A DNA stretch of 64,000 nucleotides from Cenarchaeum sp. (GCA_963693095.2 OY843768.1:448001-512000); one strand, 5' to 3'. Numbered from the stretch's first letter, positions 1-64,000 are shown. Translations and numbers: made by a program. Notes: a model not told the origin generated them from the sequence alone.

Positions 1-57
1 GACGGTCTTTCAGATGCGTGGGCTTGCTGCATATCCTCCAAAAAGAGGTGCGTCCAA

Positions 58-504
58 ATGACTACTAGTGAGTTAATTGCAGAACGTTATGATCGAATGG
101 CTCAATCGTGGGCACTTAGAAACTCTGCGACTTCAACAAACCCAAAATCTGTCCCAGGCTTGGAATACGCAAACGAGGTTATGCAGCACAAATATGCCCT
201 ATATACAAAAACAAGATATGTTTCTGAGGTTGATGAGCATGAACGTGCTGACAAATGTCCTACATGTGCCGAACATGATTCCAACGTGCAAAATGTTGAT
301 GCTGAACGTCCACCAGCGAGGATCAGCGAAACGCAACATCTGTGGATATTTGGAGCCATGTCGGTCTTTGGGTGTTTCGCCATGGTTTACACTGGGCCAT
401 TTCCGCTCAATGTCATATTTGGAGCTGCTGCCTTGGTGCCCTTTTCGCACGCGTTAGTCAAAAAATTACGACGCAGGCGCAAGATGGGGCGAGATGCGCT
501 ATAA
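58..504 (+). CDS. Hypothetical membrane protein (CxxC motif, two C-terminal hydrophobic helices, basic tail)
   Basis: 148-aa ORF in an AT-richer stretch. It has CPTC, hydrophobic segments LWIFGAMSVFGCFAMV and VIFGAAALVPF, then KKLRRRRK. Confidence 0.6.
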   Translation: MTTSELIAERYDRMAQSWALRNSATSTNPKSVPGLEYANEVMQHKYALYTKTRYVSEVDEHERADKCPTCAEHDSNVQNVDAERPPARISETQHLWIFGAMSVFGCFAMVYTGPFPLNVIFGAAALVPFSHALVKKLRRRRKMGRDAL

Positions 505-785
505 TGTCGTGGTTTGCGCCTCCCATTTCCTATATTTTATGCATCACTATCACACTTGTGTTGCTTGCAGTGTCTGTCTCGTATATGTTTGACTGGCAGT
601 CAGCCACACTGTCATACAATATTCATACTCCCATTGGGATGCTTGAGGCCGACATACGCGATATCACGCCCAGAGATGTGCTCATAGGAGATGTGGTCGT
701 AGCCCCGTGGATTATGTCCTGTATCTTTTTCATCATCATGCTGTTTGTTGGCAACTGGTGCCGCACATGGCGCTCAATGGCCTGA
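504..785 (+). CDS. Small hypothetical two-TM membrane protein (93 aa)
   Basis: ATG at 504 overlaps the upstream stop (TAATG). The protein begins MSWFAPPISYILCITITLVLLAV and has a second helix WIMSCIFFIIMLFVG. Confidence 0.55.
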   Translation: MSWFAPPISYILCITITLVLLAVSVSYMFDWQSATLSYNIHTPIGMLEADIRDITPRDVLIGDVVVAPWIMSCIFFIIMLFVGNWCRTWRSMA

Positions 786-881
786 GGCAGCACGCGCCAT
801 TGCCCCTGCCCCGCCATGGCTGTGCCCATTGCAGGGACGCATAGCTACGCTTTTTATCGCCATGCGTCTGCGCCTCGACCG

Positions 882-1805
882 TTGATAGAGCTAGCCGACA
901 TCAGGAGGCGCCGCCGGGGTGCCGTCGCGCGCGCCCTCACGCTAGTCGAGAACGAGCCGCGCCGTGCGCGCCCGATGCTCAAGCGCATGTTCCCCCACTG
1001 TGGCGAGTCAACCATAGTCGGCGTGACCGGACCGGCCGGCGCCGGCAAGAGCACGCTCATCGGCCACACGACAGCACGCCTCGCCTCACTCGGAATGCGG
1101 CCGGCAGTCCTTGCAATAGACCCCACGAGCCACGTCACGGGCGGGGCGATAATGGGCGACAGGGCACGCATGGCCGACCTCGACGGCTCAAAGGTCTATG
1201 TCCGCAGCATGGCCTCGCGCGGCTCGCGCGGCGCGCTCTCGGCCTCGGTGCGCGACTGTATCCGCGTTCTAGAGTACGCGCGATACGACCCCATCATAGT
1301 CGAGAGCGTCGGCGCAGGCCAGACCGAAGTCGACATTGCGGACATATCGGACATCACCATAGTCGTCTTTAGCCCGCAGACGGGGGACAGCATCCAGGCG
1401 ATAAAGGCCGGACTGACCGAGATTGGCGACATTTACGTCATCAACAAGGCCGACCTTGACGGCGCCTCGCAGCTTCTCGAGTCAGTCAGGGAGTTCGTCG
1501 GGGGTCGCACGGACGGCAGCGAGCGCGCGGTCCTAAAGGTCTCCTCACGTAGACCATCTACCACTGCGGACCTCGCGCGGCGGATTCGTGAGCTCGCGCG
1601 CACGCGCCGGCGCGGGCGCAAGGCGCGCTATGCGGCGCGCCTCGAGTCCGAGATGCGGGACATCGTTTTAAATAGCGTCAGCGAGCGCGCCGAATCTGCA
1701 ATGTCAGCAGACAATGCAAAGTACGCGCGATGCGTCAGCGCACTTCGTGCCGGCCGCATCGACCCGCACGCCGCAGCGCAGAGGATACTGGGGGCGCTCC
1801 CCTAG
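882..1805 (+). CDS. meaB: Methylmalonyl-CoA mutase-associated GTPase MeaB/ArgK
   Basis: Motifs GVTGPAGAGKST, IDPTS..TGGAIMGDR, ESVGAGQ and NKAD; directly upstream of the mutase. Start placed at TTG 882, ~25 nt after TTTTTAT. Confidence 0.93.
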   Translation: MIELADIRRRRRGAVARALTLVENEPRRARPMLKRMFPHCGESTIVGVTGPAGAGKSTLIGHTTARLASLGMRPAVLAIDPTSHVTGGAIMGDRARMADLDGSKVYVRSMASRGSRGALSASVRDCIRVLEYARYDPIIVESVGAGQTEVDIADISDITIVVFSPQTGDSIQAIKAGLTEIGDIYVINKADLDGASQLLESVREFVGGRTDGSERAVLKVSSRRPSTTADLARRIRELARTRRRGRKARYAARLESEMRDIVLNSVSERAESAMSADNAKYARCVSALRAGRIDPHAAAQRILGALP

Positions 1806-3530
1806 ATGGCCTCAGGCGCATCCCCGCGCAGGGCAGCAGGCAAAAAGGCAGCAGGCAAAAAGGCAGCAGGCAAAAAGGCAGCAGGCAAAAAGGCAGCAGG
1901 CAAAAAGGCAGCAGGCAAAAAGGCGCCGCCAAAAAAGGCCGCCGCGAAAAAGATCGTGACTGACTCGGGCATACCGGTCCGTCCGCTCTACACGTCAGGC
2001 CCGCGCCGCACGGGCCGTGACGCTCCGGGCAAGTACCCCTATACGCGCGGAATACACCCCGGCATGTACTCCCAGAGGCTCTGGACGATGCGCCAATACT
2101 CGGGGTTTGGCGATGCCGCGCAGACCAATGCCAGGTTTCGCTATATGCTTGATAACGGCCAGACCGGCCTGAGCATGGCCTTTGACCTTCCCACGCAGAT
2201 GGGCCACGATCCAGACTCGGAGAGCGCCGAGGGCGAGGTCGGCAAGGTCGGAGTCTCGATAGCCTCCATTGATGACATGATGCGCGCATTTGAAAAGATC
2301 CCGCTTGGCAGGGTCAGCACGTCGATGACGATAAACGCGACGGCCTCGACGCTCCTTGCGTACTATGTGGCGCTTGGCGAGTCGCAGGGAGTAACCGGTG
2401 CCGAGCTGCGCGGAACGACGCAGAACGACATACTAAAGGAGTACATTGCGCGCAACACGTACATCTATCCGCCAACACCGTCGATGAGGCTAGTCGGCGA
2501 CATGATCGAGTACTGCGCAAAGAGCGTCCCGCGGTGGTATCCAGTGTCGATCTCGGGGTATCACATGCGCGAGGCCGGTTCCACGGCGATCCAAGAGGTC
2601 GCCTTTACCATTGCCAATGCGATCGCATACATTGAGGCATGCATTGGGCGCGGCCTAAAGATCGACGACTTTGCCCCGCGCCTGTCATTCTTTTTCTGCT
2701 GCACGATGGAGTTCTTTGAGGAGATTGCCAAGTTCCGCGTCGCGCGCAAGGTCTATGCCAAGATACTAAAGGAGAGGTTTGGGGCAAAAAACCCGCGCTC
2801 ACTCCAGCTGCGCTTTCACACGCAGACTAGCGGCGAGTCACTCACCGCACAGCAGCCTGACAACAACATTGCGCGCGTCGCCATACAGACGATGGCCGCA
2901 GTCCTTGGGGGAACGCAGTCACTCCACACAAACTCGCGCGATGAGGCCCTTGCCCTCCCGACTAAAGAGTCAGCAAAGATTGCGCTTCGCACGCAGCAGA
3001 TAGTCGCGCACGAGAGCGGCGTGACCAAGACGGTGGATCCGATGGCCGGCTCGCACTATCTAGAGTCGCTCTGCGACGAGATGGAGGATGCCGTCTGGAA
3101 GTACCTCGGCAAGATCGAAAAGATGGGGGGCTCGATTAGGGCAATAGAGCGCGGGTTCTTCCAGTCGGAGATACGCCAGAACGCCTACAGGCTAAAGGGC
3201 GAGATCGACGCCGAGGGCGATGGCGCGCGCGTCATCGTCGGCATGAACCGCTTTGCTGACACGGAGGCGGCCCCTGCGCGCCCCGAGCTCCTGAGGGTTG
3301 ACGAGTCCGTTGGCCGCGCGCAGTCGCGCGCGATAGCGGCGCTTCGCAAGAGGCGCGACTCCTCGCGTGCGGCCGCGTCGCTCTCTGCGCTCCAGCGTGC
3401 CGCCGAGGACGACTCGGTCAACATGATGCCGGCGATCCTCGAGGCAGTCAGGGCACACTCGACGACTGGCGAGATAAGCGGCGCGCTGCGCGAGGTCTTT
3501 GGCGAATACTCGCCATCGGGGGTGTTCTAG
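1806..3530 (+). CDS. mcmA: Methylmalonyl-CoA mutase, large (substrate-binding) subunit, with N-terminal AAGKK repeats
   Basis: Motifs PGKYPYTRG, WTMRQYSGFG, AFDLPTQMG, QNDILKEY, ISGYHMREAG and GGTQSLHTN. There is no B12-binding domain (split archaeal form). Confidence 0.96.
   Translation: MASGASPRRAAGKKAAGKKAAGKKAAGKKAAGKKAAGKKAPPKKAAAKKIVTDSGIPVRPLYTSGPRRTGRDAPGKYPYTRGIHPGMYSQRLWTMRQYSGFGDAAQTNARFRYMLDNGQTGLSMAFDLPTQMGHDPDSESAEGEVGKVGVSIASIDDMMRAFEKIPLGRVSTSMTINATASTLLAYYVALGESQGVTGAELRGTTQNDILKEYIARNTYIYPPTPSMRLVGDMIEYCAKSVPRWYPVSISGYHMREAGSTAIQEVAFTIANAIAYIEACIGRGLKIDDFAPRLSFFFCCTMEFFEEIAKFRVARKVYAKILKERFGAKNPRSLQLRFHTQTSGESLTAQQPDNNIARVAIQTMAAVLGGTQSLHTNSRDEALALPTKESAKIALRTQQIVAHESGVTKTVDPMAGSHYLESLCDEMEDAVWKYLGKIEKMGGSIRAIERGFFQSEIRQNAYRLKGEIDAEGDGARVIVGMNRFADTEAAPARPELLRVDESVGRAQSRAIAALRKRRDSSRAAASLSALQRAAEDDSVNMMPAILEAVRAHSTTGEISGALREVFGEYSPSGVF
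1832..1921 (+). repeat. Perfect 15-bp tandem repeat GGCAGCAGGCAAAAA x6 (AAGKK), followed by two degenerate copies to ~1951
   Basis: Read directly from the sequence. Confidence 0.95.
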
Positions 3531-3532
3531 GC

Positions 3533-3931
3533 ATGGCCCTGGATATCGACCATGTCGCAATAGCGGTGAGTGACATAGATGCGGCCTCTGAGCGCTATTC
3601 TAGGGCGCTAGGCGCCGAGGTGATCCGCGAGACCGTAGAGTCCGAGGGCGTCGAGGTGGCGATCATGCGACTCGGAAACGCGCGAGTCGAGCTCATATCG
3701 CCGCTTGACAAGGACAGCCCAATTGCGGCGTTTATCAAAAAGCGCGGGGAGGGCATACACCATATCGCGCTGCGGACCGGCGACATTGACTCTGAGGTCG
3801 CGCGAATGGAGTCATGCGGCCTGCGGTTCCTCGGAGATGTCCGTGATGGCTCAGAAGGCACGCGCATCACGTTCATACACCCAAAGTCCCTCAACGGCGT
3901 GCTCACGGAGCTCTGCTCGGGCGGTGCATGA
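3533..3931 (+). CDS. mce: Methylmalonyl-CoA epimerase
   Basis: VOC-fold motifs IDHVAIAV, VELISP, GEGIHHIAL and FIHPKSLNGVLTEL; follows the mutase. Confidence 0.95.
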   Translation: MALDIDHVAIAVSDIDAASERYSRALGAEVIRETVESEGVEVAIMRLGNARVELISPLDKDSPIAAFIKKRGEGIHHIALRTGDIDSEVARMESCGLRFLGDVRDGSEGTRITFIHPKSLNGVLTELCSGGA

Positions 3932-3958
3932 GCGCGTGCCTGGCACACGTGGGGGAAC

Positions 3959-6562
3959 GTGAGGCGCGTGGGCGACATCCCCACGTCAATGCTAATCTCG
4001 GCTGTCTATGACGGTCCTAAAAAGCGCGTGATGCTAAAGTTTTACAATGGCAAGACCCACACGCTAGAGACGTACCATGACGAGTCAGGGCACCTGCCAT
4101 ACTGCTATTCGCGCCTGACGCCATCAGAACTCTCTGATATACATGACCGTGATGACGTTAAGGACATTGTTGTTCACCAGAGGCATGACAACATTACCGA
4201 CACCGACGTCAAAGTCTCAAAGATTATAGTCATGGATCCCCTGGCCATAGGCGGAACACAGTCAGACAAGAGCATACGCAACACAAAGGAGACGTGGGAG
4301 TCAGACATAAAGTACTATGAGAACTATGTCTATGACAACGGGCTCGTGATGGGCATGTACTATTCGGTCAGCGGGGACAAGATTGCCCCACAGGCATTGC
4401 CCATCCCCGACACGGTCCATGCGGCGCTAAAGTCCATGCTCCTTGACCGTGACACGGGAAAGGGAATGGTCGATCCCGTCGAGTACCAGGGGTACGTCAC
4501 GGAATGGGCAGAGACGCTAAACCAGCCAATTCCGCGCATCCGCCGTCTCAGCTTTGACATAGAGGTTGACTCGGAGAAGAATCGCATACCTGACCCGCAA
4601 CTCGCCGAGCGCCGCGTGACTGCAATCGGGTTTGAGGCGGGGGAGGACTCGCATGAGGTCTTTGTGCTCGGCAAGAGGGGCGCAACTAGCGCGTCGACTC
4701 CGGCAAAGGTGACCTATTATGAGGACGAGAAGAAGATGATTGCCGACGCGTTTGCAAAGATAGCGCAATATCCGGTGGTTCTCACGTACAATGGTGATGA
4801 CTTTGACATGCCATACATGTACAACAGGGCGAGCCGGCTCGGCATACCCGCCGGCGAGAACCCGCTCTACATGATGCGCGATGCGGCAACGCTAAAGCGC
4901 GGAGTGCATGTTGACCTCTATCGGACATTCTCCAACAGGGCATTTCAGGTCTATGCGTTCTCCAACAAGTACTCTAGCTATTCGCTCAACAGCGTCTCCC
5001 TTGCGCTCCTCGGCGAGGAAAAGCTCGACCATGGCGTGCCGCTCGGCGAGCTCACAGCCGAGCAGCTTGCCGCCTATTGCTATAATGATGCGCTCTTGAC
5101 GTACAAGCTGACTAGCTTTGGCGGGGATCTCTTGATGAACCTCCTCGTCGTGATATCGCGAATAGCAAAGATGCCCATAGATGACATTGCGCGCCTCGGC
5201 GTCTCTCAGTGGATACGCAGCCTACTGTACTATGAGCACCGCAAGCGCAACATCCTGATACCGCGGCGCTCGGAGCTAGAGGCAAAGTCAGTCGGCGCGA
5301 CGACAGAGGCGGCAATAAAGGACAAAAAGTACCGTGGAGGCCTAGTCGTGGATCCAAAGCAGGGCATCCACTTTGATGTCACGGTGATGGACTTTGCGAG
5401 CCTGTATCCGAGCATCATAAAGGTCCAAAACCTCTCATACGAGACGGTTCGCTGCCCTCATGCAGAGTGCAAAAAGAATACGGTTCCAGACACGTCACAC
5501 TGGGTTTGCAAAAAGCGCAACGGGATGACTTCGCTCCTCATAGGGTCACTGCGCGACCTGCGTGTCAACTATTACAAGAGCCTAGCGCGCGACGAGTCAC
5601 TTGACGAGATGGCCCGCCAGCAGTACTCTGTTGTAAGCCAGGCCCTCAAGATAATACTCAACGCAAGCTATGGCGTCATGGGAGCAGAAATGTTTCCGCT
5701 CTACTTTTTGCCTGCTGCTGAGGCTACAACTGCAATAGGGCGCCACATAATCATGGACACGATATCAAAGTGCAACGCGTCTGGCATTGACGTACTCTAT
5801 GGTGACACTGACTCGATATTCATAAAAAAGCCAACGCCAGAGCAGGTTCGCAGGGTCATCGAGGGCGCAAAGTCCGACCACGGCGTAGAGCTCGAGATCG
5901 ACAAAGAGTACCGCTATGTTGTCCTGAGCGACAGGAAAAAGAACTATCTTGGCGTCACAAAGTCCGGCAAGGTCGACATCAAGGGCCTCACGGGCAAAAA
6001 GTCGCACACGCCGCCCTTTATACGCACGCTCTTTTACGAGATAACTGACATCCTCTCTGATGTGTCCAACGAGGATGACTTTGAGCGCATAAAGGTGAGA
6101 ATAACAGACAAGATGCGCAAATGCGCCGACAGCCTAAAGGCGCGCGAGATACCGATCGCCGATCTCGCGTTCAACGTCATGCTGAGCAAGTCGCCCTCCG
6201 AGTACACAAAGGCCATACCACAGCACATAAAGGCAGCAGTGCAGCTAGAGCGGGCACCAAGCTCGGCGGGCAACATGTCCTCGTTCATCTCCAAGCCTTC
6301 AGGCGGGCAGCATGTGCCCACGCGCAAGATCAAAAAGGGCGACATTATATCATATGTCAAGACCATCACAAAGCCAGGCGTAAAGCCAGTCGAGCTAGCA
6401 ACGCCTGAGGAGGTTGACTCGGGCAAGTACATGGAGTTCATGGAGTCCACGCTTGACCAGATAACGTCGGTTCTCGGAATGGACTTTGAGGGCATTATGG
6501 GCAACAAGAAACAGTCAGATATACTCGACTTTTTCGGCAAGCCACAGCCTACACTCAAATAG
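3959..6562 (+). CDS. polB: Family B DNA polymerase (PolB1)
   Basis: Exonuclease motifs FDIEV and YNGDDFD, polymerase motifs DFASLYPSII, KIILNASYG and YGDTDS, and C-terminal PIP box QSDILDFF. Confidence 0.97.
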   Translation: MRRVGDIPTSMLISAVYDGPKKRVMLKFYNGKTHTLETYHDESGHLPYCYSRLTPSELSDIHDRDDVKDIVVHQRHDNITDTDVKVSKIIVMDPLAIGGTQSDKSIRNTKETWESDIKYYENYVYDNGLVMGMYYSVSGDKIAPQALPIPDTVHAALKSMLLDRDTGKGMVDPVEYQGYVTEWAETLNQPIPRIRRLSFDIEVDSEKNRIPDPQLAERRVTAIGFEAGEDSHEVFVLGKRGATSASTPAKVTYYEDEKKMIADAFAKIAQYPVVLTYNGDDFDMPYMYNRASRLGIPAGENPLYMMRDAATLKRGVHVDLYRTFSNRAFQVYAFSNKYSSYSLNSVSLALLGEEKLDHGVPLGELTAEQLAAYCYNDALLTYKLTSFGGDLLMNLLVVISRIAKMPIDDIARLGVSQWIRSLLYYEHRKRNILIPRRSELEAKSVGATTEAAIKDKKYRGGLVVDPKQGIHFDVTVMDFASLYPSIIKVQNLSYETVRCPHAECKKNTVPDTSHWVCKKRNGMTSLLIGSLRDLRVNYYKSLARDESLDEMARQQYSVVSQALKIILNASYGVMGAEMFPLYFLPAAEATTAIGRHIIMDTISKCNASGIDVLYGDTDSIFIKKPTPEQVRRVIEGAKSDHGVELEIDKEYRYVVLSDRKKNYLGVTKSGKVDIKGLTGKKSHTPPFIRTLFYEITDILSDVSNEDDFERIKVRITDKMRKCADSLKAREIPIADLAFNVMLSKSPSEYTKAIPQHIKAAVQLERAPSSAGNMSSFISKPSGGQHVPTRKIKKGDIISYVKTITKPGVKPVELATPEEVDSGKYMEFMESTLDQITSVLGMDFEGIMGNKKQSDILDFFGKPQPTLK

Positions 6563-6596
6563 CGACGCCTGCGCGCCTGTCCGCACAGGAAGGCAC

Positions 6597-7265
6597 ATGA
6601 TCATCGTAAACTGCAAGAACTATGCCGAGGCCACGGGGCGCGGACTCGCCAGGCTCGTGCGCGCCGCCGAGGCCGCATCTGCGCGCCACGGGACGCGCAT
6701 AGCAATAGCGCCACCCCCGCACCTCCTCTCGTCGGTCCACTCGCGCCGCGTCCTCACGTTTGCGCAGCATGCCGATGACAGGGACACCGGCAGCACCACG
6801 GGATACGTCGCACCCGAGCTCCTCCATGCAGCCGGCGTGTCCGGCTCGATCATAAACCACAGCGAGCATCGTGTGCGGCCCGCCGAGCTGCGCGCCGTCA
6901 TATTGCGCCTGCGCGGACTAGGCATGACGTCGATCGCCTGCGCGCGCAGCGTGGCAGAGACTGCAAAGATCGCCTCACTTGGCCCGGATTATGTCGCAAT
7001 AGAGCCACCATCGCTCATAGGGTCTGGGATCGCAATATCGCGCGCACGCCCCGGCCTCATCCGCGACGCCGCAGCAGCACTCGCGCGCAGCCGCGCACGC
7101 CTCCTGTGCGGCGCCGGCATTGTCACCGGAGAGGACGTCTCACGCGCCATCGAGCTTGGCTCAGAGGGCATACTTGTGGCAAGCGGCATCGTGCGCGCCC
7201 GCTCCCCGGCGCGCGCCCTCTCCGAGCTTGCATCGCGCATGCCGCGAACCGGCCGGCGCGCATGA
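6597..7265 (+). CDS. tpiA: Triosephosphate isomerase (archaeal type)
   Basis: Motifs IIVNCKNY, INHSEHR, AIEPPSLIGSG, CGAGI and LVASG; ATG at 6597. Confidence 0.93.
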   Translation: MIIVNCKNYAEATGRGLARLVRAAEAASARHGTRIAIAPPPHLLSSVHSRRVLTFAQHADDRDTGSTTGYVAPELLHAAGVSGSIINHSEHRVRPAELRAVILRLRGLGMTSIACARSVAETAKIASLGPDYVAIEPPSLIGSGIAISRARPGLIRDAAAALARSRARLLCGAGIVTGEDVSRAIELGSEGILVASGIVRARSPARALSELASRMPRTGRRA

Positions 7266-7370
7266 CGTGCCCTGCCTGTGCGGCGTCGGCTTGACCTCAC
7301 TGCGGCCCTGCCTGAATTGCATGGTGTCCGCGTCCACATTTGGGGCTCGCGGCTTGTGGGTGTGGCCCAC
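7161..7370 (-). CDS. Possible small basic protein (MGHTHKPRAPNVDADTMQFRQGRSEVKPTPHRQG...)
   Basis: GTG at 7370 lies ~30 nt from the TTTATAA box shared with divergent pfdA. The 3' end overlaps tpiA, so the call is uncertain. Confidence 0.35.
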   Translation of the reverse strand: MGHTHKPRAPNVDADTMQFRQGRSEVKPTPHRQGTSCAPAGSRHARCKLGEGARRGAGAHDAACHKYAL

Positions 7371-7427
7371 GTGGGCGTGCCCCCGCCGGCACGGGAATGA
7401 GTTTATAACCGCATTTGGAGGCTGCGC

Positions 7428-7865
7428 ATGGCATTGAGCGAAGAGAGGGCACAGCAACTCTACGAGCACGTCGCCGCACTAGAGTCGCAATACTCGGAGA
7501 TTGTCCGACGCGAGTCGGCACTCGCCAACGCGCACCGTGACGCGCAGGCCGCAGCAACGACGCTGCGCGCAGCAGACGGCGGCTCGGCCATCGACGCGTT
7601 CATTCCTGTCGGCTCTGGCGTCTTTTTTGGCGCACGCGTGGAGAATCCTGACAGGGTGATCATCGACATTGGGGCCGGAGTCGCCCTCTCCAAGACCCGC
7701 GCGGCTGCCCTTGACCTAGTCGAGGGGAACATAAAGGAGCTCGAAGTCGCACTCGGCCACGCAGCCGAGAACAAAAAGCAGATCGCCGGACAGATGCAGC
7801 AGGGGCGCATGGAGCTTGAGCGCATAGCCCACTCTGCGATGGCCGACGCAGGGAGAAATGTTTGA
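7428..7865 (+). CDS. pfdA: Prefoldin alpha subunit
   Basis: Coiled coils flank a double beta-hairpin (IPVGSGVF...IIDIGAGV); conserved pfdA-ftsY order. Confidence 0.9.
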   Translation: MALSEERAQQLYEHVAALESQYSEIVRRESALANAHRDAQAAATTLRAADGGSAIDAFIPVGSGVFFGARVENPDRVIIDIGAGVALSKTRAAALDLVEGNIKELEVALGHAAENKKQIAGQMQQGRMELERIAHSAMADAGRNV

Positions 7866-8778
7866 GGGCCTTCGCGGGACGCTCTCTGGCGTTGCGCGGG
7901 CCATAACGGAGAAGGAGATTGACGGCGGTGACGTTGATGCCGTCATGGCCGAGCTTGACATTGCCCTCCTGGAGGCAGACGTCGCAGTTGATGTCATTGA
8001 CTCGATAAAGTCCGACCTGCGCAAGGCGCTCACCGGCTCGTCAGTAAAGCGGGGGGACGTGGGGGAGTTTGTGCGCGACAGGCTAGTTGGGTATGTCACC
8101 GACGCATTTGCGGCTACCGGAACGATTGACCTCACAAAGATGATATGCGCAAAGCGTGGCTCGGGCTCCCCGTTTGTAATTGTGTTTGTGGGGATCAACG
8201 GCACGGGCAAGACCACGACGCTCGCAAAGGTTGCCCATGCGCTTGCCGCCTCGGGCGTGACGTCCGTAGTCGCCGCCGCAGACACGTTTCGGTCCGGCGC
8301 AATCGAGCAGCTTCGCGCGCACACTGATGCGCTGGGAATCCACCTCGTTGCGCAGAACTATGGCTCCGATCCGGCCGCTGTCTCGCGCGATGCCGTCCTC
8401 TATGCGCGCTCGCACGGCGTGGACTGCGTGCTAGTTGACACTGCTGGGCGCATGCAGACCAACCGCAACCTCATGGACCAGGTCACCAAGATAGTCTCAG
8501 TCACGTCCCCTGATCTAAAGGTCTTCGTCGGCGACTCGCTTGCGGGCAACGACACGGCAAGCCAGGCGCGCGAGTTCCACTCGCACGTTGGAGTTGATGC
8601 GGCAATCCTCACAAAGGCCGACGGCGGCGGCGGGGGCGGCGCGGCCCTCTCGATAGTGAGCATAACCTCGGCGCCCATCATATATGCCGGCACGGGGCAG
8701 GAGTACGGCGACCTAGATGCCTTTGACTCGCGCGCCTTTGTCGACTCGGTCTTTGGCGCAGGGGGGGACACGCCGTGA
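7858..8778 (+). CDS. ftsY: SRP receptor FtsY
   Basis: Motifs LLEADV, GINGTGKTTT, DTFR..AIEQL, DTAGRMQ, TKAD and GTGQ. Confidence 0.95.
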   Translation: MFEGLRGTLSGVARAITEKEIDGGDVDAVMAELDIALLEADVAVDVIDSIKSDLRKALTGSSVKRGDVGEFVRDRLVGYVTDAFAATGTIDLTKMICAKRGSGSPFVIVFVGINGTGKTTTLAKVAHALAASGVTSVVAAADTFRSGAIEQLRAHTDALGIHLVAQNYGSDPAAVSRDAVLYARSHGVDCVLVDTAGRMQTNRNLMDQVTKIVSVTSPDLKVFVGDSLAGNDTASQAREFHSHVGVDAAILTKADGGGGGGAALSIVSITSAPIIYAGTGQEYGDLDAFDSRAFVDSVFGAGGDTP

Positions 8779-9692
8779 GGGCGCACACGCCGTTCCACCT
8801 CCTCACGCTAGGCGAGCTCAGCTCGCGCCAGGCCGGAGCCATCATCGAGCGCGCCAGGCGCCTAAAGCGCTCAAGGCCCGCGCGCACCGCACCGCTTGCG
8901 CACCGCTCGATGGCGATGATCTTTTCAAAGCCGTCCACGCGCACGCGCGTCAGCTTTGAGGTCGCAATGGCCCAGCTGGGGGGACACGCCATACCGCTAG
9001 AGGGCTCTAGGATGCAGACATCGCGCGGCGAGTCGCTAGCCGACACGGCGCGCACGCTATCCAGGTACGTTGATGTCATAATGGCCCGTGTGTATGACCA
9101 TGCTGACATTGAGGAGCTTGCGCAGAGCGCCTCTGTCCCAGTGATAAACGGGCTGTCAAACTCGTTTCACCCGTGCCAGACGCTCGCTGACCTCCTGACC
9201 ATACGCGAGCGCAAGGGGCGACTCGCCGGCGTGCGCGTGGCGTGGGTCGGCGACGGAAACAATGTGTGCAACTCGCTCATACACGGCTGCGCACTGACGG
9301 GCATGGAGATCAGCATTGCGACGCCTGCCGGATTCGGACCGGACTCTGGCGTGGTCAGCTCGGCAAGGGAGAGGATCGCCGTGACAGTTGGCTCGAGTCC
9401 CGAGCGTGCCGTGCGTGATGCTGATGTCGTGGTCACTGACACGTTCTCCTCGATACACGACAGGGGCCCATCGAGAAGGAAAAAGTTCCTGCCGCGCTAC
9501 CGCGTCACTGACAGGCTCATGGCAATGGCCGACAAGGACGCGCTGTTCATGCACTGTTTGCCGGCAAAGCGTGGCGAGGAGGTCAGCGCGTCAGTTATAG
9601 ACGGGCCGCAGTCAGTCGTGTGGGACGAGGCCGAGAACCGACTCCACGCGCAAAAGGCGCTCCTCCTATGGCTGCTCGAGCGGGCGCGCTAG
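8775..9692 (+). CDS. argF: Ornithine carbamoyltransferase
   Basis: Motifs STRTRVSF, HPCQ, GDGNNV, FMHCLP and AENRLH. Confidence 0.95.
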   Translation: MRAHTPFHLLTLGELSSRQAGAIIERARRLKRSRPARTAPLAHRSMAMIFSKPSTRTRVSFEVAMAQLGGHAIPLEGSRMQTSRGESLADTARTLSRYVDVIMARVYDHADIEELAQSASVPVINGLSNSFHPCQTLADLLTIRERKGRLAGVRVAWVGDGNNVCNSLIHGCALTGMEISIATPAGFGPDSGVVSSARERIAVTVGSSPERAVRDADVVVTDTFSSIHDRGPSRRKKFLPRYRVTDRLMAMADKDALFMHCLPAKRGEEVSASVIDGPQSVVWDEAENRLHAQKALLLWLLERAR

Positions 9693-9811
9693 CGCATGGC
9701 ATCGGCAATCAGGCCGTAGAGAAAGTAGAACGCTATTCCGCCGCCGATTATGGCGACCCAAGCGGCAATGGCGCGTATCCTTGACACGACGCCGGTGCGC
9801 CGAGTGTCCAT
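9689..9811 (-). CDS. Small single-TM protein (40 aa)
   Basis: Sequence MDTRRTGVVSRIRAIAAWVAIIGGGIAFYFLYGLIADAMR; its stop overlaps the argF stop. Confidence 0.55.
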   Translation of the reverse strand: MDTRRTGVVSRIRAIAAWVAIIGGGIAFYFLYGLIADAMR

Positions 9812-9889
9812 AAATGAACGTATGCGGGGGTGGCGTCTCGATGCATGATCGTATGCCGACCCTCGCGGCCGACCTGGGGCGGCTTTCGG

Positions 9890-10150
9890 GGGCACCCGCA
9901 CGAGCATCGCAGGGCGATCCAGACCCTGGACTCCCACGGGGCCCGATCTCCCCACCGTCTGCGGCTGCACCGGTTGCCCACAGCGCGCTCTCACTTTGCG
10001 AGTATCCGCACGCTGTGCGCCATCATGGTGTACAGGAAGCAGAACAGGCGGCATCTCGGGTCGCGACTGCCGGTCCGGACCTGCGCGCTCTCCGGACTCG
10101 CGTAGCCGCTCTCGATTCCCCACCTCCGCGGGTTGGTGGGGTCGTCCTCT
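9890..10150 (+). pseudogene. Possible frameshifted transposase N-terminal remnant
   Basis: The fragments IRTLCAIMVYRKQNR and PDLRAL/ALSGLA lie in shifting frames and loosely resemble IS4/IS5-type N-termini. No intact ORF; located at an island edge. Confidence 0.25.
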
Positions 10151-10306
10151 AATCTGCCTATTTGCGTTTCGGGCGATCAGGAGGGCGTTTAAGCCCATTT
10201 CGGGCACGTGCCCTACTGGTATCTGGGGGTTACAGCCTTGCGGTGTGATTACTCCTGGTGCTCTGCCTGTGTGCACTAGGCACGACTAGACTAGGATGCA
10301 CTTAAA

Positions 10307-10948
10307 TTGTATCACGGGAAAACCCTGTGTCATGAATCCGTGGTGCGGCAGACTCCTCGTGATCGACACGTACCCCGTAGTTCAGAGAATCGGGGTGCTT
10401 GGCACTTGATACGCGAAAATGGCTCGTATGTAGGCCTAGACGACGCGACGCGCCAAAAATACCTCAATCGCAAGGCAGACTGCCAAATTGAGCCGTTTTT
10501 AAAGATGTTGAGAGTCCATGACCTAATAGAATGTGACGCCAACCCGCGCAAGGCAAAGCTGAAAACACGGATCAAGATTCAGAAATTTGTGTATTTTGCC
10601 CAAAAGTGTTTTGGGTTGGAATTTCGATATAGGCACAAACTGTACATCTATGGGCCATACTCGTCCGAGCTAGCTACTGACTATTTCCGAATCAAGGATA
10701 TAGCAAACATTCCAGATGGCGGACTGGATGACTGGAATCGCCGAGATGAATTCCTGGAATTTGCCAAAACCTATAATGATGAAACTTGGCTGGAGATTGG
10801 CGGCACTCTAGTGTATTTGTACAAGTCTGGCCACAAATCAAAGGAACGTCTGATCAAAAACGCTCACGTGGTCAAGCGCAAATACTCCAAAGAGCACATA
10901 GAAAGTGTTTGTTCTGATCTGCAAAGTGCTGAACTGATAAACCTGTGA
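10307..10948 (+). CDS. DUF4065/YwgA-like (Panacea/SocA-like) winged-helix protein; start uncertain
   Basis: Motif RIKIQKFVYFAQ...Y..YIYGPYSSEL plus a LEI..TL.YL helix; AT-rich DNA. Confidence 0.7.
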   Translation: MYHGKTLCHESVVRQTPRDRHVPRSSENRGAWHLIRENGSYVGLDDATRQKYLNRKADCQIEPFLKMLRVHDLIECDANPRKAKLKTRIKIQKFVYFAQKCFGLEFRYRHKLYIYGPYSSELATDYFRIKDIANIPDGGLDDWNRRDEFLEFAKTYNDETWLEIGGTLVYLYKSGHKSKERLIKNAHVVKRKYSKEHIESVCSDLQSAELINL

Positions 10949-11511
10949 TCTTTATGAGATTTTTGTGGTGGCTAACACTGGTTGCACTTGACATTGCATT
11001 CATCATTATGGTAATTATATTCGGCTTTCCATTTACTGAGGAGACTATGCAGATCATATTATTCGTAGTGTCTCTTAATGTTGGATTTATTGGAATTTTG
11101 TTGGGGCTAGAAGCTCGCTCAATCTCGCAAAACAGACATACTGCCATAAATAAATACGAGCGCCCGCACATAATTCGAACAATGGATATATTGCTTAGCG
11201 ATATATCAGAAACCATATCTAATATGAAACAATACGACCAGACAGACAAACCCGGGGCACTCACAATTGTTGAGTATGTTCATATGCGTGCTCAATGGCA
11301 TATGGAAACAATACGGTTACTCACACCCCAATTTCTTGATATTGGTTTGTCGGAGCATCATGTGCATTTAGAGAGCGTGCTTGTTGATCTGGGGATCATA
11401 GGATTTCCGGGAAAATCTTTCGACATGGGTGAACTTGTGGACATCTTTGACATGGTAATGGACAGTGTTTTTCAGGTAAGGGAAGACATGACAAATTCAC
11501 CAGATCTATAA
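10945..11511 (+). CDS. Hypothetical protein with two N-terminal TM helices and a soluble helical domain
   Basis: Hydrophobic residues ~1-55; 4-nt GTGA overlap with the upstream gene; AT-rich. Confidence 0.7.
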   Translation: MIFMRFLWWLTLVALDIAFIIMVIIFGFPFTEETMQIILFVVSLNVGFIGILLGLEARSISQNRHTAINKYERPHIIRTMDILLSDISETISNMKQYDQTDKPGALTIVEYVHMRAQWHMETIRLLTPQFLDIGLSEHHVHLESVLVDLGIIGFPGKSFDMGELVDIFDMVMDSVFQVREDMTNSPDL

Positions 11512-11915
11512 GCTGCTATAGATTAGATTTAACTGCTGTTCACGCCTGGGTCACAATTCATGTAAATGTGAGATCCTGCAGAAAACACAACAAGATTGCG
11601 TTTTGAACATGTGCTTTTTTAGGTGGTTATTTTGCAGAGTCAGTGTTGTCTAATATGCGCACGGGCGTGCCGCACAAATAGTGCGAGCAATAATGCCTTT
11701 TAGACCTGCCCCGTCACTTGCGTCAATCGCCACGGAGCGTTGCTGTGTGGGGACACATTGGGCGCACTTACCCCTGGCGCGCCAGGGATCAGATGCCTGT
11801 TTTATGGCCTGCATTGCGCTCAGAGCCAACTGCGCGGCCATGATCATGGAGAATCTGCGTCGGGGCCTGCGCGGCCACCTGCGGGCGCGCGTACACGCGC
11901 GGCACGGGGATTTGG

Positions 11916-11993
11916 TGGCGGACCCGACCGGACTCGAACCGGCGACCTAGCGCTCCGCAAGCGCTCGCACTATCCATGCTATGCAACGGGTCC
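11916..11993 (-). tRNA. tRNA-Arg(GCG), CCA genomically encoded
   Basis: Reverse complement GGACCCG...AGCGC-TT-GCG-GA-GCGCT...GGTTCGAGTCC...CGGGTCC-G-CCA forms a full cloverleaf. Confidence 0.96.
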
Positions 11994-12065
11994 GGCGCGA
12001 GGCCGCAAACGCCTCTTAATGTTGTTTGCGCAGCACCTACGCACAGGCGGGACAGGAGGGGTGGG

Positions 12066-12140
12066 CGGACCCGACCGGATTCGAACCGGCGACCTGGCGC
12101 TCCGGAAGCGCCCGCACTATCCATGCTATGCAACGGATCC
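12066..12140 (-). tRNA. tRNA-Arg(CCG)
   Basis: Reverse complement GGATCCG...GGCGC-TT-CCG-GA-GCGCC...GGTTCGAATCC...CGGGTCC-G; no encoded CCA. Confidence 0.96.
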
Positions 12141-12231
12141 ACCCCGAGCCCAGCAGAGGCCGCTTTATTCTGTTTGCCCCGCGTGCTCTCTGGCGCGAGG
12201 GTTAATAGAATCAGCCCGCTGCGGCCGGGCC

Positions 12232-12618
12232 ATGAGGACGTACACGGCGCTGCTCATCGCCGGCGTGGCGGCCATCGGCGTGATCGCCACAGTCGTGGCA
12301 GTCGACATTGGGCGCATCACGATCGCAACGCAGGACTATGACATCCGCGTGGACCCCATAGTCGACAGGCAGAACCTCTTTACGACGGCCAGGGTCACGG
12401 TCCAGAACATCGGCGCACGCGACCTCTCTGGCGTGACGGTCAACTTTGGCGGCGGCGACACGCTCCTCATCGGAGGCCTGGCAGCCGGCGAGCAGATGAT
12501 AGTCTCACCGCCGGAGGGCAACGCCATGGAGATGGTCGTCGTCACTGCAGACGGCGGCGTGCTTGCAGTCGGCGAGTACCGCGAGCCGCCAAAGATGGTC
12601 GGCATGATGGGCTCCTAG
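12232..12618 (+). CDS. Membrane-anchored hypothetical protein (small Ig/CARDB-like fold)
   Basis: N-terminal TM and the pattern VTVQNIG..LSGVTV..LAAGE; TTAATA box ~25 nt upstream. Confidence 0.75.
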   Translation: MRTYTALLIAGVAAIGVIATVVAVDIGRITIATQDYDIRVDPIVDRQNLFTTARVTVQNIGARDLSGVTVNFGGGDTLLIGGLAAGEQMIVSPPEGNAMEMVVVTADGGVLAVGEYREPPKMVGMMGS

Positions 12619-13482
12619 TCAGCGGCTTACCTGCATTGCAATGACTGTTGACATTATCTTTGCGGCCAGGGCTGCAGTGGAGCCGTTGTCGCAGGCGGGG
12701 TTGAGCTCGACAATGTCGGCGCAAACAATCCTGGACTCGCGCAGCGCACCGACCATGGAGAACAGCTCGCGTGATGTCATGCCGTCAGCCTCGGGATTGC
12801 CCACTCCGGGCGCGTATGCGGGATCTAGCGCGTCAAGATCAAAACTCGCATACGCAGAATCGTACGACGAGAGCGCGTCGGCGATCATGGCCGGACCCTT
12901 TCCGTTGCGCACGTCAGCCTCCGTGACAGTCGTTATCTTGCTCTCAGAGAGAAACGCGAGCTCCTCGGCTGCAAATGCCCTTGCGCCGACATGGACGATC
13001 CCCTCGCCGCCCCTGGCCTCGACTAGCCTGCGAAGGTATGACGCGTGGCTCTGGTGTGCGCCGGCGTACGAGTCCCTGAGGTCATAGTGCGCATCAAAGA
13101 CGACGTATCCGGTGTCGGCGCCAAACTGCGCATAGCTCCCAAGCGTCAGCAGGTGCTCGCCGCCGAGTATGACAGTCGGCATTGCGCTAGCTGCAAGCTC
13201 GGATGTCACCCTGCCGACCATCTCTAGCATCTCTGAGGCGACTACGGTCTGCTTTAGGTTCCCGTGGTCTGCGATGGCGACGCCCTCGAGGTCAACGCCG
13301 AGGCTGGCGTGAAACACCTCTATGTTGTTGAACGCCTCGCGTATGGCGTCCGGACCAAAGCGCGTGCCCGGCCTGTACGAGTGCGTCGAGTCAAAGGGCA
13401 CGCCAAAGACTGCTGCCTTCGCCTCGCCGTCGCCTCCCACAATGAGCGGGCCGCCGCCAGAGTACAGCTCTAGATAGCTCAA
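12619..13482 (-). CDS. speB: Agmatinase
   Basis: Ureohydrolase motifs GVPFD, PGTRFGP, GGEH, DAHYD, SFDLDALDPAYAPG and VELNP. Confidence 0.93.
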   Translation of the reverse strand: MSYLELYSGGGPLIVGGDGEAKAAVFGVPFDSTHSYRPGTRFGPDAIREAFNNIEVFHASLGVDLEGVAIADHGNLKQTVVASEMLEMVGRVTSELAASAMPTVILGGEHLLTLGSYAQFGADTGYVVFDAHYDLRDSYAGAHQSHASYLRRLVEARGGEGIVHVGARAFAAEELAFLSESKITTVTEADVRNGKGPAMIADALSSYDSAYASFDLDALDPAYAPGVGNPEADGMTSRELFSMVGALRESRIVCADIVELNPACDNGSTAALAAKIMSTVIAMQVSR

Positions 13483-13648
13483 TGCCTGCGCACCGCAGCG
13501 CCCAACTATAACAAACTATTGCCGATGCCCCGCAGGCCTGCTGTGTCGTGAGACGTGATATGGCCACCACGCTTGCGCGCATCCACGCCACTGCCACGTG
13601 CGCGCGGGCGCGAAACTGTTTTTAGAGCGCCTTGCGGCCGCCGTGGGC

Positions 13649-14377
13649 GTGGAGATTCAGCAGGCATACCGTGAGCTCGACGTTGGCGAGTCGTTCACGC
13701 AGGACGAGATAAAGGCAAAGTACCGCAAGCTCGTCCTCGAGCTCCATCCTGACCGCAGCGGGGCGCAGACTGGCGAGCGCCTCGGGAGGGTTACTGAGGC
13801 ATACCACACGCTAATGGAGTCCTCAGGCCACCGTGCGGCCGCACGCGAGCAGCGCGAGGCGCAGGGCGCACGCAACGCGAGTCGCCAGACGCCCCACGCG
13901 CAGCGGCGCGGCATGGCCGGAAGGGCCGACTCGGAGACGCCCACAGAGGACTGGTCGAGGTTCACCTCGGAGTTTGAGGCCGACGAGTCGTTCTGGAAAG
14001 AGTACGAGCGCAACTTTTGGCAGGATTACGAGAGGCGGCGCGCCGACACGTCCGGCGAGCCGGCCGAGCAGTCCGCCGGCGACGATGCGCAGGGGCAGGA
14101 TGCCGAACCGGCGCAGCAGCCGACGGCGCGGACGCGTGCGGTTCCGCGCATGGACGTGAACATCGACAAGAGCCTATGCATTGGGTGCTGCAGTTGCGAG
14201 ACTATCGCCCCGTCGGTGTTCTGCGTCGACAAGGAGTCGCAGGTGAACCCAAAGTCCAGCGTGACAGACCCCCTGGGTGCTGATGCAGAGACCATAATGG
14301 ATGCCGCCGAGACGTGCCCGACAAAGGCCATCATTGTCAACGATGTGGCCAGGCGCAGGCGCATATACCCGCTCTAG
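13649..14377 (+). CDS. DnaJ-ferredoxin fusion protein
   Basis: J-domain with HPD and a C-terminal ferredoxin CIGCCSC...CPTKAI; start placed at GTG 13649. Confidence 0.9.
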   Translation: MEIQQAYRELDVGESFTQDEIKAKYRKLVLELHPDRSGAQTGERLGRVTEAYHTLMESSGHRAAAREQREAQGARNASRQTPHAQRRGMAGRADSETPTEDWSRFTSEFEADESFWKEYERNFWQDYERRRADTSGEPAEQSAGDDAQGQDAEPAQQPTARTRAVPRMDVNIDKSLCIGCCSCETIAPSVFCVDKESQVNPKSSVTDPLGADAETIMDAAETCPTKAIIVNDVARRRRIYPL

Positions 14378-14787
14378 GAATTTCGAATCGCGTCAAGCTC
14401 GGATGCGAGATCCGCGTCATCTGCCTTTGCCCCGGCGGCGCCGAACATGGAGTGGACAGGTCCGGCCCCGTCACTGGCGCTTCGCGGTATTATGTGAACG
14501 TGGACGTGCCCGACCTCCTGGCCTGCCAGCTTGCCGTTGTGGACTGCGACTAGCGCATCGCCGTGGAGGCGTCTGATGCGTGCGGTGACGCGCCTGGCAA
14601 GCTCAAACGTGGCGGCGCACTCGGCCTCGCCCATCTCCTCCATGCGCTCCCTGTGTGCCCTTGGCACTACTAGGGAGTGGCCGCGCGCAAGCGGAAACGC
14701 GTCAAGGAATGCGATCGCAAGGTCTGACTCTTCTATGACGTGCGCACTGATGCCACCTGATGCAATCTCGCAAAATATGCACGCCAA
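14374..14787 (-). CDS. HIT family hydrolase
   Basis: Motifs CIFC, GHSLVVP and QEVGHVHVHIIPR. Confidence 0.93.
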   Translation of the reverse strand: MACIFCEIASGGISAHVIEESDLAIAFLDAFPLARGHSLVVPRAHRERMEEMGEAECAATFELARRVTARIRRLHGDALVAVHNGKLAGQEVGHVHVHIIPRSASDGAGPVHSMFGAAGAKADDADLASELDAIRNS

Positions 14788-14794
14788 TGGGCGC

Positions 14795-15085
14795 TCACCG
14801 AATTTCCGCTATGCGTGCCCACGCAAGATCCTTGCCATAGACTATCGTCACGTTGGTTCCGACCGGCACGTCGCACCCTGATATCGTCTTTGGCACGCCG
14901 TCTGCCGAGTCCGCATAGCACACGCCGTCAGCGCTTGCGAGGATCGTCGTGTCCTCATACACGTCCTCGCGTATGAGGTTCCAGAATGGAAAGACTAGCG
15001 TGGCGATGACTATTCCGGCCCCCGCTATGGCGCCAAGAAATATGATCATGTGCTTTTTGGACTCGCTGATCTCCAAGTCTACCAC
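14795..15085 (-). CDS. Membrane-anchored hypothetical protein; start uncertain
   Basis: TM IIFLGAIAGAGIVIATLVFPF followed by a small beta domain with two Cys. Confidence 0.65.
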   Translation of the reverse strand: MVDLEISESKKHMIIFLGAIAGAGIVIATLVFPFWNLIREDVYEDTTILASADGVCYADSADGVPKTISGCDVPVGTNVTIVYGKDLAWARIAEIR

Positions 15086-15243
15086 ATCCCGCCGTCGCCG
15101 CCCTGCGCGTCGGGCTTTTTCTCCGGCACGTTGCCGTGGGCCTTCTTGGCGTGGCGCGCGAGGCGCTCTGGCGTGTGGAGCTCCATGCCGCACTCGGGGC
15201 ACTTTGTGCCGCCGTCGTCCTTGTGCCTTCCAAATAGGCCCAT
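15079..15243 (-). CDS. Small C2H2 zinc-finger protein (54 aa), missing from the ORF track
   Basis: Translated by hand: MGLFGRHKDDGGTKCPECGMELHTPERLARHAKKAHGNVPEKKPDAQGGDGGMW*. A shared TATTATAA box lies at ~15266. Confidence 0.85.
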   Translation of the reverse strand: MGLFGRHKDDGGTKCPECGMELHTPERLARHAKKAHGNVPEKKPDAQGGDGGMW

Positions 15244-15296
15244 GTGCGCCCCCGCGCTGCAAATGTATTATAAGGATATGTGGCGCGCACGCGCCC

Positions 15297-16439
15297 ATGG
15301 CGGGCAGGCGAATCGCGGTTCTGGGCTCCGGTGTCATGGGCCACGGGATCGCGCAGGTCTCGGCGATCGCAGGCCATGATGTGGCCATGCGCGACATTGA
15401 GCGCGCCTTTCTCGACCGTGCCATGGAGAAGATACGCTGGAGCCTCGACAAGATGGCCTCCAAGGGCAAGATTGCGCCGGCCGAGGCCGATGCGGCCTTT
15501 TCGCGCATACGAGCCGAGACGGACCTGGGCTCTGCCCTCGAGGGCGCAGACATGGTCATCGAGGCGGTTCCCGAGACGATGGACCTCAAGCGCCGCGTCT
15601 ATGCGGACCTTGATGCGGCAACGCGTGGGCGCGACATTTTGTTTGCGTCCAACACGAGCACGCTGCCGATAACGGAGATCGCCTCGACGCTTGAGCGCCC
15701 CAAAAAGTTCATCGGAATCCACTTTTTCAACCCGCCGCAGCTCATGCGCCTCGTCGAGGTCATACCCGGCAGGGAGACAGACGAGTCAGTCACCGAGTCG
15801 ACGATCGAGTATGTCAGGTCAGTCGGCAAGGAGCCCGTACTCTGCGCGCGCGACGTGCCGGGCTTTATCGTCAACCGCCTGTTCATACCGCTGGTCCACG
15901 AGGCGTGCCACACAATGGACGCCAACGGGAGCACAAGGGAGGAGATCGACTCGGCAGTGCGCTTTACGCTCGGCTTCCCGATGGGAATACTCGAGCTCGC
16001 CGACTTTACTGGCCTCGATGTCATCCACAAGGCCACACAAGAGATGCACAGCAGGGACAAAAAGGTGATACGCCCGCACTCTACAGTCGAGCGCCTGTAC
16101 GGCGAGAAAAAGCTCGGCCAAAAGTCAGGCGAGGGCTTTTACGGGTATTCAAAGGAAAAGTACGAGCGCGTTGGACTCTCTGAGGATCTCGCAGGCGCGT
16201 GTGATCCGGTTCGCATAGCTGCCGTGCTCGCAAACAATGCGGCATGGCTCATCAGCAATAATGTCGCCGACATTGAGACTATCGAGCGTGCGGCATCCCT
16301 TGGCCTCGGGATGAAGATGTCAATACGCGATATCGTCACAAAGTTTGGCGCCTCGGCACTCGCCGACAGGCTGCGCGCGCTTGCCGCCTCTGAGGGCGAG
16401 TTTTACTCGCCAGACAGGTCACTAGAGTCACTTGCGTGA
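15297..16439 (+). CDS. 3-hydroxyacyl-CoA (3-hydroxybutyryl-CoA) dehydrogenase
   Basis: Motifs GSGVMGHGIA, IEAVPE, ASNTSTL, HFFNP and PGFIVNR. Confidence 0.93.
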   Translation: MAGRRIAVLGSGVMGHGIAQVSAIAGHDVAMRDIERAFLDRAMEKIRWSLDKMASKGKIAPAEADAAFSRIRAETDLGSALEGADMVIEAVPETMDLKRRVYADLDAATRGRDILFASNTSTLPITEIASTLERPKKFIGIHFFNPPQLMRLVEVIPGRETDESVTESTIEYVRSVGKEPVLCARDVPGFIVNRLFIPLVHEACHTMDANGSTREEIDSAVRFTLGFPMGILELADFTGLDVIHKATQEMHSRDKKVIRPHSTVERLYGEKKLGQKSGEGFYGYSKEKYERVGLSEDLAGACDPVRIAAVLANNAAWLISNNVADIETIERAASLGLGMKMSIRDIVTKFGASALADRLRALAASEGEFYSPDRSLESLA

Positions 16440-16445
16440 TGCGCG

Positions 16446-16889
16446 CTAGGAAATCCTTGTTGCGACCGTGGCGAGGTCAGAGTCATACCATGTGGCCGCT
16501 GACTCGGCGCCAGAGGGCGCAGGGAGGTTTATCGCAATGTGCGCAAACATGCGCGATGCCGACGTCGAGCCGTGCGTGTGGAGCTCACCGGCCTTGATGT
16601 GCGCGACGCTGCCGGCCACTAGGCGCATGCGCGAGACCTTCCTGATGTGCCCGCGCCTCCCTGATGCGCCGCGCCTTGCGTATTTTACGAGGCTGCCGCT
16701 TCCGGCAACGCCTATGAGTATCTGAGGGCCGGTGTGCGAGTGGAGCTTTGTGCGTGCCCCTGAATAAAACCTCACATCAAAGGCGCGCGCGGCCTCGCGG
16801 CTCCCCATCTTGACTGCCTCGACTAGCCTGACTCTGCCCGTAAAATAGTCCGGTCTTGCGCGTGCTGATGCGGCCTTGCGTGCCATCAC
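16446..16889 (-). CDS. Cupin domain protein
   Basis: Motifs YFTG.V, LHSH.G.Q and G..AHIKAGELHTHG. Confidence 0.8.
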   Translation of the reverse strand: MMARKAASARARPDYFTGRVRLVEAVKMGSREAARAFDVRFYSGARTKLHSHTGPQILIGVAGSGSLVKYARRGASGRRGHIRKVSRMRLVAGSVAHIKAGELHTHGSTSASRMFAHIAINLPAPSGAESAATWYDSDLATVATRIS

Positions 16890-16962
16890 GCGGGCCGCGC
16901 GCGAATGGGCGTATATACCATGCGCGCTAGGTTAAAAGGCGCCGCCGTGTCCACGCGCGCGC

Positions 16963-17679
16963 ATGAGGACCATCATGGAGTGCTCGCCGCGAAACGTCGT
17001 GCTGCGCCGCAAGGTCGACGATGCGGGGGCAAAGGCGACCGTGGAGGCAAGAAAGGCATCACAGTTCCGCACGCTCCTCTCCTCGCCGTCGCGCTCGGAG
17101 ATTCACACGCACTCTGTGCGCGTGGCATACGAGGCGACGACCATGCTAAAGGGGACATACCGCGCCAGCTATCACCGCAAGGCGATCCACACGATACGCG
17201 TGGATCCAAACGTCAGGAGGGTCGAGGTTGGCGATGGCACGTTTGACGTGCGGCCAGCCTCGAGGGTGAGTCGCGCCATCTCTGGGCGGGCCTCATCACG
17301 CAAGGTCGACGTCGAGCTCGAGGAGTTTGTCCTAGATGAGCGCGAGGGGACCGTCTTTGTCGACCATCACGGCCACGTGACAAAGTTTGCGCACAAGCTC
17401 CGACGCGATGCCGTTGAGGCGTACCCGAGGCGCGTCCTAGCCTCTGCCGAGCTTGTGCGCGAGCCAGAGATGGCACATGATGGGCTAGTTGACTGCCTCA
17501 GGGAGGCAATCTCGCCAGAACCATTGCGTGATGACGTGCGGGATCTAGAGGACACGATCACGGTGACTGACATGGCTCGCATATACGCGCCTGTCATCGA
17601 GGCGAGGCTAGTCGGCCCAAAGAGGCGCGTGCGCATACTTCGAATCGACGCAATAAGCCGTCGCGTGCTCAAAGCTTGA
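16963..17679 (+). CDS. Hypothetical protein
   Basis: 238-aa ORF with host-like codon usage; TTAAAA box upstream. Confidence 0.7.
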   Translation: MRTIMECSPRNVVLRRKVDDAGAKATVEARKASQFRTLLSSPSRSEIHTHSVRVAYEATTMLKGTYRASYHRKAIHTIRVDPNVRRVEVGDGTFDVRPASRVSRAISGRASSRKVDVELEEFVLDEREGTVFVDHHGHVTKFAHKLRRDAVEAYPRRVLASAELVREPEMAHDGLVDCLREAISPEPLRDDVRDLEDTITVTDMARIYAPVIEARLVGPKRRVRILRIDAISRRVLKA

Positions 17680-18487
17680 GCATCTTTCTGACCCGCCTGT
17701 CACCGGCGAGCGGCTCAAAGGCGGCCTCTGCGCGAGCCCATGCCCTTATCGTCTTTGAGTCCTTTTTCATGGCGCGCGCGAGCATCTCGATTGACTCCTC
17801 ATCGCGCCGCAGTGATGCGAGGCTTCTGGCCATGGCATATGACACGCTCGCATTGTCGGCATGGCTGCGCGGAAGCCTGCCAAACGTGCCTAGCGCATCC
17901 TCGTGCCTTCCAAGCTCGGCAAGCTCTATTCCCTTGTGAAACAGCGCATCCATGTGGCCCGAGTCGGCCCTGAGTGTCGCATCAAAGCAGCCTAGCGCAT
18001 CCTCGTGCCTGTTCATGCTGCCTAGTACGACTCCGCGGTAAAAGTGCGCGTTTGCGTTCTTTGGCCCGAGGCGCACTGCGGCCTCGATGCACTCGAGGGC
18101 CTCCTCGTTCCTGCCGAGGCGGTGGTGGAGGACGCCCATGTTAAAGTGCGCAGCGGCGTGCCGGGGATCCGCCTCGAGGGCCGCCTCGTATGCCTCGATC
18201 GCCCCGTCTGTGTTGCCCATCTCGGCGAGCGATATGGCCTTGTTGTTGAGCGCGCGAACCTCGCGCGGGGAGACCTCGAGGGCCGCATCAAAGCACGTTA
18301 TGGCATCAGAGTACTTTTTGATCTGGTTTAGGGCGATCCCGCGATCACAGAGCGCGCGCACGTTTTTCGGGTCATCCTTGACTATCCTGCCTAGGAGCAC
18401 GGCGGCGGCCTTTGCGTTGCCCTTGCGCATCATCTCGCGCGCCTGGCGCGCCATCTCCCTAGAGTCGGCATTTCCGGAGAATATCAA
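17669..18487 (-). CDS. TPR repeat protein
   Basis: About seven 34-aa repeats (A...KG..L..LGR.EEAL..FD.AL). Confidence 0.9.
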
Positions 18488-19800
18488 GCCCGCCTGCCCC
18501 CAAGCGTGGCCGAAAAGCGACCCGCCGCGTCAATGAGCGCGCGAATGTCGGCCCTGGTGTGCGCCGCCGAGACTGCGCCGAGCTTGCCGGGCAAAAAGAA
18601 TATGCCGTCGCGCGCGATCATCTCAAAGTGAAACCGGTGCAGGAGCTCAGTGTCGCAGCGTGCGGCGTCTGCAGCACTGCGAACCTCCCTGCCGTCCTGC
18701 GCAAAGTGGGCCATGAACAGGGATCCCGTCCCCGTTGTCGTGACGCGCCCGTCAAACGCGCGCCTCAGGCCGTCGCGCGCCATCTTGCCGAGTGTGCCAA
18801 TCCTGCCATATAGCGACTTGCGCGCGCGCAGCGCGCGAAGCGTCGCCAGGCCCGCTGTCATTGATGCGGGATTTGCCGAGAACGTCCCGCCCCCGACATA
18901 TGACCTCGTGTCCTTTCCAAATGCTGACGTGTCGGCCACGCGCATTGACTCGTCCAGGCCGCACATTGCGCCGATGGGCATGCCGCCGCCGATTATCTTT
19001 CCGAGCGTGACAATGTCAGGCTCCAGGCGCATCGTGGGATACATGCAGCCCAGCCTGAAGCGAAAGCCCGTGACGATCTCGTCTAGCACAAAAAGTGCGC
19101 CACACGAGTGCGCAAACTCCTGCAGTCCGCGCATATAGTCGCGCTCTGAGGGAACGCATCCGCCGCCGCCGAGAACCGGCTCGACTACAATGCACGCAAG
19201 GTCGCGCCTCACGCGGCGCAGCATGCGCAGCGAGCCCTCGAGATCATTGTGCGGCAGCGAGACTATCTTTTCCTCGTTGAGCACGCCGCGCGACTCTGAG
19301 CCAAACGGCCAGTTGACTGACTTTAGCAGGTCAGATGCGTACCCGTGCCACCCTCCGTCGACCTTTGCAACAGTGTCCCTCTTGGTCTGCGCGCGCGCAA
19401 TGCGCGCGGCATACATCACGGCCTCGGTTCCCGAGCTCACATAGCGCGTCTTTTCTGCCACGCGAACGGATCTTGCAATCTCCTCGGTCAGCGCAATCGA
19501 CGGCTCGCTCACAGTCCCGTGCATCCAGCCGCGCCCAAGCTGTGACGCTATGGCGCGCCTTACTGTCGGCGGGGCGTGGCCGAGCACGAGTGCCCAGTGG
19601 CCCATCCAGTAGTCAGTATAGCTGTTCGAGTCGACATCGACTATGGTCTGCGCGCGCGCGGACCTGGTGACAAAGGGGTATGGGTCAAAGTGGCGTATGT
19701 TGTGGTGCACGCCATTGACGTGGAGCCTTGAGGACGTGGCATGCAGCCTTTGTGAGCGCGGCGTCTTTTGCCTGTATGCTGACTCGGCGTCCTCCCGCAT
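18484..19800 (-). CDS. hemL: Class-III PLP aminotransferase, glutamate-1-semialdehyde 2,1-aminomutase-like
   Basis: Motifs [34 protein letters not shown] and GTFSANP. Confidence 0.8.
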
Positions 19801-19914
19801 GGCCGGCCATGCGCGGGCATCTGTACTTTAACCACTCGGAGCGCAGTACGGTACTTTGTCTGCCATTGTGGCCATGATCGGCACTGTTGGCGCCATTTCG
19901 TGATGCGATCACCC

Positions 19915-19930
19915 AATTGGTTTATAACCA
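19915..19930 (+). promoter_or_regulatory. Probable rRNA operon TATA box (TTTATAA)
   Basis: AT-rich box ~210 nt upstream of 16S in a GC-rich intergenic region. Confidence 0.55.
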
Positions 19931-20134
19931 CTCGAATCGACAGTCCCGCTCGTGCGCGACGCAAGTGCGGCGCCCGTGGTGAGGTTTGGCAATGTGCCAT
20001 TCTGTGACCTGTGGGCCTCCAGTCTCGCATACAGAAATGAGGAGCTGACCTCAAGGTCAGCTCTGAGCATGTGAAGACAAGTGCATTCCGTCCAATTCAG
20101 TTTAGGTAAAAACTTCAATAATAAAAGAATCCAC

Positions 20135-21604
<1,470 letters not shown>

Positions 21605-21750
21605 TAGACCAGAATTGTGCACGGACGCACAAGTCTTCACAGCATCGATGCAATGCGTCACGAAAGTGACGTATGAAGGATGTAGTGGGTACCCCCCAGG
21701 GTACCTGCGATGATCGTCGTGCATAGTCGTGTAATATGTGGCTGAATATG

Positions 21751-24730
<2,980 letters not shown>

Positions 24731-24763
24731 TTCAGCCACTTACATAGAGACTATGCACGACGT

Positions 24764-24780
24764 CATTTTTTGATTTTTCC
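24764..24780 (+). terminator. Oligo-T terminator of the rRNA operon
   Basis: CATTTTTTGATTTTTCC follows the 23S processing stem. Confidence 0.55.
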
Positions 24781-24852
24781 TAGCGGACGCTATGCGCGAC
24801 ATTCGCGCCCCTGGCGGCTAGGTTTTTATTTTTGTGCCATGCGCGCCCCGCC

Positions 24853-25239
24853 ATGGCACGTGGAGAGGGTCACGAGTACCGCGCGTACGACAAGCGCTGC
24901 GAGAGGCTCCTAGGGGAGGATATGGTTCGCTTTGCCGGCGTCATCGACGCCGAGGGGCGCCTCGTGGCCGGCGGGTTTAGCGCCGACATATCGCCCCTCG
25001 AGCGCGACGAGGAGCGCCTGCGCTCGTTCATGAAGTTCATCTCGCGCATCACGATCAGCAACGAGCACGATGACAGCCTCGGGCCGGTAAACTATATCGC
25101 GGTTCGCCGCGACAAGGCGGTCCTTGTGAGCTTTCCGTTCCCAGTGAGCAGCGTCCTTCTCCTAGTATCTGCCGAGCCCGAAGTCGACATTGAGAGCATG
25201 GCATCGAGAATCGTGGACATATTTAGCGGGGTGAGCTAG
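24853..25239 (+). CDS. Roadblock/profilin-like protein (DUF6659-like)
   Basis: Pattern VRFAGVID..GRLVAGG...D.SLG.VNY...RR.K...SFP. Confidence 0.75.
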   Translation: MARGEGHEYRAYDKRCERLLGEDMVRFAGVIDAEGRLVAGGFSADISPLERDEERLRSFMKFISRITISNEHDDSLGPVNYIAVRRDKAVLVSFPFPVSSVLLLVSAEPEVDIESMASRIVDIFSGVS

Positions 25240-25704
25240 GTGGCCACTGCGAGGGCAACGTTTGCGGCTGGGTGCTTTTGGCATGTCGAGGAGGTGTTTC
25301 GCAGCATACCCGGAGTGCTCGACGCGAGATCCGGATACACCGGCGGCGACGAGAAAAACCCGACATACGAGCGTGTCTGCACTGGCCAGACTGGCCATGC
25401 CGAGTCAGTCACGGTGACATATGACGACTCTGCAGTTGACTATGCGCGCCTCCTTGAGGCATTCTGGTCATCGCATGACCCCACAACGCCAAACAGGCAG
25501 GGCCCGGACATTGGAACCCAGTACCGCTCGGCGATATTCTTTCACACGCCCGAGCAGGAGGCCGCCGCGCGCAGCTCGGCAGACTCCCTTGGGCGCTCGG
25601 GGCGACTCTCATCGCCCATAGTCACACAGATACTTCCGGCTCCCGAGTTTTACGATGCCGAAGAGTACCACCAGCAGTATATCCGCAAGGCGCGCCGCGC
25701 ATAG
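25240..25704 (+). CDS. msrA: Peptide-methionine (S)-S-oxide reductase
   Basis: Motifs [31 protein letters not shown] and AEEYHQ. Confidence 0.96.
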
Positions 25705-26017
25705 CGCGCGCGGTGCGGCGTGCCGGCCCTGAGATTGGCGCTACCTCTAGTCCGCCAAGGGTGTGCGCTGCCACGCCGTGCGGGCAGCTAGCCTGCAGCC
25801 GAGTGGGCGCTCCCTGATGGTGACCCGGATGGTGCCCCTGTGGGCAGATCCAGGATGGTGCGCCCCGCCGGCCGCGCAGGGCACGCTGTGGACATGCGTG
25901 CGCGCGTGGGCTCTAGCGGTGCGCCAGTCTAGCACATGTTCATGGCAGCATGTGCCCCCTTTGGGCTAGGGGGGGACGGTAAGGGTTAAATCCGCCCGTC
26001 TGCGCGTGTGCGCTAGA

Positions 26018-26503
26018 ATGGCAGAGCCACAAAAGATATCGTCGCTTGTCACCGGGGGCGAGGCCTCAGCCGGCCCCCCGCTCGGACCGGCACTAGGCCC
26101 GCTCGGAGTCAACATCATGGAGGTCATTGGCGCGATCAACGAAAAGACGGCCGACTTTAAGGGCATGAAGGTTCCCGTCACCGTCTCTGTTGACCCTGAC
26201 ACAAAAAAGTGGGACATTGAGATTGGCGTTCCATCCGTCGCGGCCCTTCTCCTAAAGGAGACCGGACTCCAAAAGGGCTCGGGCACGCCGGGCACCGAAT
26301 GGGTCGGTGACATTGGCATGGACGCAATAGCAAAGATTGCAAAGACAAAGATCGACGGCTCGTATGCGACATCGATAAAGTCAGTCGCAAAGTCAGTCAT
26401 CGGCACGTGCGTACCGCTCGGCATAAAGGTCGAGGGCAAGACGCCAAAAGAGATCACCGCCGAGATAAACGAGTCAAAGTGGGACGACGCGCTATCGTCG
26501 TGA
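26018..26503 (+). CDS. rpl11: 50S ribosomal protein L11
   Basis: Motifs GGEASAGPPLGPALGPLGVNI and FKGMKVPV. Confidence 0.96.
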   Translation: MAEPQKISSLVTGGEASAGPPLGPALGPLGVNIMEVIGAINEKTADFKGMKVPVTVSVDPDTKKWDIEIGVPSVAALLLKETGLQKGSGTPGTEWVGDIGMDAIAKIAKTKIDGSYATSIKSVAKSVIGTCVPLGIKVEGKTPKEITAEINESKWDDALSS

Positions 26504-26977
26504 TCGCGAGCCGGCCTTCTCGCCGACCTGCGCATACTGTGGAGCCCTTGCCCTCTTTTGGAGCTCGACTAGGGTCTCGGTTCCCTGAACGCCGGCTATC
26601 TTGCCGATCTTTTCTATGACGATTGTGTGCAGGGCCTCAAGGTCTGACGTGCGCAGCGTTGCGAGTATGTCAAACCTTCCGGTGACCTCGGCCATCTCGG
26701 TGACCTCGGGAACCGCGAGGATTGCCTTGTGGACCTGCGCCTTGGCCTTTGGGTCGCGGTTTATGCCGATCGTGGCCCGCACGCCGATGCCGAGCATCGA
26801 GTCATCAACCTCTATCGTAAAGCGCACGATGAGGCCCTTCTCCTTCATGCGCTTTATGCGGCTATAGAGAACCGACGAGTTGACGCCCATCTTTTTTGCC
26901 AGGTTTGGTATCGAGACAGAGCCGTCATCGGTGAGCTCGCGCAGGAGCTTCATGTCCATGTCGTCAAAATCGGCCAA
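26492..26977 (-). CDS. Lrp/AsnC family transcriptional regulator
   Basis: N-terminal HTH (DDMDMKLL...RIKRM..KGLI) and a RAM domain with VTGRFDI. Confidence 0.92.
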   Translation of the reverse strand: MADFDDMDMKLLRELTDDGSVSIPNLAKKMGVNSSVLYSRIKRMKEKGLIVRFTIEVDDSMLGIGVRATIGINRDPKAKAQVHKAILAVPEVTEMAEVTGRFDILATLRTSDLEALHTIVIEKIGKIAGVQGTETLVELQKRARAPQYAQVGEKAGSRSRR

Positions 26978-27100
26978 CGCGCAGGACGCAATCCCGCCAC
27001 TTCTTTAATAAACCTAGTTTGGCCTGCGGCCCCTGCGGGCATGCCGTGGGCCTTGAGCCCCATGCGCCCATAAACGGTTTTAATAGGGCCGAGCCGGCGT

Positions 27101-27760
27101 GTGCCCAAATTGGCTAGCGAGTCAGACCTCTCGGAGATGATCCAGAGGGCAAAGGAGGCATCAGGGACCAAAAAGTTCAGGCAGTCCGTCGAGCTCATCA
27201 TCGTGTTTCGGGACATTGACGTCAAGAAGGGCTTTGCGATCAACGAGGTCGTGCAGCTCCCAAAGACGAGCGCGCCGGCGGCCGTGTGCGTCATGGCCTC
27301 TGGCGACATGGGCATCAAGGCAAAGGAGGCAAAGGCCGACATGGTCATCGATGCCGAGGAGCTTGGGCGCCTGGGGACCAACAAGCGCGAGTCTCGCAAG
27401 TTCGTCAACCGTTATGACTTTTTCCTCGCTGACACAAAGCTAATGCCGACAGTCGGCAAGGTTCTCGGGCAGATACTCGGCCCGCGCGGCAAGATGCCGA
27501 CGCCTGTTCCGTTCAACGCGCCGATAGCTTCGTTCCTTGAGCGCTTCAAGTCCTCCACGCTCATACGAATGCGCAACTCGCTGGCCCTCTCGTGCAAGAT
27601 TGGCGATGAGACGATGGCCGACTCTGACCTTGCGGCCAACGCAATGACAATAGTCTCGGCCGTCGAGAAAAAGCTGCCAAACGGCGAGAAAAACGTCAAA
27701 AAGATAATGGTAAAGACAACAATGGGCAAGATCGTGCAGCCCGCACCGCAGGCAAAGTGA
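27101..27760 (+). CDS. rpl1: 50S ribosomal protein L1
   Basis: Motifs KFRQSVELI, LGPRGKMP and VKTTMG. Confidence 0.96.
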   Translation: MPKLASESDLSEMIQRAKEASGTKKFRQSVELIIVFRDIDVKKGFAINEVVQLPKTSAPAAVCVMASGDMGIKAKEAKADMVIDAEELGRLGTNKRESRKFVNRYDFFLADTKLMPTVGKVLGQILGPRGKMPTPVPFNAPIASFLERFKSSTLIRMRNSLALSCKIGDETMADSDLAANAMTIVSAVEKKLPNGEKNVKKIMVKTTMGKIVQPAPQAK

Positions 27761-27761
27761 C

Positions 27762-28628
27762 ATGTATGAAAATCGCCAGAAATGGCCTGCCAAAAAGGAG
27801 CGAATGTACGCGCAACTCCAAGAGCTGCCCACAAAGTACAGCGTCATGGCACTCGTCCGCCTAGAAAAGGTTCGCGCGTCGCAGATGCTCTCGCTGCGAA
27901 AGAGAATGCACGGCCAGGTCGAGTTTGTCAGCATAAAGGGCAAGGTGACAAAAAAGGCACTCGCGGGAATTAACGTTCCTGGCATTGCCGAGATCGCCGC
28001 CCAGGTCAAGGGCCAGTGCATGTTCATGTTCACAAACATGTCGCCATTCAAGCTAAACGTCCTCTTGGCGAGCAACAAGGTGATGCTGCCCGCTCGCGGG
28101 GGCGACACGGCGAGCATCGACGTCATCATCACCGCAAAGAACACGGGCATAGCTCCAGGTCCCATGCTCACCGAGTTCAAGGAGGCAAACGTGCCAACAA
28201 AGATAGACCAGGGCACGATCTGGATAACAAAGGACACCGTTGCGGCAAAGCGCGGTGACACGATATCATCAAAGCTTGCGGCGCTTTTGGGCAAGCTCGA
28301 CATCAGGGCCGTAGAGGCCGGAGTCGAGCTCGCCGGCGCACTAGAGGCCGGCAAGACATACACGCGCGACGAGCTAGTCGTCGACGTCGCCGCGGTCCGT
28401 GATGCGCTCGCCGCTGCCCACCAGGAGGCAATGTCGCTCTCAGTCGAGGCCGGCCTCATCACCGCCGAGAACGCCCCACTCGTGCTTGCTCGCGCCGCGC
28501 GCGCCGCCGAGTCACTGGCATCCGAGTCCGGATACGTATCGCCAGACACTGCGGCCAGCGTGCTTGCGCGAGCAAACGCGGCAGCGCGCGGCGTGGCGTC
28601 TGCGGCAAAGGGCTACGAGTCTGCCTAG
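27762..28628 (+). CDS. rpl10: 50S ribosomal protein L10 (P0)
   Basis: Motifs ARGGD.A..D, NTGIAPGP and TKIDQG.I.I.KD; follows rpl1. Confidence 0.94.
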   Translation: MYENRQKWPAKKERMYAQLQELPTKYSVMALVRLEKVRASQMLSLRKRMHGQVEFVSIKGKVTKKALAGINVPGIAEIAAQVKGQCMFMFTNMSPFKLNVLLASNKVMLPARGGDTASIDVIITAKNTGIAPGPMLTEFKEANVPTKIDQGTIWITKDTVAAKRGDTISSKLAALLGKLDIRAVEAGVELAGALEAGKTYTRDELVVDVAAVRDALAAAHQEAMSLSVEAGLITAENAPLVLARAARAAESLASESGYVSPDTAASVLARANAAARGVASAAKGYESA

Positions 28629-28719
28629 GGACTAGGGGGTTATTGCTCCCAGTGTGTGCTCTGCGTGAGGCTCTCGTGCCACTCTTGCGTTATAAAGCGA
28701 GCATTTGCCCGGTGTTGAC

Positions 28720-28836
28720 CTGCGATTGACACTCTGCTCACAAATAGCGTTAAATTGGGTGTGCCTGTCATGTGGCGCATGGTGGGAACGCAAAGTCTGT
28801 GGCGTGGGAACCGCATAGCCGGTCTCAGAGCACGTG
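28720..28836 (+). repeat. Diverged direct repeat, copy 1 (promoter/leader)
   Basis: CTGCGATTGAC...AGCGTTAAATTGGGT...GGCGCATG...GCACGTG aligns with 29720-29833. Confidence 0.85.
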
Positions 28837-28897
28837 CGACAGGCCGATCTGTGGGTCAGGGTGCGGATTGTGTTGTTCTAACGGGGGGGCGTTTGGC

Positions 28898-29377
28898 ATG
28901 ATGCGCACAGAACCGTTTGAGTCCGTAAACTTGCCCATACTGCTTCTTGGCACCCTGGGCACGATCAGGCGCAGGCCTCGACTGGAAAAGCTGGCCTTTC
29001 TATGCGATATGGAGATCTTCAAAAAGATCAAGGTGTATGACGACTGGCTGCCATACATGTTCGGCCCGTTTAGCACAAAGCTCCATGATGACATGTCTGA
29101 CCTCGCATCACGGCATATTGTGGCCGTGAATACTGTTGAGGGCGGATTTGAAGATGGCACATGCAAATATTCGCTAACGTCCGTCGGGCGTAAAAAATAT
29201 GGCCAGCTCCTAGCTCAGTATGTTGACAAAGTCGCGCGCATCCATGAGATGCTTCTCTCATACAATTACATGGAAACAACCGTTCCGCTCATGGAACGCG
29301 TATACAAGAAATATCCAAAATTCTCATCAAGTATGTTGACATACGAGGAAGCGACAAACGCTAGAAACGGGAGCTGA
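28898..29377 (+). CDS. DUF4065/YwgA-like (Panacea/SocA-like) winged-helix protein
   Basis: Motif RPRLEKLAFL...W.PYMFGPFS..L.DD...Y.LT..G...VYKKYP. Confidence 0.72.
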   Translation: MMRTEPFESVNLPILLLGTLGTIRRRPRLEKLAFLCDMEIFKKIKVYDDWLPYMFGPFSTKLHDDMSDLASRHIVAVNTVEGGFEDGTCKYSLTSVGRKKYGQLLAQYVDKVARIHEMLLSYNYMETTVPLMERVYKKYPKFSSSMLTYEEATNARNGS

Positions 29378-29425
29378 TCGCCTGTTGTCATTCCATAATT
29401 CTACATTGCAGGAAATTGTCACCAC

Positions 29426-29532
29426 GATGACGCGGTTGGAGACTGAACAGTTTGTGTTTGTGGGGACATTTGAGCTGATTACGGGCGTTATCGCATTTTT
29501 GGGACTCCTGTTTGCCTTGAGCCGCAGAATAG
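29426..29532 (+). pseudogene. Single-TM protein gene apparently truncated by the adjacent IS remnant (the frame reads on to 29753)
   Basis: MTRLETEQFVFVGTFELITGVIAFLGLLFALSRRID is AT-rich, then the DNA becomes abruptly GC-rich. Confidence 0.4.
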
Positions 29533-29712
29533 ATGATGGCGTACAACGCGTGGATCCTCGCAAAGTGGGAGCTCTCCGCCGGCCAGCGGCGGGGCCGCGG
29601 AGGGGGGAGGGAGCCGACCCTGGTGGAGTTCATGGCCTGGATCGGCGGGGCCTGCTCATGCGTGCGCCCCCGGAAGCCGCCCCCATGGCTGACCGTGAGG
29701 GTCGGCACATGA
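29533..29712 (+). mobile_element. 3' remnant of an IS4-superfamily (ISH3-like) transposase
   Basis: The alternative frame reads MMAYNAWILAKWEL...PTLVEFMAW...RKPPP. YNAW plus a terminal Pro-rich tail resembles C-termini of such transposases. Confidence 0.5.
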
Positions 29713-29719
29713 TCATATG

Positions 29720-29833
29720 CTGCGATTGCCATTTTGCTCATAAACAGCGTTAAATTGGGTATGCGCTTCATGCGGCGCATGTCAGGGACGCAGTCTGCGG
29801 CATGGGGGACGCATGGTCGGCATCGGGCACGTG
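29720..29833 (+). repeat. Diverged direct repeat, copy 2
   Basis: Aligns with 28720-28836; the starts are 1000 nt apart. Confidence 0.85.
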
Positions 29834-30027
29834 TGGGGAGGTGCCACCAACACAGCGCAGCAGGCAGGGAGTCTGCCATGATGCGACGCATGGAAGGAAT
29901 GAGCCTGCTGCACTGCCAACTAGGTCATGCGATCACATTTCTGGCCTGGATTGCCGCGGCTGCCGTGATGCCGGGTCGCGTGATGCGCGATGGTGTCTAT
30001 CTGTTACAGGGGTGCCGGGTGACATAA

Positions 30028-33000
30028 ATGGCACCAAATGCGCCATTCAGGCCTAGTCGTGGAGACAGATCTGGCAAACCCGACATTGCCTCTGCGCAAA
30101 ACGAGATGCTTCGCCTTCGGGCTCTTCTTACGCCTAGGGTAAATGAGGACAATATTCGCCATCGTGTGTGGAACATACTGGAATCGCTGTTTCCCAACTA
30201 TCCGGTCTTTGGACAGACGGAAACTGGAAATGGCCCGGCAGATCTTGTGTGCAACAATATTGTTATTGAAACCAAGGCTCCCGGCACTGAACTTGACTCG
30301 CGATCGTCTAACCCGCTAGACGAAACGCCAAAAGAACAGGCTGTTCGATATATTGACGCCATATCCCCACAACAAACACTCGACGGTCACGTACAGGGGT
30401 GGAAGGCTTGCATCACAAACGGACACACTTGGCAGTTTTACGACTATGACGCAACATTGGGCGATCAAGGCACCGAGTCACGACTCACCAACCCCCACAC
30501 GATCACATGTGACAATGACACGCACTGTATGGAGGTGCTCGACTATCTCTATAATTTTGTAAACAGGACGGCCCGCCCCATGCCGCCGATTGATGTGGGT
30601 TGGGTTGAGGTGCTAGAGGACGAGATTGTCAAAGCTGCCAAATCCGTCCAAAGCAATCCTGGATTTAACGTCAAGCTTAGGCTCTGGAAACGGCTGCTGA
30701 GGGGCTCACACATGCTTTCACTCATAGACGATTCTGACAAAATTGCCCTGTTTGCCAAGCATACGCTATTGATCATAATATCTCGCATAATACTGGACAT
30801 CTTGAAGCCCCGTACCGGCGTCCCGTCGAGCAGGCGTCGAAAGCAAATTCTTGACGGTTTCCCGGGATGGCTCCTGGACTCGTACACAAAAGGGGGCAAT
30901 CAGCTCTATGCCAAAATCTTCCAGACTGTCTCCACATATGAGTGGCGTGCGGCAGGCAGGGACGTGCTAAAAGATCTATACCATAACACAATCCCGGCCT
31001 CTCTGCGGCATGCATATGGCGAATACTATACGCCTGACTGGCTAGCCCAGGCCATGTGCGAACGTGTCCTGGACGACCTTTGGTGCCGTAATGCCCTAAA
31101 AAATGGGATGGATGACATTTACGATCACATGGTTATGGATCCGTCGTGCGGCTCTGGCACATTTTTGTATCATGCGGTTCGCAGACTTCAAAACGTGGCA
31201 GGGCAGATCCCTGGGCTAAAGGACGATCTCCAGCACCAGTCAGACATTATAACAAAACTGGTTGTGGGCATTGACATCCACCCTGTTGCAGTCGAGCTTG
31301 CAAAGGCAACCAAAATAATGGCTCTCTCCCAAATGCCTTCGACAACTGCAAGTCTGAACCACAATGTCTTTCTTGGTGACAGTGTCCAGTGGGACGCAAA
31401 AACTGAGGCAAAGGCTCTAAATGTGATCTTGACTCAAATCCCGGTCGACGATACCAATAATGTGTTTTTCCCGTCTGATGTGCTGCTCGGTGAAAACGTT
31501 GAGGATCAAATTTCCTCTTTTTTTCGCATAGTCGAAAAGCCTGATAATTCGTTCAAGCCAGAATTGGCAGTTCAGCTTTTTGGACTAGAGTCAAACGACA
31601 TTTACAGACGATACATACTTGAGGCATGTTCGTTCTTTCACCGTGAAATTATGAATCACCGCAATCATGTGTGGAAATCATACTTGATGAACCTGATTCA
31701 ACCGTTTAAATTCAGGCAAAATGCCCATTCTGACACTCCTGGACATAACCGCTTGATTGGAAATCCACCCTGGGTAGTGTTTAATTCAATGCATGATGAT
31801 AAACTGCGTCAAGACGAATTTCGAAAACACGCAATCGATCGTGGTGTCTGGGCAGGGGGCAACCTTGCCACCCAAAATGATCTGGCCGCAACATTTGCCG
31901 CCACCTGCGTTGATCACTATATTGGCGAGGCTGACAAGTTTGGGTTCGTCCTGCCGTACTCTGCATTGAAGGGAAGGCAATGGGCGTTATTTAGAACCGG
32001 CAGGTGGGACTCTAAGAAAAGTAACCTGGAGTCTCGGATGGCTAGCCTGACTGAAGCGTGGGATCTCTCCAAAGTCAACGATCCTCCGTTTAAACAGGCA
32101 AGCTCGTGTGTTGTGTTTGGAACAAAAGAAAAAACCCCCTCTGCACTGACAGAAAGCAACATGAAAATTTTCCAAAACCATGACGACAAAAAAATTCTAC
32201 GGACCATGCGCTGGCCTGCAGTAAAGCTAGCCCTTGACATGCACAAACCACGAATCTGGCACACGGCCTCTAGTGAGTATTCTGGAGCTTTTCGCAACGG
32301 TGCCACGATCTTTCCCCAAACGCTCATTGTGTGCGATGGGGACGAAACACACGTTCGCAACAAGTACACTATATTCAAAACACGCTCCTCAAAAGGCGCC
32401 TGGCAAAACCTTGTGCAGGAGGGCAAGGTCGAAAACTCCTTTATCTACATGGGGGTGTTCTCAAAAAATGTCATTCCGTTTGGCATTGCAGGCTTTGAAC
32501 GCGTTGTTGCCCCTGACATTGTGGATCGCAAATTACGGACAAATGCCCTTCCGCCGGGGAAAGACGCATCACTATTTCGCAATTTTTGGACACTGGCCGA
32601 GCTGCTCTATTCTGAGCACAAGCCTGCCTCTGCCCCTGAAACACTTGCCGAACAGCTCGACTATAGCGGAAAATTCTCATCACAGTTTTCTCTGCGCGCT
32701 CATGTCCATAAGGTGATCTACAACAAAAGCGGCTCAATTCTGCAATCCGCTGTAATTCCGGCCACTGATGCCCAGGCGCCGATTGTGGTGGATGGGACTA
32801 ACTATTGGTACTCGTCAAGGAGCCTTGATGAATTGCATTATCTGTGCGCAATTTTCAATTCTACGCATTTGCAAAAGTTTTTCTCTGAGGCATGCAGGAT
32901 GTCGGATCGTGATTTTCACACAGGTCCTGTCGAAAACCTCCCAATGCCCAAGTTTGATTCCAAAAACAAGCTTCATAAAAAATTAGCTGCCCTTTCTCGA

Positions 33001-33153
33001 TCAACTCACAGGCGTGTGGAATCTCTGCTAAAAAATAACCTCGATGGACTGGGCTACCATGATGTTGTATCGGACAAAAAGGTGGCCACTAGCATGACTT
33101 TAATCAACAATATCGTGGACAAGTTATTTCCAAAACAGTCTCTTGCGCCATGA
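30028..33153 (+). CDS. Type IIG/IIL-like fused restriction endonuclease / N6-adenine methyltransferase / TRD
   Basis: N-terminal PD-(D/E)xK-like GPADL...VIETK, GEYYTP, motif I DPSCGSGTFL, motif IV GNPPW, and C-terminal YLCAIFNS...LPMP; AT-richer DNA. Confidence 0.9.
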   Translation: MAPNAPFRPSRGDRSGKPDIASAQNEMLRLRALLTPRVNEDNIRHRVWNILESLFPNYPVFGQTETGNGPADLVCNNIVIETKAPGTELDSRSSNPLDETPKEQAVRYIDAISPQQTLDGHVQGWKACITNGHTWQFYDYDATLGDQGTESRLTNPHTITCDNDTHCMEVLDYLYNFVNRTARPMPPIDVGWVEVLEDEIVKAAKSVQSNPGFNVKLRLWKRLLRGSHMLSLIDDSDKIALFAKHTLLIIISRIILDILKPRTGVPSSRRRKQILDGFPGWLLDSYTKGGNQLYAKIFQTVSTYEWRAAGRDVLKDLYHNTIPASLRHAYGEYYTPDWLAQAMCERVLDDLWCRNALKNGMDDIYDHMVMDPSCGSGTFLYHAVRRLQNVAGQIPGLKDDLQHQSDIITKLVVGIDIHPVAVELAKATKIMALSQMPSTTASLNHNVFLGDSVQWDAKTEAKALNVILTQIPVDDTNNVFFPSDVLLGENVEDQISSFFRIVEKPDNSFKPELAVQLFGLESNDIYRRYILEACSFFHREIMNHRNHVWKSYLMNLIQPFKFRQNAHSDTPGHNRLIGNPPWVVFNSMHDDKLRQDEFRKHAIDRGVWAGGNLATQNDLAATFAATCVDHYIGEADKFGFVLPYSALKGRQWALFRTGRWDSKKSNLESRMASLTEAWDLSKVNDPPFKQASSCVVFGTKEKTPSALTESNMKIFQNHDDKKILRTMRWPAVKLALDMHKPRIWHTASSEYSGAFRNGATIFPQTLIVCDGDETHVRNKYTIFKTRSSKGAWQNLVQEGKVENSFIYMGVFSKNVIPFGIAGFERVVAPDIVDRKLRTNALPPGKDASLFRNFWTLAELLYSEHKPASAPETLAEQLDYSGKFSSQFSLRAHVHKVIYNKSGSILQSAVIPATDAQAPIVVDGTNYWYSSRSLDELHYLCAIFNSTHLQKFFSEACRMSDRDFHTGPVENLPMPKFDSKNKLHKKLAALSRSTHRRVESLLKNNLDGLGYHDVVSDKKVATSMTLINNIVDKLFPKQSLAP

Positions 33154-33290
33154 CCGGCTCACACGTGTGGGGGCGCTGCCTTCACATTTGGGTTGTCATT
33201 AATGCGTCAATTCACAGAGTCGTGTGCTGTGAGTTCGTGCCGTACGCCCGCACAGGTTAATACTCGGTGTCCTGTGCGCGCATGCCGGGA

Positions 33291-33710
33291 ATGGGATACC
33301 GGTATGTTGACCATGTGACTGATGTCATCGTGGAAGTCGATGCGGCTAGCATTGATGACGCGTTTGCAGAGGCCGCTCACGCCGTGGCCGACATTACGCT
33401 AAACCAGTCCAGCGTTGCCGAGCGCGAGACGCGACCCATTGCAGCAGGTGGGCCGAACATGCACCACGCGCTCCTTGACTGGCTAGAGGCGGCAAACCTT
33501 GTGATGATAACTGACGGGTTTGCGGTGCGAAGGTTTGAGGCGCGCGTCTCGGGGAACGGCCCCTGTGTGGTGCGCGGCATTGCGCACGGTGAGCCACTGG
33601 ACATTCAAAGGCACGGGTTCCGTGTCGAGGTAAAGGCCCCGACATTTCACATGATGGACATTACCGAGTCGCCGGATCGCGTGTCACTGCGGTTTCTGCT
33701 TGATCTGTGA
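33291..33710 (+). CDS. Archease
   Basis: Motifs YRYVDHVTD, GE.LD..RH...EVKAPTFH and C-terminal LDL. Confidence 0.93.
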   Translation: MGYRYVDHVTDVIVEVDAASIDDAFAEAAHAVADITLNQSSVAERETRPIAAGGPNMHHALLDWLEAANLVMITDGFAVRRFEARVSGNGPCVVRGIAHGEPLDIQRHGFRVEVKAPTFHMMDITESPDRVSLRFLLDL

Positions 33711-33747
33711 CGCGCGTGCCCGTTTCTGTGCATGGGTTTTGCGGACG

Positions 33748-35244
33748 TCACTCTTTCTCTAGTGTGCGCTCCACCTGCACATCCCTATTGTATGCCATCT
33801 CGGTGACTTTTATGAACTCGTCTTGGGATATGCCCGTATCTGGGGAATGTTTGACTTTTACAATTTCATGGCCTCCACTGGGGCATTTTTTAAACATGTA
33901 TGGCGCCACATTGGCGTCGTCAATATGATCGGTTGCGCCGTCACAGTGCTTTTTCCTCTGCTCGTCTGTAAGTTGGCTCATTTTCACCAGCAGGCTTAGC
34001 TGTTCCAAAATGAACGGACTGTGGGTGCTTAGGAGCACATTGGCCTCTCTTTTCCTAATGTGCCTAACTATGTGGTTTGCCACCTTGATCTGGTTTGCGG
34101 GGTGGAGGTGCGCCTCGGGCTCCTCTATGATGAGCGTGTCTCCCTGCTGGGAGTAATCCTGGAAAAATGTGGGAAACGTGGCCATCTCGGCAATTCCTGA
34201 TGATGCCCTGTGCATCGGAATGTCCACGTTTTTGTCCCTGTACATCATGCTTGGCAATCCGACCTTTGGCTCTTTTACGACTACCTGGCCGCCGAACATG
34301 TCCCCTATCATCGGCTTGCCGTTCTTTTGAACCTGATCATGGCCTCGCTCGGTCATGTTAATCAATGCTGTTATGAAGTCATAGGACACTCCGGTGAGCT
34401 GCTCTACTTGTGACTGCGCACGCCCTGTATGGGAGGCGCCATTCATGATGCCTAATGTTACTGTCTTGTGTGCGGCTAGTATGCCAGAGCGCACTGCGGG
34501 CACATAGTGCGAGTCGGCGATCTCGCCTGTGACGTCCTGCATCACTCGCATCACTGACATGCCTAGAACGCGCAGTCCTAAATCCTGCCCCTCTAGCAGC
34601 CCTGCCAACATGCGCCCCCTGTGGTCATTCATCCCCTCCTCGCCGCCTGCAATGTTCCTGGGAGCGCCTCTCCAAATCCAGTTCATGGGGATCTCTCCTG
34701 CGTGATTTCCTATGACAAGTCGTGCGTCTTTTCTGGTTGCACTTATGGTGGTGCTGCCATCCATGGATATGCGCAACTCGACCCCGCCACGGCACATTAT
34801 TTTTATTTTGGCTGCCTTGCACCCTGTCCTCACAAGTTCGCCCAAATTGGATCCAAACACGTTCTGTATGCTGTCGTGCAATGTTTGGCGAAAGTGCTCT
34901 AGTGCCATGCGCTGCACGTCCCTTGCGCATTTAGTGGGAATCACGATGTCCTCTTTGCCAGATTTTTCTGCAATCTGGCCTATGGTTGCCAGAGTGGCCT
35001 GCAATTCAGGATCCGTGGCTTGGGTCTTGATCCATGCGCCAAGCGTCATGGGATTGACGCTATCCCTGTATGACGACAGTATAGAGTGCGCAAGCATTGC
35101 CGCGTATGTCTTGCCCGAGTTGTTGGGCCCGACGAACACAGTCAGCGGCTTTATCTTGAACCTGCCTTTGGCTATTGGCCCAAAATTGGTCACTTCCACG
35201 TCTAGCAGCACTCTTGTGCGATTCGTCGCTGCCTCTTGGCTCAC
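33748..35244 (-). CDS. ABC/SMC-like ATPase (AAA_15/AAA_21 type); start uncertain
   Basis: Motifs NFGPI, Walker A GPNNSGKT, signature ASSG, Walker B IIEEPEAHLHP and H-loop STHSP. Confidence 0.88.
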   Translation of the reverse strand: MSQEAATNRTRVLLDVEVTNFGPIAKGRFKIKPLTVFVGPNNSGKTYAAMLAHSILSSYRDSVNPMTLGAWIKTQATDPELQATLATIGQIAEKSGKEDIVIPTKCARDVQRMALEHFRQTLHDSIQNVFGSNLGELVRTGCKAAKIKIMCRGGVELRISMDGSTTISATRKDARLVIGNHAGEIPMNWIWRGAPRNIAGGEEGMNDHRGRMLAGLLEGQDLGLRVLGMSVMRVMQDVTGEIADSHYVPAVRSGILAAHKTVTLGIMNGASHTGRAQSQVEQLTGVSYDFITALINMTERGHDQVQKNGKPMIGDMFGGQVVVKEPKVGLPSMMYRDKNVDIPMHRASSGIAEMATFPTFFQDYSQQGDTLIIEEPEAHLHPANQIKVANHIVRHIRKREANVLLSTHSPFILEQLSLLVKMSQLTDEQRKKHCDGATDHIDDANVAPYMFKKCPSGGHEIVKVKHSPDTGISQDEFIKVTEMAYNRDVQVERTLEKE

Positions 35245-35436
35245 GGGGCTGGCACGTCCTGTGGGATATATGTGGCTTTGACTGACGCACGGCCCTATTT
35301 CGCGCATTTGTGGGCATTTGTCCTGCCCGCTGCATGTCACGCCCGCTGCCCGCACGCGCATCACCCCCTCGCGCCAACGTGCGCGCCTGCCACCCCCTGC
35401 TCAACTTATACGCCGGCGCCCCTTGAGCCCCCCGCG

Positions 35437-36153
35437 TTGACGACGCTCTTTCTTGACATCGAGACGGTGCCGGATCTTGATGCGGCCAGGTACAACGAGC
35501 TACGGGCGATGGTCGAGGCCGGCACCCTCTCACCTGATGTCGATCGCCTCGCATACTGGAAGTTCAAGAAAGCCGCGCTCTCGCCCATTGACGGGCGCGT
35601 CATGCTCATCACGTACAAGGTTAATAGCGCACACACGCACCACCTAAAAGAGTGGGAGGACGGCGAGAAAAAGATACTCGCCGACTTGTTTAGGCTGGTC
35701 TTTGACCTGCAGCGTGGGCTTGGCGAGGGCCTGCGCATCGTTGGCCACAATATCATGAAGTTTGACATTAACTTTCTCTATGAGCGAATGCGCCACCACG
35801 AGATAGCCGAGCCCGGAATCCTCTACACAAGGATGATCCGCCAGCCCCTAGTTGCGGACTTTTTGCAGATGCACCTGCCGCTCAATGACATGAACGGCAA
35901 GGGCCTAAAGCACGACGTTTTGGCGCACGCGTACGGCCTGCCGACAAAGTCCACGCAGGGCTCAGACGAGACGGCGCACTATTTTGACGCAGACTATGGC
36001 CGGATAATGGAATACTCGGAACGTGAATTTATCTATCCAGACATGTATGCAAAGATATGCTCGGACGGCCTCGTCTCGCGCGAGGCCCTGCAGGAGTCGA
36101 TACGCTGGTATGACTCGCTGCACGAGAATGACGCGCCGCGCACATCACTTTAG
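35437..36153 (+). CDS. Stand-alone DnaQ/PolB-like 3'-5' exonuclease domain protein
   Basis: ExoI LFLDIET and ExoII VGHNIMKFD; TTG start at 35437, TTATA upstream. Confidence 0.8.
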   Translation: MTTLFLDIETVPDLDAARYNELRAMVEAGTLSPDVDRLAYWKFKKAALSPIDGRVMLITYKVNSAHTHHLKEWEDGEKKILADLFRLVFDLQRGLGEGLRIVGHNIMKFDINFLYERMRHHEIAEPGILYTRMIRQPLVADFLQMHLPLNDMNGKGLKHDVLAHAYGLPTKSTQGSDETAHYFDADYGRIMEYSEREFIYPDMYAKICSDGLVSREALQESIRWYDSLHENDAPRTSL

Positions 36154-36699
36154 CGTGTCGAGTATCGAGAGGCCCATGAGTCCGGTCAGCGTGATGCCCC
36201 TCCTCGTCACGTCGCGCCGCGTCTTTTCACAGTACTTGTTGATGCCCTGGTGGCCACCAGAGACCTCTAGGACCATGATACTGTCGCTGAACGGGAACTC
36301 TAGGCGCGGCGGCACTCCGTAATAGCCCATGTGCGCGTGCGCCGCGCTCCCCACCCTGTCGCTCTTGCCGACAATGCGCGCAATCTCGCCCATTGCGTTT
36401 GCCGTGTCGCCATACTCTGTATAGTATATAGAGACAAAGTTCCTCTCGCCCTCTGTCTCGCGCTCAAAGAGGCTCTCATCGACGCCAAAGACAAAGGACG
36501 CGCTTGCGCACTCCCTTGCGGCGACCTCCCTGCCGGCCTCTGCGCAGTCACTGACCTTTGCGAGGAGATAGTGGTTGGCGCGCGGCGCAAAGTAGAGCTT
36601 GCCGTCATCCGAGAACGTCGCTGTCACAAAGTGCATCTCGCGCACATTGGGCGAGCCGGCCCATGCCTCCTTTAGCTCGACAGAACCGTGGTCATGCAT
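36145..36699 (-). CDS. Hypothetical protein
   Basis: ORF with host-like codon usage from MHDHGSVELKEAW; start uncertain. Confidence 0.65.
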   Translation of the reverse strand: MHDHGSVELKEAWAGSPNVREMHFVTATFSDDGKLYFAPRANHYLLAKVSDCAEAGREVAARECASASFVFGVDESLFERETEGERNFVSIYYTEYGDTANAMGEIARIVGKSDRVGSAAHAHMGYYGVPPRLEFPFSDSIMVLEVSGGHQGINKYCEKTRRDVTRRGITLTGLMGLSILDTLK

Positions 36700-36856
36700 G
36701 TACGGCGTGCATACGTACCCGCTTGTGCCCTGGGCGTGCCCTCCCACGGCGTGCGCAGGCGCGTCGGCGTATTTATGACTTGCCGGTGATCGCAGGGTTT
36801 CTCGGCGTGGGGTTCGGCGATAGTTATTTAACGCCGCGCCCTGCGGCGAGTGCCGT

Positions 36857-36977
36857 CCCAAGCTAGCTCAGCCTGGTAGAGCTCCCGGCTGTAGTTGCCG
36901 GCTTTGGGCTGGCGAAATGGCAGCATACTAGGCAGACAGAAACCGGGTTGTCGCAGGTTCAATTCCTGCGCTTGGGA
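36857..36977 (+). tRNA. tRNA-Tyr(GTA) with a 47-nt intron at 37/38 (36895-36941)
   Basis: Acceptor stem CCCAAGC/GCTTGGG with A73 (C1:G72 Tyr identity). The anticodon arm reads CCCGG-CT-GTA-G|intron|A-CCGGG, and CTGT/ACAG forms the central splice helix. Confidence 0.93.
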
Positions 36978-37023
36978 CACCATCCTTGTCGCGTGCGTGC
37001 GCCCTGCGCGCATGGCCCCTGCG

Positions 37024-38076
37024 CTAGGGGTTGATGACTGCCCTGCCGACTATCTTTCTTGCCTTTAGGTCAGAGAGTGCGGTGTTTGCGTCATCTAGGG
37101 AGTAGCGCCTCGAGACCATCGGCTTTATCGCGCCGCTCCTCGCAAGGCCGATGAGCTCGACCATGTCGTCATACGTTCCGGTGTATGCCCCCTGTATCGT
37201 TATTGCCCTGAGCGGGATGCTGACGAGCGTCAGGGGCAGGATGCCGCCAAAGAGGCCGACCATGACGATGTTGCCCCGCTTTCTGACGACCTCTAGGGCG
37301 AGTCCGGCAGTCGGCGGCGCGTTGACAAAGTCAATGACGCTCTCGGCGCCCGTCCCGCCGCACGCGTCGATGACCCTCTGCGCCACGCCCTCGCCGCTCG
37401 AGTTGACGGTGTGCGCGGCCCCCATCTCCCTGGCCGTCTCTAGCTTTGTGTCATCGAGGTCAACGCAGACAATGTTTGCCTCTGTGATCGCGTGCGCGAT
37501 CTGGACGCCCATGAGGCCCAGGCCGCCGGCGCCGATAATGACAATGTTCTTTGGTTTTGATTCTGCGGCCCTCTTTACTGCAGTGTATGCCGTGAGGCCA
37601 GAGCACGCAAGCGATGTCGCCTCGTCCATGCCCACGCCGTCGATCCTTGCGAGGTACTTTTGGCTAGGAACCGTCATCGTCTCGGCATACCCGCCGTCCT
37701 GGAATATGCCCATCGACCTTGGCGCGTCGCAGACGTTCTCCATGCCCTTTTCGCATGCAGGGCACGAGCCGCATCCCGCCCACGGGTACACGAGAACCTC
37801 GTCTCCTATCGCAAACCCGCCGGCCCCCTCGCCGAGCTCCTCTACGGTGCCGGCGACCTCGTGGCCGGGCGTGACCGGAAAGCTCACCCCCCTGTCAGTC
37901 ACCTTTAGGACCTTGCCGTCGCCCATGTCGTACCCCCCCTCCCAGAGGTGCAGGTCACTGTGGCACACGCCCGTGGCGCGCACGCGGATGCGGATCTCGC
38001 CTGCCTGCACGCTGCGATCAGGCGTCTCGGCGATCTCTAGTGGACGGCCCGCGGCGATGATTCTTGCGGCCTTCAT
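37024..38076 (-). CDS. Zinc-dependent (MDR) alcohol dehydrogenase
   Basis: Motifs GVCHSD, GHE, C.SC.AC......NVC and GAGGLG. Confidence 0.93.
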   Translation of the reverse strand: MKAARIIAAGRPLEIAETPDRSVQAGEIRIRVRATGVCHSDLHLWEGGYDMGDGKVLKVTDRGVSFPVTPGHEVAGTVEELGEGAGGFAIGDEVLVYPWAGCGSCPACEKGMENVCDAPRSMGIFQDGGYAETMTVPSQKYLARIDGVGMDEATSLACSGLTAYTAVKRAAESKPKNIVIIGAGGLGLMGVQIAHAITEANIVCVDLDDTKLETAREMGAAHTVNSSGEGVAQRVIDACGGTGAESVIDFVNAPPTAGLALEVVRKRGNIVMVGLFGGILPLTLVSIPLRAITIQGAYTGTYDDMVELIGLARSGAIKPMVSRRYSLDDANTALSDLKARKIVGRAVINP

Positions 38077-38174
38077 TGGGTGCCGCTCCTGGGCCTAACA
38101 ATATAAGAGTTGACTGGCCAAGGCAAAAAAGTAGAGCGCACCGTAATTATCTGGGATTTGCGCGCCACTGCGCC

Positions 38175-38852
38175 ATGGAGGAGGCAGTTGCGCGCAAGGA
38201 TCTCTCCGAGGAGCCGGTAAGCATACTCTTCAATCCTGCCTCGCTGAGCAAAAAGAACGTCTGGGACGTCGATATAGTGGCCATCCTGGACATTCTCGTG
38301 GCGATCCTCGAAAAGTCCGGCAAGAAGGACCTTCGGGTCGCCGGCATGGCGGCCCTCACGTCCTCGCTCATATACCGCCTAAAGGTCGAGAGCATATTCG
38401 CGCTCCACAGGGAGGCTGACAGGGTCGCCCCACGGCAGCGGCGCGACGTCGACATTCAGATGATCGGCGTCCCGTACCGCCACGAGTCGACATCGCCCGT
38501 CTCCCTTGATGACCTCCTTGGCCTCCTTGAGAGCCTCATCATGACTATTGCCAACCCGCGCGAGCGCCGGCGCAGCAAGCTACTCGAGCCGGCCGAGCCG
38601 CCGGACTTTGAGGACTATTTCGTCTCGATTGAGAGCATAATCGGCAAGTACGAGGATCTCCTTGTGCGCAAGGCCGGCCCGAGCGGGACTGCGCTTTTGG
38701 GGGATATCGTCTCTGGCCTTGAGCTCATCGACCGCATACGCTGCTTTTTTGCCGCGCTGTTTCTTGCTCGTGACGCGCGCGCCGAGCTCGAGCAGGAGGG
38801 CGATGACATTCGCATAACGCTCGTCGGCGAGGCGCAGCAGACGGGGGCATAG
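38175..38852 (+). CDS. scpA: Segregation/condensation protein A (kleisin)
   Basis: Motifs WDVDI, L.RLK, VSLDDLL and F.A.LFL..Q....I; upstream of scpB. Confidence 0.85.
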   Translation: MEEAVARKDLSEEPVSILFNPASLSKKNVWDVDIVAILDILVAILEKSGKKDLRVAGMAALTSSLIYRLKVESIFALHREADRVAPRQRRDVDIQMIGVPYRHESTSPVSLDDLLGLLESLIMTIANPRERRRSKLLEPAEPPDFEDYFVSIESIIGKYEDLLVRKAGPSGTALLGDIVSGLELIDRIRCFFAALFLARDARAELEQEGDDIRITLVGEAQQTGA

Positions 38853-38859
38853 CCGGCAC

Positions 38860-39402
38860 ATGACAAAGGTTGACAGCACGCGCGAGGCGACGGCCAGGGT
38901 CGAGGCCGCACTCTACTCCTCTGGCCGGCCGATGCGAATAGAGGAGCTCATTCGCGCATCTGGGACAGAGTCGCGCCCGCGCACGCTTGCCATTCTAGAG
39001 TCGATAATAAAGCGCGCACGCGCGGCCTTTTGCGCGATCGAGGTGATCAGGCAGCCTGACGGCTCGTACGTGCTGCAGCTAAAGCCCGAGTATAGCGGCA
39101 CGATCCGCCGCTATGCGTCAAAGCCGATTCTCCCAAACTCGACGCTAAAGACGCTCTCTTATATCGTCTATGCGCAGCCAGTCTCGTCGAAGGACCTCGT
39201 CGAGGTTCGCGGGACCGGCGTGTACTCGCACCTAAAGGAGCTGCGCCAGCTCGACTTTGTGCGCCACGAGTCTGTCGGCCGCACAAAGATATTCTCGACG
39301 ACAGTAAAGTTCCAAAAGTACTTTGGCGTGTCAGGTGATGACCTAAAGGCCCAGATATTCTCGAGCAAAAAGGCAAGGGGTCGCGCAGTGGCCGCCACCT
39401 AG
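38860..39402 (+). CDS. scpB: SMC-Scp complex subunit ScpB
   Basis: Motifs VEAALY, LKTLSYIVY.QP, RG...H...L and TT.KF..YFG. Confidence 0.92.
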   Translation: MTKVDSTREATARVEAALYSSGRPMRIEELIRASGTESRPRTLAILESIIKRARAAFCAIEVIRQPDGSYVLQLKPEYSGTIRRYASKPILPNSTLKTLSYIVYAQPVSSKDLVEVRGTGVYSHLKELRQLDFVRHESVGRTKIFSTTVKFQKYFGVSGDDLKAQIFSSKKARGRAVAAT

Positions 39403-39628
39403 CGCGCGCAATGCGGGCTCTGCCCCTGGCCGCACGCCTCGCCGGAGCCTATGGTGCTGCGCCTCCTGCCGTGTGCGCCGGGGGCTGGCCTGCGCCGGGG
39501 CGCACCGAGCGGTGCGGTTCCTTTCTGCCCTGCTTCCCTGTGGCGCACACCGTGGACCCTGCTGCGTCTGGCGCGCGACGGTGAGCCATGGCTAACTATT
39601 TTTAAGTGGGCGCGTGCGCTCATCCCGC

Positions 39629-40411
39629 ATGGTCGACGGGCGAGCGCTTCGCATGGGGCGCATCATGCGCAAGGGCAAGATGCTCTGCATTCCGATGGAC
39701 CACGGCATATCCAACGGGCCCATTGCGGGCCTGGAGGACCCACACTCGGTCATATCGGCGTGTGACGGCCATGGCCTCACGTGCGTTATCCTCAACAAGG
39801 GCATCGTGCGCACGATGCCCTCGCCGCCACAGGCGGGCATACTGGTCCACTTTTCGGCTAGCACGTCGCTCTCGCCGTACCCGAACAGAAAGATGATCAC
39901 CGGCACAGTCGAGGAAGCCGTGCGCATCGGCGCTGATGGCGTCTCGCTCCACATCAACGTCGGCGGCAAGGAGGAGCCCGAGATGCTCGAGCAGCTCGGC
40001 ACGGTGGCTGACGCGTGCGACGAGTGGGGCATGCCGCTTCTCGCAATGATGTACCCGCGCGGGGAGAACATTGGCGATCCGCACGACGAGGCGACCGTGG
40101 CCCATGCGGCGCGCATCGGCGCCGAGTGCGGCGCAGACATTGTAAAGACGGTCTATACGGGAGATGCGGACTCGTTTGCGCGCGTTGTGAGGTCCACGCC
40201 GGTTCCCGTCGTTATAGCCGGCGGGCCGCGCGCCGAGACTGACATGGACACGCTGGCAATGACTGCTGACGCAATGCGCGCCGGTGCCGCCGGCGTGACA
40301 TACGGGAGGAACATCTTTGCGCACGCCTCGCCACCACGCATGGTCGAGTCACTCGCTGGCATAATATTTGACGGCAAGTCCGCAGCAGAGGCCGCAGAGG
40401 GACTTGGCTAG
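39629..40411 (+). CDS. 2-amino-3,7-dideoxy-D-threo-hept-6-ulosonate synthase (AroA')
   Basis: DhnA-type aldolase motifs PMDHG, MMYPRG, GADIVKT, AGGP and GRNIF; first gene of the shikimate operon. Confidence 0.92.
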   Translation: MVDGRALRMGRIMRKGKMLCIPMDHGISNGPIAGLEDPHSVISACDGHGLTCVILNKGIVRTMPSPPQAGILVHFSASTSLSPYPNRKMITGTVEEAVRIGADGVSLHINVGGKEEPEMLEQLGTVADACDEWGMPLLAMMYPRGENIGDPHDEATVAHAARIGAECGADIVKTVYTGDADSFARVVRSTPVPVVIAGGPRAETDMDTLAMTADAMRAGAAGVTYGRNIFAHASPPRMVESLAGIIFDGKSAAEAAEGLG

Positions 40412-41462
40412 CGCGCGCGAGCTAGTCATTGTGCCAAAGGTCGCGCGCTCGCGCCTTGGCGCCTTTGCGCGCGAGGCGATCTCGGCGGGCGCGACGATGG
40501 TCTATGCCGATCCCGCAGCGCTAGGTTCCGCGCGCGTCCCCACAATGCACACGTCACAGTCAGCCGGCCATGTGGTCCTCGAGGGCTCGGCGCGTCCGCG
40601 CCGCGCGCGCGGCAAAAAGGTGGGCCGGCGCTTTAGGATACTCTCAAATGACGACATTGACGGGGTTCTCAAGGCCGCATCGGCCGGACTAGACTTTGTC
40701 ATTGTCGATGTGAGGGACTGGAGGATAATCCCGCTAGAGAACGTTATCGCAAAGCTCCACAAGGCCCACACGCGCATATTTGCCTCAGCGCGCACGCCTG
40801 CCGAGGTCCGCAAGATGTTCTCGATACTCGAGGTCGGAGTTGACGGCGTCATATTCACGGCGTCCTCGATAGGGGCGGTGCGCGAGGCCACGCTGTACCT
40901 GGGCTCCAAAAAGTTCGGCCTCGAGGCGGCCAGGGTGACTGAGGTCCGTGAGGTCGGCGACGGCGAGCGCGTCTGCGTGGACACGGCCTCGATGCTCCAC
41001 AGGGGCGAGGGGATGCTTGTGGGGAGCCAGTCCAACTTTATGTTTCTCGTGCACAACGAGTCAGTCGGCTCGTCGTTCACCTCACCGCGCCCGTTTCGCG
41101 TCAACGCCGGCGCGGTCCACTGCTATACGACGATGCCTGATGGAACGACTAGCTATCTGTCAGAGCTAGAGTCAGGCAGCGAGATACTCGTCATGGGTCG
41201 CGGGGGAAACGCGCGGCGCGCCACAGTCGGGCGCTCAAAGATCGAGCGGCGCCCAATGCTCCTTGTAAAGGCCGAGACGTCCGGCGGCTCTGGCGGGATA
41301 ATAGCGCAGGACGCCGAGACGATACGCTTTGTAAAGCCCGGCGGGAGCCTGGTCTCAGTCACGCACCTAAAGCGCGGTGACTCTGTCATGGTGCACTCTG
41401 CACCTGCGCGCGGGAGGCACTTTGGGATGGAGGTCTCTGACGAGTACATCCTTGAAAAGTGA
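40404..41462 (+). CDS. 3-dehydroquinate synthase II (AroB')
   Basis: Motifs W.IIPLEN.IA, G.RVCVDT, RPFRVNAG.VH and RHFG....E...EK. Confidence 0.94.
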   Translation: MASARELVIVPKVARSRLGAFAREAISAGATMVYADPAALGSARVPTMHTSQSAGHVVLEGSARPRRARGKKVGRRFRILSNDDIDGVLKAASAGLDFVIVDVRDWRIIPLENVIAKLHKAHTRIFASARTPAEVRKMFSILEVGVDGVIFTASSIGAVREATLYLGSKKFGLEAARVTEVREVGDGERVCVDTASMLHRGEGMLVGSQSNFMFLVHNESVGSSFTSPRPFRVNAGAVHCYTTMPDGTTSYLSELESGSEILVMGRGGNARRATVGRSKIERRPMLLVKAETSGGSGGIIAQDAETIRFVKPGGSLVSVTHLKRGDSVMVHSAPARGRHFGMEVSDEYILEK

Positions 41463-42147
41463 GGCCAAATACCGGACGTGCGTGTCAGTTGCCGAGCCGA
41501 CGCCGCGCAAGATGGCATCCTCGCTGCGCCGCGCCATGGCGAGCTCTGACTATGCGGAGCTCCGCCTGGACTTTATGCGCGCAGCCGACGTGCCTGACGC
41601 ACTCGAGCTTGCCGTGCCATACATGCACAGGTGCGTCTGCACGCTGCGCCCAATGCACGAGGGCGGCAGGTTTGCCGGCACCGAGGAGGAGCGCATATCG
41701 ACACTAAAGCTCGCCGCCGAATACTCGCCGATGCTCCTTGATGTCGAGCTGCGCACAATGTCCTCGCGCGCCTCGCTCCGGCGGTACCTGTCTGGCGCCG
41801 GCGCGCGCGTCCTCGTCTCGTGGCACGACTTTTCGGGGACCCCGTCAGCCGGCGCGCTCAGGGCGCGCCTTGCCTCGATGTCGCGCTACTCGAGTGACAT
41901 CAAGATTGTCACGACGGCGCGCTCTGAGCTTGACCCCTCGCGTGTCCTTGCGCTCTATGCGCACGCGGCGCCCTCGAGGCTAGTCGCCTTCTGCATGGGC
42001 GAGGCCGGCCGCGCCTCGCGCGTGCTCTGCCTGTGCCTTGGCAGCCCGTTCACGTACGCCTCGCTAGGGGCTCCGGTCGCTGCCGGCCAGATGCGCATAG
42101 GCGAGCTCAGGCGCCTCCTGCCCGCGCAGGCACGCTATACCCTTTAA
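41452..42147 (+). CDS. aroD: Type I 3-dehydroquinate dehydratase
   Basis: Motifs ELRLD, T.R...EGG, SWHDF, MG..G..SR and A.GQ. Confidence 0.92.
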   Translation: MKSEAKYRTCVSVAEPTPRKMASSLRRAMASSDYAELRLDFMRAADVPDALELAVPYMHRCVCTLRPMHEGGRFAGTEEERISTLKLAAEYSPMLLDVELRTMSSRASLRRYLSGAGARVLVSWHDFSGTPSAGALRARLASMSRYSSDIKIVTTARSELDPSRVLALYAHAAPSRLVAFCMGEAGRASRVLCLCLGSPFTYASLGAPVAAGQMRIGELRRLLPAQARYTL

Positions 42148-42999
42148 ATGACGAGTGCCCAAATACCCGCCGTGCAGGGGACATACGCCGTGATAGGCGA
42201 CCCGATTGACCACTCGCTCTCGCCGGCTGCCCACAATGCGGCATTTCGCGAGCTCGGGATGGACTCGTCATACATCGCATACAGGATACGGCGCGGCGAC
42301 CTGCGTGATGGCCTCGAGTCCCTTGCCGCTGCGCGCATCGTGGGCTTTAACGTGACGATCCCGCACAAGGTTGACATTATGGAGTACCTTGACTCGACTG
42401 ATGCCGAATGTGAGGATGTCGGCGCATGCAACACGGTCAGCATCGACGGCGGTCGCCTCAAGGGCCACAACACGGACGTGCGCGGCTTTGTGGATCCGTT
42501 CACGAGGCGCGACATACGCGTGAGGGGCAGGACGGCCCTCGTGCTGGGTTCAGGCGGCGCTGCGCGCGCAGTCGTCCTTGGCCTTGCGCGCAGCGGGGTG
42601 AGCAGCATTGTGGTTGCGGCCCGCTCGCCGGCACGTGCGCAGGATCTCGTCGCACTCGCCGGCCGTTCCGGCGTTGCTGCCTCGCATGTCGGGATGGACG
42701 GTGCGGCCGGCGCTGCGGCCGATTCTGGCGTCATCGTCAACGCCACGCCGATCGGGATGGGCGGCGAGGAGAGCCCAGTTCCTGCCGCCTCTATCGGGGC
42801 CGACTCTGTGGTCTATGACATCGTGTACAGGCCAATGAAGACGGCACTCATCGAGTGCGCGCTTGCGCGCGGCGCAACAGTCGTGTACGGCCATGAGATG
42901 CTCGTGGGACAGGCAATGGGATCATTTGAGATATGGCATGGCGTTCCGGCGCCGTACGGTCCGATGAGGGGGGCAATCCTGGGGGTTGGCCACGCATGA
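42148..42999 (+). CDS. aroE: Shikimate dehydrogenase
   Basis: Motifs GDPIDHSLSP, NVTIPHK, GACNT, NTD and NATPIGM. Confidence 0.95.
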   Translation: MTSAQIPAVQGTYAVIGDPIDHSLSPAAHNAAFRELGMDSSYIAYRIRRGDLRDGLESLAAARIVGFNVTIPHKVDIMEYLDSTDAECEDVGACNTVSIDGGRLKGHNTDVRGFVDPFTRRDIRVRGRTALVLGSGGAARAVVLGLARSGVSSIVVAARSPARAQDLVALAGRSGVAASHVGMDGAAGAAADSGVIVNATPIGMGGEESPVPAASIGADSVVYDIVYRPMKTALIECALARGATVVYGHEMLVGQAMGSFEIWHGVPAPYGPMRGAILGVGHA

Positions 43000-43853
43000 T
43001 GCGCACGCGCGCCGAGATATTTGGCGCAATATCGCTTGTCAACGCCATTGCGACGGGGCGCGGCGCCACAATGGGCGTTGCGCTAAAGACCACATGCACG
43101 CTTGATGTGATGCCGGGCACGGGCATCACGGTAAAGTCCGGCATGCGCAGCCTGAGCTCGCGCCTCGTCGAGACTACTGTCGAGCGCGTTGTGGCAAAGC
43201 GCGACCTCGCAAAGTACGCGCTGCGCGTGCAGCTCGAGTCAGACGTCCCGTCCGGATACGGCCTAAAGAGCTCTAGTGCCATATCGCTGGCAGTCGCCAT
43301 GTGCTGCTCGCACGCGCTCCATCCCGGAATGTCAGACCGTGCGCTCCTCGTGGCCAGCGCCGAGGCGTCGATCTCGGCGCGAGTGAGCATAACTGGCGCG
43401 TACGATGACGCGTGCGCGTGCTATTATGGGGGAATCAACATTACTGACAACACGGCGCGTCGCCTCGTGCGCCACCAGGACGCGCCAGATGACCTTGATG
43501 TGGCCATACTCATCCCGCGCGCCCGAAAGCGCGGCAAGCCGCGCGAGCTGCGCGAGCTGCGCGCGCCCATGCGCGCCGCCTGGGACATGGCCCGCGACCA
43601 TGACGACTATTGGAACGCGATGACGCTAAACGGCCTTGCCGCAACGCCTGTCCTCGGTCCGGACACTGGCGCCATAGCGTCACTCATCGAGGCTGGCGCC
43701 CTCGGCGCGTCAGTCTCGGGCAACGGGCCGGCGGTGGCCGCCGTCGCGCCGCACGGCGACATTGGCGCCGTGGCCGGCGTCCTCTCGTCGATGGGCGGGC
43801 GCGTGATTCGCACGACGCCGAGCTGCCAAAAGGCGCGGTGCTCCATACTTTGA
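42996..43853 (+). CDS. aroK: Archaeal (GHMP-type) shikimate kinase
   Basis: Motifs NAIATG.G, P.G.GLKSSSA, TGAYDD and SG.GP. Confidence 0.93.
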   Translation: MMRTRAEIFGAISLVNAIATGRGATMGVALKTTCTLDVMPGTGITVKSGMRSLSSRLVETTVERVVAKRDLAKYALRVQLESDVPSGYGLKSSSAISLAVAMCCSHALHPGMSDRALLVASAEASISARVSITGAYDDACACYYGGINITDNTARRLVRHQDAPDDLDVAILIPRARKRGKPRELRELRAPMRAAWDMARDHDDYWNAMTLNGLAATPVLGPDTGAIASLIEAGALGASVSGNGPAVAAVAPHGDIGAVAGVLSSMGGRVIRTTPSCQKARCSIL

Positions 43854-45124
43854 TCTGCACAACGCGGCGATCTGGCCTGCGCGGCACGATTGCGTGTCCG
43901 GCCAGCAAGAGCTATACGCACAGGGCGCTCTTTGTGGCCTCGCTTGCCGACGGCTCGAGCGCCGTGCGCGGCGCGCTTGACTCACTTGACACGCGCGCAA
44001 CGGCCCGCGCGTGCGAGGCATTTGGCGCTACTGTGGACGGGCTCGGGACGCGCGAGGTTTGCATAGTCGGCCGCCCGCACCCGCACGCCGCGTCTATAAA
44101 TGCCGAGAACTCGGGGACGACACTGCGCATCGCCGCCGCAGTCGCCGCACTCTCGCCGGAGGTGACGAGGCTCACCGGAGACGAAAGCCTCTGCAGGAGG
44201 CCAGTCATGCACCTCGTCGACGCGCTCGAGTCAATGGGCGCGGCGTGCGAGTCTGCCGGCGGAACCCCGCCGCTCTCGGTTCGCGGGCCTGTCGGCGGCG
44301 GCCGCGTGAGCGTGCAGGGCAACGTGTCAAGCCAGTTCGTCTCGGCCCTCCTAATCATGGCCCCATGCACGCCTGACGGGATGGCGATATCTATCGAGGG
44401 CACCGTCGTGTCACAGCCGTACATCGATGCGACGATATCAGTCATGCGCCGCTTTGGCGCGCACGTCGAGGAGCGCTCTGCGCACAGGTCATACTTTGTC
44501 GCGCCGCGCCGATACTCGCCTGCGACGATCGACGTGCCATCTGACTATTCGAGCGCGGCCCTCCTCCTTGCGGCATCCGTGCTCACCGGCGACTCGCTCT
44601 GCGTCAGTGCGGGAGATGCGGGAATGCCACAGGGCGACACTGCGTTTCTTGGCATGCTTGACTCCATGGGCGTGCGCGTGTCAGATGCCAACGGTGCGCT
44701 GCGCACCTCCTCGCCTGATACCCTGCGCGGCGGCTCCTTTGACCTGTCTGACACGCCAGACCTCCTGCCGCCGCTGGCAATCCTGTCGCTAAGGTGCCCT
44801 GAGCGCATGGAGATAACGGGCATTGCGCACGCCCGAACAAAGGAGACTGACCGCATCGCAGTCCTCGCCGAGCAGCTCGCGCGCCTCGGCGTGCGCACCT
44901 CACAGCGCGATGACGCGCTCCTCCTCTGGCATGATGTCGGCTCTAAACCGCATGGCGCATCACTTGACTCTTGCGGGGACCACCGCATCTTTATGGCCCT
45001 GTGCATCGCCGGCCTTGCCCTCGGCGAGACGACAGTGGATGGTGCCGAGTCTGCCTCTGTGTCGTATCCGGGCTTTGTCGATGACATGCGCCGTGTCGGC
45101 GCGCAGATCGAGCTGGGCGCCTAG
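43850..45124 (+). CDS. aroA: EPSP synthase
   Basis: Motifs SKSYTHRA, NSGTTLR, SSQFVSALL, KETDR and DHR. Confidence 0.95.
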   Translation: MICTTRRSGLRGTIACPASKSYTHRALFVASLADGSSAVRGALDSLDTRATARACEAFGATVDGLGTREVCIVGRPHPHAASINAENSGTTLRIAAAVAALSPEVTRLTGDESLCRRPVMHLVDALESMGAACESAGGTPPLSVRGPVGGGRVSVQGNVSSQFVSALLIMAPCTPDGMAISIEGTVVSQPYIDATISVMRRFGAHVEERSAHRSYFVAPRRYSPATIDVPSDYSSAALLLAASVLTGDSLCVSAGDAGMPQGDTAFLGMLDSMGVRVSDANGALRTSSPDTLRGGSFDLSDTPDLLPPLAILSLRCPERMEITGIAHARTKETDRIAVLAEQLARLGVRTSQRDDALLLWHDVGSKPHGASLDSCGDHRIFMALCIAGLALGETTVDGAESASVSYPGFVDDMRRVGAQIELGA

Positions 45125-45169
45125 GCTGCCACATAGCCACGCCGTTCTGGCGCCCCTGCGATCACGTTC

Positions 45170-45190
45170 GGGGGGGGGGGGGGGGGGGGG
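45170..45190. repeat. Homopolymer G21
   Basis: Counted directly; lies between aroA and the giant gene's TATA box. Confidence 0.9.
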
Positions 45191-45240
45191 CATGGGAGAC
45201 TGGGTGAGTTATGGCCCGTGCGGCAGATATGGCAGAGTGA

Positions 45241-45248
45241 TTATATAC
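45241..45248 (+). promoter_or_regulatory. TATA box (TTATATAC) of the giant surface-protein gene
   Basis: About 25 nt before ATG 45272, the leaderless spacing seen for many genes in this window. Confidence 0.7.
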
Positions 45249-45271
45249 TTGGGCGTTTCTCTAGGCGCACA

Positions 45272-48200
45272 ATGTGGGCTTGGAGGGCTGCCGTGGTGGC
45301 TCTAGTGGGGGTTGTTGCGCTCGGTGCGATCTCTGGCGTGATGGCCCAGGAGGCGCTGACGGCAAGCCCACTCACGACGCGCACGCTAGTCGACGGCGTG
45401 CCCACGCAGGTCCACGCAAAGGTCGGCTCGACAATATCCATCTCCGTAGAGACGTCCTCGGCAGTCACGATTACCACCTCGGACGTGTCGTTCTTTGGGC
45501 GTGGCAGCCAGGCCGTTGCGCCAACGTCAGTGACCGGCAGCGGGACGTCATGGGAGGTGCGCCTCAACGTGGTCAACTCGCACGTCGAGGGCCCGCTGCG
45601 GTTCTGGATTACCGCCCATGATGCGGTGATGCCGACTAGCACGATCACGCTCACCGAGGCCGACATTGCCGGACACCATGTCAGCATTGACCGGACGCGG
45701 CCAGAATTCACCATCACGCCGACGTCATCGACGACAACGCTAGTGACGCTCAACGAGCCGCTCTCGCCGCTAGTTGCCGCGTCGCGCGAGCTTGACGTGT
45801 CACGGTGGTGCGTCAATGACTCACAGACCCGGCAGATCATGTGCTCGCCTGATGCCGACTATAACAGGGACGTGACATCTGCGACCGTGCTGTCCTTGGG
45901 CCTGTCGCCGGTGATCCTGCTGACCCACGAGCCGGTGGTTCACCTCTCTGACATGGTTGTGGTCTTTGACCACCACGACACCTCCACGCCGTTCCTGTTC
46001 ACCGACGCTGCGCTGAACCTCCCGGCGATCCCCGCATCACAGTCGGGTGTTGATGCGTCCATGCAGCGCATCTTTGTGTCCCCGCCGGCCGCCTCGTCTG
46101 ACCACGTGTTTCCGTTCACCGCGGAGTATGACGTGGGCAACCGGAGGATCCTTGTGCGCATGGGAGACGCGATAGGGCTGACCGGCAATCTGACGCCGGC
46201 CAACTGGCGTGTGGAGCATGGGGAGCCTTCGCCTGATGTCACCACAAATGACCTCCTGACACGGACCATCACGCAGTCTCCGCCGTCTGAGACTGATCTT
46301 CACGTCAGGTACATCGGCCTTGTGCCTGCGGCGACGGTGCCCGAGAACGCAAACCTGTGGGTCACGTACACGCCGGGCGGCTCCCCGCCGCTTCGCGTGG
46401 GCACCGCCGGAATGATCCTCACGGGCAGTGCCCAGTTTGCGCTAAACCCCGACACGCGGCCAACGACGCTGACGGTCAGCGCGCAGCGCGATTCGGGCTC
46501 CGGACCGGCCTCTTATGATGGCGACTTGAGGGCATCTGACACCATCACAGTCACGATGCGCCTCAGGGAGGCGACACTGAGCACGTCAGTCCCGACGATA
46601 TCGTTCTTTGGTGAGGCGGCCGTGGACATGACGGGCACTGCAGGCGGGCGGGACTGGACCGCCACGCTTGCCGTTCGTGACGATGACGCGTCCACCGATG
46701 GGGTCAACGAGGGCACGCCAGAGGGCAGCGTGGAGTTTGACATCACTGCGACGAACGTGGGGCTCACGGCGGTGCGCTACGACGAGTCGCACGTGACTGA
46801 CGGCTCGTCGGTGAGCGTGGATCGCACGCCGCCACAGGTCCGCACGGCAAAGTTTGTGGACTCGCGCTCAGAGATACACGTTGTGCCCGATGAGCCCGTC
46901 TCGCACACGTCATTGACGGATCTCTTTACGGCCACTAGCGGCGGCTCGGAGGTGGAGCTCTCGGACGTGACGTTTGACGCGCTGCGTGGCGCATACGTGA
47001 TCGAGATCACCGCGGCCGCGCAGGGCTCGACATACGTCCTCACGCCTACGGCGGGGGCGATCACGGACGGTGCGGGCAACGCGCTTGCCGGATCGTTCAG
47101 CGTGGTCGACGAGTCCGCCGCGCCGACAGTCACGTCAATGTCACTTGATGTCCTGCGCGCCGACGAGGCCGGCATGTATGTGCTCCGCAGCGGGGCGCAC
47201 GCCGAGTACGCAATGGCCGATGACGTGATCCGCGTAACCCTCGGGCTCAACGAGATCACCCATCCCATCACGGTGCCGACCGTGCGCTTTTTTGACCAGC
47301 AAACTCCAGTTGCCATGAACGGCTCACCGGGCGACATGGCCTGGACGGCAGACTTTCTCGTCACGTCCATGACGCGTGAGGGGTCTGTCGAGTTTGACAT
47401 TGTCGCCCTGGACTATGTCGGCAATGCTGCAGACATTGACGAGACTGGCGTCACGGACATGTCAGACGCAATCGTCGACCTCACGGCGCCATTGGCGTCA
47501 CCGTCCATGACGTTTAGCTATACTGCGACTCCGACGGGATTCACGCTGTTCTTTGCGGAGGATCTTGACGACACGACTGTCATGACCTCGGCCTTTGTCC
47601 TAAAGAGCCCCGAGGGCGGCGTCGTCATGCAGAGTGCCGCGCCGACCTATGCGGCCTCGACGCCTAGCGCGCAGGCCGGTGTGAGCTTTACGACTGCGGC
47701 GCTCTCTGACGGGGACCATACAGTCGAGATCGCCACCTCGCTCACCGACAGGGCCGGAAACTCGTACGTGGCCGACGATGTGACCGTATACGTTGACACG
47801 ACGGCCCCGACGGTGACTGGGATTGCCACCGAGTCCTCCACGACGACAATAGTGACGCTTGATGAGGCAGTCATGGCCGACGGCAACGCAGCTCAGCGCT
47901 TGCGGCACTGGACGGTGACTGATGATGACCCTGATGGGTCGTCTGGCCCTATAGAGGCTCCCGTGAGGGCGATCTCAAACGTGGAGGTGATAGACACGGA
48001 AGGCATGGCCGCCGCGTCTGGCGAACGCATACGCATCACGCATGCGTCCCTGGCCTCGACTGCCTCGACTCCGACTGTGGCGTATACGCCAGTGTCTACT
48101 GACGTTGGTGGCATCGGCGCAGTCACCCTTGGCCTGGTGACTGACGCCTCGCCACCGCTGGCCACCAGGCTTGCTGCCGTGCCGGCCACAGAGGCAGATG

Positions 48201-51200
48201 ACCTTGCGTCCCCGACGGCGAATGATCCGAGCTTTACGAACGCGCGCACGATAACGTTTACGCTGAGCGAGCCTGTGGTGCGGACGTTCCTTGAGCGAAC
48301 GACCGTCTCGCCCTCCCTTGGGACCGTGACTGTCAGCGTTGACGGACTCCGTGTCACCCTGAGCGGCACGACTAACGCCATTGACGGCACAACATACTCG
48401 ATAGAGGTGCCTAGCGCCGTGAATGACTTGAGGTGTGTTGGCATGCCGGACACATGCGAGCCCAACATGTTCTCGCTCGATAGTGTGGAGCTGGTCTATG
48501 GTGACACATACGCCCCCACGGCAGATTCTGCGACCTTTCTGTCCTCCTCGCGCATAGATGTTGAGGTCAGTGAGACACTCGATGCAGACACGCTGTCTGG
48601 CATTACAGTAAGCCCGCCACTGGGAACTCTCACAGTGACCCAGTTTGACCTGACAGTCGTGATCAGCTTTACCGGCACGCCGAGTGCCGGCACGGAATAT
48701 ACGGTGACGATTCCGACGACGGTTACTGATGCGGCCACTCCGCCCAACGCCTTTGCCCTCACCACGCTCACGGAGACGTACAGCGCTGACATGACTCAAC
48801 CCACATTGGTCTCTGCCACCCAGACGTCATACGGCGTGTTCGTCTTGAGGTTTAGCGAACCCATCACGGGGACTACCACAACGGGTGACTGGTTCGTGTG
48901 GGATAACCGAGCTCCGGATCTTGATCCAGATGCTATTCGATTTCCCGCCATAGTGAACGTCGCGCTGGACGGCGGCTTTGCCACCTCTGCGACTTCGCTC
49001 ACAATACCTGGAACCGGCGCACTTGTGCGAGAGATCACGCTGTCAGTCAGGGTCGAGTCCACAGAATCCAGGCCGATAGTTCAGCATGTTGGAAGCGGCC
49101 TTACGGATCTGTCAGGTAACATCCTTCGAGACACTGACAGGAGCAATGAGCATGGTTCCGTACGTACCATAGACGAGGCACCTCCTGAATCCCTGGGCAT
49201 CGTGGTAGAGTCGACCAGAGCGCGCCAGGCAGATCTGGTTCCGGGCATCGACATTGGCACACAGCTCGTAAAGACTGGAGACACGGTGACATTTACTGTT
49301 GAGTTTGATGGCAGCTCGAGCGCGCTTCGCACAGTTTTTCCGCGCACAACACTTGAGGTAAACCCAACAATACAGTACGTTAGGGGCGGTACGACATACC
49401 CGCTGGCATACCATAGTGATGTGGAGAACTGGTCGCACACCCTGGCCATCACAGGGGATATGCCTGATGGCCTGCTCGTGCCGTTCATAACGATCAAAGA
49501 CCAAGCCGGCAACATCGGAGAGTACCTGGGAGCATCCACCAATCCCAATGCGTGTGACCGTATCGCGGACGCTATACCTGCGAATCGGGCGACAGGGTGC
49601 CTGCAGGGGGTGGGACTAGAGCAGGGCCTGCCACGGCTCTTCCCCACCGTGGACAACTCGCCGCCGGTGATCGAGTCAGCAGAGACGACGACGACTACGA
49701 CGACGCTAGTCACGCTTGATGAGCCTGTCCTCACATCTACGGGCACGCCCGCCCAGATTGCTGACAACTGGGCGATGACTAGCGGCACAGATACCGTCAA
49801 CGTCAGCTCGGCGGCCGTGGATGGCTCCGAGGTGACGCTCACACACGATACGCTTGACACCTATGCGACGCCGACGCTCACATACACGAGGGGGACAACT
49901 GAGGATGCGGGACGCATCATTGACAGGGTGGATAACAGCCTTGCCCAGGCAGACTCGGTTCCCGTGGCAGACGGCACGGCACCCGCGTTCGTCTCGGCAA
50001 CCATTGGGGCATCACCGTCGCGCACGGTCACTGTGATATTCAGTGAGGATATCGCCCGGTCCTCGGTGAGCGCCACGACGATAATGCTTGAGGACTCGGA
50101 CGGCACGGCCGTCGGGGGCACCCTGCTGTACCACGATCCAGACAACGAGGACACCGTGGCGATAACGTTTCCGTCCAGCGCTGTGGCGCTAGACGGCATG
50201 TACACCCTGCGCATAACGACGGGGATAACGGACGCCTCGCCGCAGGCGAACCCACTGCCAGCCGAGGCTACGGCAAGCATAGCCCTAAACACGGAGGCTC
50301 CGTACATGGTGTCGGCCACAACACGCCTTCCAGCCTCATCACTCCTTGCTCTCTCTGGATACAACACTCAACCTGGACCTGTCAGCACCGTGTTACACTT
50401 GTATGATGGGGCACAGTCTAGGTCTGTGGTGCCCTCGCCGCTTAGCGCAATCACTACGGTGACACTCAGCGAGCCTGTGACTACGCCGGGTTCTGCCACT
50501 ATGGAGAATGTGAGATCCCACTGGAAAGTTGCGGCAGGCTCGACGGACCTGACCGTGACGTCCGTTGCCGTGTCTGGCAGGACAGTCGCCATAACGCACT
50601 CTATACCGGCCAGTACGGACAGCACGTTCACGGTAACGCACACGGTCGGCGACAGTGCGGGGCTCGTCATGGACTCGGCGAACGCCAACATCGCAGACGA
50701 TGAGAATGCCCAGTCATCTGATGGCATCATCCCACTGTGGAGCGCGCGTCTCACAGGCCCCACGACTGCGCTAGTGACGTTCAGCGAGCCGGTGATGCAG
50801 GTTCCTGGCACAACTGCCATTGACGCGTGGAGGGCATCTGGCCGCGGTGACCTTGCTGACCAGCGAATGGGAGAGGACAGGTACAGCCGCGCAAACGACG
50901 GCGATCGCCGCCTGGCAAGCGCCACGCTCTCTGATGACGGGAGGAGCATGACGCTGGAGATGAGCGCGGCAATACCCACAGACGACAGGGCGTACTCGGC
51001 CACAAACCTCCCCTGGATAAAGTACTATCCTGGCGCATTTGCGAGGCAGTCGCCGGTGCCCGCCACAGCCATCGCCAACACAATCGTGGACTTGGCAGGC
51101 AATGCGCTAACTGACCGCGTGTACCAGACAGGCGACGGCATTGCCCCCGTTCTCACAGTCGCCTCGTTTGACGGCACGACGATGAGCGTGACGTCATCCA

Positions 51201-54200
51201 GGCCGCTTGACTCGGCGACGATCCAGGGCGGCAACTTTGTCCTGAGGGGGCCGGGCTCGCTGACAACCACGCACACGCCGACGCTTGTGGCGGGCGGCAC
51301 GACTAGCGCGTTCTCGCTGGCCTTTTCGCCTGCCCTGACGCTGTCCGGCTCGTACACGATGGTTCTCGGGGACGTTTATGACACGGTCACCACGCAGCAT
51401 CCGGGCGAGACCAGGGCAGGCAACCGCCTCGTCCTCAGCGAGCCAACAGTCATGTTCCTCCCGTCGGGCGCCACGAACCCAGTGCTCGCATCGGCCGAGA
51501 CGCTCACAAAGACGACGACGCAAGTCACGTTTAATCAGCCCGTGGAGGGCATGACGTCGCGCAGCCAGTGGACCATCACGTCACAGGGCCTGACGATAAA
51601 TGTCCTCGGCGTGGCCGCCGGCTCGGCGACACCCGTGGATAGCGCCGATCCAATAACGGTTGCCCGCAGTGGCGCGACGCTGACAATGACGCTGCTCCAC
51701 GATGCCATCTCCTCGGGCCTGACGCCTGGGATTGACTATGATCCCGCCGGCGATACCAGTATAGCCGATGCGAACAGGCTGCGCGACAACTCCAACAACG
51801 CCGTATTGGGGACTGGCACCACTGGCCCCACGGCGACTGACGGCATTCCGCCGCAGGTGTCTGATGCGACGTTCATTGCACGCAACGGGCTCCGGTTGAC
51901 CTTTGAGGAGCCCCTTGCGCAGGCAAGCGTGACGGCGATGGGCACGACATTTACGATCACCGACCCGTCAGGGGATCCCGTGAGCCTTGCGAGTGATAAT
52001 CCCGTGAGCTATTCCGCATCGTCACAGTCAGTCACGCTGATCCTCGAAGACTTTACCACGGAGCATGGCGACTATGGCATCACAATCGTCGGCGTCACTG
52101 ACACCGTGTCGCCTACCGCAAACTCGTGCACCGCCATGACGTGCACGACAACGGCGGACCGCGAGGTTCAGCTTCCGGTGCTGGGCACCACTGGCTCGCT
52201 TGTCGCCAGCGTCCTGTCAGGCGACCCGCTGGCCGCAAAGTCCACAAACCCAAACATCGCCACGGGTGGCGACACGCTGCGTGTGGCACTCACGCTGGCT
52301 GGCATTGTGCCGGATCCGGCCGCGCCGTCTGTGATCGACTCGGCACTCCTGAGGGATATTGACATCCCGACGATCAGCTTCTTTGGTGGCGCAGAGGTGA
52401 TCATGACTGACGTCACGCAGGCAGGCTCGCCGGCAAAGTCATCCTGGTCTATTGACTATATCGTGCCGTCCACGCCGCAAAGGGATGCACAGGCCGAGTT
52501 TTCGATAACGATCGGACATAACCTCGACACGGCCACGTTCACGCGGGCCGAGCTGACGTCTGGCACGGCAGTCAGCGTCGACACAAAGCCCCCCGGCCTC
52601 TCGGCGTCTGCTGCTGACCCCCTGTACACGAGAACCGAGGCGGTGGGCGCGACTGCTGGCCTCGGCTCGGCACGCAACGCGCAAGTGGGCGACGTGATGC
52701 TCGTCGTGCTCACCACTGACGAGCCGCTCTCTGGCGTCATCCTCGGCGATGCGACATTCTCTAGCGGCCGTGCCGCAACAGATGTCTCGTCTGACCACAC
52801 GTCGCGCGGAATCACCCCCGCGCTCCCGGAGGACACGTACGTCTATTCGCGCACCGTGGCCTCTGATGAGCCCGAGGGTCCTGTAGAGTTCTCGATCACG
52901 GTTCGCGACGCAGTCGGCAACACGGACACCCTGGACGCCGATGACCTGCCCACGGGGGATGACGCGACGGGCTATCGCCTGAGCGTCGACAGGACAGCGC
53001 CTACTGTGAGCAGCGCAATGTTCACCTCTCCTACAGTGCTGACCATAACGTTCGGCGAGTCCGGGATTCAAACGCTGCCTGCGACGCTGACGCTGACTAG
53101 GACATCTACGCCAGGCACGACGACTTCGACGCTGACTGCGACGCTCTCCGGGGAGCCTGATGGCGCGTCTGTGACATACACCGTTCCGGCAATCCAGCCG
53201 TACGCCCCCGAAAGCGCCGAGTACACGTTCACGCTGCCTGCGACGATCCTCGATGATGCGCTCAACGCATACGTGCCGCCCGCAGACGCCATTATGGTCT
53301 CCGAGTCACCCGTCACGATCTCCTCGGCTGAGACATCGTCGACTACCGTCACGGATGTCACGCTCTCGGCGCCGCCGGCCGCACTGGGCACCGACGCAAC
53401 GCCTGCCACGCCAGCCACGCCTGCGCAGATCGCCTCGCACTGGTCAGTCTCTGAGGTTATCGACGGCACGACAGTCACCAGGGAGGTCACGGGCGCTGCG
53501 ATAACGGACTCCACGATTCGCCTCACGCACGCGCCCCTTGCGTCATCATCCTCGACTCCCTCGGTGGCGTACACGGCGCCTGCGTCACGGGCGGTCGGAC
53601 AGCTCGTTGATGCCACCTCGAGCACGCTCTCTGTCCAGACGTTTAGCGGAACCGCGGCTGATGGCGCGCCGCCCGTGATGACGGCACGCTTCACAACGCC
53701 TGCAATCATCACAGTCACGCTGGACTCGCCGTACGTGACCACGCCGGCCGAGCGGGCCCCGGCGCTGTCAAACACAATGTCCCCGATGGACAACGCCGCG
53801 ACGTTCACGCTGGCCCAGGCCCCGCCTACGACGCTCACGCTGAGCCTTGGCGGCACCGTGGATGACGGGACATACGAGTTCACAATCACGGTATATGACT
53901 CAAACGGCAACATGGGAGTACAGGCCTTTTCACTCGACAGGGACTCGACTAGCATATTCGCCTCGGCAAGAACCCTCTCGCACACAAGCGTCGAGGTCTC
54001 CTTTGCGCTCGGCACGGCGCTAGCGCAGGGCGTGACCTCCCTTGATCCCGCGCGCTGGACAGTCATCACGCCCGTGGAGGGCGCCCAGGGAGCCACAACG
54101 ATCACGGTGGCCTCCGTGTCGGCCCTCGCGGACAACAAGGTGACGCTCACGCTGGCCTCGCCGGGCATGGTGGCCTCGGACGGCACGCCTGACACGGCGG

Positions 54201-57200
54201 CAACGCCGACCGTAAAGTACACGCGCGGCGTGGGTGACGCCGTCGAGATCCTCGGCTCGACCTCTGAGGAGCTAATGTCAGACTCAAAGCGGGCAACTGA
54301 TGCGGCCCCGCCGACTCCCCACTCGGCCGTGACGTCCTCGACGGCCAACGGCGAGAGGCTCGTCATGGCGTTCAGCGAGCCCCTGTACGTTGGATCCGTG
54401 GCCGCCCCCGGAATCACAGACGCTGAGATTACCTCGCAGCTCTCCATCCACGTCGACGGCGCCACGGAAGGCACGGCCCCGTCGTCCATATCGCGAAGCT
54501 CTGATGGCACAGAGCTCACGCTGACCTATACGGGAGTATCGCTCAACCCCGTGGCCGCATCCACGTTTGTCCGCTATGACGGCACGCTGCCTGTAGGCGA
54601 GCGCATTCTAGACGTCGTGCCCAACACGCTGTCTAATGCTGCCCTGGACACGCTCGTGACGGACATGATAGTGCCGTCGATATCATCGGCCAGGACTGCG
54701 GGGGCCACGACGACAGAGGTCACGTACGACGAGCCGATCGCCCTGGTCGGCGACCCCGCCTCACTCTACGCGATAGAATTTCCGGCCGGAACCACGACGT
54801 CCCCCGGCTCTGTGGCCATAAAGACCGGCGATCCCAGCGTGGCCGTCCTGACGCACTCGTCTGTCACGTATGGGGTGGACTCTACTGCGACCCTGGCCTA
54901 CACGGCCGGCACGGCAGTGCTGTCCGTGACTGATGCGGCAGCGGGCGCAAACAGGGCAGAGGCGGCCACGGAGGTGCGAATTGCCGACGGGATCGCCCCA
55001 AAGATAACGGGGGTGGAGACTGAGTCGCAGACGACGACGATCGTGACGCTTGATGGCCCTGTAACGGCCGGCGGTGATGCCGCACAGCGCTCGCGGCACT
55101 GGACCGTGACTGACGTTGACCCTGACGGCACAGGGCCGGTGGCCGCGCCAGACAGGGCAGTCTCGGGAGTCGACACCATTGACGCGGCTGGCGCCATAGC
55201 CACATCGGGCATGAGCATTCGCCTCACGCATGCCGAGCTCTCAGACACGGCCTCGACGCCGACTGTCGCGTATGTCGCGCGCGTCGACAGCAATGCGGAC
55301 GGCACGATCGACGCCTCAGACGAGCCAAGCAGGGTCATCGACCCCGCCGTCGATGTGTCCAGCATGCCGGCGCCAAACATACTGGCCGGCTATACGACGA
55401 CTGCAATTGACAAGGCGCCGCCGGTTATAACGGCAAGGTTTGCGACTGCGACATCGATAACCCTGACGCTCAGCGAGCCCATAGAGCGCACGACGGCGCT
55501 CCTCACGCGCTCCAACTGGGACATTGACAGCGCAGGAACCGGTGACAATCCCCGCCTGCTCCAGACCTCCACGCAAACGGAGACGGCCGTGTCATACCCC
55601 GCCTCCACGCCATTATCCATGACGATTCGCCTTAACGATGCCGCATCTGACAATGTCCACACGCTTACCATCCCGGCCGGTATAGTCGACAGGGCAGATA
55701 CGCCCAACGCCTATGTGGCATCGCGTGCGCTGACCGTCGATCCGATCGCAGGAGTCGCGTTTACGGCAAGTGCGACAGGACAGTCAACGATCGAGATCAC
55801 GTTCACCACGGACGTCGAGAGGATCGGCTCCGCTCCGCTGGCCACCTCGGCATGGATCGTCTACGAGACACCAACACAGGGCACACAGGCAGAGCGCATC
55901 CCGATCTCCTCAGTCTCAGCCCTTGCCGACAACAAGGTGACACTGACGCTCTCGCCCTCGCCTGGCAGGGATGCGCAGACGTCGACTGGAAAAACGCCAT
56001 ACGTCGAGTATGTGCGCGACACCTCTGAGTTTAGGGATGTGGCCACGCGTGTGCCCCTTGCGGCAGAGGCGAGCGCGGTTGCCACTGATGACACCGACCC
56101 GACGATAAAGTCGGCTAGAACGTCATCGACCACGCAGATCACCGTCACGCTCAACGAGCCAGTCGGATTTGTGGGCACGGGAGCCAATGCGCCATCTACG
56201 GCAGGCCAGATCGCGCAGTGGAGTGCATGCGTCCCGCCCGAGGGTTCCTCGTCATGCACTGTGGCCGAGACGCTCTCGAGCATCGGCATAGCCATCTCTG
56301 GCTCCACAGTGACGCTGAACTTTGCGCCGGCTGACGAATGGGAGACAGACGTCGTGCCGGTTGTGACATACCGCAACATCGACGAGCCAGAGGACTCTGA
56401 GACGCCCGTGGCTGACCTCTCGGAGCGCGCGCGCGCACGGCTAGTCGACGTCAACGGCAATGGCATGGACGCAGTGTCGTACCAGTCCGCCGACGGCGTC
56501 GCGCCGGTCATCGTGTCGGCATCTACGGCCTCGGTCAGATCCATCAACGTCGTGCTCTCCGAGGTGTCCGTGTTCGCCCCCGCGTCATCCACGTCGGCAC
56601 AGCGTGGGCCTCACTGGACGGCCACTGTGGATGGCACGAGCAGTGCAGGCTCGACTGCGGCGATATCGACGGTATCAGGCACCTCGACTCTCACGTTCCG
56701 CGTCGCCTCTGAAGGCGCATGGACTGGAGACGACTCCCCGACTGTCGCCTACGTGGACCCTGCCGGTGCCGGACGCGTGACTGACGTGCATGGCAACGCC
56801 ATGCTGGTGGCCTCTGGGGTGATGACGACCAATGTGGCGGCTCCCGAGCTGCTCAGCGCAAGAACGGTGTCGCTTGGCCGCACCGAAGTGGTGGTCTCAA
56901 AACCCGCCCAGATCAACGCTGGCACAGCCGCACAGGTGATTGGGCACTGGTCACTTCTCGACATCGACGGGGGTGACGCCGGCGATGCCCCTGATCCCGT
57001 GACGATCAGGGGTGTCCGCCTAGATGACAGCATATCCCACGAGCCGGCCTCGTCTGTCGTAGAGCTCTCCCTGTCCGGCTCGCTGCCAAATGGTGTCCAC
57101 GAGATAACCGCACGCAACACGATCGCCTCGACGGGGGGCACGACGCCCTCGTCTGACCAGACGACGCGCATTACGTCCTACGTCCCGCCGATGGTCTTTG

Positions 57201-60200
57201 AGGACCTGACCTTGGGTGATGATCGCATATCCCTGCTGTTCAGCCACGATGTGGAAGAGTCCACCATCCTGGGCAGCCTGGTACTGCCATCAACCATGAC
57301 AGTGCGGGGAGACGACCCTGTGTCATTCCAAAGACTCAACAACAAATTGGTCCATGTGGACGTGACGAGGACGCCGGACCTCGTGGAGAGCGTCACAATA
57401 CGGGACACGATACGCTCAACAGAGGGCCACCGGCCGCTCGGCGACCAGGTGATCAGCAAGTCGACCACCTCACAATCCCTCAACGATGCTGACGTGTCTC
57501 CTGACGGACGGTCAATATTGCTCAACTTTGACGCCGAAATCTCTGCAACCACGGCAGTCGTGGCCGCCTTTGAGCTCCCGACAGGAGTCAGCTTTGCCGC
57601 ATCTAGCCCCGTGGTGACCACGGCAGGCTCTACTCTCGTCACGCTCAACCTGTCCTCACAGCTGCCCAGGGGCATTCACACAATCTCGACAAAGGAGACA
57701 CCCGCACTGGTCAGTACGACTAGCTCCGTCCTGTATCCGGGCACGCACACAATTACGTGGGATCCGGAACCACACGTCCTTGAGCACGTCTCGACGTCGC
57801 CGGACGGACGGACAATAACGCTCCACTTTAGCAGGTCAGTGGACACGAGCACGCTCACGCCGGCCAACATTGCGCTCTCGACGGGCACTGCGCTAACGCA
57901 GTCCCAGATATCGCATGCCGTCGGCCCCAGGGTGACGATCACGCTTGATGCGCCGCTGGCCACAGGCACGCACTCTGTGACTGTGCGCACGGGCGTGACT
58001 GCGTCAGGGTACCCACTGCCCAGCGAGACGGTCAGGTCGTTTGTCCACATGCCGTCTGCGCCATCCATCACCTCGGCGTCGCTCTCAGATGACGGGCGAA
58101 CAGTGACGCTGGTCTTTAGCCACGCGCTGGACTCGGCCACAGTCACGCCTGCGGCCCTGTCATACTCTGAGGCCCTTGAAGGCGTGGTCGGGGACAGAAC
58201 GCGCCTGATCATAGATCACGACGATCTCTCCGGACCGGGGGCGGCACCAACACTGTCATACGACCCTGACACGTCGACTAGTGGGACCATTGCCCTCAAT
58301 GGCGTCTCCACGTCGCTGGTGGAGGAGACGCCATCCCTGGCCGTGGCTGACGGCATCCCGCCGCGGCTCGTCGGCGACCCCGAGCTAGTGGGCTGGTCAT
58401 TTGGCAAGATTTTTGGGCCTGACAGCACCGAGCCTCCCCCACGAAACCTGCAAGACGCCGTTAGGTTCACGTTTAGCGAACCGATGAACAGGGATGACCT
58501 GATCGTCACATTCGATGTTGGCGGCGCACAGGTTTCTGCTGCGCCGGGTCAGTTCGCTTTCTATCAGGGTTCTAGTGTGATGGCCCCTGGTAACACCTTT
58601 CTTAACACGCATAGAGGACAAATTATTTTCCCTTTGACATACAAGACCGACGCGGGGATAGTTCGATTTGCCCCCTTGCCTGAATATCGGGATGAATCTA
58701 CGTGGGGCCAGGTCATTCCTGGCTATAACAGCTTTGATCTTCCCCGAGCTGCGCTTGGTGCACACCTTGACACCACGAACATGATATACACGATCTATAA
58801 TCAGGGCGGTGCGACCACAGAGGGTCTTGGTTTCGTTCGATTTATAGATCTGGCAAATCACCCGACCGTTCAACTACGAGACGTGGCCGGAAATCCGTAC
58901 ATTCCCGACCAGTCCAGGAAACATGATGAATTTATCCTAGAGACAGACACTGTGGGTCCGAAGTTTCGTGCCAAAGTGGCCTCGCCGACACAGATCAATG
59001 TAGAGTATCTGGAACCCGTGGAGATCAAGCAGGGTCGGGAGCTGCGATCCGCTGATTGGAGGATAGATCTGACGCCAGACGACGATAGTGACAACGAAGA
59101 CGGCAACCCCAATTGGATTGGGCCCACGGCAGTCACTCACGCGTTTGACGAGTTCCCCAACCCCGAATTCCTCTCCTATGGTGACCTTGGAACCAGGTCG
59201 AGACTCACGGTCATGCTCACAGTAGACCCGCCAACGGAGACTGTGAATGCCATGTCGCCCCTTGACGCGACTTCCCTTAACGTGCACTATGTCGCAAGCT
59301 CGGCAGATGTCGCCGATGCGCGCTCTCATGACGCCGTTGTGCCATTCGCCTTCGAGTACCGTCCAGGGGTAACTGACAACACAGGCCATGACGAAATCGC
59401 GCCGGCTGCGGCATCACTGGTGACCACAGTCGAGCGACCGACTGCCACGGAGGGGGAGTTTGCCGAACGAACAGGCGCGTTTGCGCATTACGCGATGGCT
59501 GGTGACAGGATCACGGTCAGCGCAGTGCTTGACTCACCGGCGCTTGCTGCAACCGCTGACGCGGGAGTGGACGTGGGCGTGCTCACGCCGTACCTGGAGC
59601 TGGGAACATACGCTGTGAACATGGAACAGGGCACCCCGCCGCAATACAGCGTCGTAATTCCCACGACAGTCACTGATGCTGACGGGATAGCGTTTGCCGC
59701 AGACACTAGCCACGCCGTGACGTACGTTGCCTCGCCGCCGACACTCTCAAACCCGAGCTTTGGCGCCCCGTCGAGGATATTCATTGAGACAAGCGAGCCG
59801 CTAGATGACACGACGCTAACGCCCACTAGCGTCAGAGTGGAAGGGCTTGAGACGGTGCGGGTTGACCGCGAGATCGACCGCGTGGTGATAAACACGCGAC
59901 ATGACGCGATCCCAGGAAAATCGTACACGATCCGCATTGCCGACACGGTCACTGACACTGACGGGGTTGCCACGGCCGCAACGACGCTGTCGGTGCAATA
60001 TCCCGTAAAGGCAACTGCGACTGCAAGGTTTGCCAATGACAATCGTCTGGTTATAACGACCAGCGAGTGGATCGTCGAGAGCAATATATTGGACAGATAC
60101 GTATCGCTCTCTGCAGTCGGGGGCACGTCGGAACCGCTGGATCTCGAATCCGCTACATTCTTCTTCCCGCATCTCGGATTTAATATTGATGATGACGTGC

Positions 60201-60943
60201 CGACTGGCACGTACGAGCTCACATTCTCTGACTCGTTCGTGACGAGCGCGGGCACGACGTTTGAGAGCCCGATCCTAGTTGAGCATGTGGCAGGCCTGCG
60301 GACGCCAGAGGGGGCGCCGACGGCATCCAACGTGAGGTTCTTTGGCCCGGAGCACATACAGTTCGAGATGGACCAGTATCCTGCCACATCGACGCTTGAG
60401 AACATTGAGGTTCCGACTCTTGGGGTAAAGCGCGTCTCGCGCGACGCACTGACGATCACGCTGGCCCTGGAGGGCCGCGCCGACAGGGTATCGTGGCAAG
60501 CGTCGTGGATCGTGCCGACTGCGGACTCTACGACGCTGACGCAGGGCCCAATTGACTTTACGATCACCGCCACGGATGCGGCCGGCAACGCAGGCGACAT
60601 TGGGCAGTCAAGCGTGTCGACGGGAACCAACAATGCCATAGTCGACACGACGATGCCGACATTTGAGGCGGCCATCGTGGCCTCGGACCGCACGAGCGTG
60701 ACGTTCGTCGAGCCTGCGCGCGGGACGATCGTGGCGTCCGAGTGGTGCGTCGAGGGCATCGCCTCGGTGGGAGTGTCAGCTGACGGTGTAGAGTTTGCGC
60801 CGTCATACGCTGTCGTTGACGCGGCGACAGTCACGGAGGGCCAGACGTTCATCCTGCGCCATACGGCAGTGCCGCACGGAACCGAGCCGACAGTAGAGTA
60901 CTCGCCAAGCGAGCCGTGCGCGCCAGATGCGCCCAGCGGATAA
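45272..60943 (+). CDS. Giant (~5,220 aa) secreted Ser/Thr-rich protein of tandem Ig-like (Big_5/SwmB-like) domains
   Basis: Signal peptide MWAWRAAVVALVGVVALGAISGVMA-QE. Dozens of ~100-aa beta units follow (D..PP....A......VT.SEP...D.AGN). No C-terminal TM anchor. Confidence 0.9.
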   Translation: MWAWRAAVVALVGVVALGAISGVMAQEALTASPLTTRTLVDGVPTQVHAKVGSTISISVETSSAVTITTSDVSFFGRGSQAVAPTSVTGSGTSWEVRLNVVNSHVEGPLRFWITAHDAVMPTSTITLTEADIAGHHVSIDRTRPEFTITPTSSTTTLVTLNEPLSPLVAASRELDVSRWCVNDSQTRQIMCSPDADYNRDVTSATVLSLGLSPVILLTHEPVVHLSDMVVVFDHHDTSTPFLFTDAALNLPAIPASQSGVDASMQRIFVSPPAASSDHVFPFTAEYDVGNRRILVRMGDAIGLTGNLTPANWRVEHGEPSPDVTTNDLLTRTITQSPPSETDLHVRYIGLVPAATVPENANLWVTYTPGGSPPLRVGTAGMILTGSAQFALNPDTRPTTLTVSAQRDSGSGPASYDGDLRASDTITVTMRLREATLSTSVPTISFFGEAAVDMTGTAGGRDWTATLAVRDDDASTDGVNEGTPEGSVEFDITATNVGLTAVRYDESHVTDGSSVSVDRTPPQVRTAKFVDSRSEIHVVPDEPVSHTSLTDLFTATSGGSEVELSDVTFDALRGAYVIEITAAAQGSTYVLTPTAGAITDGAGNALAGSFSVVDESAAPTVTSMSLDVLRADEAGMYVLRSGAHAEYAMADDVIRVTLGLNEITHPITVPTVRFFDQQTPVAMNGSPGDMAWTADFLVTSMTREGSVEFDIVALDYVGNAADIDETGVTDMSDAIVDLTAPLASPSMTFSYTATPTGFTLFFAEDLDDTTVMTSAFVLKSPEGGVVMQSAAPTYAASTPSAQAGVSFTTAALSDGDHTVEIATSLTDRAGNSYVADDVTVYVDTTAPTVTGIATESSTTTIVTLDEAVMADGNAAQRLRHWTVTDDDPDGSSGPIEAPVRAISNVEVIDTEGMAAASGERIRITHASLASTASTPTVAYTPVSTDVGGIGAVTLGLVTDASPPLATRLAAVPATEADDLASPTANDPSFTNARTITFTLSEPVVRTFLERTTVSPSLGTVTVSVDGLRVTLSGTTNAIDGTTYSIEVPSAVNDLRCVGMPDTCEPNMFSLDSVELVYGDTYAPTADSATFLSSSRIDVEVSETLDADTLSGITVSPPLGTLTVTQFDLTVVISFTGTPSAGTEYTVTIPTTVTDAATPPNAFALTTLTETYSADMTQPTLVSATQTSYGVFVLRFSEPITGTTTTGDWFVWDNRAPDLDPDAIRFPAIVNVALDGGFATSATSLTIPGTGALVREITLSVRVESTESRPIVQHVGSGLTDLSGNILRDTDRSNEHGSVRTIDEAPPESLGIVVESTRARQADLVPGIDIGTQLVKTGDTVTFTVEFDGSSSALRTVFPRTTLEVNPTIQYVRGGTTYPLAYHSDVENWSHTLAITGDMPDGLLVPFITIKDQAGNIGEYLGASTNPNACDRIADAIPANRATGCLQGVGLEQGLPRLFPTVDNSPPVIESAETTTTTTTLVTLDEPVLTSTGTPAQIADNWAMTSGTDTVNVSSAAVDGSEVTLTHDTLDTYATPTLTYTRGTTEDAGRIIDRVDNSLAQADSVPVADGTAPAFVSATIGASPSRTVTVIFSEDIARSSVSATTIMLEDSDGTAVGGTLLYHDPDNEDTVAITFPSSAVALDGMYTLRITTGITDASPQANPLPAEATASIALNTEAPYMVSATTRLPASSLLALSGYNTQPGPVSTVLHLYDGAQSRSVVPSPLSAITTVTLSEPVTTPGSATMENVRSHWKVAAGSTDLTVTSVAVSGRTVAITHSIPASTDSTFTVTHTVGDSAGLVMDSANANIADDENAQSSDGIIPLWSARLTGPTTALVTFSEPVMQVPGTTAIDAWRASGRGDLADQRMGEDRYSRANDGDRRLASATLSDDGRSMTLEMSAAIPTDDRAYSATNLPWIKYYPGAFARQSPVPATAIANTIVDLAGNALTDRVYQTGDGIAPVLTVASFDGTTMSVTSSRPLDSATIQGGNFVLRGPGSLTTTHTPTLVAGGTTSAFSLAFSPALTLSGSYTMVLGDVYDTVTTQHPGETRAGNRLVLSEPTVMFLPSGATNPVLASAETLTKTTTQVTFNQPVEGMTSRSQWTITSQGLTINVLGVAAGSATPVDSADPITVARSGATLTMTLLHDAISSGLTPGIDYDPAGDTSIADANRLRDNSNNAVLGTGTTGPTATDGIPPQVSDATFIARNGLRLTFEEPLAQASVTAMGTTFTITDPSGDPVSLASDNPVSYSASSQSVTLILEDFTTEHGDYGITIVGVTDTVSPTANSCTAMTCTTTADREVQLPVLGTTGSLVASVLSGDPLAAKSTNPNIATGGDTLRVALTLAGIVPDPAAPSVIDSALLRDIDIPTISFFGGAEVIMTDVTQAGSPAKSSWSIDYIVPSTPQRDAQAEFSITIGHNLDTATFTRAELTSGTAVSVDTKPPGLSASAADPLYTRTEAVGATAGLGSARNAQVGDVMLVVLTTDEPLSGVILGDATFSSGRAATDVSSDHTSRGITPALPEDTYVYSRTVASDEPEGPVEFSITVRDAVGNTDTLDADDLPTGDDATGYRLSVDRTAPTVSSAMFTSPTVLTITFGESGIQTLPATLTLTRTSTPGTTTSTLTATLSGEPDGASVTYTVPAIQPYAPESAEYTFTLPATILDDALNAYVPPADAIMVSESPVTISSAETSSTTVTDVTLSAPPAALGTDATPATPATPAQIASHWSVSEVIDGTTVTREVTGAAITDSTIRLTHAPLASSSSTPSVAYTAPASRAVGQLVDATSSTLSVQTFSGTAADGAPPVMTARFTTPAIITVTLDSPYVTTPAERAPALSNTMSPMDNAATFTLAQAPPTTLTLSLGGTVDDGTYEFTITVYDSNGNMGVQAFSLDRDSTSIFASARTLSHTSVEVSFALGTALAQGVTSLDPARWTVITPVEGAQGATTITVASVSALADNKVTLTLASPGMVASDGTPDTAATPTVKYTRGVGDAVEILGSTSEELMSDSKRATDAAPPTPHSAVTSSTANGERLVMAFSEPLYVGSVAAPGITDAEITSQLSIHVDGATEGTAPSSISRSSDGTELTLTYTGVSLNPVAASTFVRYDGTLPVGERILDVVPNTLSNAALDTLVTDMIVPSISSARTAGATTTEVTYDEPIALVGDPASLYAIEFPAGTTTSPGSVAIKTGDPSVAVLTHSSVTYGVDSTATLAYTAGTAVLSVTDAAAGANRAEAATEVRIADGIAPKITGVETESQTTTIVTLDGPVTAGGDAAQRSRHWTVTDVDPDGTGPVAAPDRAVSGVDTIDAAGAIATSGMSIRLTHAELSDTASTPTVAYVARVDSNADGTIDASDEPSRVIDPAVDVSSMPAPNILAGYTTTAIDKAPPVITARFATATSITLTLSEPIERTTALLTRSNWDIDSAGTGDNPRLLQTSTQTETAVSYPASTPLSMTIRLNDAASDNVHTLTIPAGIVDRADTPNAYVASRALTVDPIAGVAFTASATGQSTIEITFTTDVERIGSAPLATSAWIVYETPTQGTQAERIPISSVSALADNKVTLTLSPSPGRDAQTSTGKTPYVEYVRDTSEFRDVATRVPLAAEASAVATDDTDPTIKSARTSSTTQITVTLNEPVGFVGTGANAPSTAGQIAQWSACVPPEGSSSCTVAETLSSIGIAISGSTVTLNFAPADEWETDVVPVVTYRNIDEPEDSETPVADLSERARARLVDVNGNGMDAVSYQSADGVAPVIVSASTASVRSINVVLSEVSVFAPASSTSAQRGPHWTATVDGTSSAGSTAAISTVSGTSTLTFRVASEGAWTGDDSPTVAYVDPAGAGRVTDVHGNAMLVASGVMTTNVAAPELLSARTVSLGRTEVVVSKPAQINAGTAAQVIGHWSLLDIDGGDAGDAPDPVTIRGVRLDDSISHEPASSVVELSLSGSLPNGVHEITARNTIASTGGTTPSSDQTTRITSYVPPMVFEDLTLGDDRISLLFSHDVEESTILGSLVLPSTMTVRGDDPVSFQRLNNKLVHVDVTRTPDLVESVTIRDTIRSTEGHRPLGDQVISKSTTSQSLNDADVSPDGRSILLNFDAEISATTAVVAAFELPTGVSFAASSPVVTTAGSTLVTLNLSSQLPRGIHTISTKETPALVSTTSSVLYPGTHTITWDPEPHVLEHVSTSPDGRTITLHFSRSVDTSTLTPANIALSTGTALTQSQISHAVGPRVTITLDAPLATGTHSVTVRTGVTASGYPLPSETVRSFVHMPSAPSITSASLSDDGRTVTLVFSHALDSATVTPAALSYSEALEGVVGDRTRLIIDHDDLSGPGAAPTLSYDPDTSTSGTIALNGVSTSLVEETPSLAVADGIPPRLVGDPELVGWSFGKIFGPDSTEPPPRNLQDAVRFTFSEPMNRDDLIVTFDVGGAQVSAAPGQFAFYQGSSVMAPGNTFLNTHRGQIIFPLTYKTDAGIVRFAPLPEYRDESTWGQVIPGYNSFDLPRAALGAHLDTTNMIYTIYNQGGATTEGLGFVRFIDLANHPTVQLRDVAGNPYIPDQSRKHDEFILETDTVGPKFRAKVASPTQINVEYLEPVEIKQGRELRSADWRIDLTPDDDSDNEDGNPNWIGPTAVTHAFDEFPNPEFLSYGDLGTRSRLTVMLTVDPPTETVNAMSPLDATSLNVHYVASSADVADARSHDAVVPFAFEYRPGVTDNTGHDEIAPAAASLVTTVERPTATEGEFAERTGAFAHYAMAGDRITVSAVLDSPALAATADAGVDVGVLTPYLELGTYAVNMEQGTPPQYSVVIPTTVTDADGIAFAADTSHAVTYVASPPTLSNPSFGAPSRIFIETSEPLDDTTLTPTSVRVEGLETVRVDREIDRVVINTRHDAIPGKSYTIRIADTVTDTDGVATAATTLSVQYPVKATATARFANDNRLVITTSEWIVESNILDRYVSLSAVGGTSEPLDLESATFFFPHLGFNIDDDVPTGTYELTFSDSFVTSAGTTFESPILVEHVAGLRTPEGAPTASNVRFFGPEHIQFEMDQYPATSTLENIEVPTLGVKRVSRDALTITLALEGRADRVSWQASWIVPTADSTTLTQGPIDFTITATDAAGNAGDIGQSSVSTGTNNAIVDTTMPTFEAAIVASDRTSVTFVEPARGTIVASEWCVEGIASVGVSADGVEFAPSYAVVDAATVTEGQTFILRHTAVPHGTEPTVEYSPSEPCAPDAPSG

Positions 60944-60959
60944 GCCCTGCGGGCCGGCC

Positions 60960-62075
60960 CTATAGGGGCCTGAGCCCCGATATTGCGGCTAGGAGGCGAA
61001 GGTTCTGCAATGGCTCGGCCTGTAGGGATTTTGTCGGCGTGAGTCCCTGAACCTCCCCTAGAACCTGCCTTTTAATCTCTGCACTCTCGGCCCCGTGCGA
61101 GTCCTGCCTGCATGCGACCATGGTGTCATTTAGCAACCCTATGGCATCCTGCCTGCTGATGTGCGACTCTGCCACGGCCTTTAGGCATGACGCATACAGC
61201 CATGTCTTTAAGATGCTTAACTTTTGCGCGTCCTCGTCATATATGAAATTCCTAGAGAGGTACTGGCTCTTAAACTTGTTAAACATGCCCCTCTGCTCGT
61301 CTCCCATGCGTATGCCGTCGGCAAAGCTCAGCTGCTCGCTCAGGAACCTGTCTGTGTGCTCCAACACCTCGTCAATTGACGCGTCAGTCGAGGCGTGATC
61401 CACCTTGAACTGCGTGATGGTCGGAAATGTGGTAATGGCATCGTCTATGTCCTTTGGGCTTGATCCGTCTAGCAATACGCCCACATCGTACATCTGCTTT
61501 GGCGCGGCAATGTCCTTCTTCCTGACCGAGTAGCCGATGCTCCCAAAGGAGAGGGACGAGATCTTGTCTGCTAGCAGTGCACCTCGTGTGCTGGCCACTA
61601 TGTCGTGCGTCGTCTCTCCGGCGTACGTCTTGAACCCCCTGGGAATCGTGCAGTGTGGCACATTGACGTTGACGTCATGCATTATGTCTAGCTTAATGCG
61701 GTCTTTCTTGTTGTCCTTGCCGAACTTTGTCTCATATTTCACCGTAAAGCGCGTCACAACGCCTATTCGCTCCATGGGCCGGTCTGGCTTGCACTTTAGT
61801 CCCGCATCCACCATAATCTCGGGCACGACTGACTTTATGCGCTCCTTAGTCTCGCTCGTGAGTATGTCGACGTCCACGCTTAGGCGCGAGGCTTCTGTCC
61901 TGCCAACATAGAACGGCATGCACAGGCCGCCACGAAGGGTGCATCTGACTCTTTTCGACAGCAGCTCGAGGACGTAAAAGTCCATCATTAGCTTTTCCAC
62001 GTTTTCTGGTATGGCAAAATTGTACAGCATTGCGATTCGCTCTATTGCCTCCCTGCTGTGCATGTACCATGTCAT
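60960..62075 (-). CDS. AbiEii/AbiGii-like nucleotidyltransferase (type IV TA toxin family)
   Basis: EKL..D...LE, LRGG.C...Y...RLSVDVD (GG and DxD motifs), IKLD, LLADK and KQMYD. Confidence 0.85.
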   Translation of the reverse strand: MTWYMHSREAIERIAMLYNFAIPENVEKLMMDFYVLELLSKRVRCTLRGGLCMPFYVGRTEASRLSVDVDILTSETKERIKSVVPEIMVDAGLKCKPDRPMERIGVVTRFTVKYETKFGKDNKKDRIKLDIMHDVNVNVPHCTIPRGFKTYAGETTHDIVASTRGALLADKISSLSFGSIGYSVRKKDIAAPKQMYDVGVLLDGSSPKDIDDAITTFPTITQFKVDHASTDASIDEVLEHTDRFLSEQLSFADGIRMGDEQRGMFNKFKSQYLSRNFIYDEDAQKLSILKTWLYASCLKAVAESHISRQDAIGLLNDTMVACRQDSHGAESAEIKRQVLGEVQGLTPTKSLQAEPLQNLRLLAAISGLRPL

Positions 62076-63931
62076 AGCGTGTCACCTAGGTACTTGCTGA
62101 CGGCCGCGTCAATCTTGCGGGTCCTGGCAAACGCGATGATCCTCCCCCTGCTGACCTGGTTTTCATGCACAAGGTCCTTGATCATCTCGAGTTCGGCCTC
62201 GTACTGGACCATCTTTTTCCTCTTGACCTCAAAATACAGGTCCACCCACGATTTCTCCAGTGGCGCGACTATGGAGTTTGGAACCTTTGCGTATTCGCGT
62301 ATCGCAATGACGTTCTTGCGTGACAGCTCAAACACCGCCTCAAACTGCGCCCTTGTGGGATTGCGCAAGACGTCAAACTCGCCGTGCCCGCGTATTGCCC
62401 TCTCCAGCTGGCCTCCGGCGCCCTTGATCGTGTAGACTGTGTAGACCATCTTGTTGTACGCATAGTGCAGGTACTCTGTCAGCGTGGAGAGCCCCGTAAA
62501 CTGCATCTTGTGGGGAAATTCCCCTAGGTGGGACTGCAGGCCGGCAAGATCCCCGTGGAGGGTCTCTAGGTTCCGCGTGCGTGTCTTGCGCGCCCTTGGC
62601 GCAAGCACGCCTGCTAGGTGACTCTCCCACGCCGCATTCCTCTCCTGCACGTGCCCTGGCATGACCCCGTTGCGTGGCATCGTCTCGACCTCTAGGCGCA
62701 GCATGATGAGCAGGAGCAATGGGTTGCGAAACGCGCGAAATGTGCCACTCTGGCGATTGACTAGAATCTCTGTCACGTCCCCACGCCTCTCTATGCGGTA
62801 TACGCCCGAATCTGCGTTCTCCATCCTCATTACGGTCTTTCCAAACTTTGACTTTATGGGAATCTCCTCAATGCCGTCGATCAGCCTCTGCGACTCGGCA
62901 TCGCCGAGGCGCAAGATGCGCTGGTCGCCTGCGCTTCCGCATGAATTGACTATGGACTCGACATCGTGCTCTTTGCGCATGTGCTCTGCTGCCACCCGCA
63001 GCATCTCCCTGACTGTGCGATCAGACCTGAACGCGTCCTGCGCCTGCCGATACCCTGCACTCTCTGTCAAAAACCCCGTCTTGAATATGTTTACGGGGAC
63101 ATTGTCAAGTGACACGCTGCCGATGATCCTGGCCACCGTTGGATGCTCTGGTATGCCAAACTTTGCGTATGGCCTGATCAGCCGCCCGTTGGAGTACAGG
63201 TGTATGCCATAGTCTCCCCTGATCGAGCGCCGCCTCTGCAGCGCTATCCACCCGTTTACCGTGGTGCCATTTCCGGTCGTGAACTCTATGCCCTTCACGC
63301 TGCTGTCCTCAATGTCGGGATTCCTTGCCACGCACTGCCTCCCGTTTACCGATATGGACACGATGCCGTCCCTGATGTACGGCCCGTACCGCATGCCAAA
63401 CTCGTCCCTCAATTTCGTCGCCTGGGCTGCATAGATGGCGGCGCGAAGGCCAGATATGGCTATCTCTGTCCCGTGGGTTCTGCCCTCTGCTGCGCGGGCT
63501 GAGACCTTGATCTTGTCCCAGGAGGCACCCTTGTCCCCAAGCCACTCCTCCTCGTCATACGCGAGGACCAGCCGTTGGTCTGACCCGGCGGCCCTTGTGC
63601 CTATCGAGACCATGCTCCCCAGGGCCGACGTTGCGCTCTTTAGGCCCATCCCGAACTTGCCGATCCGGCCGTCTGGCCCTGATGACGCGCCGGCTATGGT
63701 CCATGCGCGCTCGAGGCCGCCGATATCCATGCCCCTGCCGTCATCGCGCACGGTAATGGTGCCCCCTGCATAGTCTAGCGTGACCTCGATGCTCTCGGCC
63801 TCGCCGTCGATCCTCGCATCTATCGCATTGTCGACGATCTCGGCGATGGCCTGTCCTGTGCTGTATCCTGCCATGCCCAGCTTTCTTATCAGGCTCTTGT
63901 CAGGCGTGGCGTTCACGGTGAGCTCGCTCAT
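62072..63931 (-). CDS. MORC/GHKL ATPase with S5-like domain and a C-terminal AbiEi-like domain
   Basis: GHKL motifs AIAEIVDNAIDA, DDGRGM, GKFGMGLKSA and GTEI, then G..LYSNGRLI. The C-terminus has FTGLSTL..YL and VAPLEKSWVDLY. ATGA overlap with the downstream gene. Confidence 0.85.
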   Translation of the reverse strand: MSELTVNATPDKSLIRKLGMAGYSTGQAIAEIVDNAIDARIDGEAESIEVTLDYAGGTITVRDDGRGMDIGGLERAWTIAGASSGPDGRIGKFGMGLKSATSALGSMVSIGTRAAGSDQRLVLAYDEEEWLGDKGASWDKIKVSARAAEGRTHGTEIAISGLRAAIYAAQATKLRDEFGMRYGPYIRDGIVSISVNGRQCVARNPDIEDSSVKGIEFTTGNGTTVNGWIALQRRRSIRGDYGIHLYSNGRLIRPYAKFGIPEHPTVARIIGSVSLDNVPVNIFKTGFLTESAGYRQAQDAFRSDRTVREMLRVAAEHMRKEHDVESIVNSCGSAGDQRILRLGDAESQRLIDGIEEIPIKSKFGKTVMRMENADSGVYRIERRGDVTEILVNRQSGTFRAFRNPLLLLIMLRLEVETMPRNGVMPGHVQERNAAWESHLAGVLAPRARKTRTRNLETLHGDLAGLQSHLGEFPHKMQFTGLSTLTEYLHYAYNKMVYTVYTIKGAGGQLERAIRGHGEFDVLRNPTRAQFEAVFELSRKNVIAIREYAKVPNSIVAPLEKSWVDLYFEVKRKKMVQYEAELEMIKDLVHENQVSRGRIIAFARTRKIDAAVSKYLGDTL

Positions 63932-64000
63932 GCCTGAGCGGTAGGCGTCTCCTTATATATACATCAGGATTTTCGTTTAAATAGCTAAATACCTGTTTCA

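Follow-up and report, generated by a model that had tools for sequence, protein, structure and literature searches.

A conserved two-gene module of the ammonia-oxidizing archaeon Cenarchaeum sp. combines a GHKL-S5 ATPase and an AbiEi-like domain within one protein, which is encoded immediately upstream of an AbiEii nucleotidyltransferase. The two overlapping minus-strand genes, referred to here as gene 1 and gene 2, occupy positions 60960-63931 of the window, i.e. the entire 64,000-nucleotide stretch that was analyzed (GCA_963693095.2, OY843768.1:448001-512000). We consider it probable that they constitute an AbiE (type IV/VII) variant of the Nitrosopumilaceae, in which the antitoxin has been wired to an ATP switch. 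The presence of a GHKL clamp in place of the DNA-binding head of an AbiE antitoxin appears to be undescribed and may show how such a toxin is switched on. The release of AbiE and MenAT toxins upon infection is still an open question in the field, and an antitoxin domain joined to an ATPase, all of whose catalytic residues are conserved, would offer a direct handle on toxin activation. Furthermore, the module adds a conserved, multi-copy conflict system to the ammonia-oxidizing archaea, whose defense repertoire is poorly known.

Organization of the locus

The first-pass annotation of this DNA had described a two-gene minus-strand operon with an ATGA overlap, and the ORF coordinates agree with that description (Table 1). 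A homologue search with gene 1 recovered ~90 full-length proteins (E values of 0 to 1e-88), and the ORFs are accordingly genuine and not spurious. The AT-rich promoter region previously placed at ~63950-63990 can now be resolved into a TATA-like box, TATATATAA, and a second AT-rich stretch, and both paralogous loci of the same genome have TATA-like AT-rich boxes at the equivalent position. Judging from its composition and location, TATATATAA is presumably the promoter element of the gene 1-gene 2 operon, and its distance from the gene 1 start codon would imply a leaderless or nearly leaderless transcript. Immediately upstream of the promoter is a 46-bp tandem repeat (3.2 copies); no such repeat was seen ahead of either paralogous pair. 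At this particular locus, the neighbors of the pair include a giant surface-protein gene, two small ORFs without an assigned function, and an AAA_15/AAA_21 ATPase gene, the last of which is located directly upstream of the pair and matches the PADLOC model PD-T4-4_A at 1.8e-33. No R-M genes, methylase, nuclease, or helicase adjoin this locus.

Table 1. Features of the gene 1-gene 2 module, in window coordinates.
Feature	Position	Strand	Basis or remark
Second AT-rich stretch	63975-63992		Sequence upstream of gene 1
TATA-like box TATATATAA	63953-63961	-	Read from sequence; -30 to -22 relative to gene 1 ATG
Gene 1	62072..63931	-	ORF, 619 aa, ATG start; GHKL-S5 ATPase plus AbiEi-like C-terminal domain (putative antitoxin/regulator)
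GHKL (Bergerat-fold) ATPase domain, residues 1-200	63332..63931	-	Pfam, invariant motifs, Foldseek
S5-type transducer, ~residues 201-320	62972..63331	-	AF2 model, K284, Morc6_S5 scores, Foldseek
Middle region, ~residues 321-460	62552..62971	-	AF2: small beta-rich domain (344-392), then linker helices (397-442)
AbiEi-like/DUF6577-like C-terminal domain, ~residues 461-619	62075..62551	-	
ATGA overlap	62072..62075	-	Gene 1 TGA 62074-62072, gene 2 ATG 62075-62073; candidate translational coupling
Gene 2	60960..62075	-	ORF, 371 aa, ATG start; AbiEii/DUF1814 nucleotidyltransferase (putative toxin)
RxSxDxD motif, predicted catalytic (R64, S66, D68, D70)	61866..61886	-	Invariant in 27/27 sequences

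Gene 1 begins with a GHKL-S5 ATPase

Four GHKL motifs and an S5-like region had been noted in gene 1 from the outset and both are borne out. The Pfam family HATPase_c_3 matches residues 23-126 at 7.5e-15 (55.6 bits, cutoff 25). Across an alignment of 41 homologues, with identities down to 32%, the residues E31/D34/N35/D38, D63/G67, G91/F93/G94/G96, and G154/T155 are all invariant and G65 is retained in 90% or more. The same alignment contains invariant residues within the S5 region as well, K284 among them. In the AF2 model of gene 1 (pLDDT 81.5), the S5 region contains beta strands between residues 213 and 274 and helices between 292 and 315, while the middle region, for which a Pfam scan yielded no family match, is modeled with a lower pLDDT than elsewhere. 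In Foldseek searches with the ATPase model, Hsp90/TRAP1, MORC4, MORC2/3, and SMCHD1 were all recovered at E values of 1e-16 to 1e-14, with Hsp90/TRAP1 and MORC scoring alike. The alignments to the MORC4 and SMCHD1 ATPase modules extend over 370-423 columns (370 for MORC4), with TM-scores (target) of 0.57 for MORC4 and 0.44 for SMCHD1. The family Morc6_S5 (PF17942) has no match on gene 1 itself in the Pfam scan. It scores 19.7 and 17.4 bits in the paralogues and 23.2 bits in the relative at locus L043, all below the cutoff of 26.2, which is exceeded only in a shorter relative, L071 (36.7 bits); PF17942 is also precomputed on 9 of 98 homologues. With motifs I-IV and the S5 transducer both present, the N-terminal module of gene 1 is a GHKL-S5 (GHL) ATPase, which may be either MORC-type, as first annotated, or Hsp90-like.

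An AbiEi-like domain follows the ATPase

Both of the C-terminal strings originally singled out as AbiEi-like, QFTGLSTLTEYL and VAPLEKSWVDLY, are found in the gene 1 translation. When the whole protein is scanned, DUF6577 (PF20217) scores 25.8 bits, just under its Pfam cutoff of 27.8, and it reaches 28.5 bits with residues 380-619 alone. Among 40 homologues, DUF6577 matches 20 at E <=0.01 (best 1.6e-9) and the PADLOC AbiEi model PDLC02235 matches 18 (best 3.8e-9). The L043 protein scores 35.1 bits against DUF6577. For the whole of gene 1, the best E value against PADLOC AbiEi is 5.6e-4, covering 130 of its 619 residues. A Foldseek search of the C-terminal model against the PDB produced no significant match (best E 0.13), and VIA-align was required to link the model to AbiEi; a sequence profile of the region likewise recovered no AbiEi chain from the PDB, only chance-level matches. 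The feature that marks an antitoxin of this kind, an AbiEi (COG5340-type) C-terminal domain, is present in gene 1, and within this domain F19, N53, L83, F99, T100, L105, E167, and D185 are invariant.

A profile search with the C-terminal region found 273 representative proteins and, among the 150 of them that were listed, at least 26 are fused forms of 600 aa or longer. The matches listed also include a long tail of 230-310-aa proteins that align over the AbiEi-like part only. All 10 proteins sampled from this tail contain DUF6577 above threshold and some also encode a winged helix (AbiEi_4 in 3, with 1 above threshold, and TrmB in 1), which is always N-terminal to the profile match. Such free-standing DUF6577 proteins, typically of ~250 aa, come closest in sequence to the C-terminal domain among the matches listed (profile E values of 1e-35 to 1e-7), and they differ from gene 1 in having a winged helix or another short N-terminus in place of its ATPase. 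Since the AbiEi_4 winged helix of these relatives occurs at the corresponding site, the original suggestion that the ATPase is fused where the winged helix usually sits holds up well; by this comparison, the ATPase of gene 1 appears to occupy the winged-helix position. No HTH family was detected in gene 1 by Pfam, PADLOC, or NCBIfam scans.

Gene 2 encodes an AbiEii nucleotidyltransferase

AbiEii (PF08843) matches gene 2 at 3.1e-12 (Pfam; 47.4 bits, cutoff 22.5), as does the PADLOC AbiEii model PDLC02299 at 4.5e-16, and PF08843 is matched in 26 of 27 gene 2 homologues. The residues G49, G50, R64, S66, D68, D70, K171, K193, and D197 are invariant in all 27 sequences. The conserved motifs are accordingly GG, RxSxDxD, DK, and PKQxxD, which we take to be the defining motifs of the DUF1814/AbiEii family. 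The segments first cited for this assignment (RGGLC...RLSVDVDIL, LLADKISSL, and PKQMYDVG) can all be read in the translation. Based upon the S-to-D spacing, S66 of gene 2 would be the counterpart of the MenT3 phospho-acceptor S78; D82 of MenT3 is a catalytic mutant according to the title of PDB entry 6j7n. This equivalence relies upon motif spacing because a gene 2 profile matched no solved MenT or AbiEii chain in the PDB, with only chance-level matches returned. A complex prediction of gene 2 with residues 76-240 of the C-terminal piece gave no verdict, scoring 0.00 in both of two runs that were performed without controls.

Conservation and decay of the gene pair

Whether the pair is conserved elsewhere had been put forward as a check of its significance, and it clearly recurs. 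The Cenarchaeum sp. genome encodes three paralogous gene 1-gene 2 pairs. Of 39 related loci (L004-L042), 24 retain both genes intact and 12 retain an intact gene 1 beside a toxin that is degraded or absent; at 2 further loci neither gene is intact, both being degraded, and the last locus is truncated by a contig end. The gene order described here is found in 24 of the 39, with a gene 1-gene 2 gap of -98 to +24 nt that in most cases falls between -8 and +24 nt. Among 301 sampled Nitrosopumilaceae genomes, gene 1 is present in 26 and gene 2 in 22, within the same 9 of 27 genera, although the 39 loci and the 301-genome sample overlap and are related by descent, so these counts are not independent. 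For the intact-looking toxins in the family sample, gene 1 is located directly upstream in 23 of 24 cases and the remaining toxin lies at a contig start.

A sister genome provides an example of such decay. Its syntenic toxin lacks the codons from ~55 to the end, whereas its gene 1 is still a 619-aa ORF. It is gene 1 that outlasts the toxin and not the reverse, an asymmetry that is expected of a toxin-antitoxin pair. Relative to the sister genome, the cassette exhibits a dS of 0.47, compared to 98.6% nucleotide identity in the flank, and gene 1 has a dN/dS of 0.30. Relaxed selection was considered as the source of this rapid divergence and was dropped, as dS is also high and dN/dS is 0.30; allele replacement is a better fit to both values. 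Together with the PD-T4-4_A-like ATPase gene directly upstream, the divergence of the cassette from an otherwise near-identical flank is in keeping with a conflict-system setting.

Relationship to known systems

The gene pair is readily compared to the AbiE systems of L. lactis and S. agalactiae (type IV, now proposed as type VII). It shares with them a bicistronic arrangement with the antitoxin gene first, a DUF1814/AbiEii nucleotidyltransferase as the toxin, and a Ser/Thr two residues before the first catalytic Asp. Unlike AbiE, gene 1 has no N-terminal winged helix and instead devotes ~460 residues to a GHKL ATPase, S5, and linker. It also differs in its length of 619 aa, versus 195 aa for the 6y8q chain, in its archaeal host, and in being too distant in sequence for PDB sequence searches to link the two. 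Canonical AbiEi proteins autoregulate their operon via the N-terminal winged helix, as stated in the accessible portions of two reports (PMC7319586; 10.64898/2026.01.19.700257). According to the accessible text of the latter, a preprint, AbiEi binds AbiEii and causes it to auto-phosphorylate at T65, S78 is the residue phosphorylated in MenT3, AbiEii/MenT toxins modify tRNA, and in the characterized systems it is the toxin that phosphorylates itself with an antitoxin that binds no nucleotide. Its discussion adds that MenT4 is not phosphorylated, so phosphorylation cannot be assumed for every COG2253-COG5340 pair. The same text reports that S. agalactiae AbiE did not protect E. coli from a set of 32 coliphages, indicating that a defense role is not general among AbiE relatives, and it describes AbiE activation as elusive with the antitoxin suggested as a possible sensor. 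In the mycobacterial MenAT systems, MenT1 and MenT3 are described as being neutralized when they are induced to auto-phosphorylate, and no MenA is described as ATPase-fused in the accessible parts of the sources.

On the ATPase side, the prokaryotic MORC/paraMORC proteins (PMC2292703) similarly combine an N-terminal GHKL domain, a C-terminal S5 domain, and ATP-binding motifs, and they too have a patchy distribution and a conflict-system context. However, the excerpts of that paper link them to helicases, nucleases, and methylases, none of which is found beside gene 1. The paraMORC-Ymh HEPN proteins (Anantharaman et al. 2013, PMC3710099) likewise place a GHKL ATPase and a toxin-system domain in one polypeptide, but as presented in the excerpted text, it is an RNase toxin that is fused and the neighborhoods are of the R-M type. 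In contrast, the ATPase of gene 1 is fused to an antitoxin-type domain, and the putative toxin is encoded separately by gene 2. Tiamat and MZA (MzaB) also employ a GHKL-type ATPase in a defense context, and MzaB models match the first ~90-135 residues. Gene 1 was rejected as MzaB, as that model covers only its N-terminus (residues 17-151) at 39.5 bits against a cutoff of 850, and it was rejected as Tiamat, whose definition calls for a PD-(D/E)xK NOV_C nuclease in addition to the ATPase; gene 1 has no such nuclease in a Pfam scan. An HMM scan found no PADLOC model that convincingly covers gene 1.

The first-pass annotation regarded the architecture as without prior description, and our literature search likewise found no account of an ATPase-fused AbiE, although the supplements of the 2008 and 2021 papers could list such neighborhoods. 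No papers were found for AbiEi with GHKL, for DUF6577, or for DUF1814 with HATPase, and by title and abstract, none of the matches listed for an AbiEi-ATPase fusion was relevant. In the search excerpts for AbiEii with MORC, 'morc' occurs only as a reference or author name, and those for AbiE with paraMORC contain only the HEPN-fusion paper (PMC3710099). The terms nucleotidyltransferase, COG2253, and COG5340 are absent from the main text of Iyer, Abhiman and Aravind 2008 (PMC2292703), as are AbiE from the text of the Tiamat preprint and GHKL, HATPase, COG2253, and AbiE from that of the 'dark matter' paper of Makarova et al. 2014. The excerpts of Haber et al. 2021 describe a putative AbiE-family system found only in sponge-associated Thaumarchaeota and make no mention of an ATPase fusion. 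In those of the ParA preprint, AbiEii appears only as the partner of a START domain.

Proposed function and alternative explanations

Several steps can be proposed for such an ATP-switched AbiE variant. Judging from its homologues MenT1/3/4 and the AbiEii of S. agalactiae, the gene 2 product would most likely add nucleotides to tRNA 3' ends and stop translation, with gene 1 neutralizing it through the AbiEi-like C-terminal domain. Probably, gene 1 would bind the toxin and promote its auto-phosphorylation on Ser66, as in type VII systems; otherwise, it may act by sequestration. An ATP-dependent, dimerizing GHKL-S5 clamp could set the availability of the antitoxin domain. Neutralization would then be withdrawn in response to a trigger, for example foreign DNA, a viral protein, or declining ATP, and newly made toxin that is no longer neutralized would arrest the cell. 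The first-pass annotation had likewise suggested that the ATPase could sense foreign DNA or R-M inhibition and thereby gate a tRNA-targeting toxin; no R-M genes were seen beside this locus.

The pair might instead be an ordinary selfish or addiction TA module that senses nothing and frees its toxin only upon cassette loss or failed expression, in which case the GHKL-S5 portion would be a DNA-binding autoregulator or a stabilizer or dimerizer of the antitoxin. Autoregulation by the N-terminal winged helix of canonical AbiEi (PMC7319586, accessible portion) offers a precedent, as do the solved DNA complexes of MORC-type ATPases (title of 9cdj). Furthermore, the 46-bp repeat upstream of the promoter is a possible operator, and toxin loss with retention of gene 1 fits any TA module. 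We nevertheless judge this explanation to be unlikely. Keeping every ATPase catalytic residue invariant at identities down to 32% would be costly if the module only bound DNA passively. The tandem repeat was not seen at the paralogous pairs, and the occurrence of the same ATPase module beside CD-NTase and Shedu effectors in other lineages suggests that it regulates or senses within conflict systems.

Departing further from the TA scheme, the AbiEi-like domain might have a nucleotidyltransferase-like fold and could form, together with gene 2, a two-part nucleotidyltransferase whose product, a nucleotide or RNA signal that it synthesizes or modifies, would be controlled by the ATPase. A relative of the ATPase module does adjoin a CD-NTase, but the C-terminal domain of AbiEi is already known to act as an antitoxin (10.64898/2026.01.19.700257, accessible text). 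This scenario seems quite improbable: were the two genes required for a single activity, one would not be expected to survive without its partner. The decay pattern contradicts this, as gene 1 persists beside a damaged or lost toxin at 12 of the 39 loci and in the sister genome, whereas every intact toxin that could be evaluated is accompanied by gene 1. In addition, F99, T100, E167, and D185 apart, the C-terminal invariants contain no GG...DxD-type signature. Protein kinases are found among the GHKL superfamily members, and one could envision the GHKL domain of gene 1 phosphorylating toxin Ser66 itself, with the AbiEi-like domain only docking the substrate. The invariance of S66 would suit such a kinase, as would the neutralization of AbiEii/MenT toxins by phosphorylation of a Ser/Thr beside the catalytic aspartates, which is described in the accessible literature. 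However, the HATPase_c_3 match, the S5 transducer with its conserved lysine, and the structural neighbors Hsp90, MORC, and SMCHD1 are not those of a kinase, and the toxins characterized in the accessible literature self-phosphorylate with an antitoxin that binds no nucleotide, all of which makes a kinase highly improbable.

Returning to the ATP-switched AbiE variant, a bolder version of it can be put forward tentatively and with some doubt. The GHKL-S5 module may be the infection sensor that AbiE systems otherwise lack, such that clamping onto foreign DNA or a viral protein would withdraw the AbiEi-like domain, unphosphorylated toxin would accumulate, and translation would stop. The ATPase could then be viewed as a portable sensor cassette with interchangeable effectors. 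Downstream of shorter relatives of the ATPase module lies either a CD-NTase (7.5e-126) or a Shedu SduA nuclease (1.7e-23), and a GHKL-S5 module is seen to be reused with AbiEii and these other effectors. If true, this ATPase would be paired with AbiEii, CD-NTase, and Shedu nuclease in archaea, CPR bacteria, and DPANN archaea, and a further effector may be represented by a PEP-utilizers mobile-domain partner accompanied by a 370-400-aa protein without an assigned function.

Organization of the locus

The two genes near the end of the window (see the table) are best described as a variant of AbiE (type IV/VII) in which an ATPase stands in place of the winged helix. The pair shares with AbiE its toxin, its operon layout and its antitoxin domain, whereas gene 1 lacks the N-terminal winged helix of AbiE and carries the ATPase instead. 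The first-pass annotation had reported two overlapping minus-strand genes and quoted several peptide motifs; the ORF coordinates confirm this observation, with the gene 1 stop and the gene 2 start overlapping as ATGA, and all of the motifs are present in the translations. No description of such an ATPase-AbiEi-like fusion was found in the literature searched, although neighbourhoods of this kind may appear in the supplements to Iyer et al. 2008 and Haber et al. 2021. AbiE-family domains have been noted in sponge-associated Thaumarchaeota, the fusion going unmentioned in the available portion of that report (Haber et al. 2021).

Features of the cassette and its surroundings
Feature	Position	Strand	Remarks
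Gene 1	window 62072-63931	-	ORF, 619 aa; within the window's last 3 kb
Gene 2	window 60960-62075	-	ORF, 371 aa; within the window's last 3 kb
TATA-like box TATATATAA	window 63953-63961	-	-30 to -22 from the gene 1 ATG
46-bp tandem repeat	L001 3436-3584 (would-be window 64010-64158, past the window's end)		3.2 units, 96% matches
GHKL domain	gene 1 residues 1-200		AF2 model
S5-like domain	gene 1, to about residue 320		AF2 model; beta-rich, two helices
Small beta domain; linker helices	gene 1 residues 344-392; 397-442		AF2 model
C-terminal domain	gene 1 residues 460-619		AF2 model
ORF convergent with gene 2	window 45218-60943	+	5241 aa; rich in Thr, Ser and Asp
Three-gene cluster upstream of the pair	L083 573-3288 (G000:C1:512472-515187)	-	549-aa ATPase, then 180-aa and 175-aa ORFs
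Giant ORF with Big_5 Ig-like domain	L083 4069-15099	+	>3677 aa; beyond the ATPase cluster

The region around TATATATAA, with an additional AT-rich stretch farther upstream and TATA-like boxes at the equivalent position in both paralogous loci of the host genome (2.0 Mb, two contigs), would be an archaeal promoter giving a leaderless or nearly leaderless mRNA. Just beyond this box, ~80-230 bp upstream of the gene 1 start, lies the 46-bp tandem repeat, which could be an operator or the remnant of a mobile element; by eye, no similar array is found upstream of the two paralogous pairs.

Gene 2 is separated by 17 bp from the end of the giant convergent ORF. Upstream of gene 1, and on the same strand, a 540-bp spacer is followed by two small ORFs without a family match and the 549-aa AAA_15/AAA_21 ATPase, which matches PADLOC PD-T4-4_A at 1.8e-33 and is also AriA/GajA-like. 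This cluster, absent from the corresponding region of the sister genome, is probably a second defence module. Both giant ORFs flanking the cassette are presumably surface proteins, and no tRNA, integrase or R-M gene was seen in the region upstream of the pair.

Domain architecture of the two proteins

The N-terminal two thirds of gene 1 form a GHKL-S5 ATPase module. This assignment is based upon Pfam matches to HATPase_c_3 (7.5e-15) and HATPase_c (8.2e-9), the four parts of the full-length AF2 model (pLDDT 81.5, pTM 0.52), Foldseek alignments of the first ~370-420 residues, and the Bergerat motif residues (E31, D34, N35, D38; D63, G67; G91, F93, G94, G96; G154, T155), which are invariant among 41 homologues with identities to the query as low as 32%. 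In the same alignment, K284 and other residues of the domain following GHKL are likewise invariant, and G65 is conserved at ≥90%. The first-pass annotation had called this module MORC-type. Its GHKL-S5 part stands, while the MORC label is at best plausible: Foldseek returned Hsp90/TRAP1, MORC4, SMCHD1 and MORC2/3 with similar E-values (for MORC4 7k7t_B, E 2.2e-15, TM-target 0.57, rmsd 5.9 over 370 columns), and Morc6_S5 has no match in the query, stays below threshold in both paralogues and in the more distantly related archaeal locus L043, and exceeds the threshold only in one shorter relative.

In an AF2 model of residues 380-619, the C-terminal domain of gene 1 is confidently predicted (pLDDT 87-97 from model residue 81 onward). 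Against DUF6577 (cutoff 27.8), the full-length sequence reaches 25.8 bits; it also matches the PADLOC AbiEi model PDLC02235 (E 5.6e-4) over the C-terminal half of that model. When 40 homologous C-terminal pieces were scanned, DUF6577 was matched by 20 (best 1.6e-9), PDLC02235 by 18 (best 3.8e-9) and PDLC02243 by 13, with eight other AbiEi models each matched by a few members. A profile of this region, searched against 1.84 billion representatives, matched 273 proteins, with fused forms ranking first (26 proteins of ≥600 aa among the best 150), followed by a long tail of 230-310-aa proteins in which the match is confined to the AbiEi-like part. All ten sampled tail proteins carry DUF6577 above threshold; matches to the AbiEi_4 winged helix occur in three of them and a match to TrmB in one, always N-terminal to the matched region. 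From these results, DUF6577 is assigned to an AbiEi-type antitoxin family as its C-terminal domain, with the gene 1 ATPase occupying exactly the place of the winged helix. The structural interpretation in the first-pass annotation, an AbiEi-like domain with an ATPase replacing the winged helix, is thus supported.

Gene 2 matches Pfam AbiEii at 47.4 bits (cutoff 22.5) and PADLOC AbiEii at 4.5e-16, and PF08843 is matched by 26 of 27 homologues. Its invariant residues are G49, G50, R64, S66, D68, D70, K171, K193 and D197. The phospho-acceptor of MenT3 is S78 (10.64898/2026.01.19.700257, available portion), and structure entry 6j7n is the catalytic mutant D82A of that protein. Since S66 lies four residues ahead of D70, the same spacing as S78 to D82, S66 is probably the equivalent of S78; no solved relative of gene 2 was found by sequence profile, so the correspondence is one of motif spacing rather than alignment.

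Conservation of the pair and loss of the putative toxin

The pair is conserved beyond this locus. The host genome encodes three paralogous pairs; relative to the query, the other two show identities of 51% and 40% for gene 1 and of 36% and 28% for gene 2. Where homologues are named, which is the case for only a few, they belong to Thaumarchaeota or Nitrosopumilaceae; the related loci were recovered in MAGs of Cenarchaeum and Nitrosopumilus. Of 39 loci with a full-length-type gene 1, all but one are from Thaumarchaeota MAGs, the exception being a contig in a Dehalococcoidia bin. An intact AbiEii-like ORF lies directly downstream in 24 of them; in 12, gene 1 is intact and the toxin gene is absent, interrupted or reduced to fragments; both genes are degraded in two, and a contig end cuts one. 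Of 301 sampled genomes of the family, 26 have gene 1 and 22 have gene 2, both genes occurring in the same 9 of 27 genera. Among 24 intact-looking toxin genes, 23 directly follow gene 1 (one after a 1.7-kb spacer, one judged from a piece of gene 1 at the end of its contig) and the last lies at a contig start; the two orphan toxin matches are short fragments with stops. All of these counts are descriptive and not independent, as the source genomes are related and partly overlapping. The same architecture is found in L043, where a 655-aa protein (DUF6577, 35.1 bits) precedes an AbiEii gene (7.6e-8).

The sister genome, G012, is a further instance of gene 1 outlasting its toxin. At the syntenic site (L084 5535-7600, G012:C1), ~943 bp of gene 2 are missing (codons ~55 to the end), and gene 1, at 76.7% amino-acid identity, is still open over its full 619 aa. 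DNA identity is 98.6% in the adjoining giant gene and 81% in the cassette, and gene 1 has a dS of 0.47 (dN/dS 0.30), compared with 0.012 and 0.09 in the two other pairs. This suggests that the site carries a different cassette allele, acquired through allele replacement at a hotspot, rather than one that decayed in place.

Several loci exhibit further peculiarities. In L009 (8287-9705) and L038 (8423-9758), the toxin gene is split by a ~1.4 kb insert, which may be an insertion sequence; that of L009 contains a 414-aa ORF (8248-9492). One genome (L035 and L085, G071:C2:804658-882765) carries at least four gene 1 copies, several within 80 kb, and one of its toxins lies 1.7 kb away from its gene 1. 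The Dehalococcoidia-binned contig (CBDCTF010000004.1) encodes a full-length pair, with a 39% identical gene 1 followed by a 387-aa AbiEii-like gene, which reflects either inter-domain transfer or a binning error.

Proposed function and related ATPase modules

According to the available portion of a recent preprint, the AbiEii toxin is a pyrimidine-specific tRNA nucleotidyltransferase, AbiEi binds AbiEii and induces its auto-phosphorylation at T65, neutralisation requires an antitoxin helix-to-strand loop, and the mechanism of AbiEii activation upon infection is unknown (10.64898/2026.01.19.700257). By homology, gene 2 would block translation via tRNA modification, and the C-terminal domain of gene 1 would neutralise it, probably via phosphorylation of S66, with the ATPase module governing this neutralisation. 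ATP turnover presumably matters, given the strictly conserved ATPase site, and the occurrence of the module alongside other effectors points to a role as sensor or switch; the direction of the switch and its trigger are guesses. As a whole, this putative model is plausible.

The ATPase module also has shorter relatives, encoded by CPR bacteria, DPANN archaea and other organisms, which share ~35% identity across the first 300-360 residues and have differing C-termini and partners. In L059 (5971-8608), a relative of ~540 aa is located directly upstream of a CBASS-type cyclase/CD-NTase (Pfam SMODS; PADLOC Cyclase 7.5e-126); in L056 (4888-7480), one of similar length directly precedes a Shedu SduA nuclease (1.7e-23). 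Nine bacterial loci (L069, L071, L074, L075, L076, L078, L079, L080 and L082), which include CPR lineages, Clostridia and proteobacteria, encode relatives of 417-427 aa, that of L071 with a C-terminal PEP-utilisers mobile domain (2.6e-23). Downstream of each is a 367-399-aa protein, for which no Pfam family was found in the three tested and no PADLOC match in the one tested. These two genes may constitute another undescribed two-gene system.
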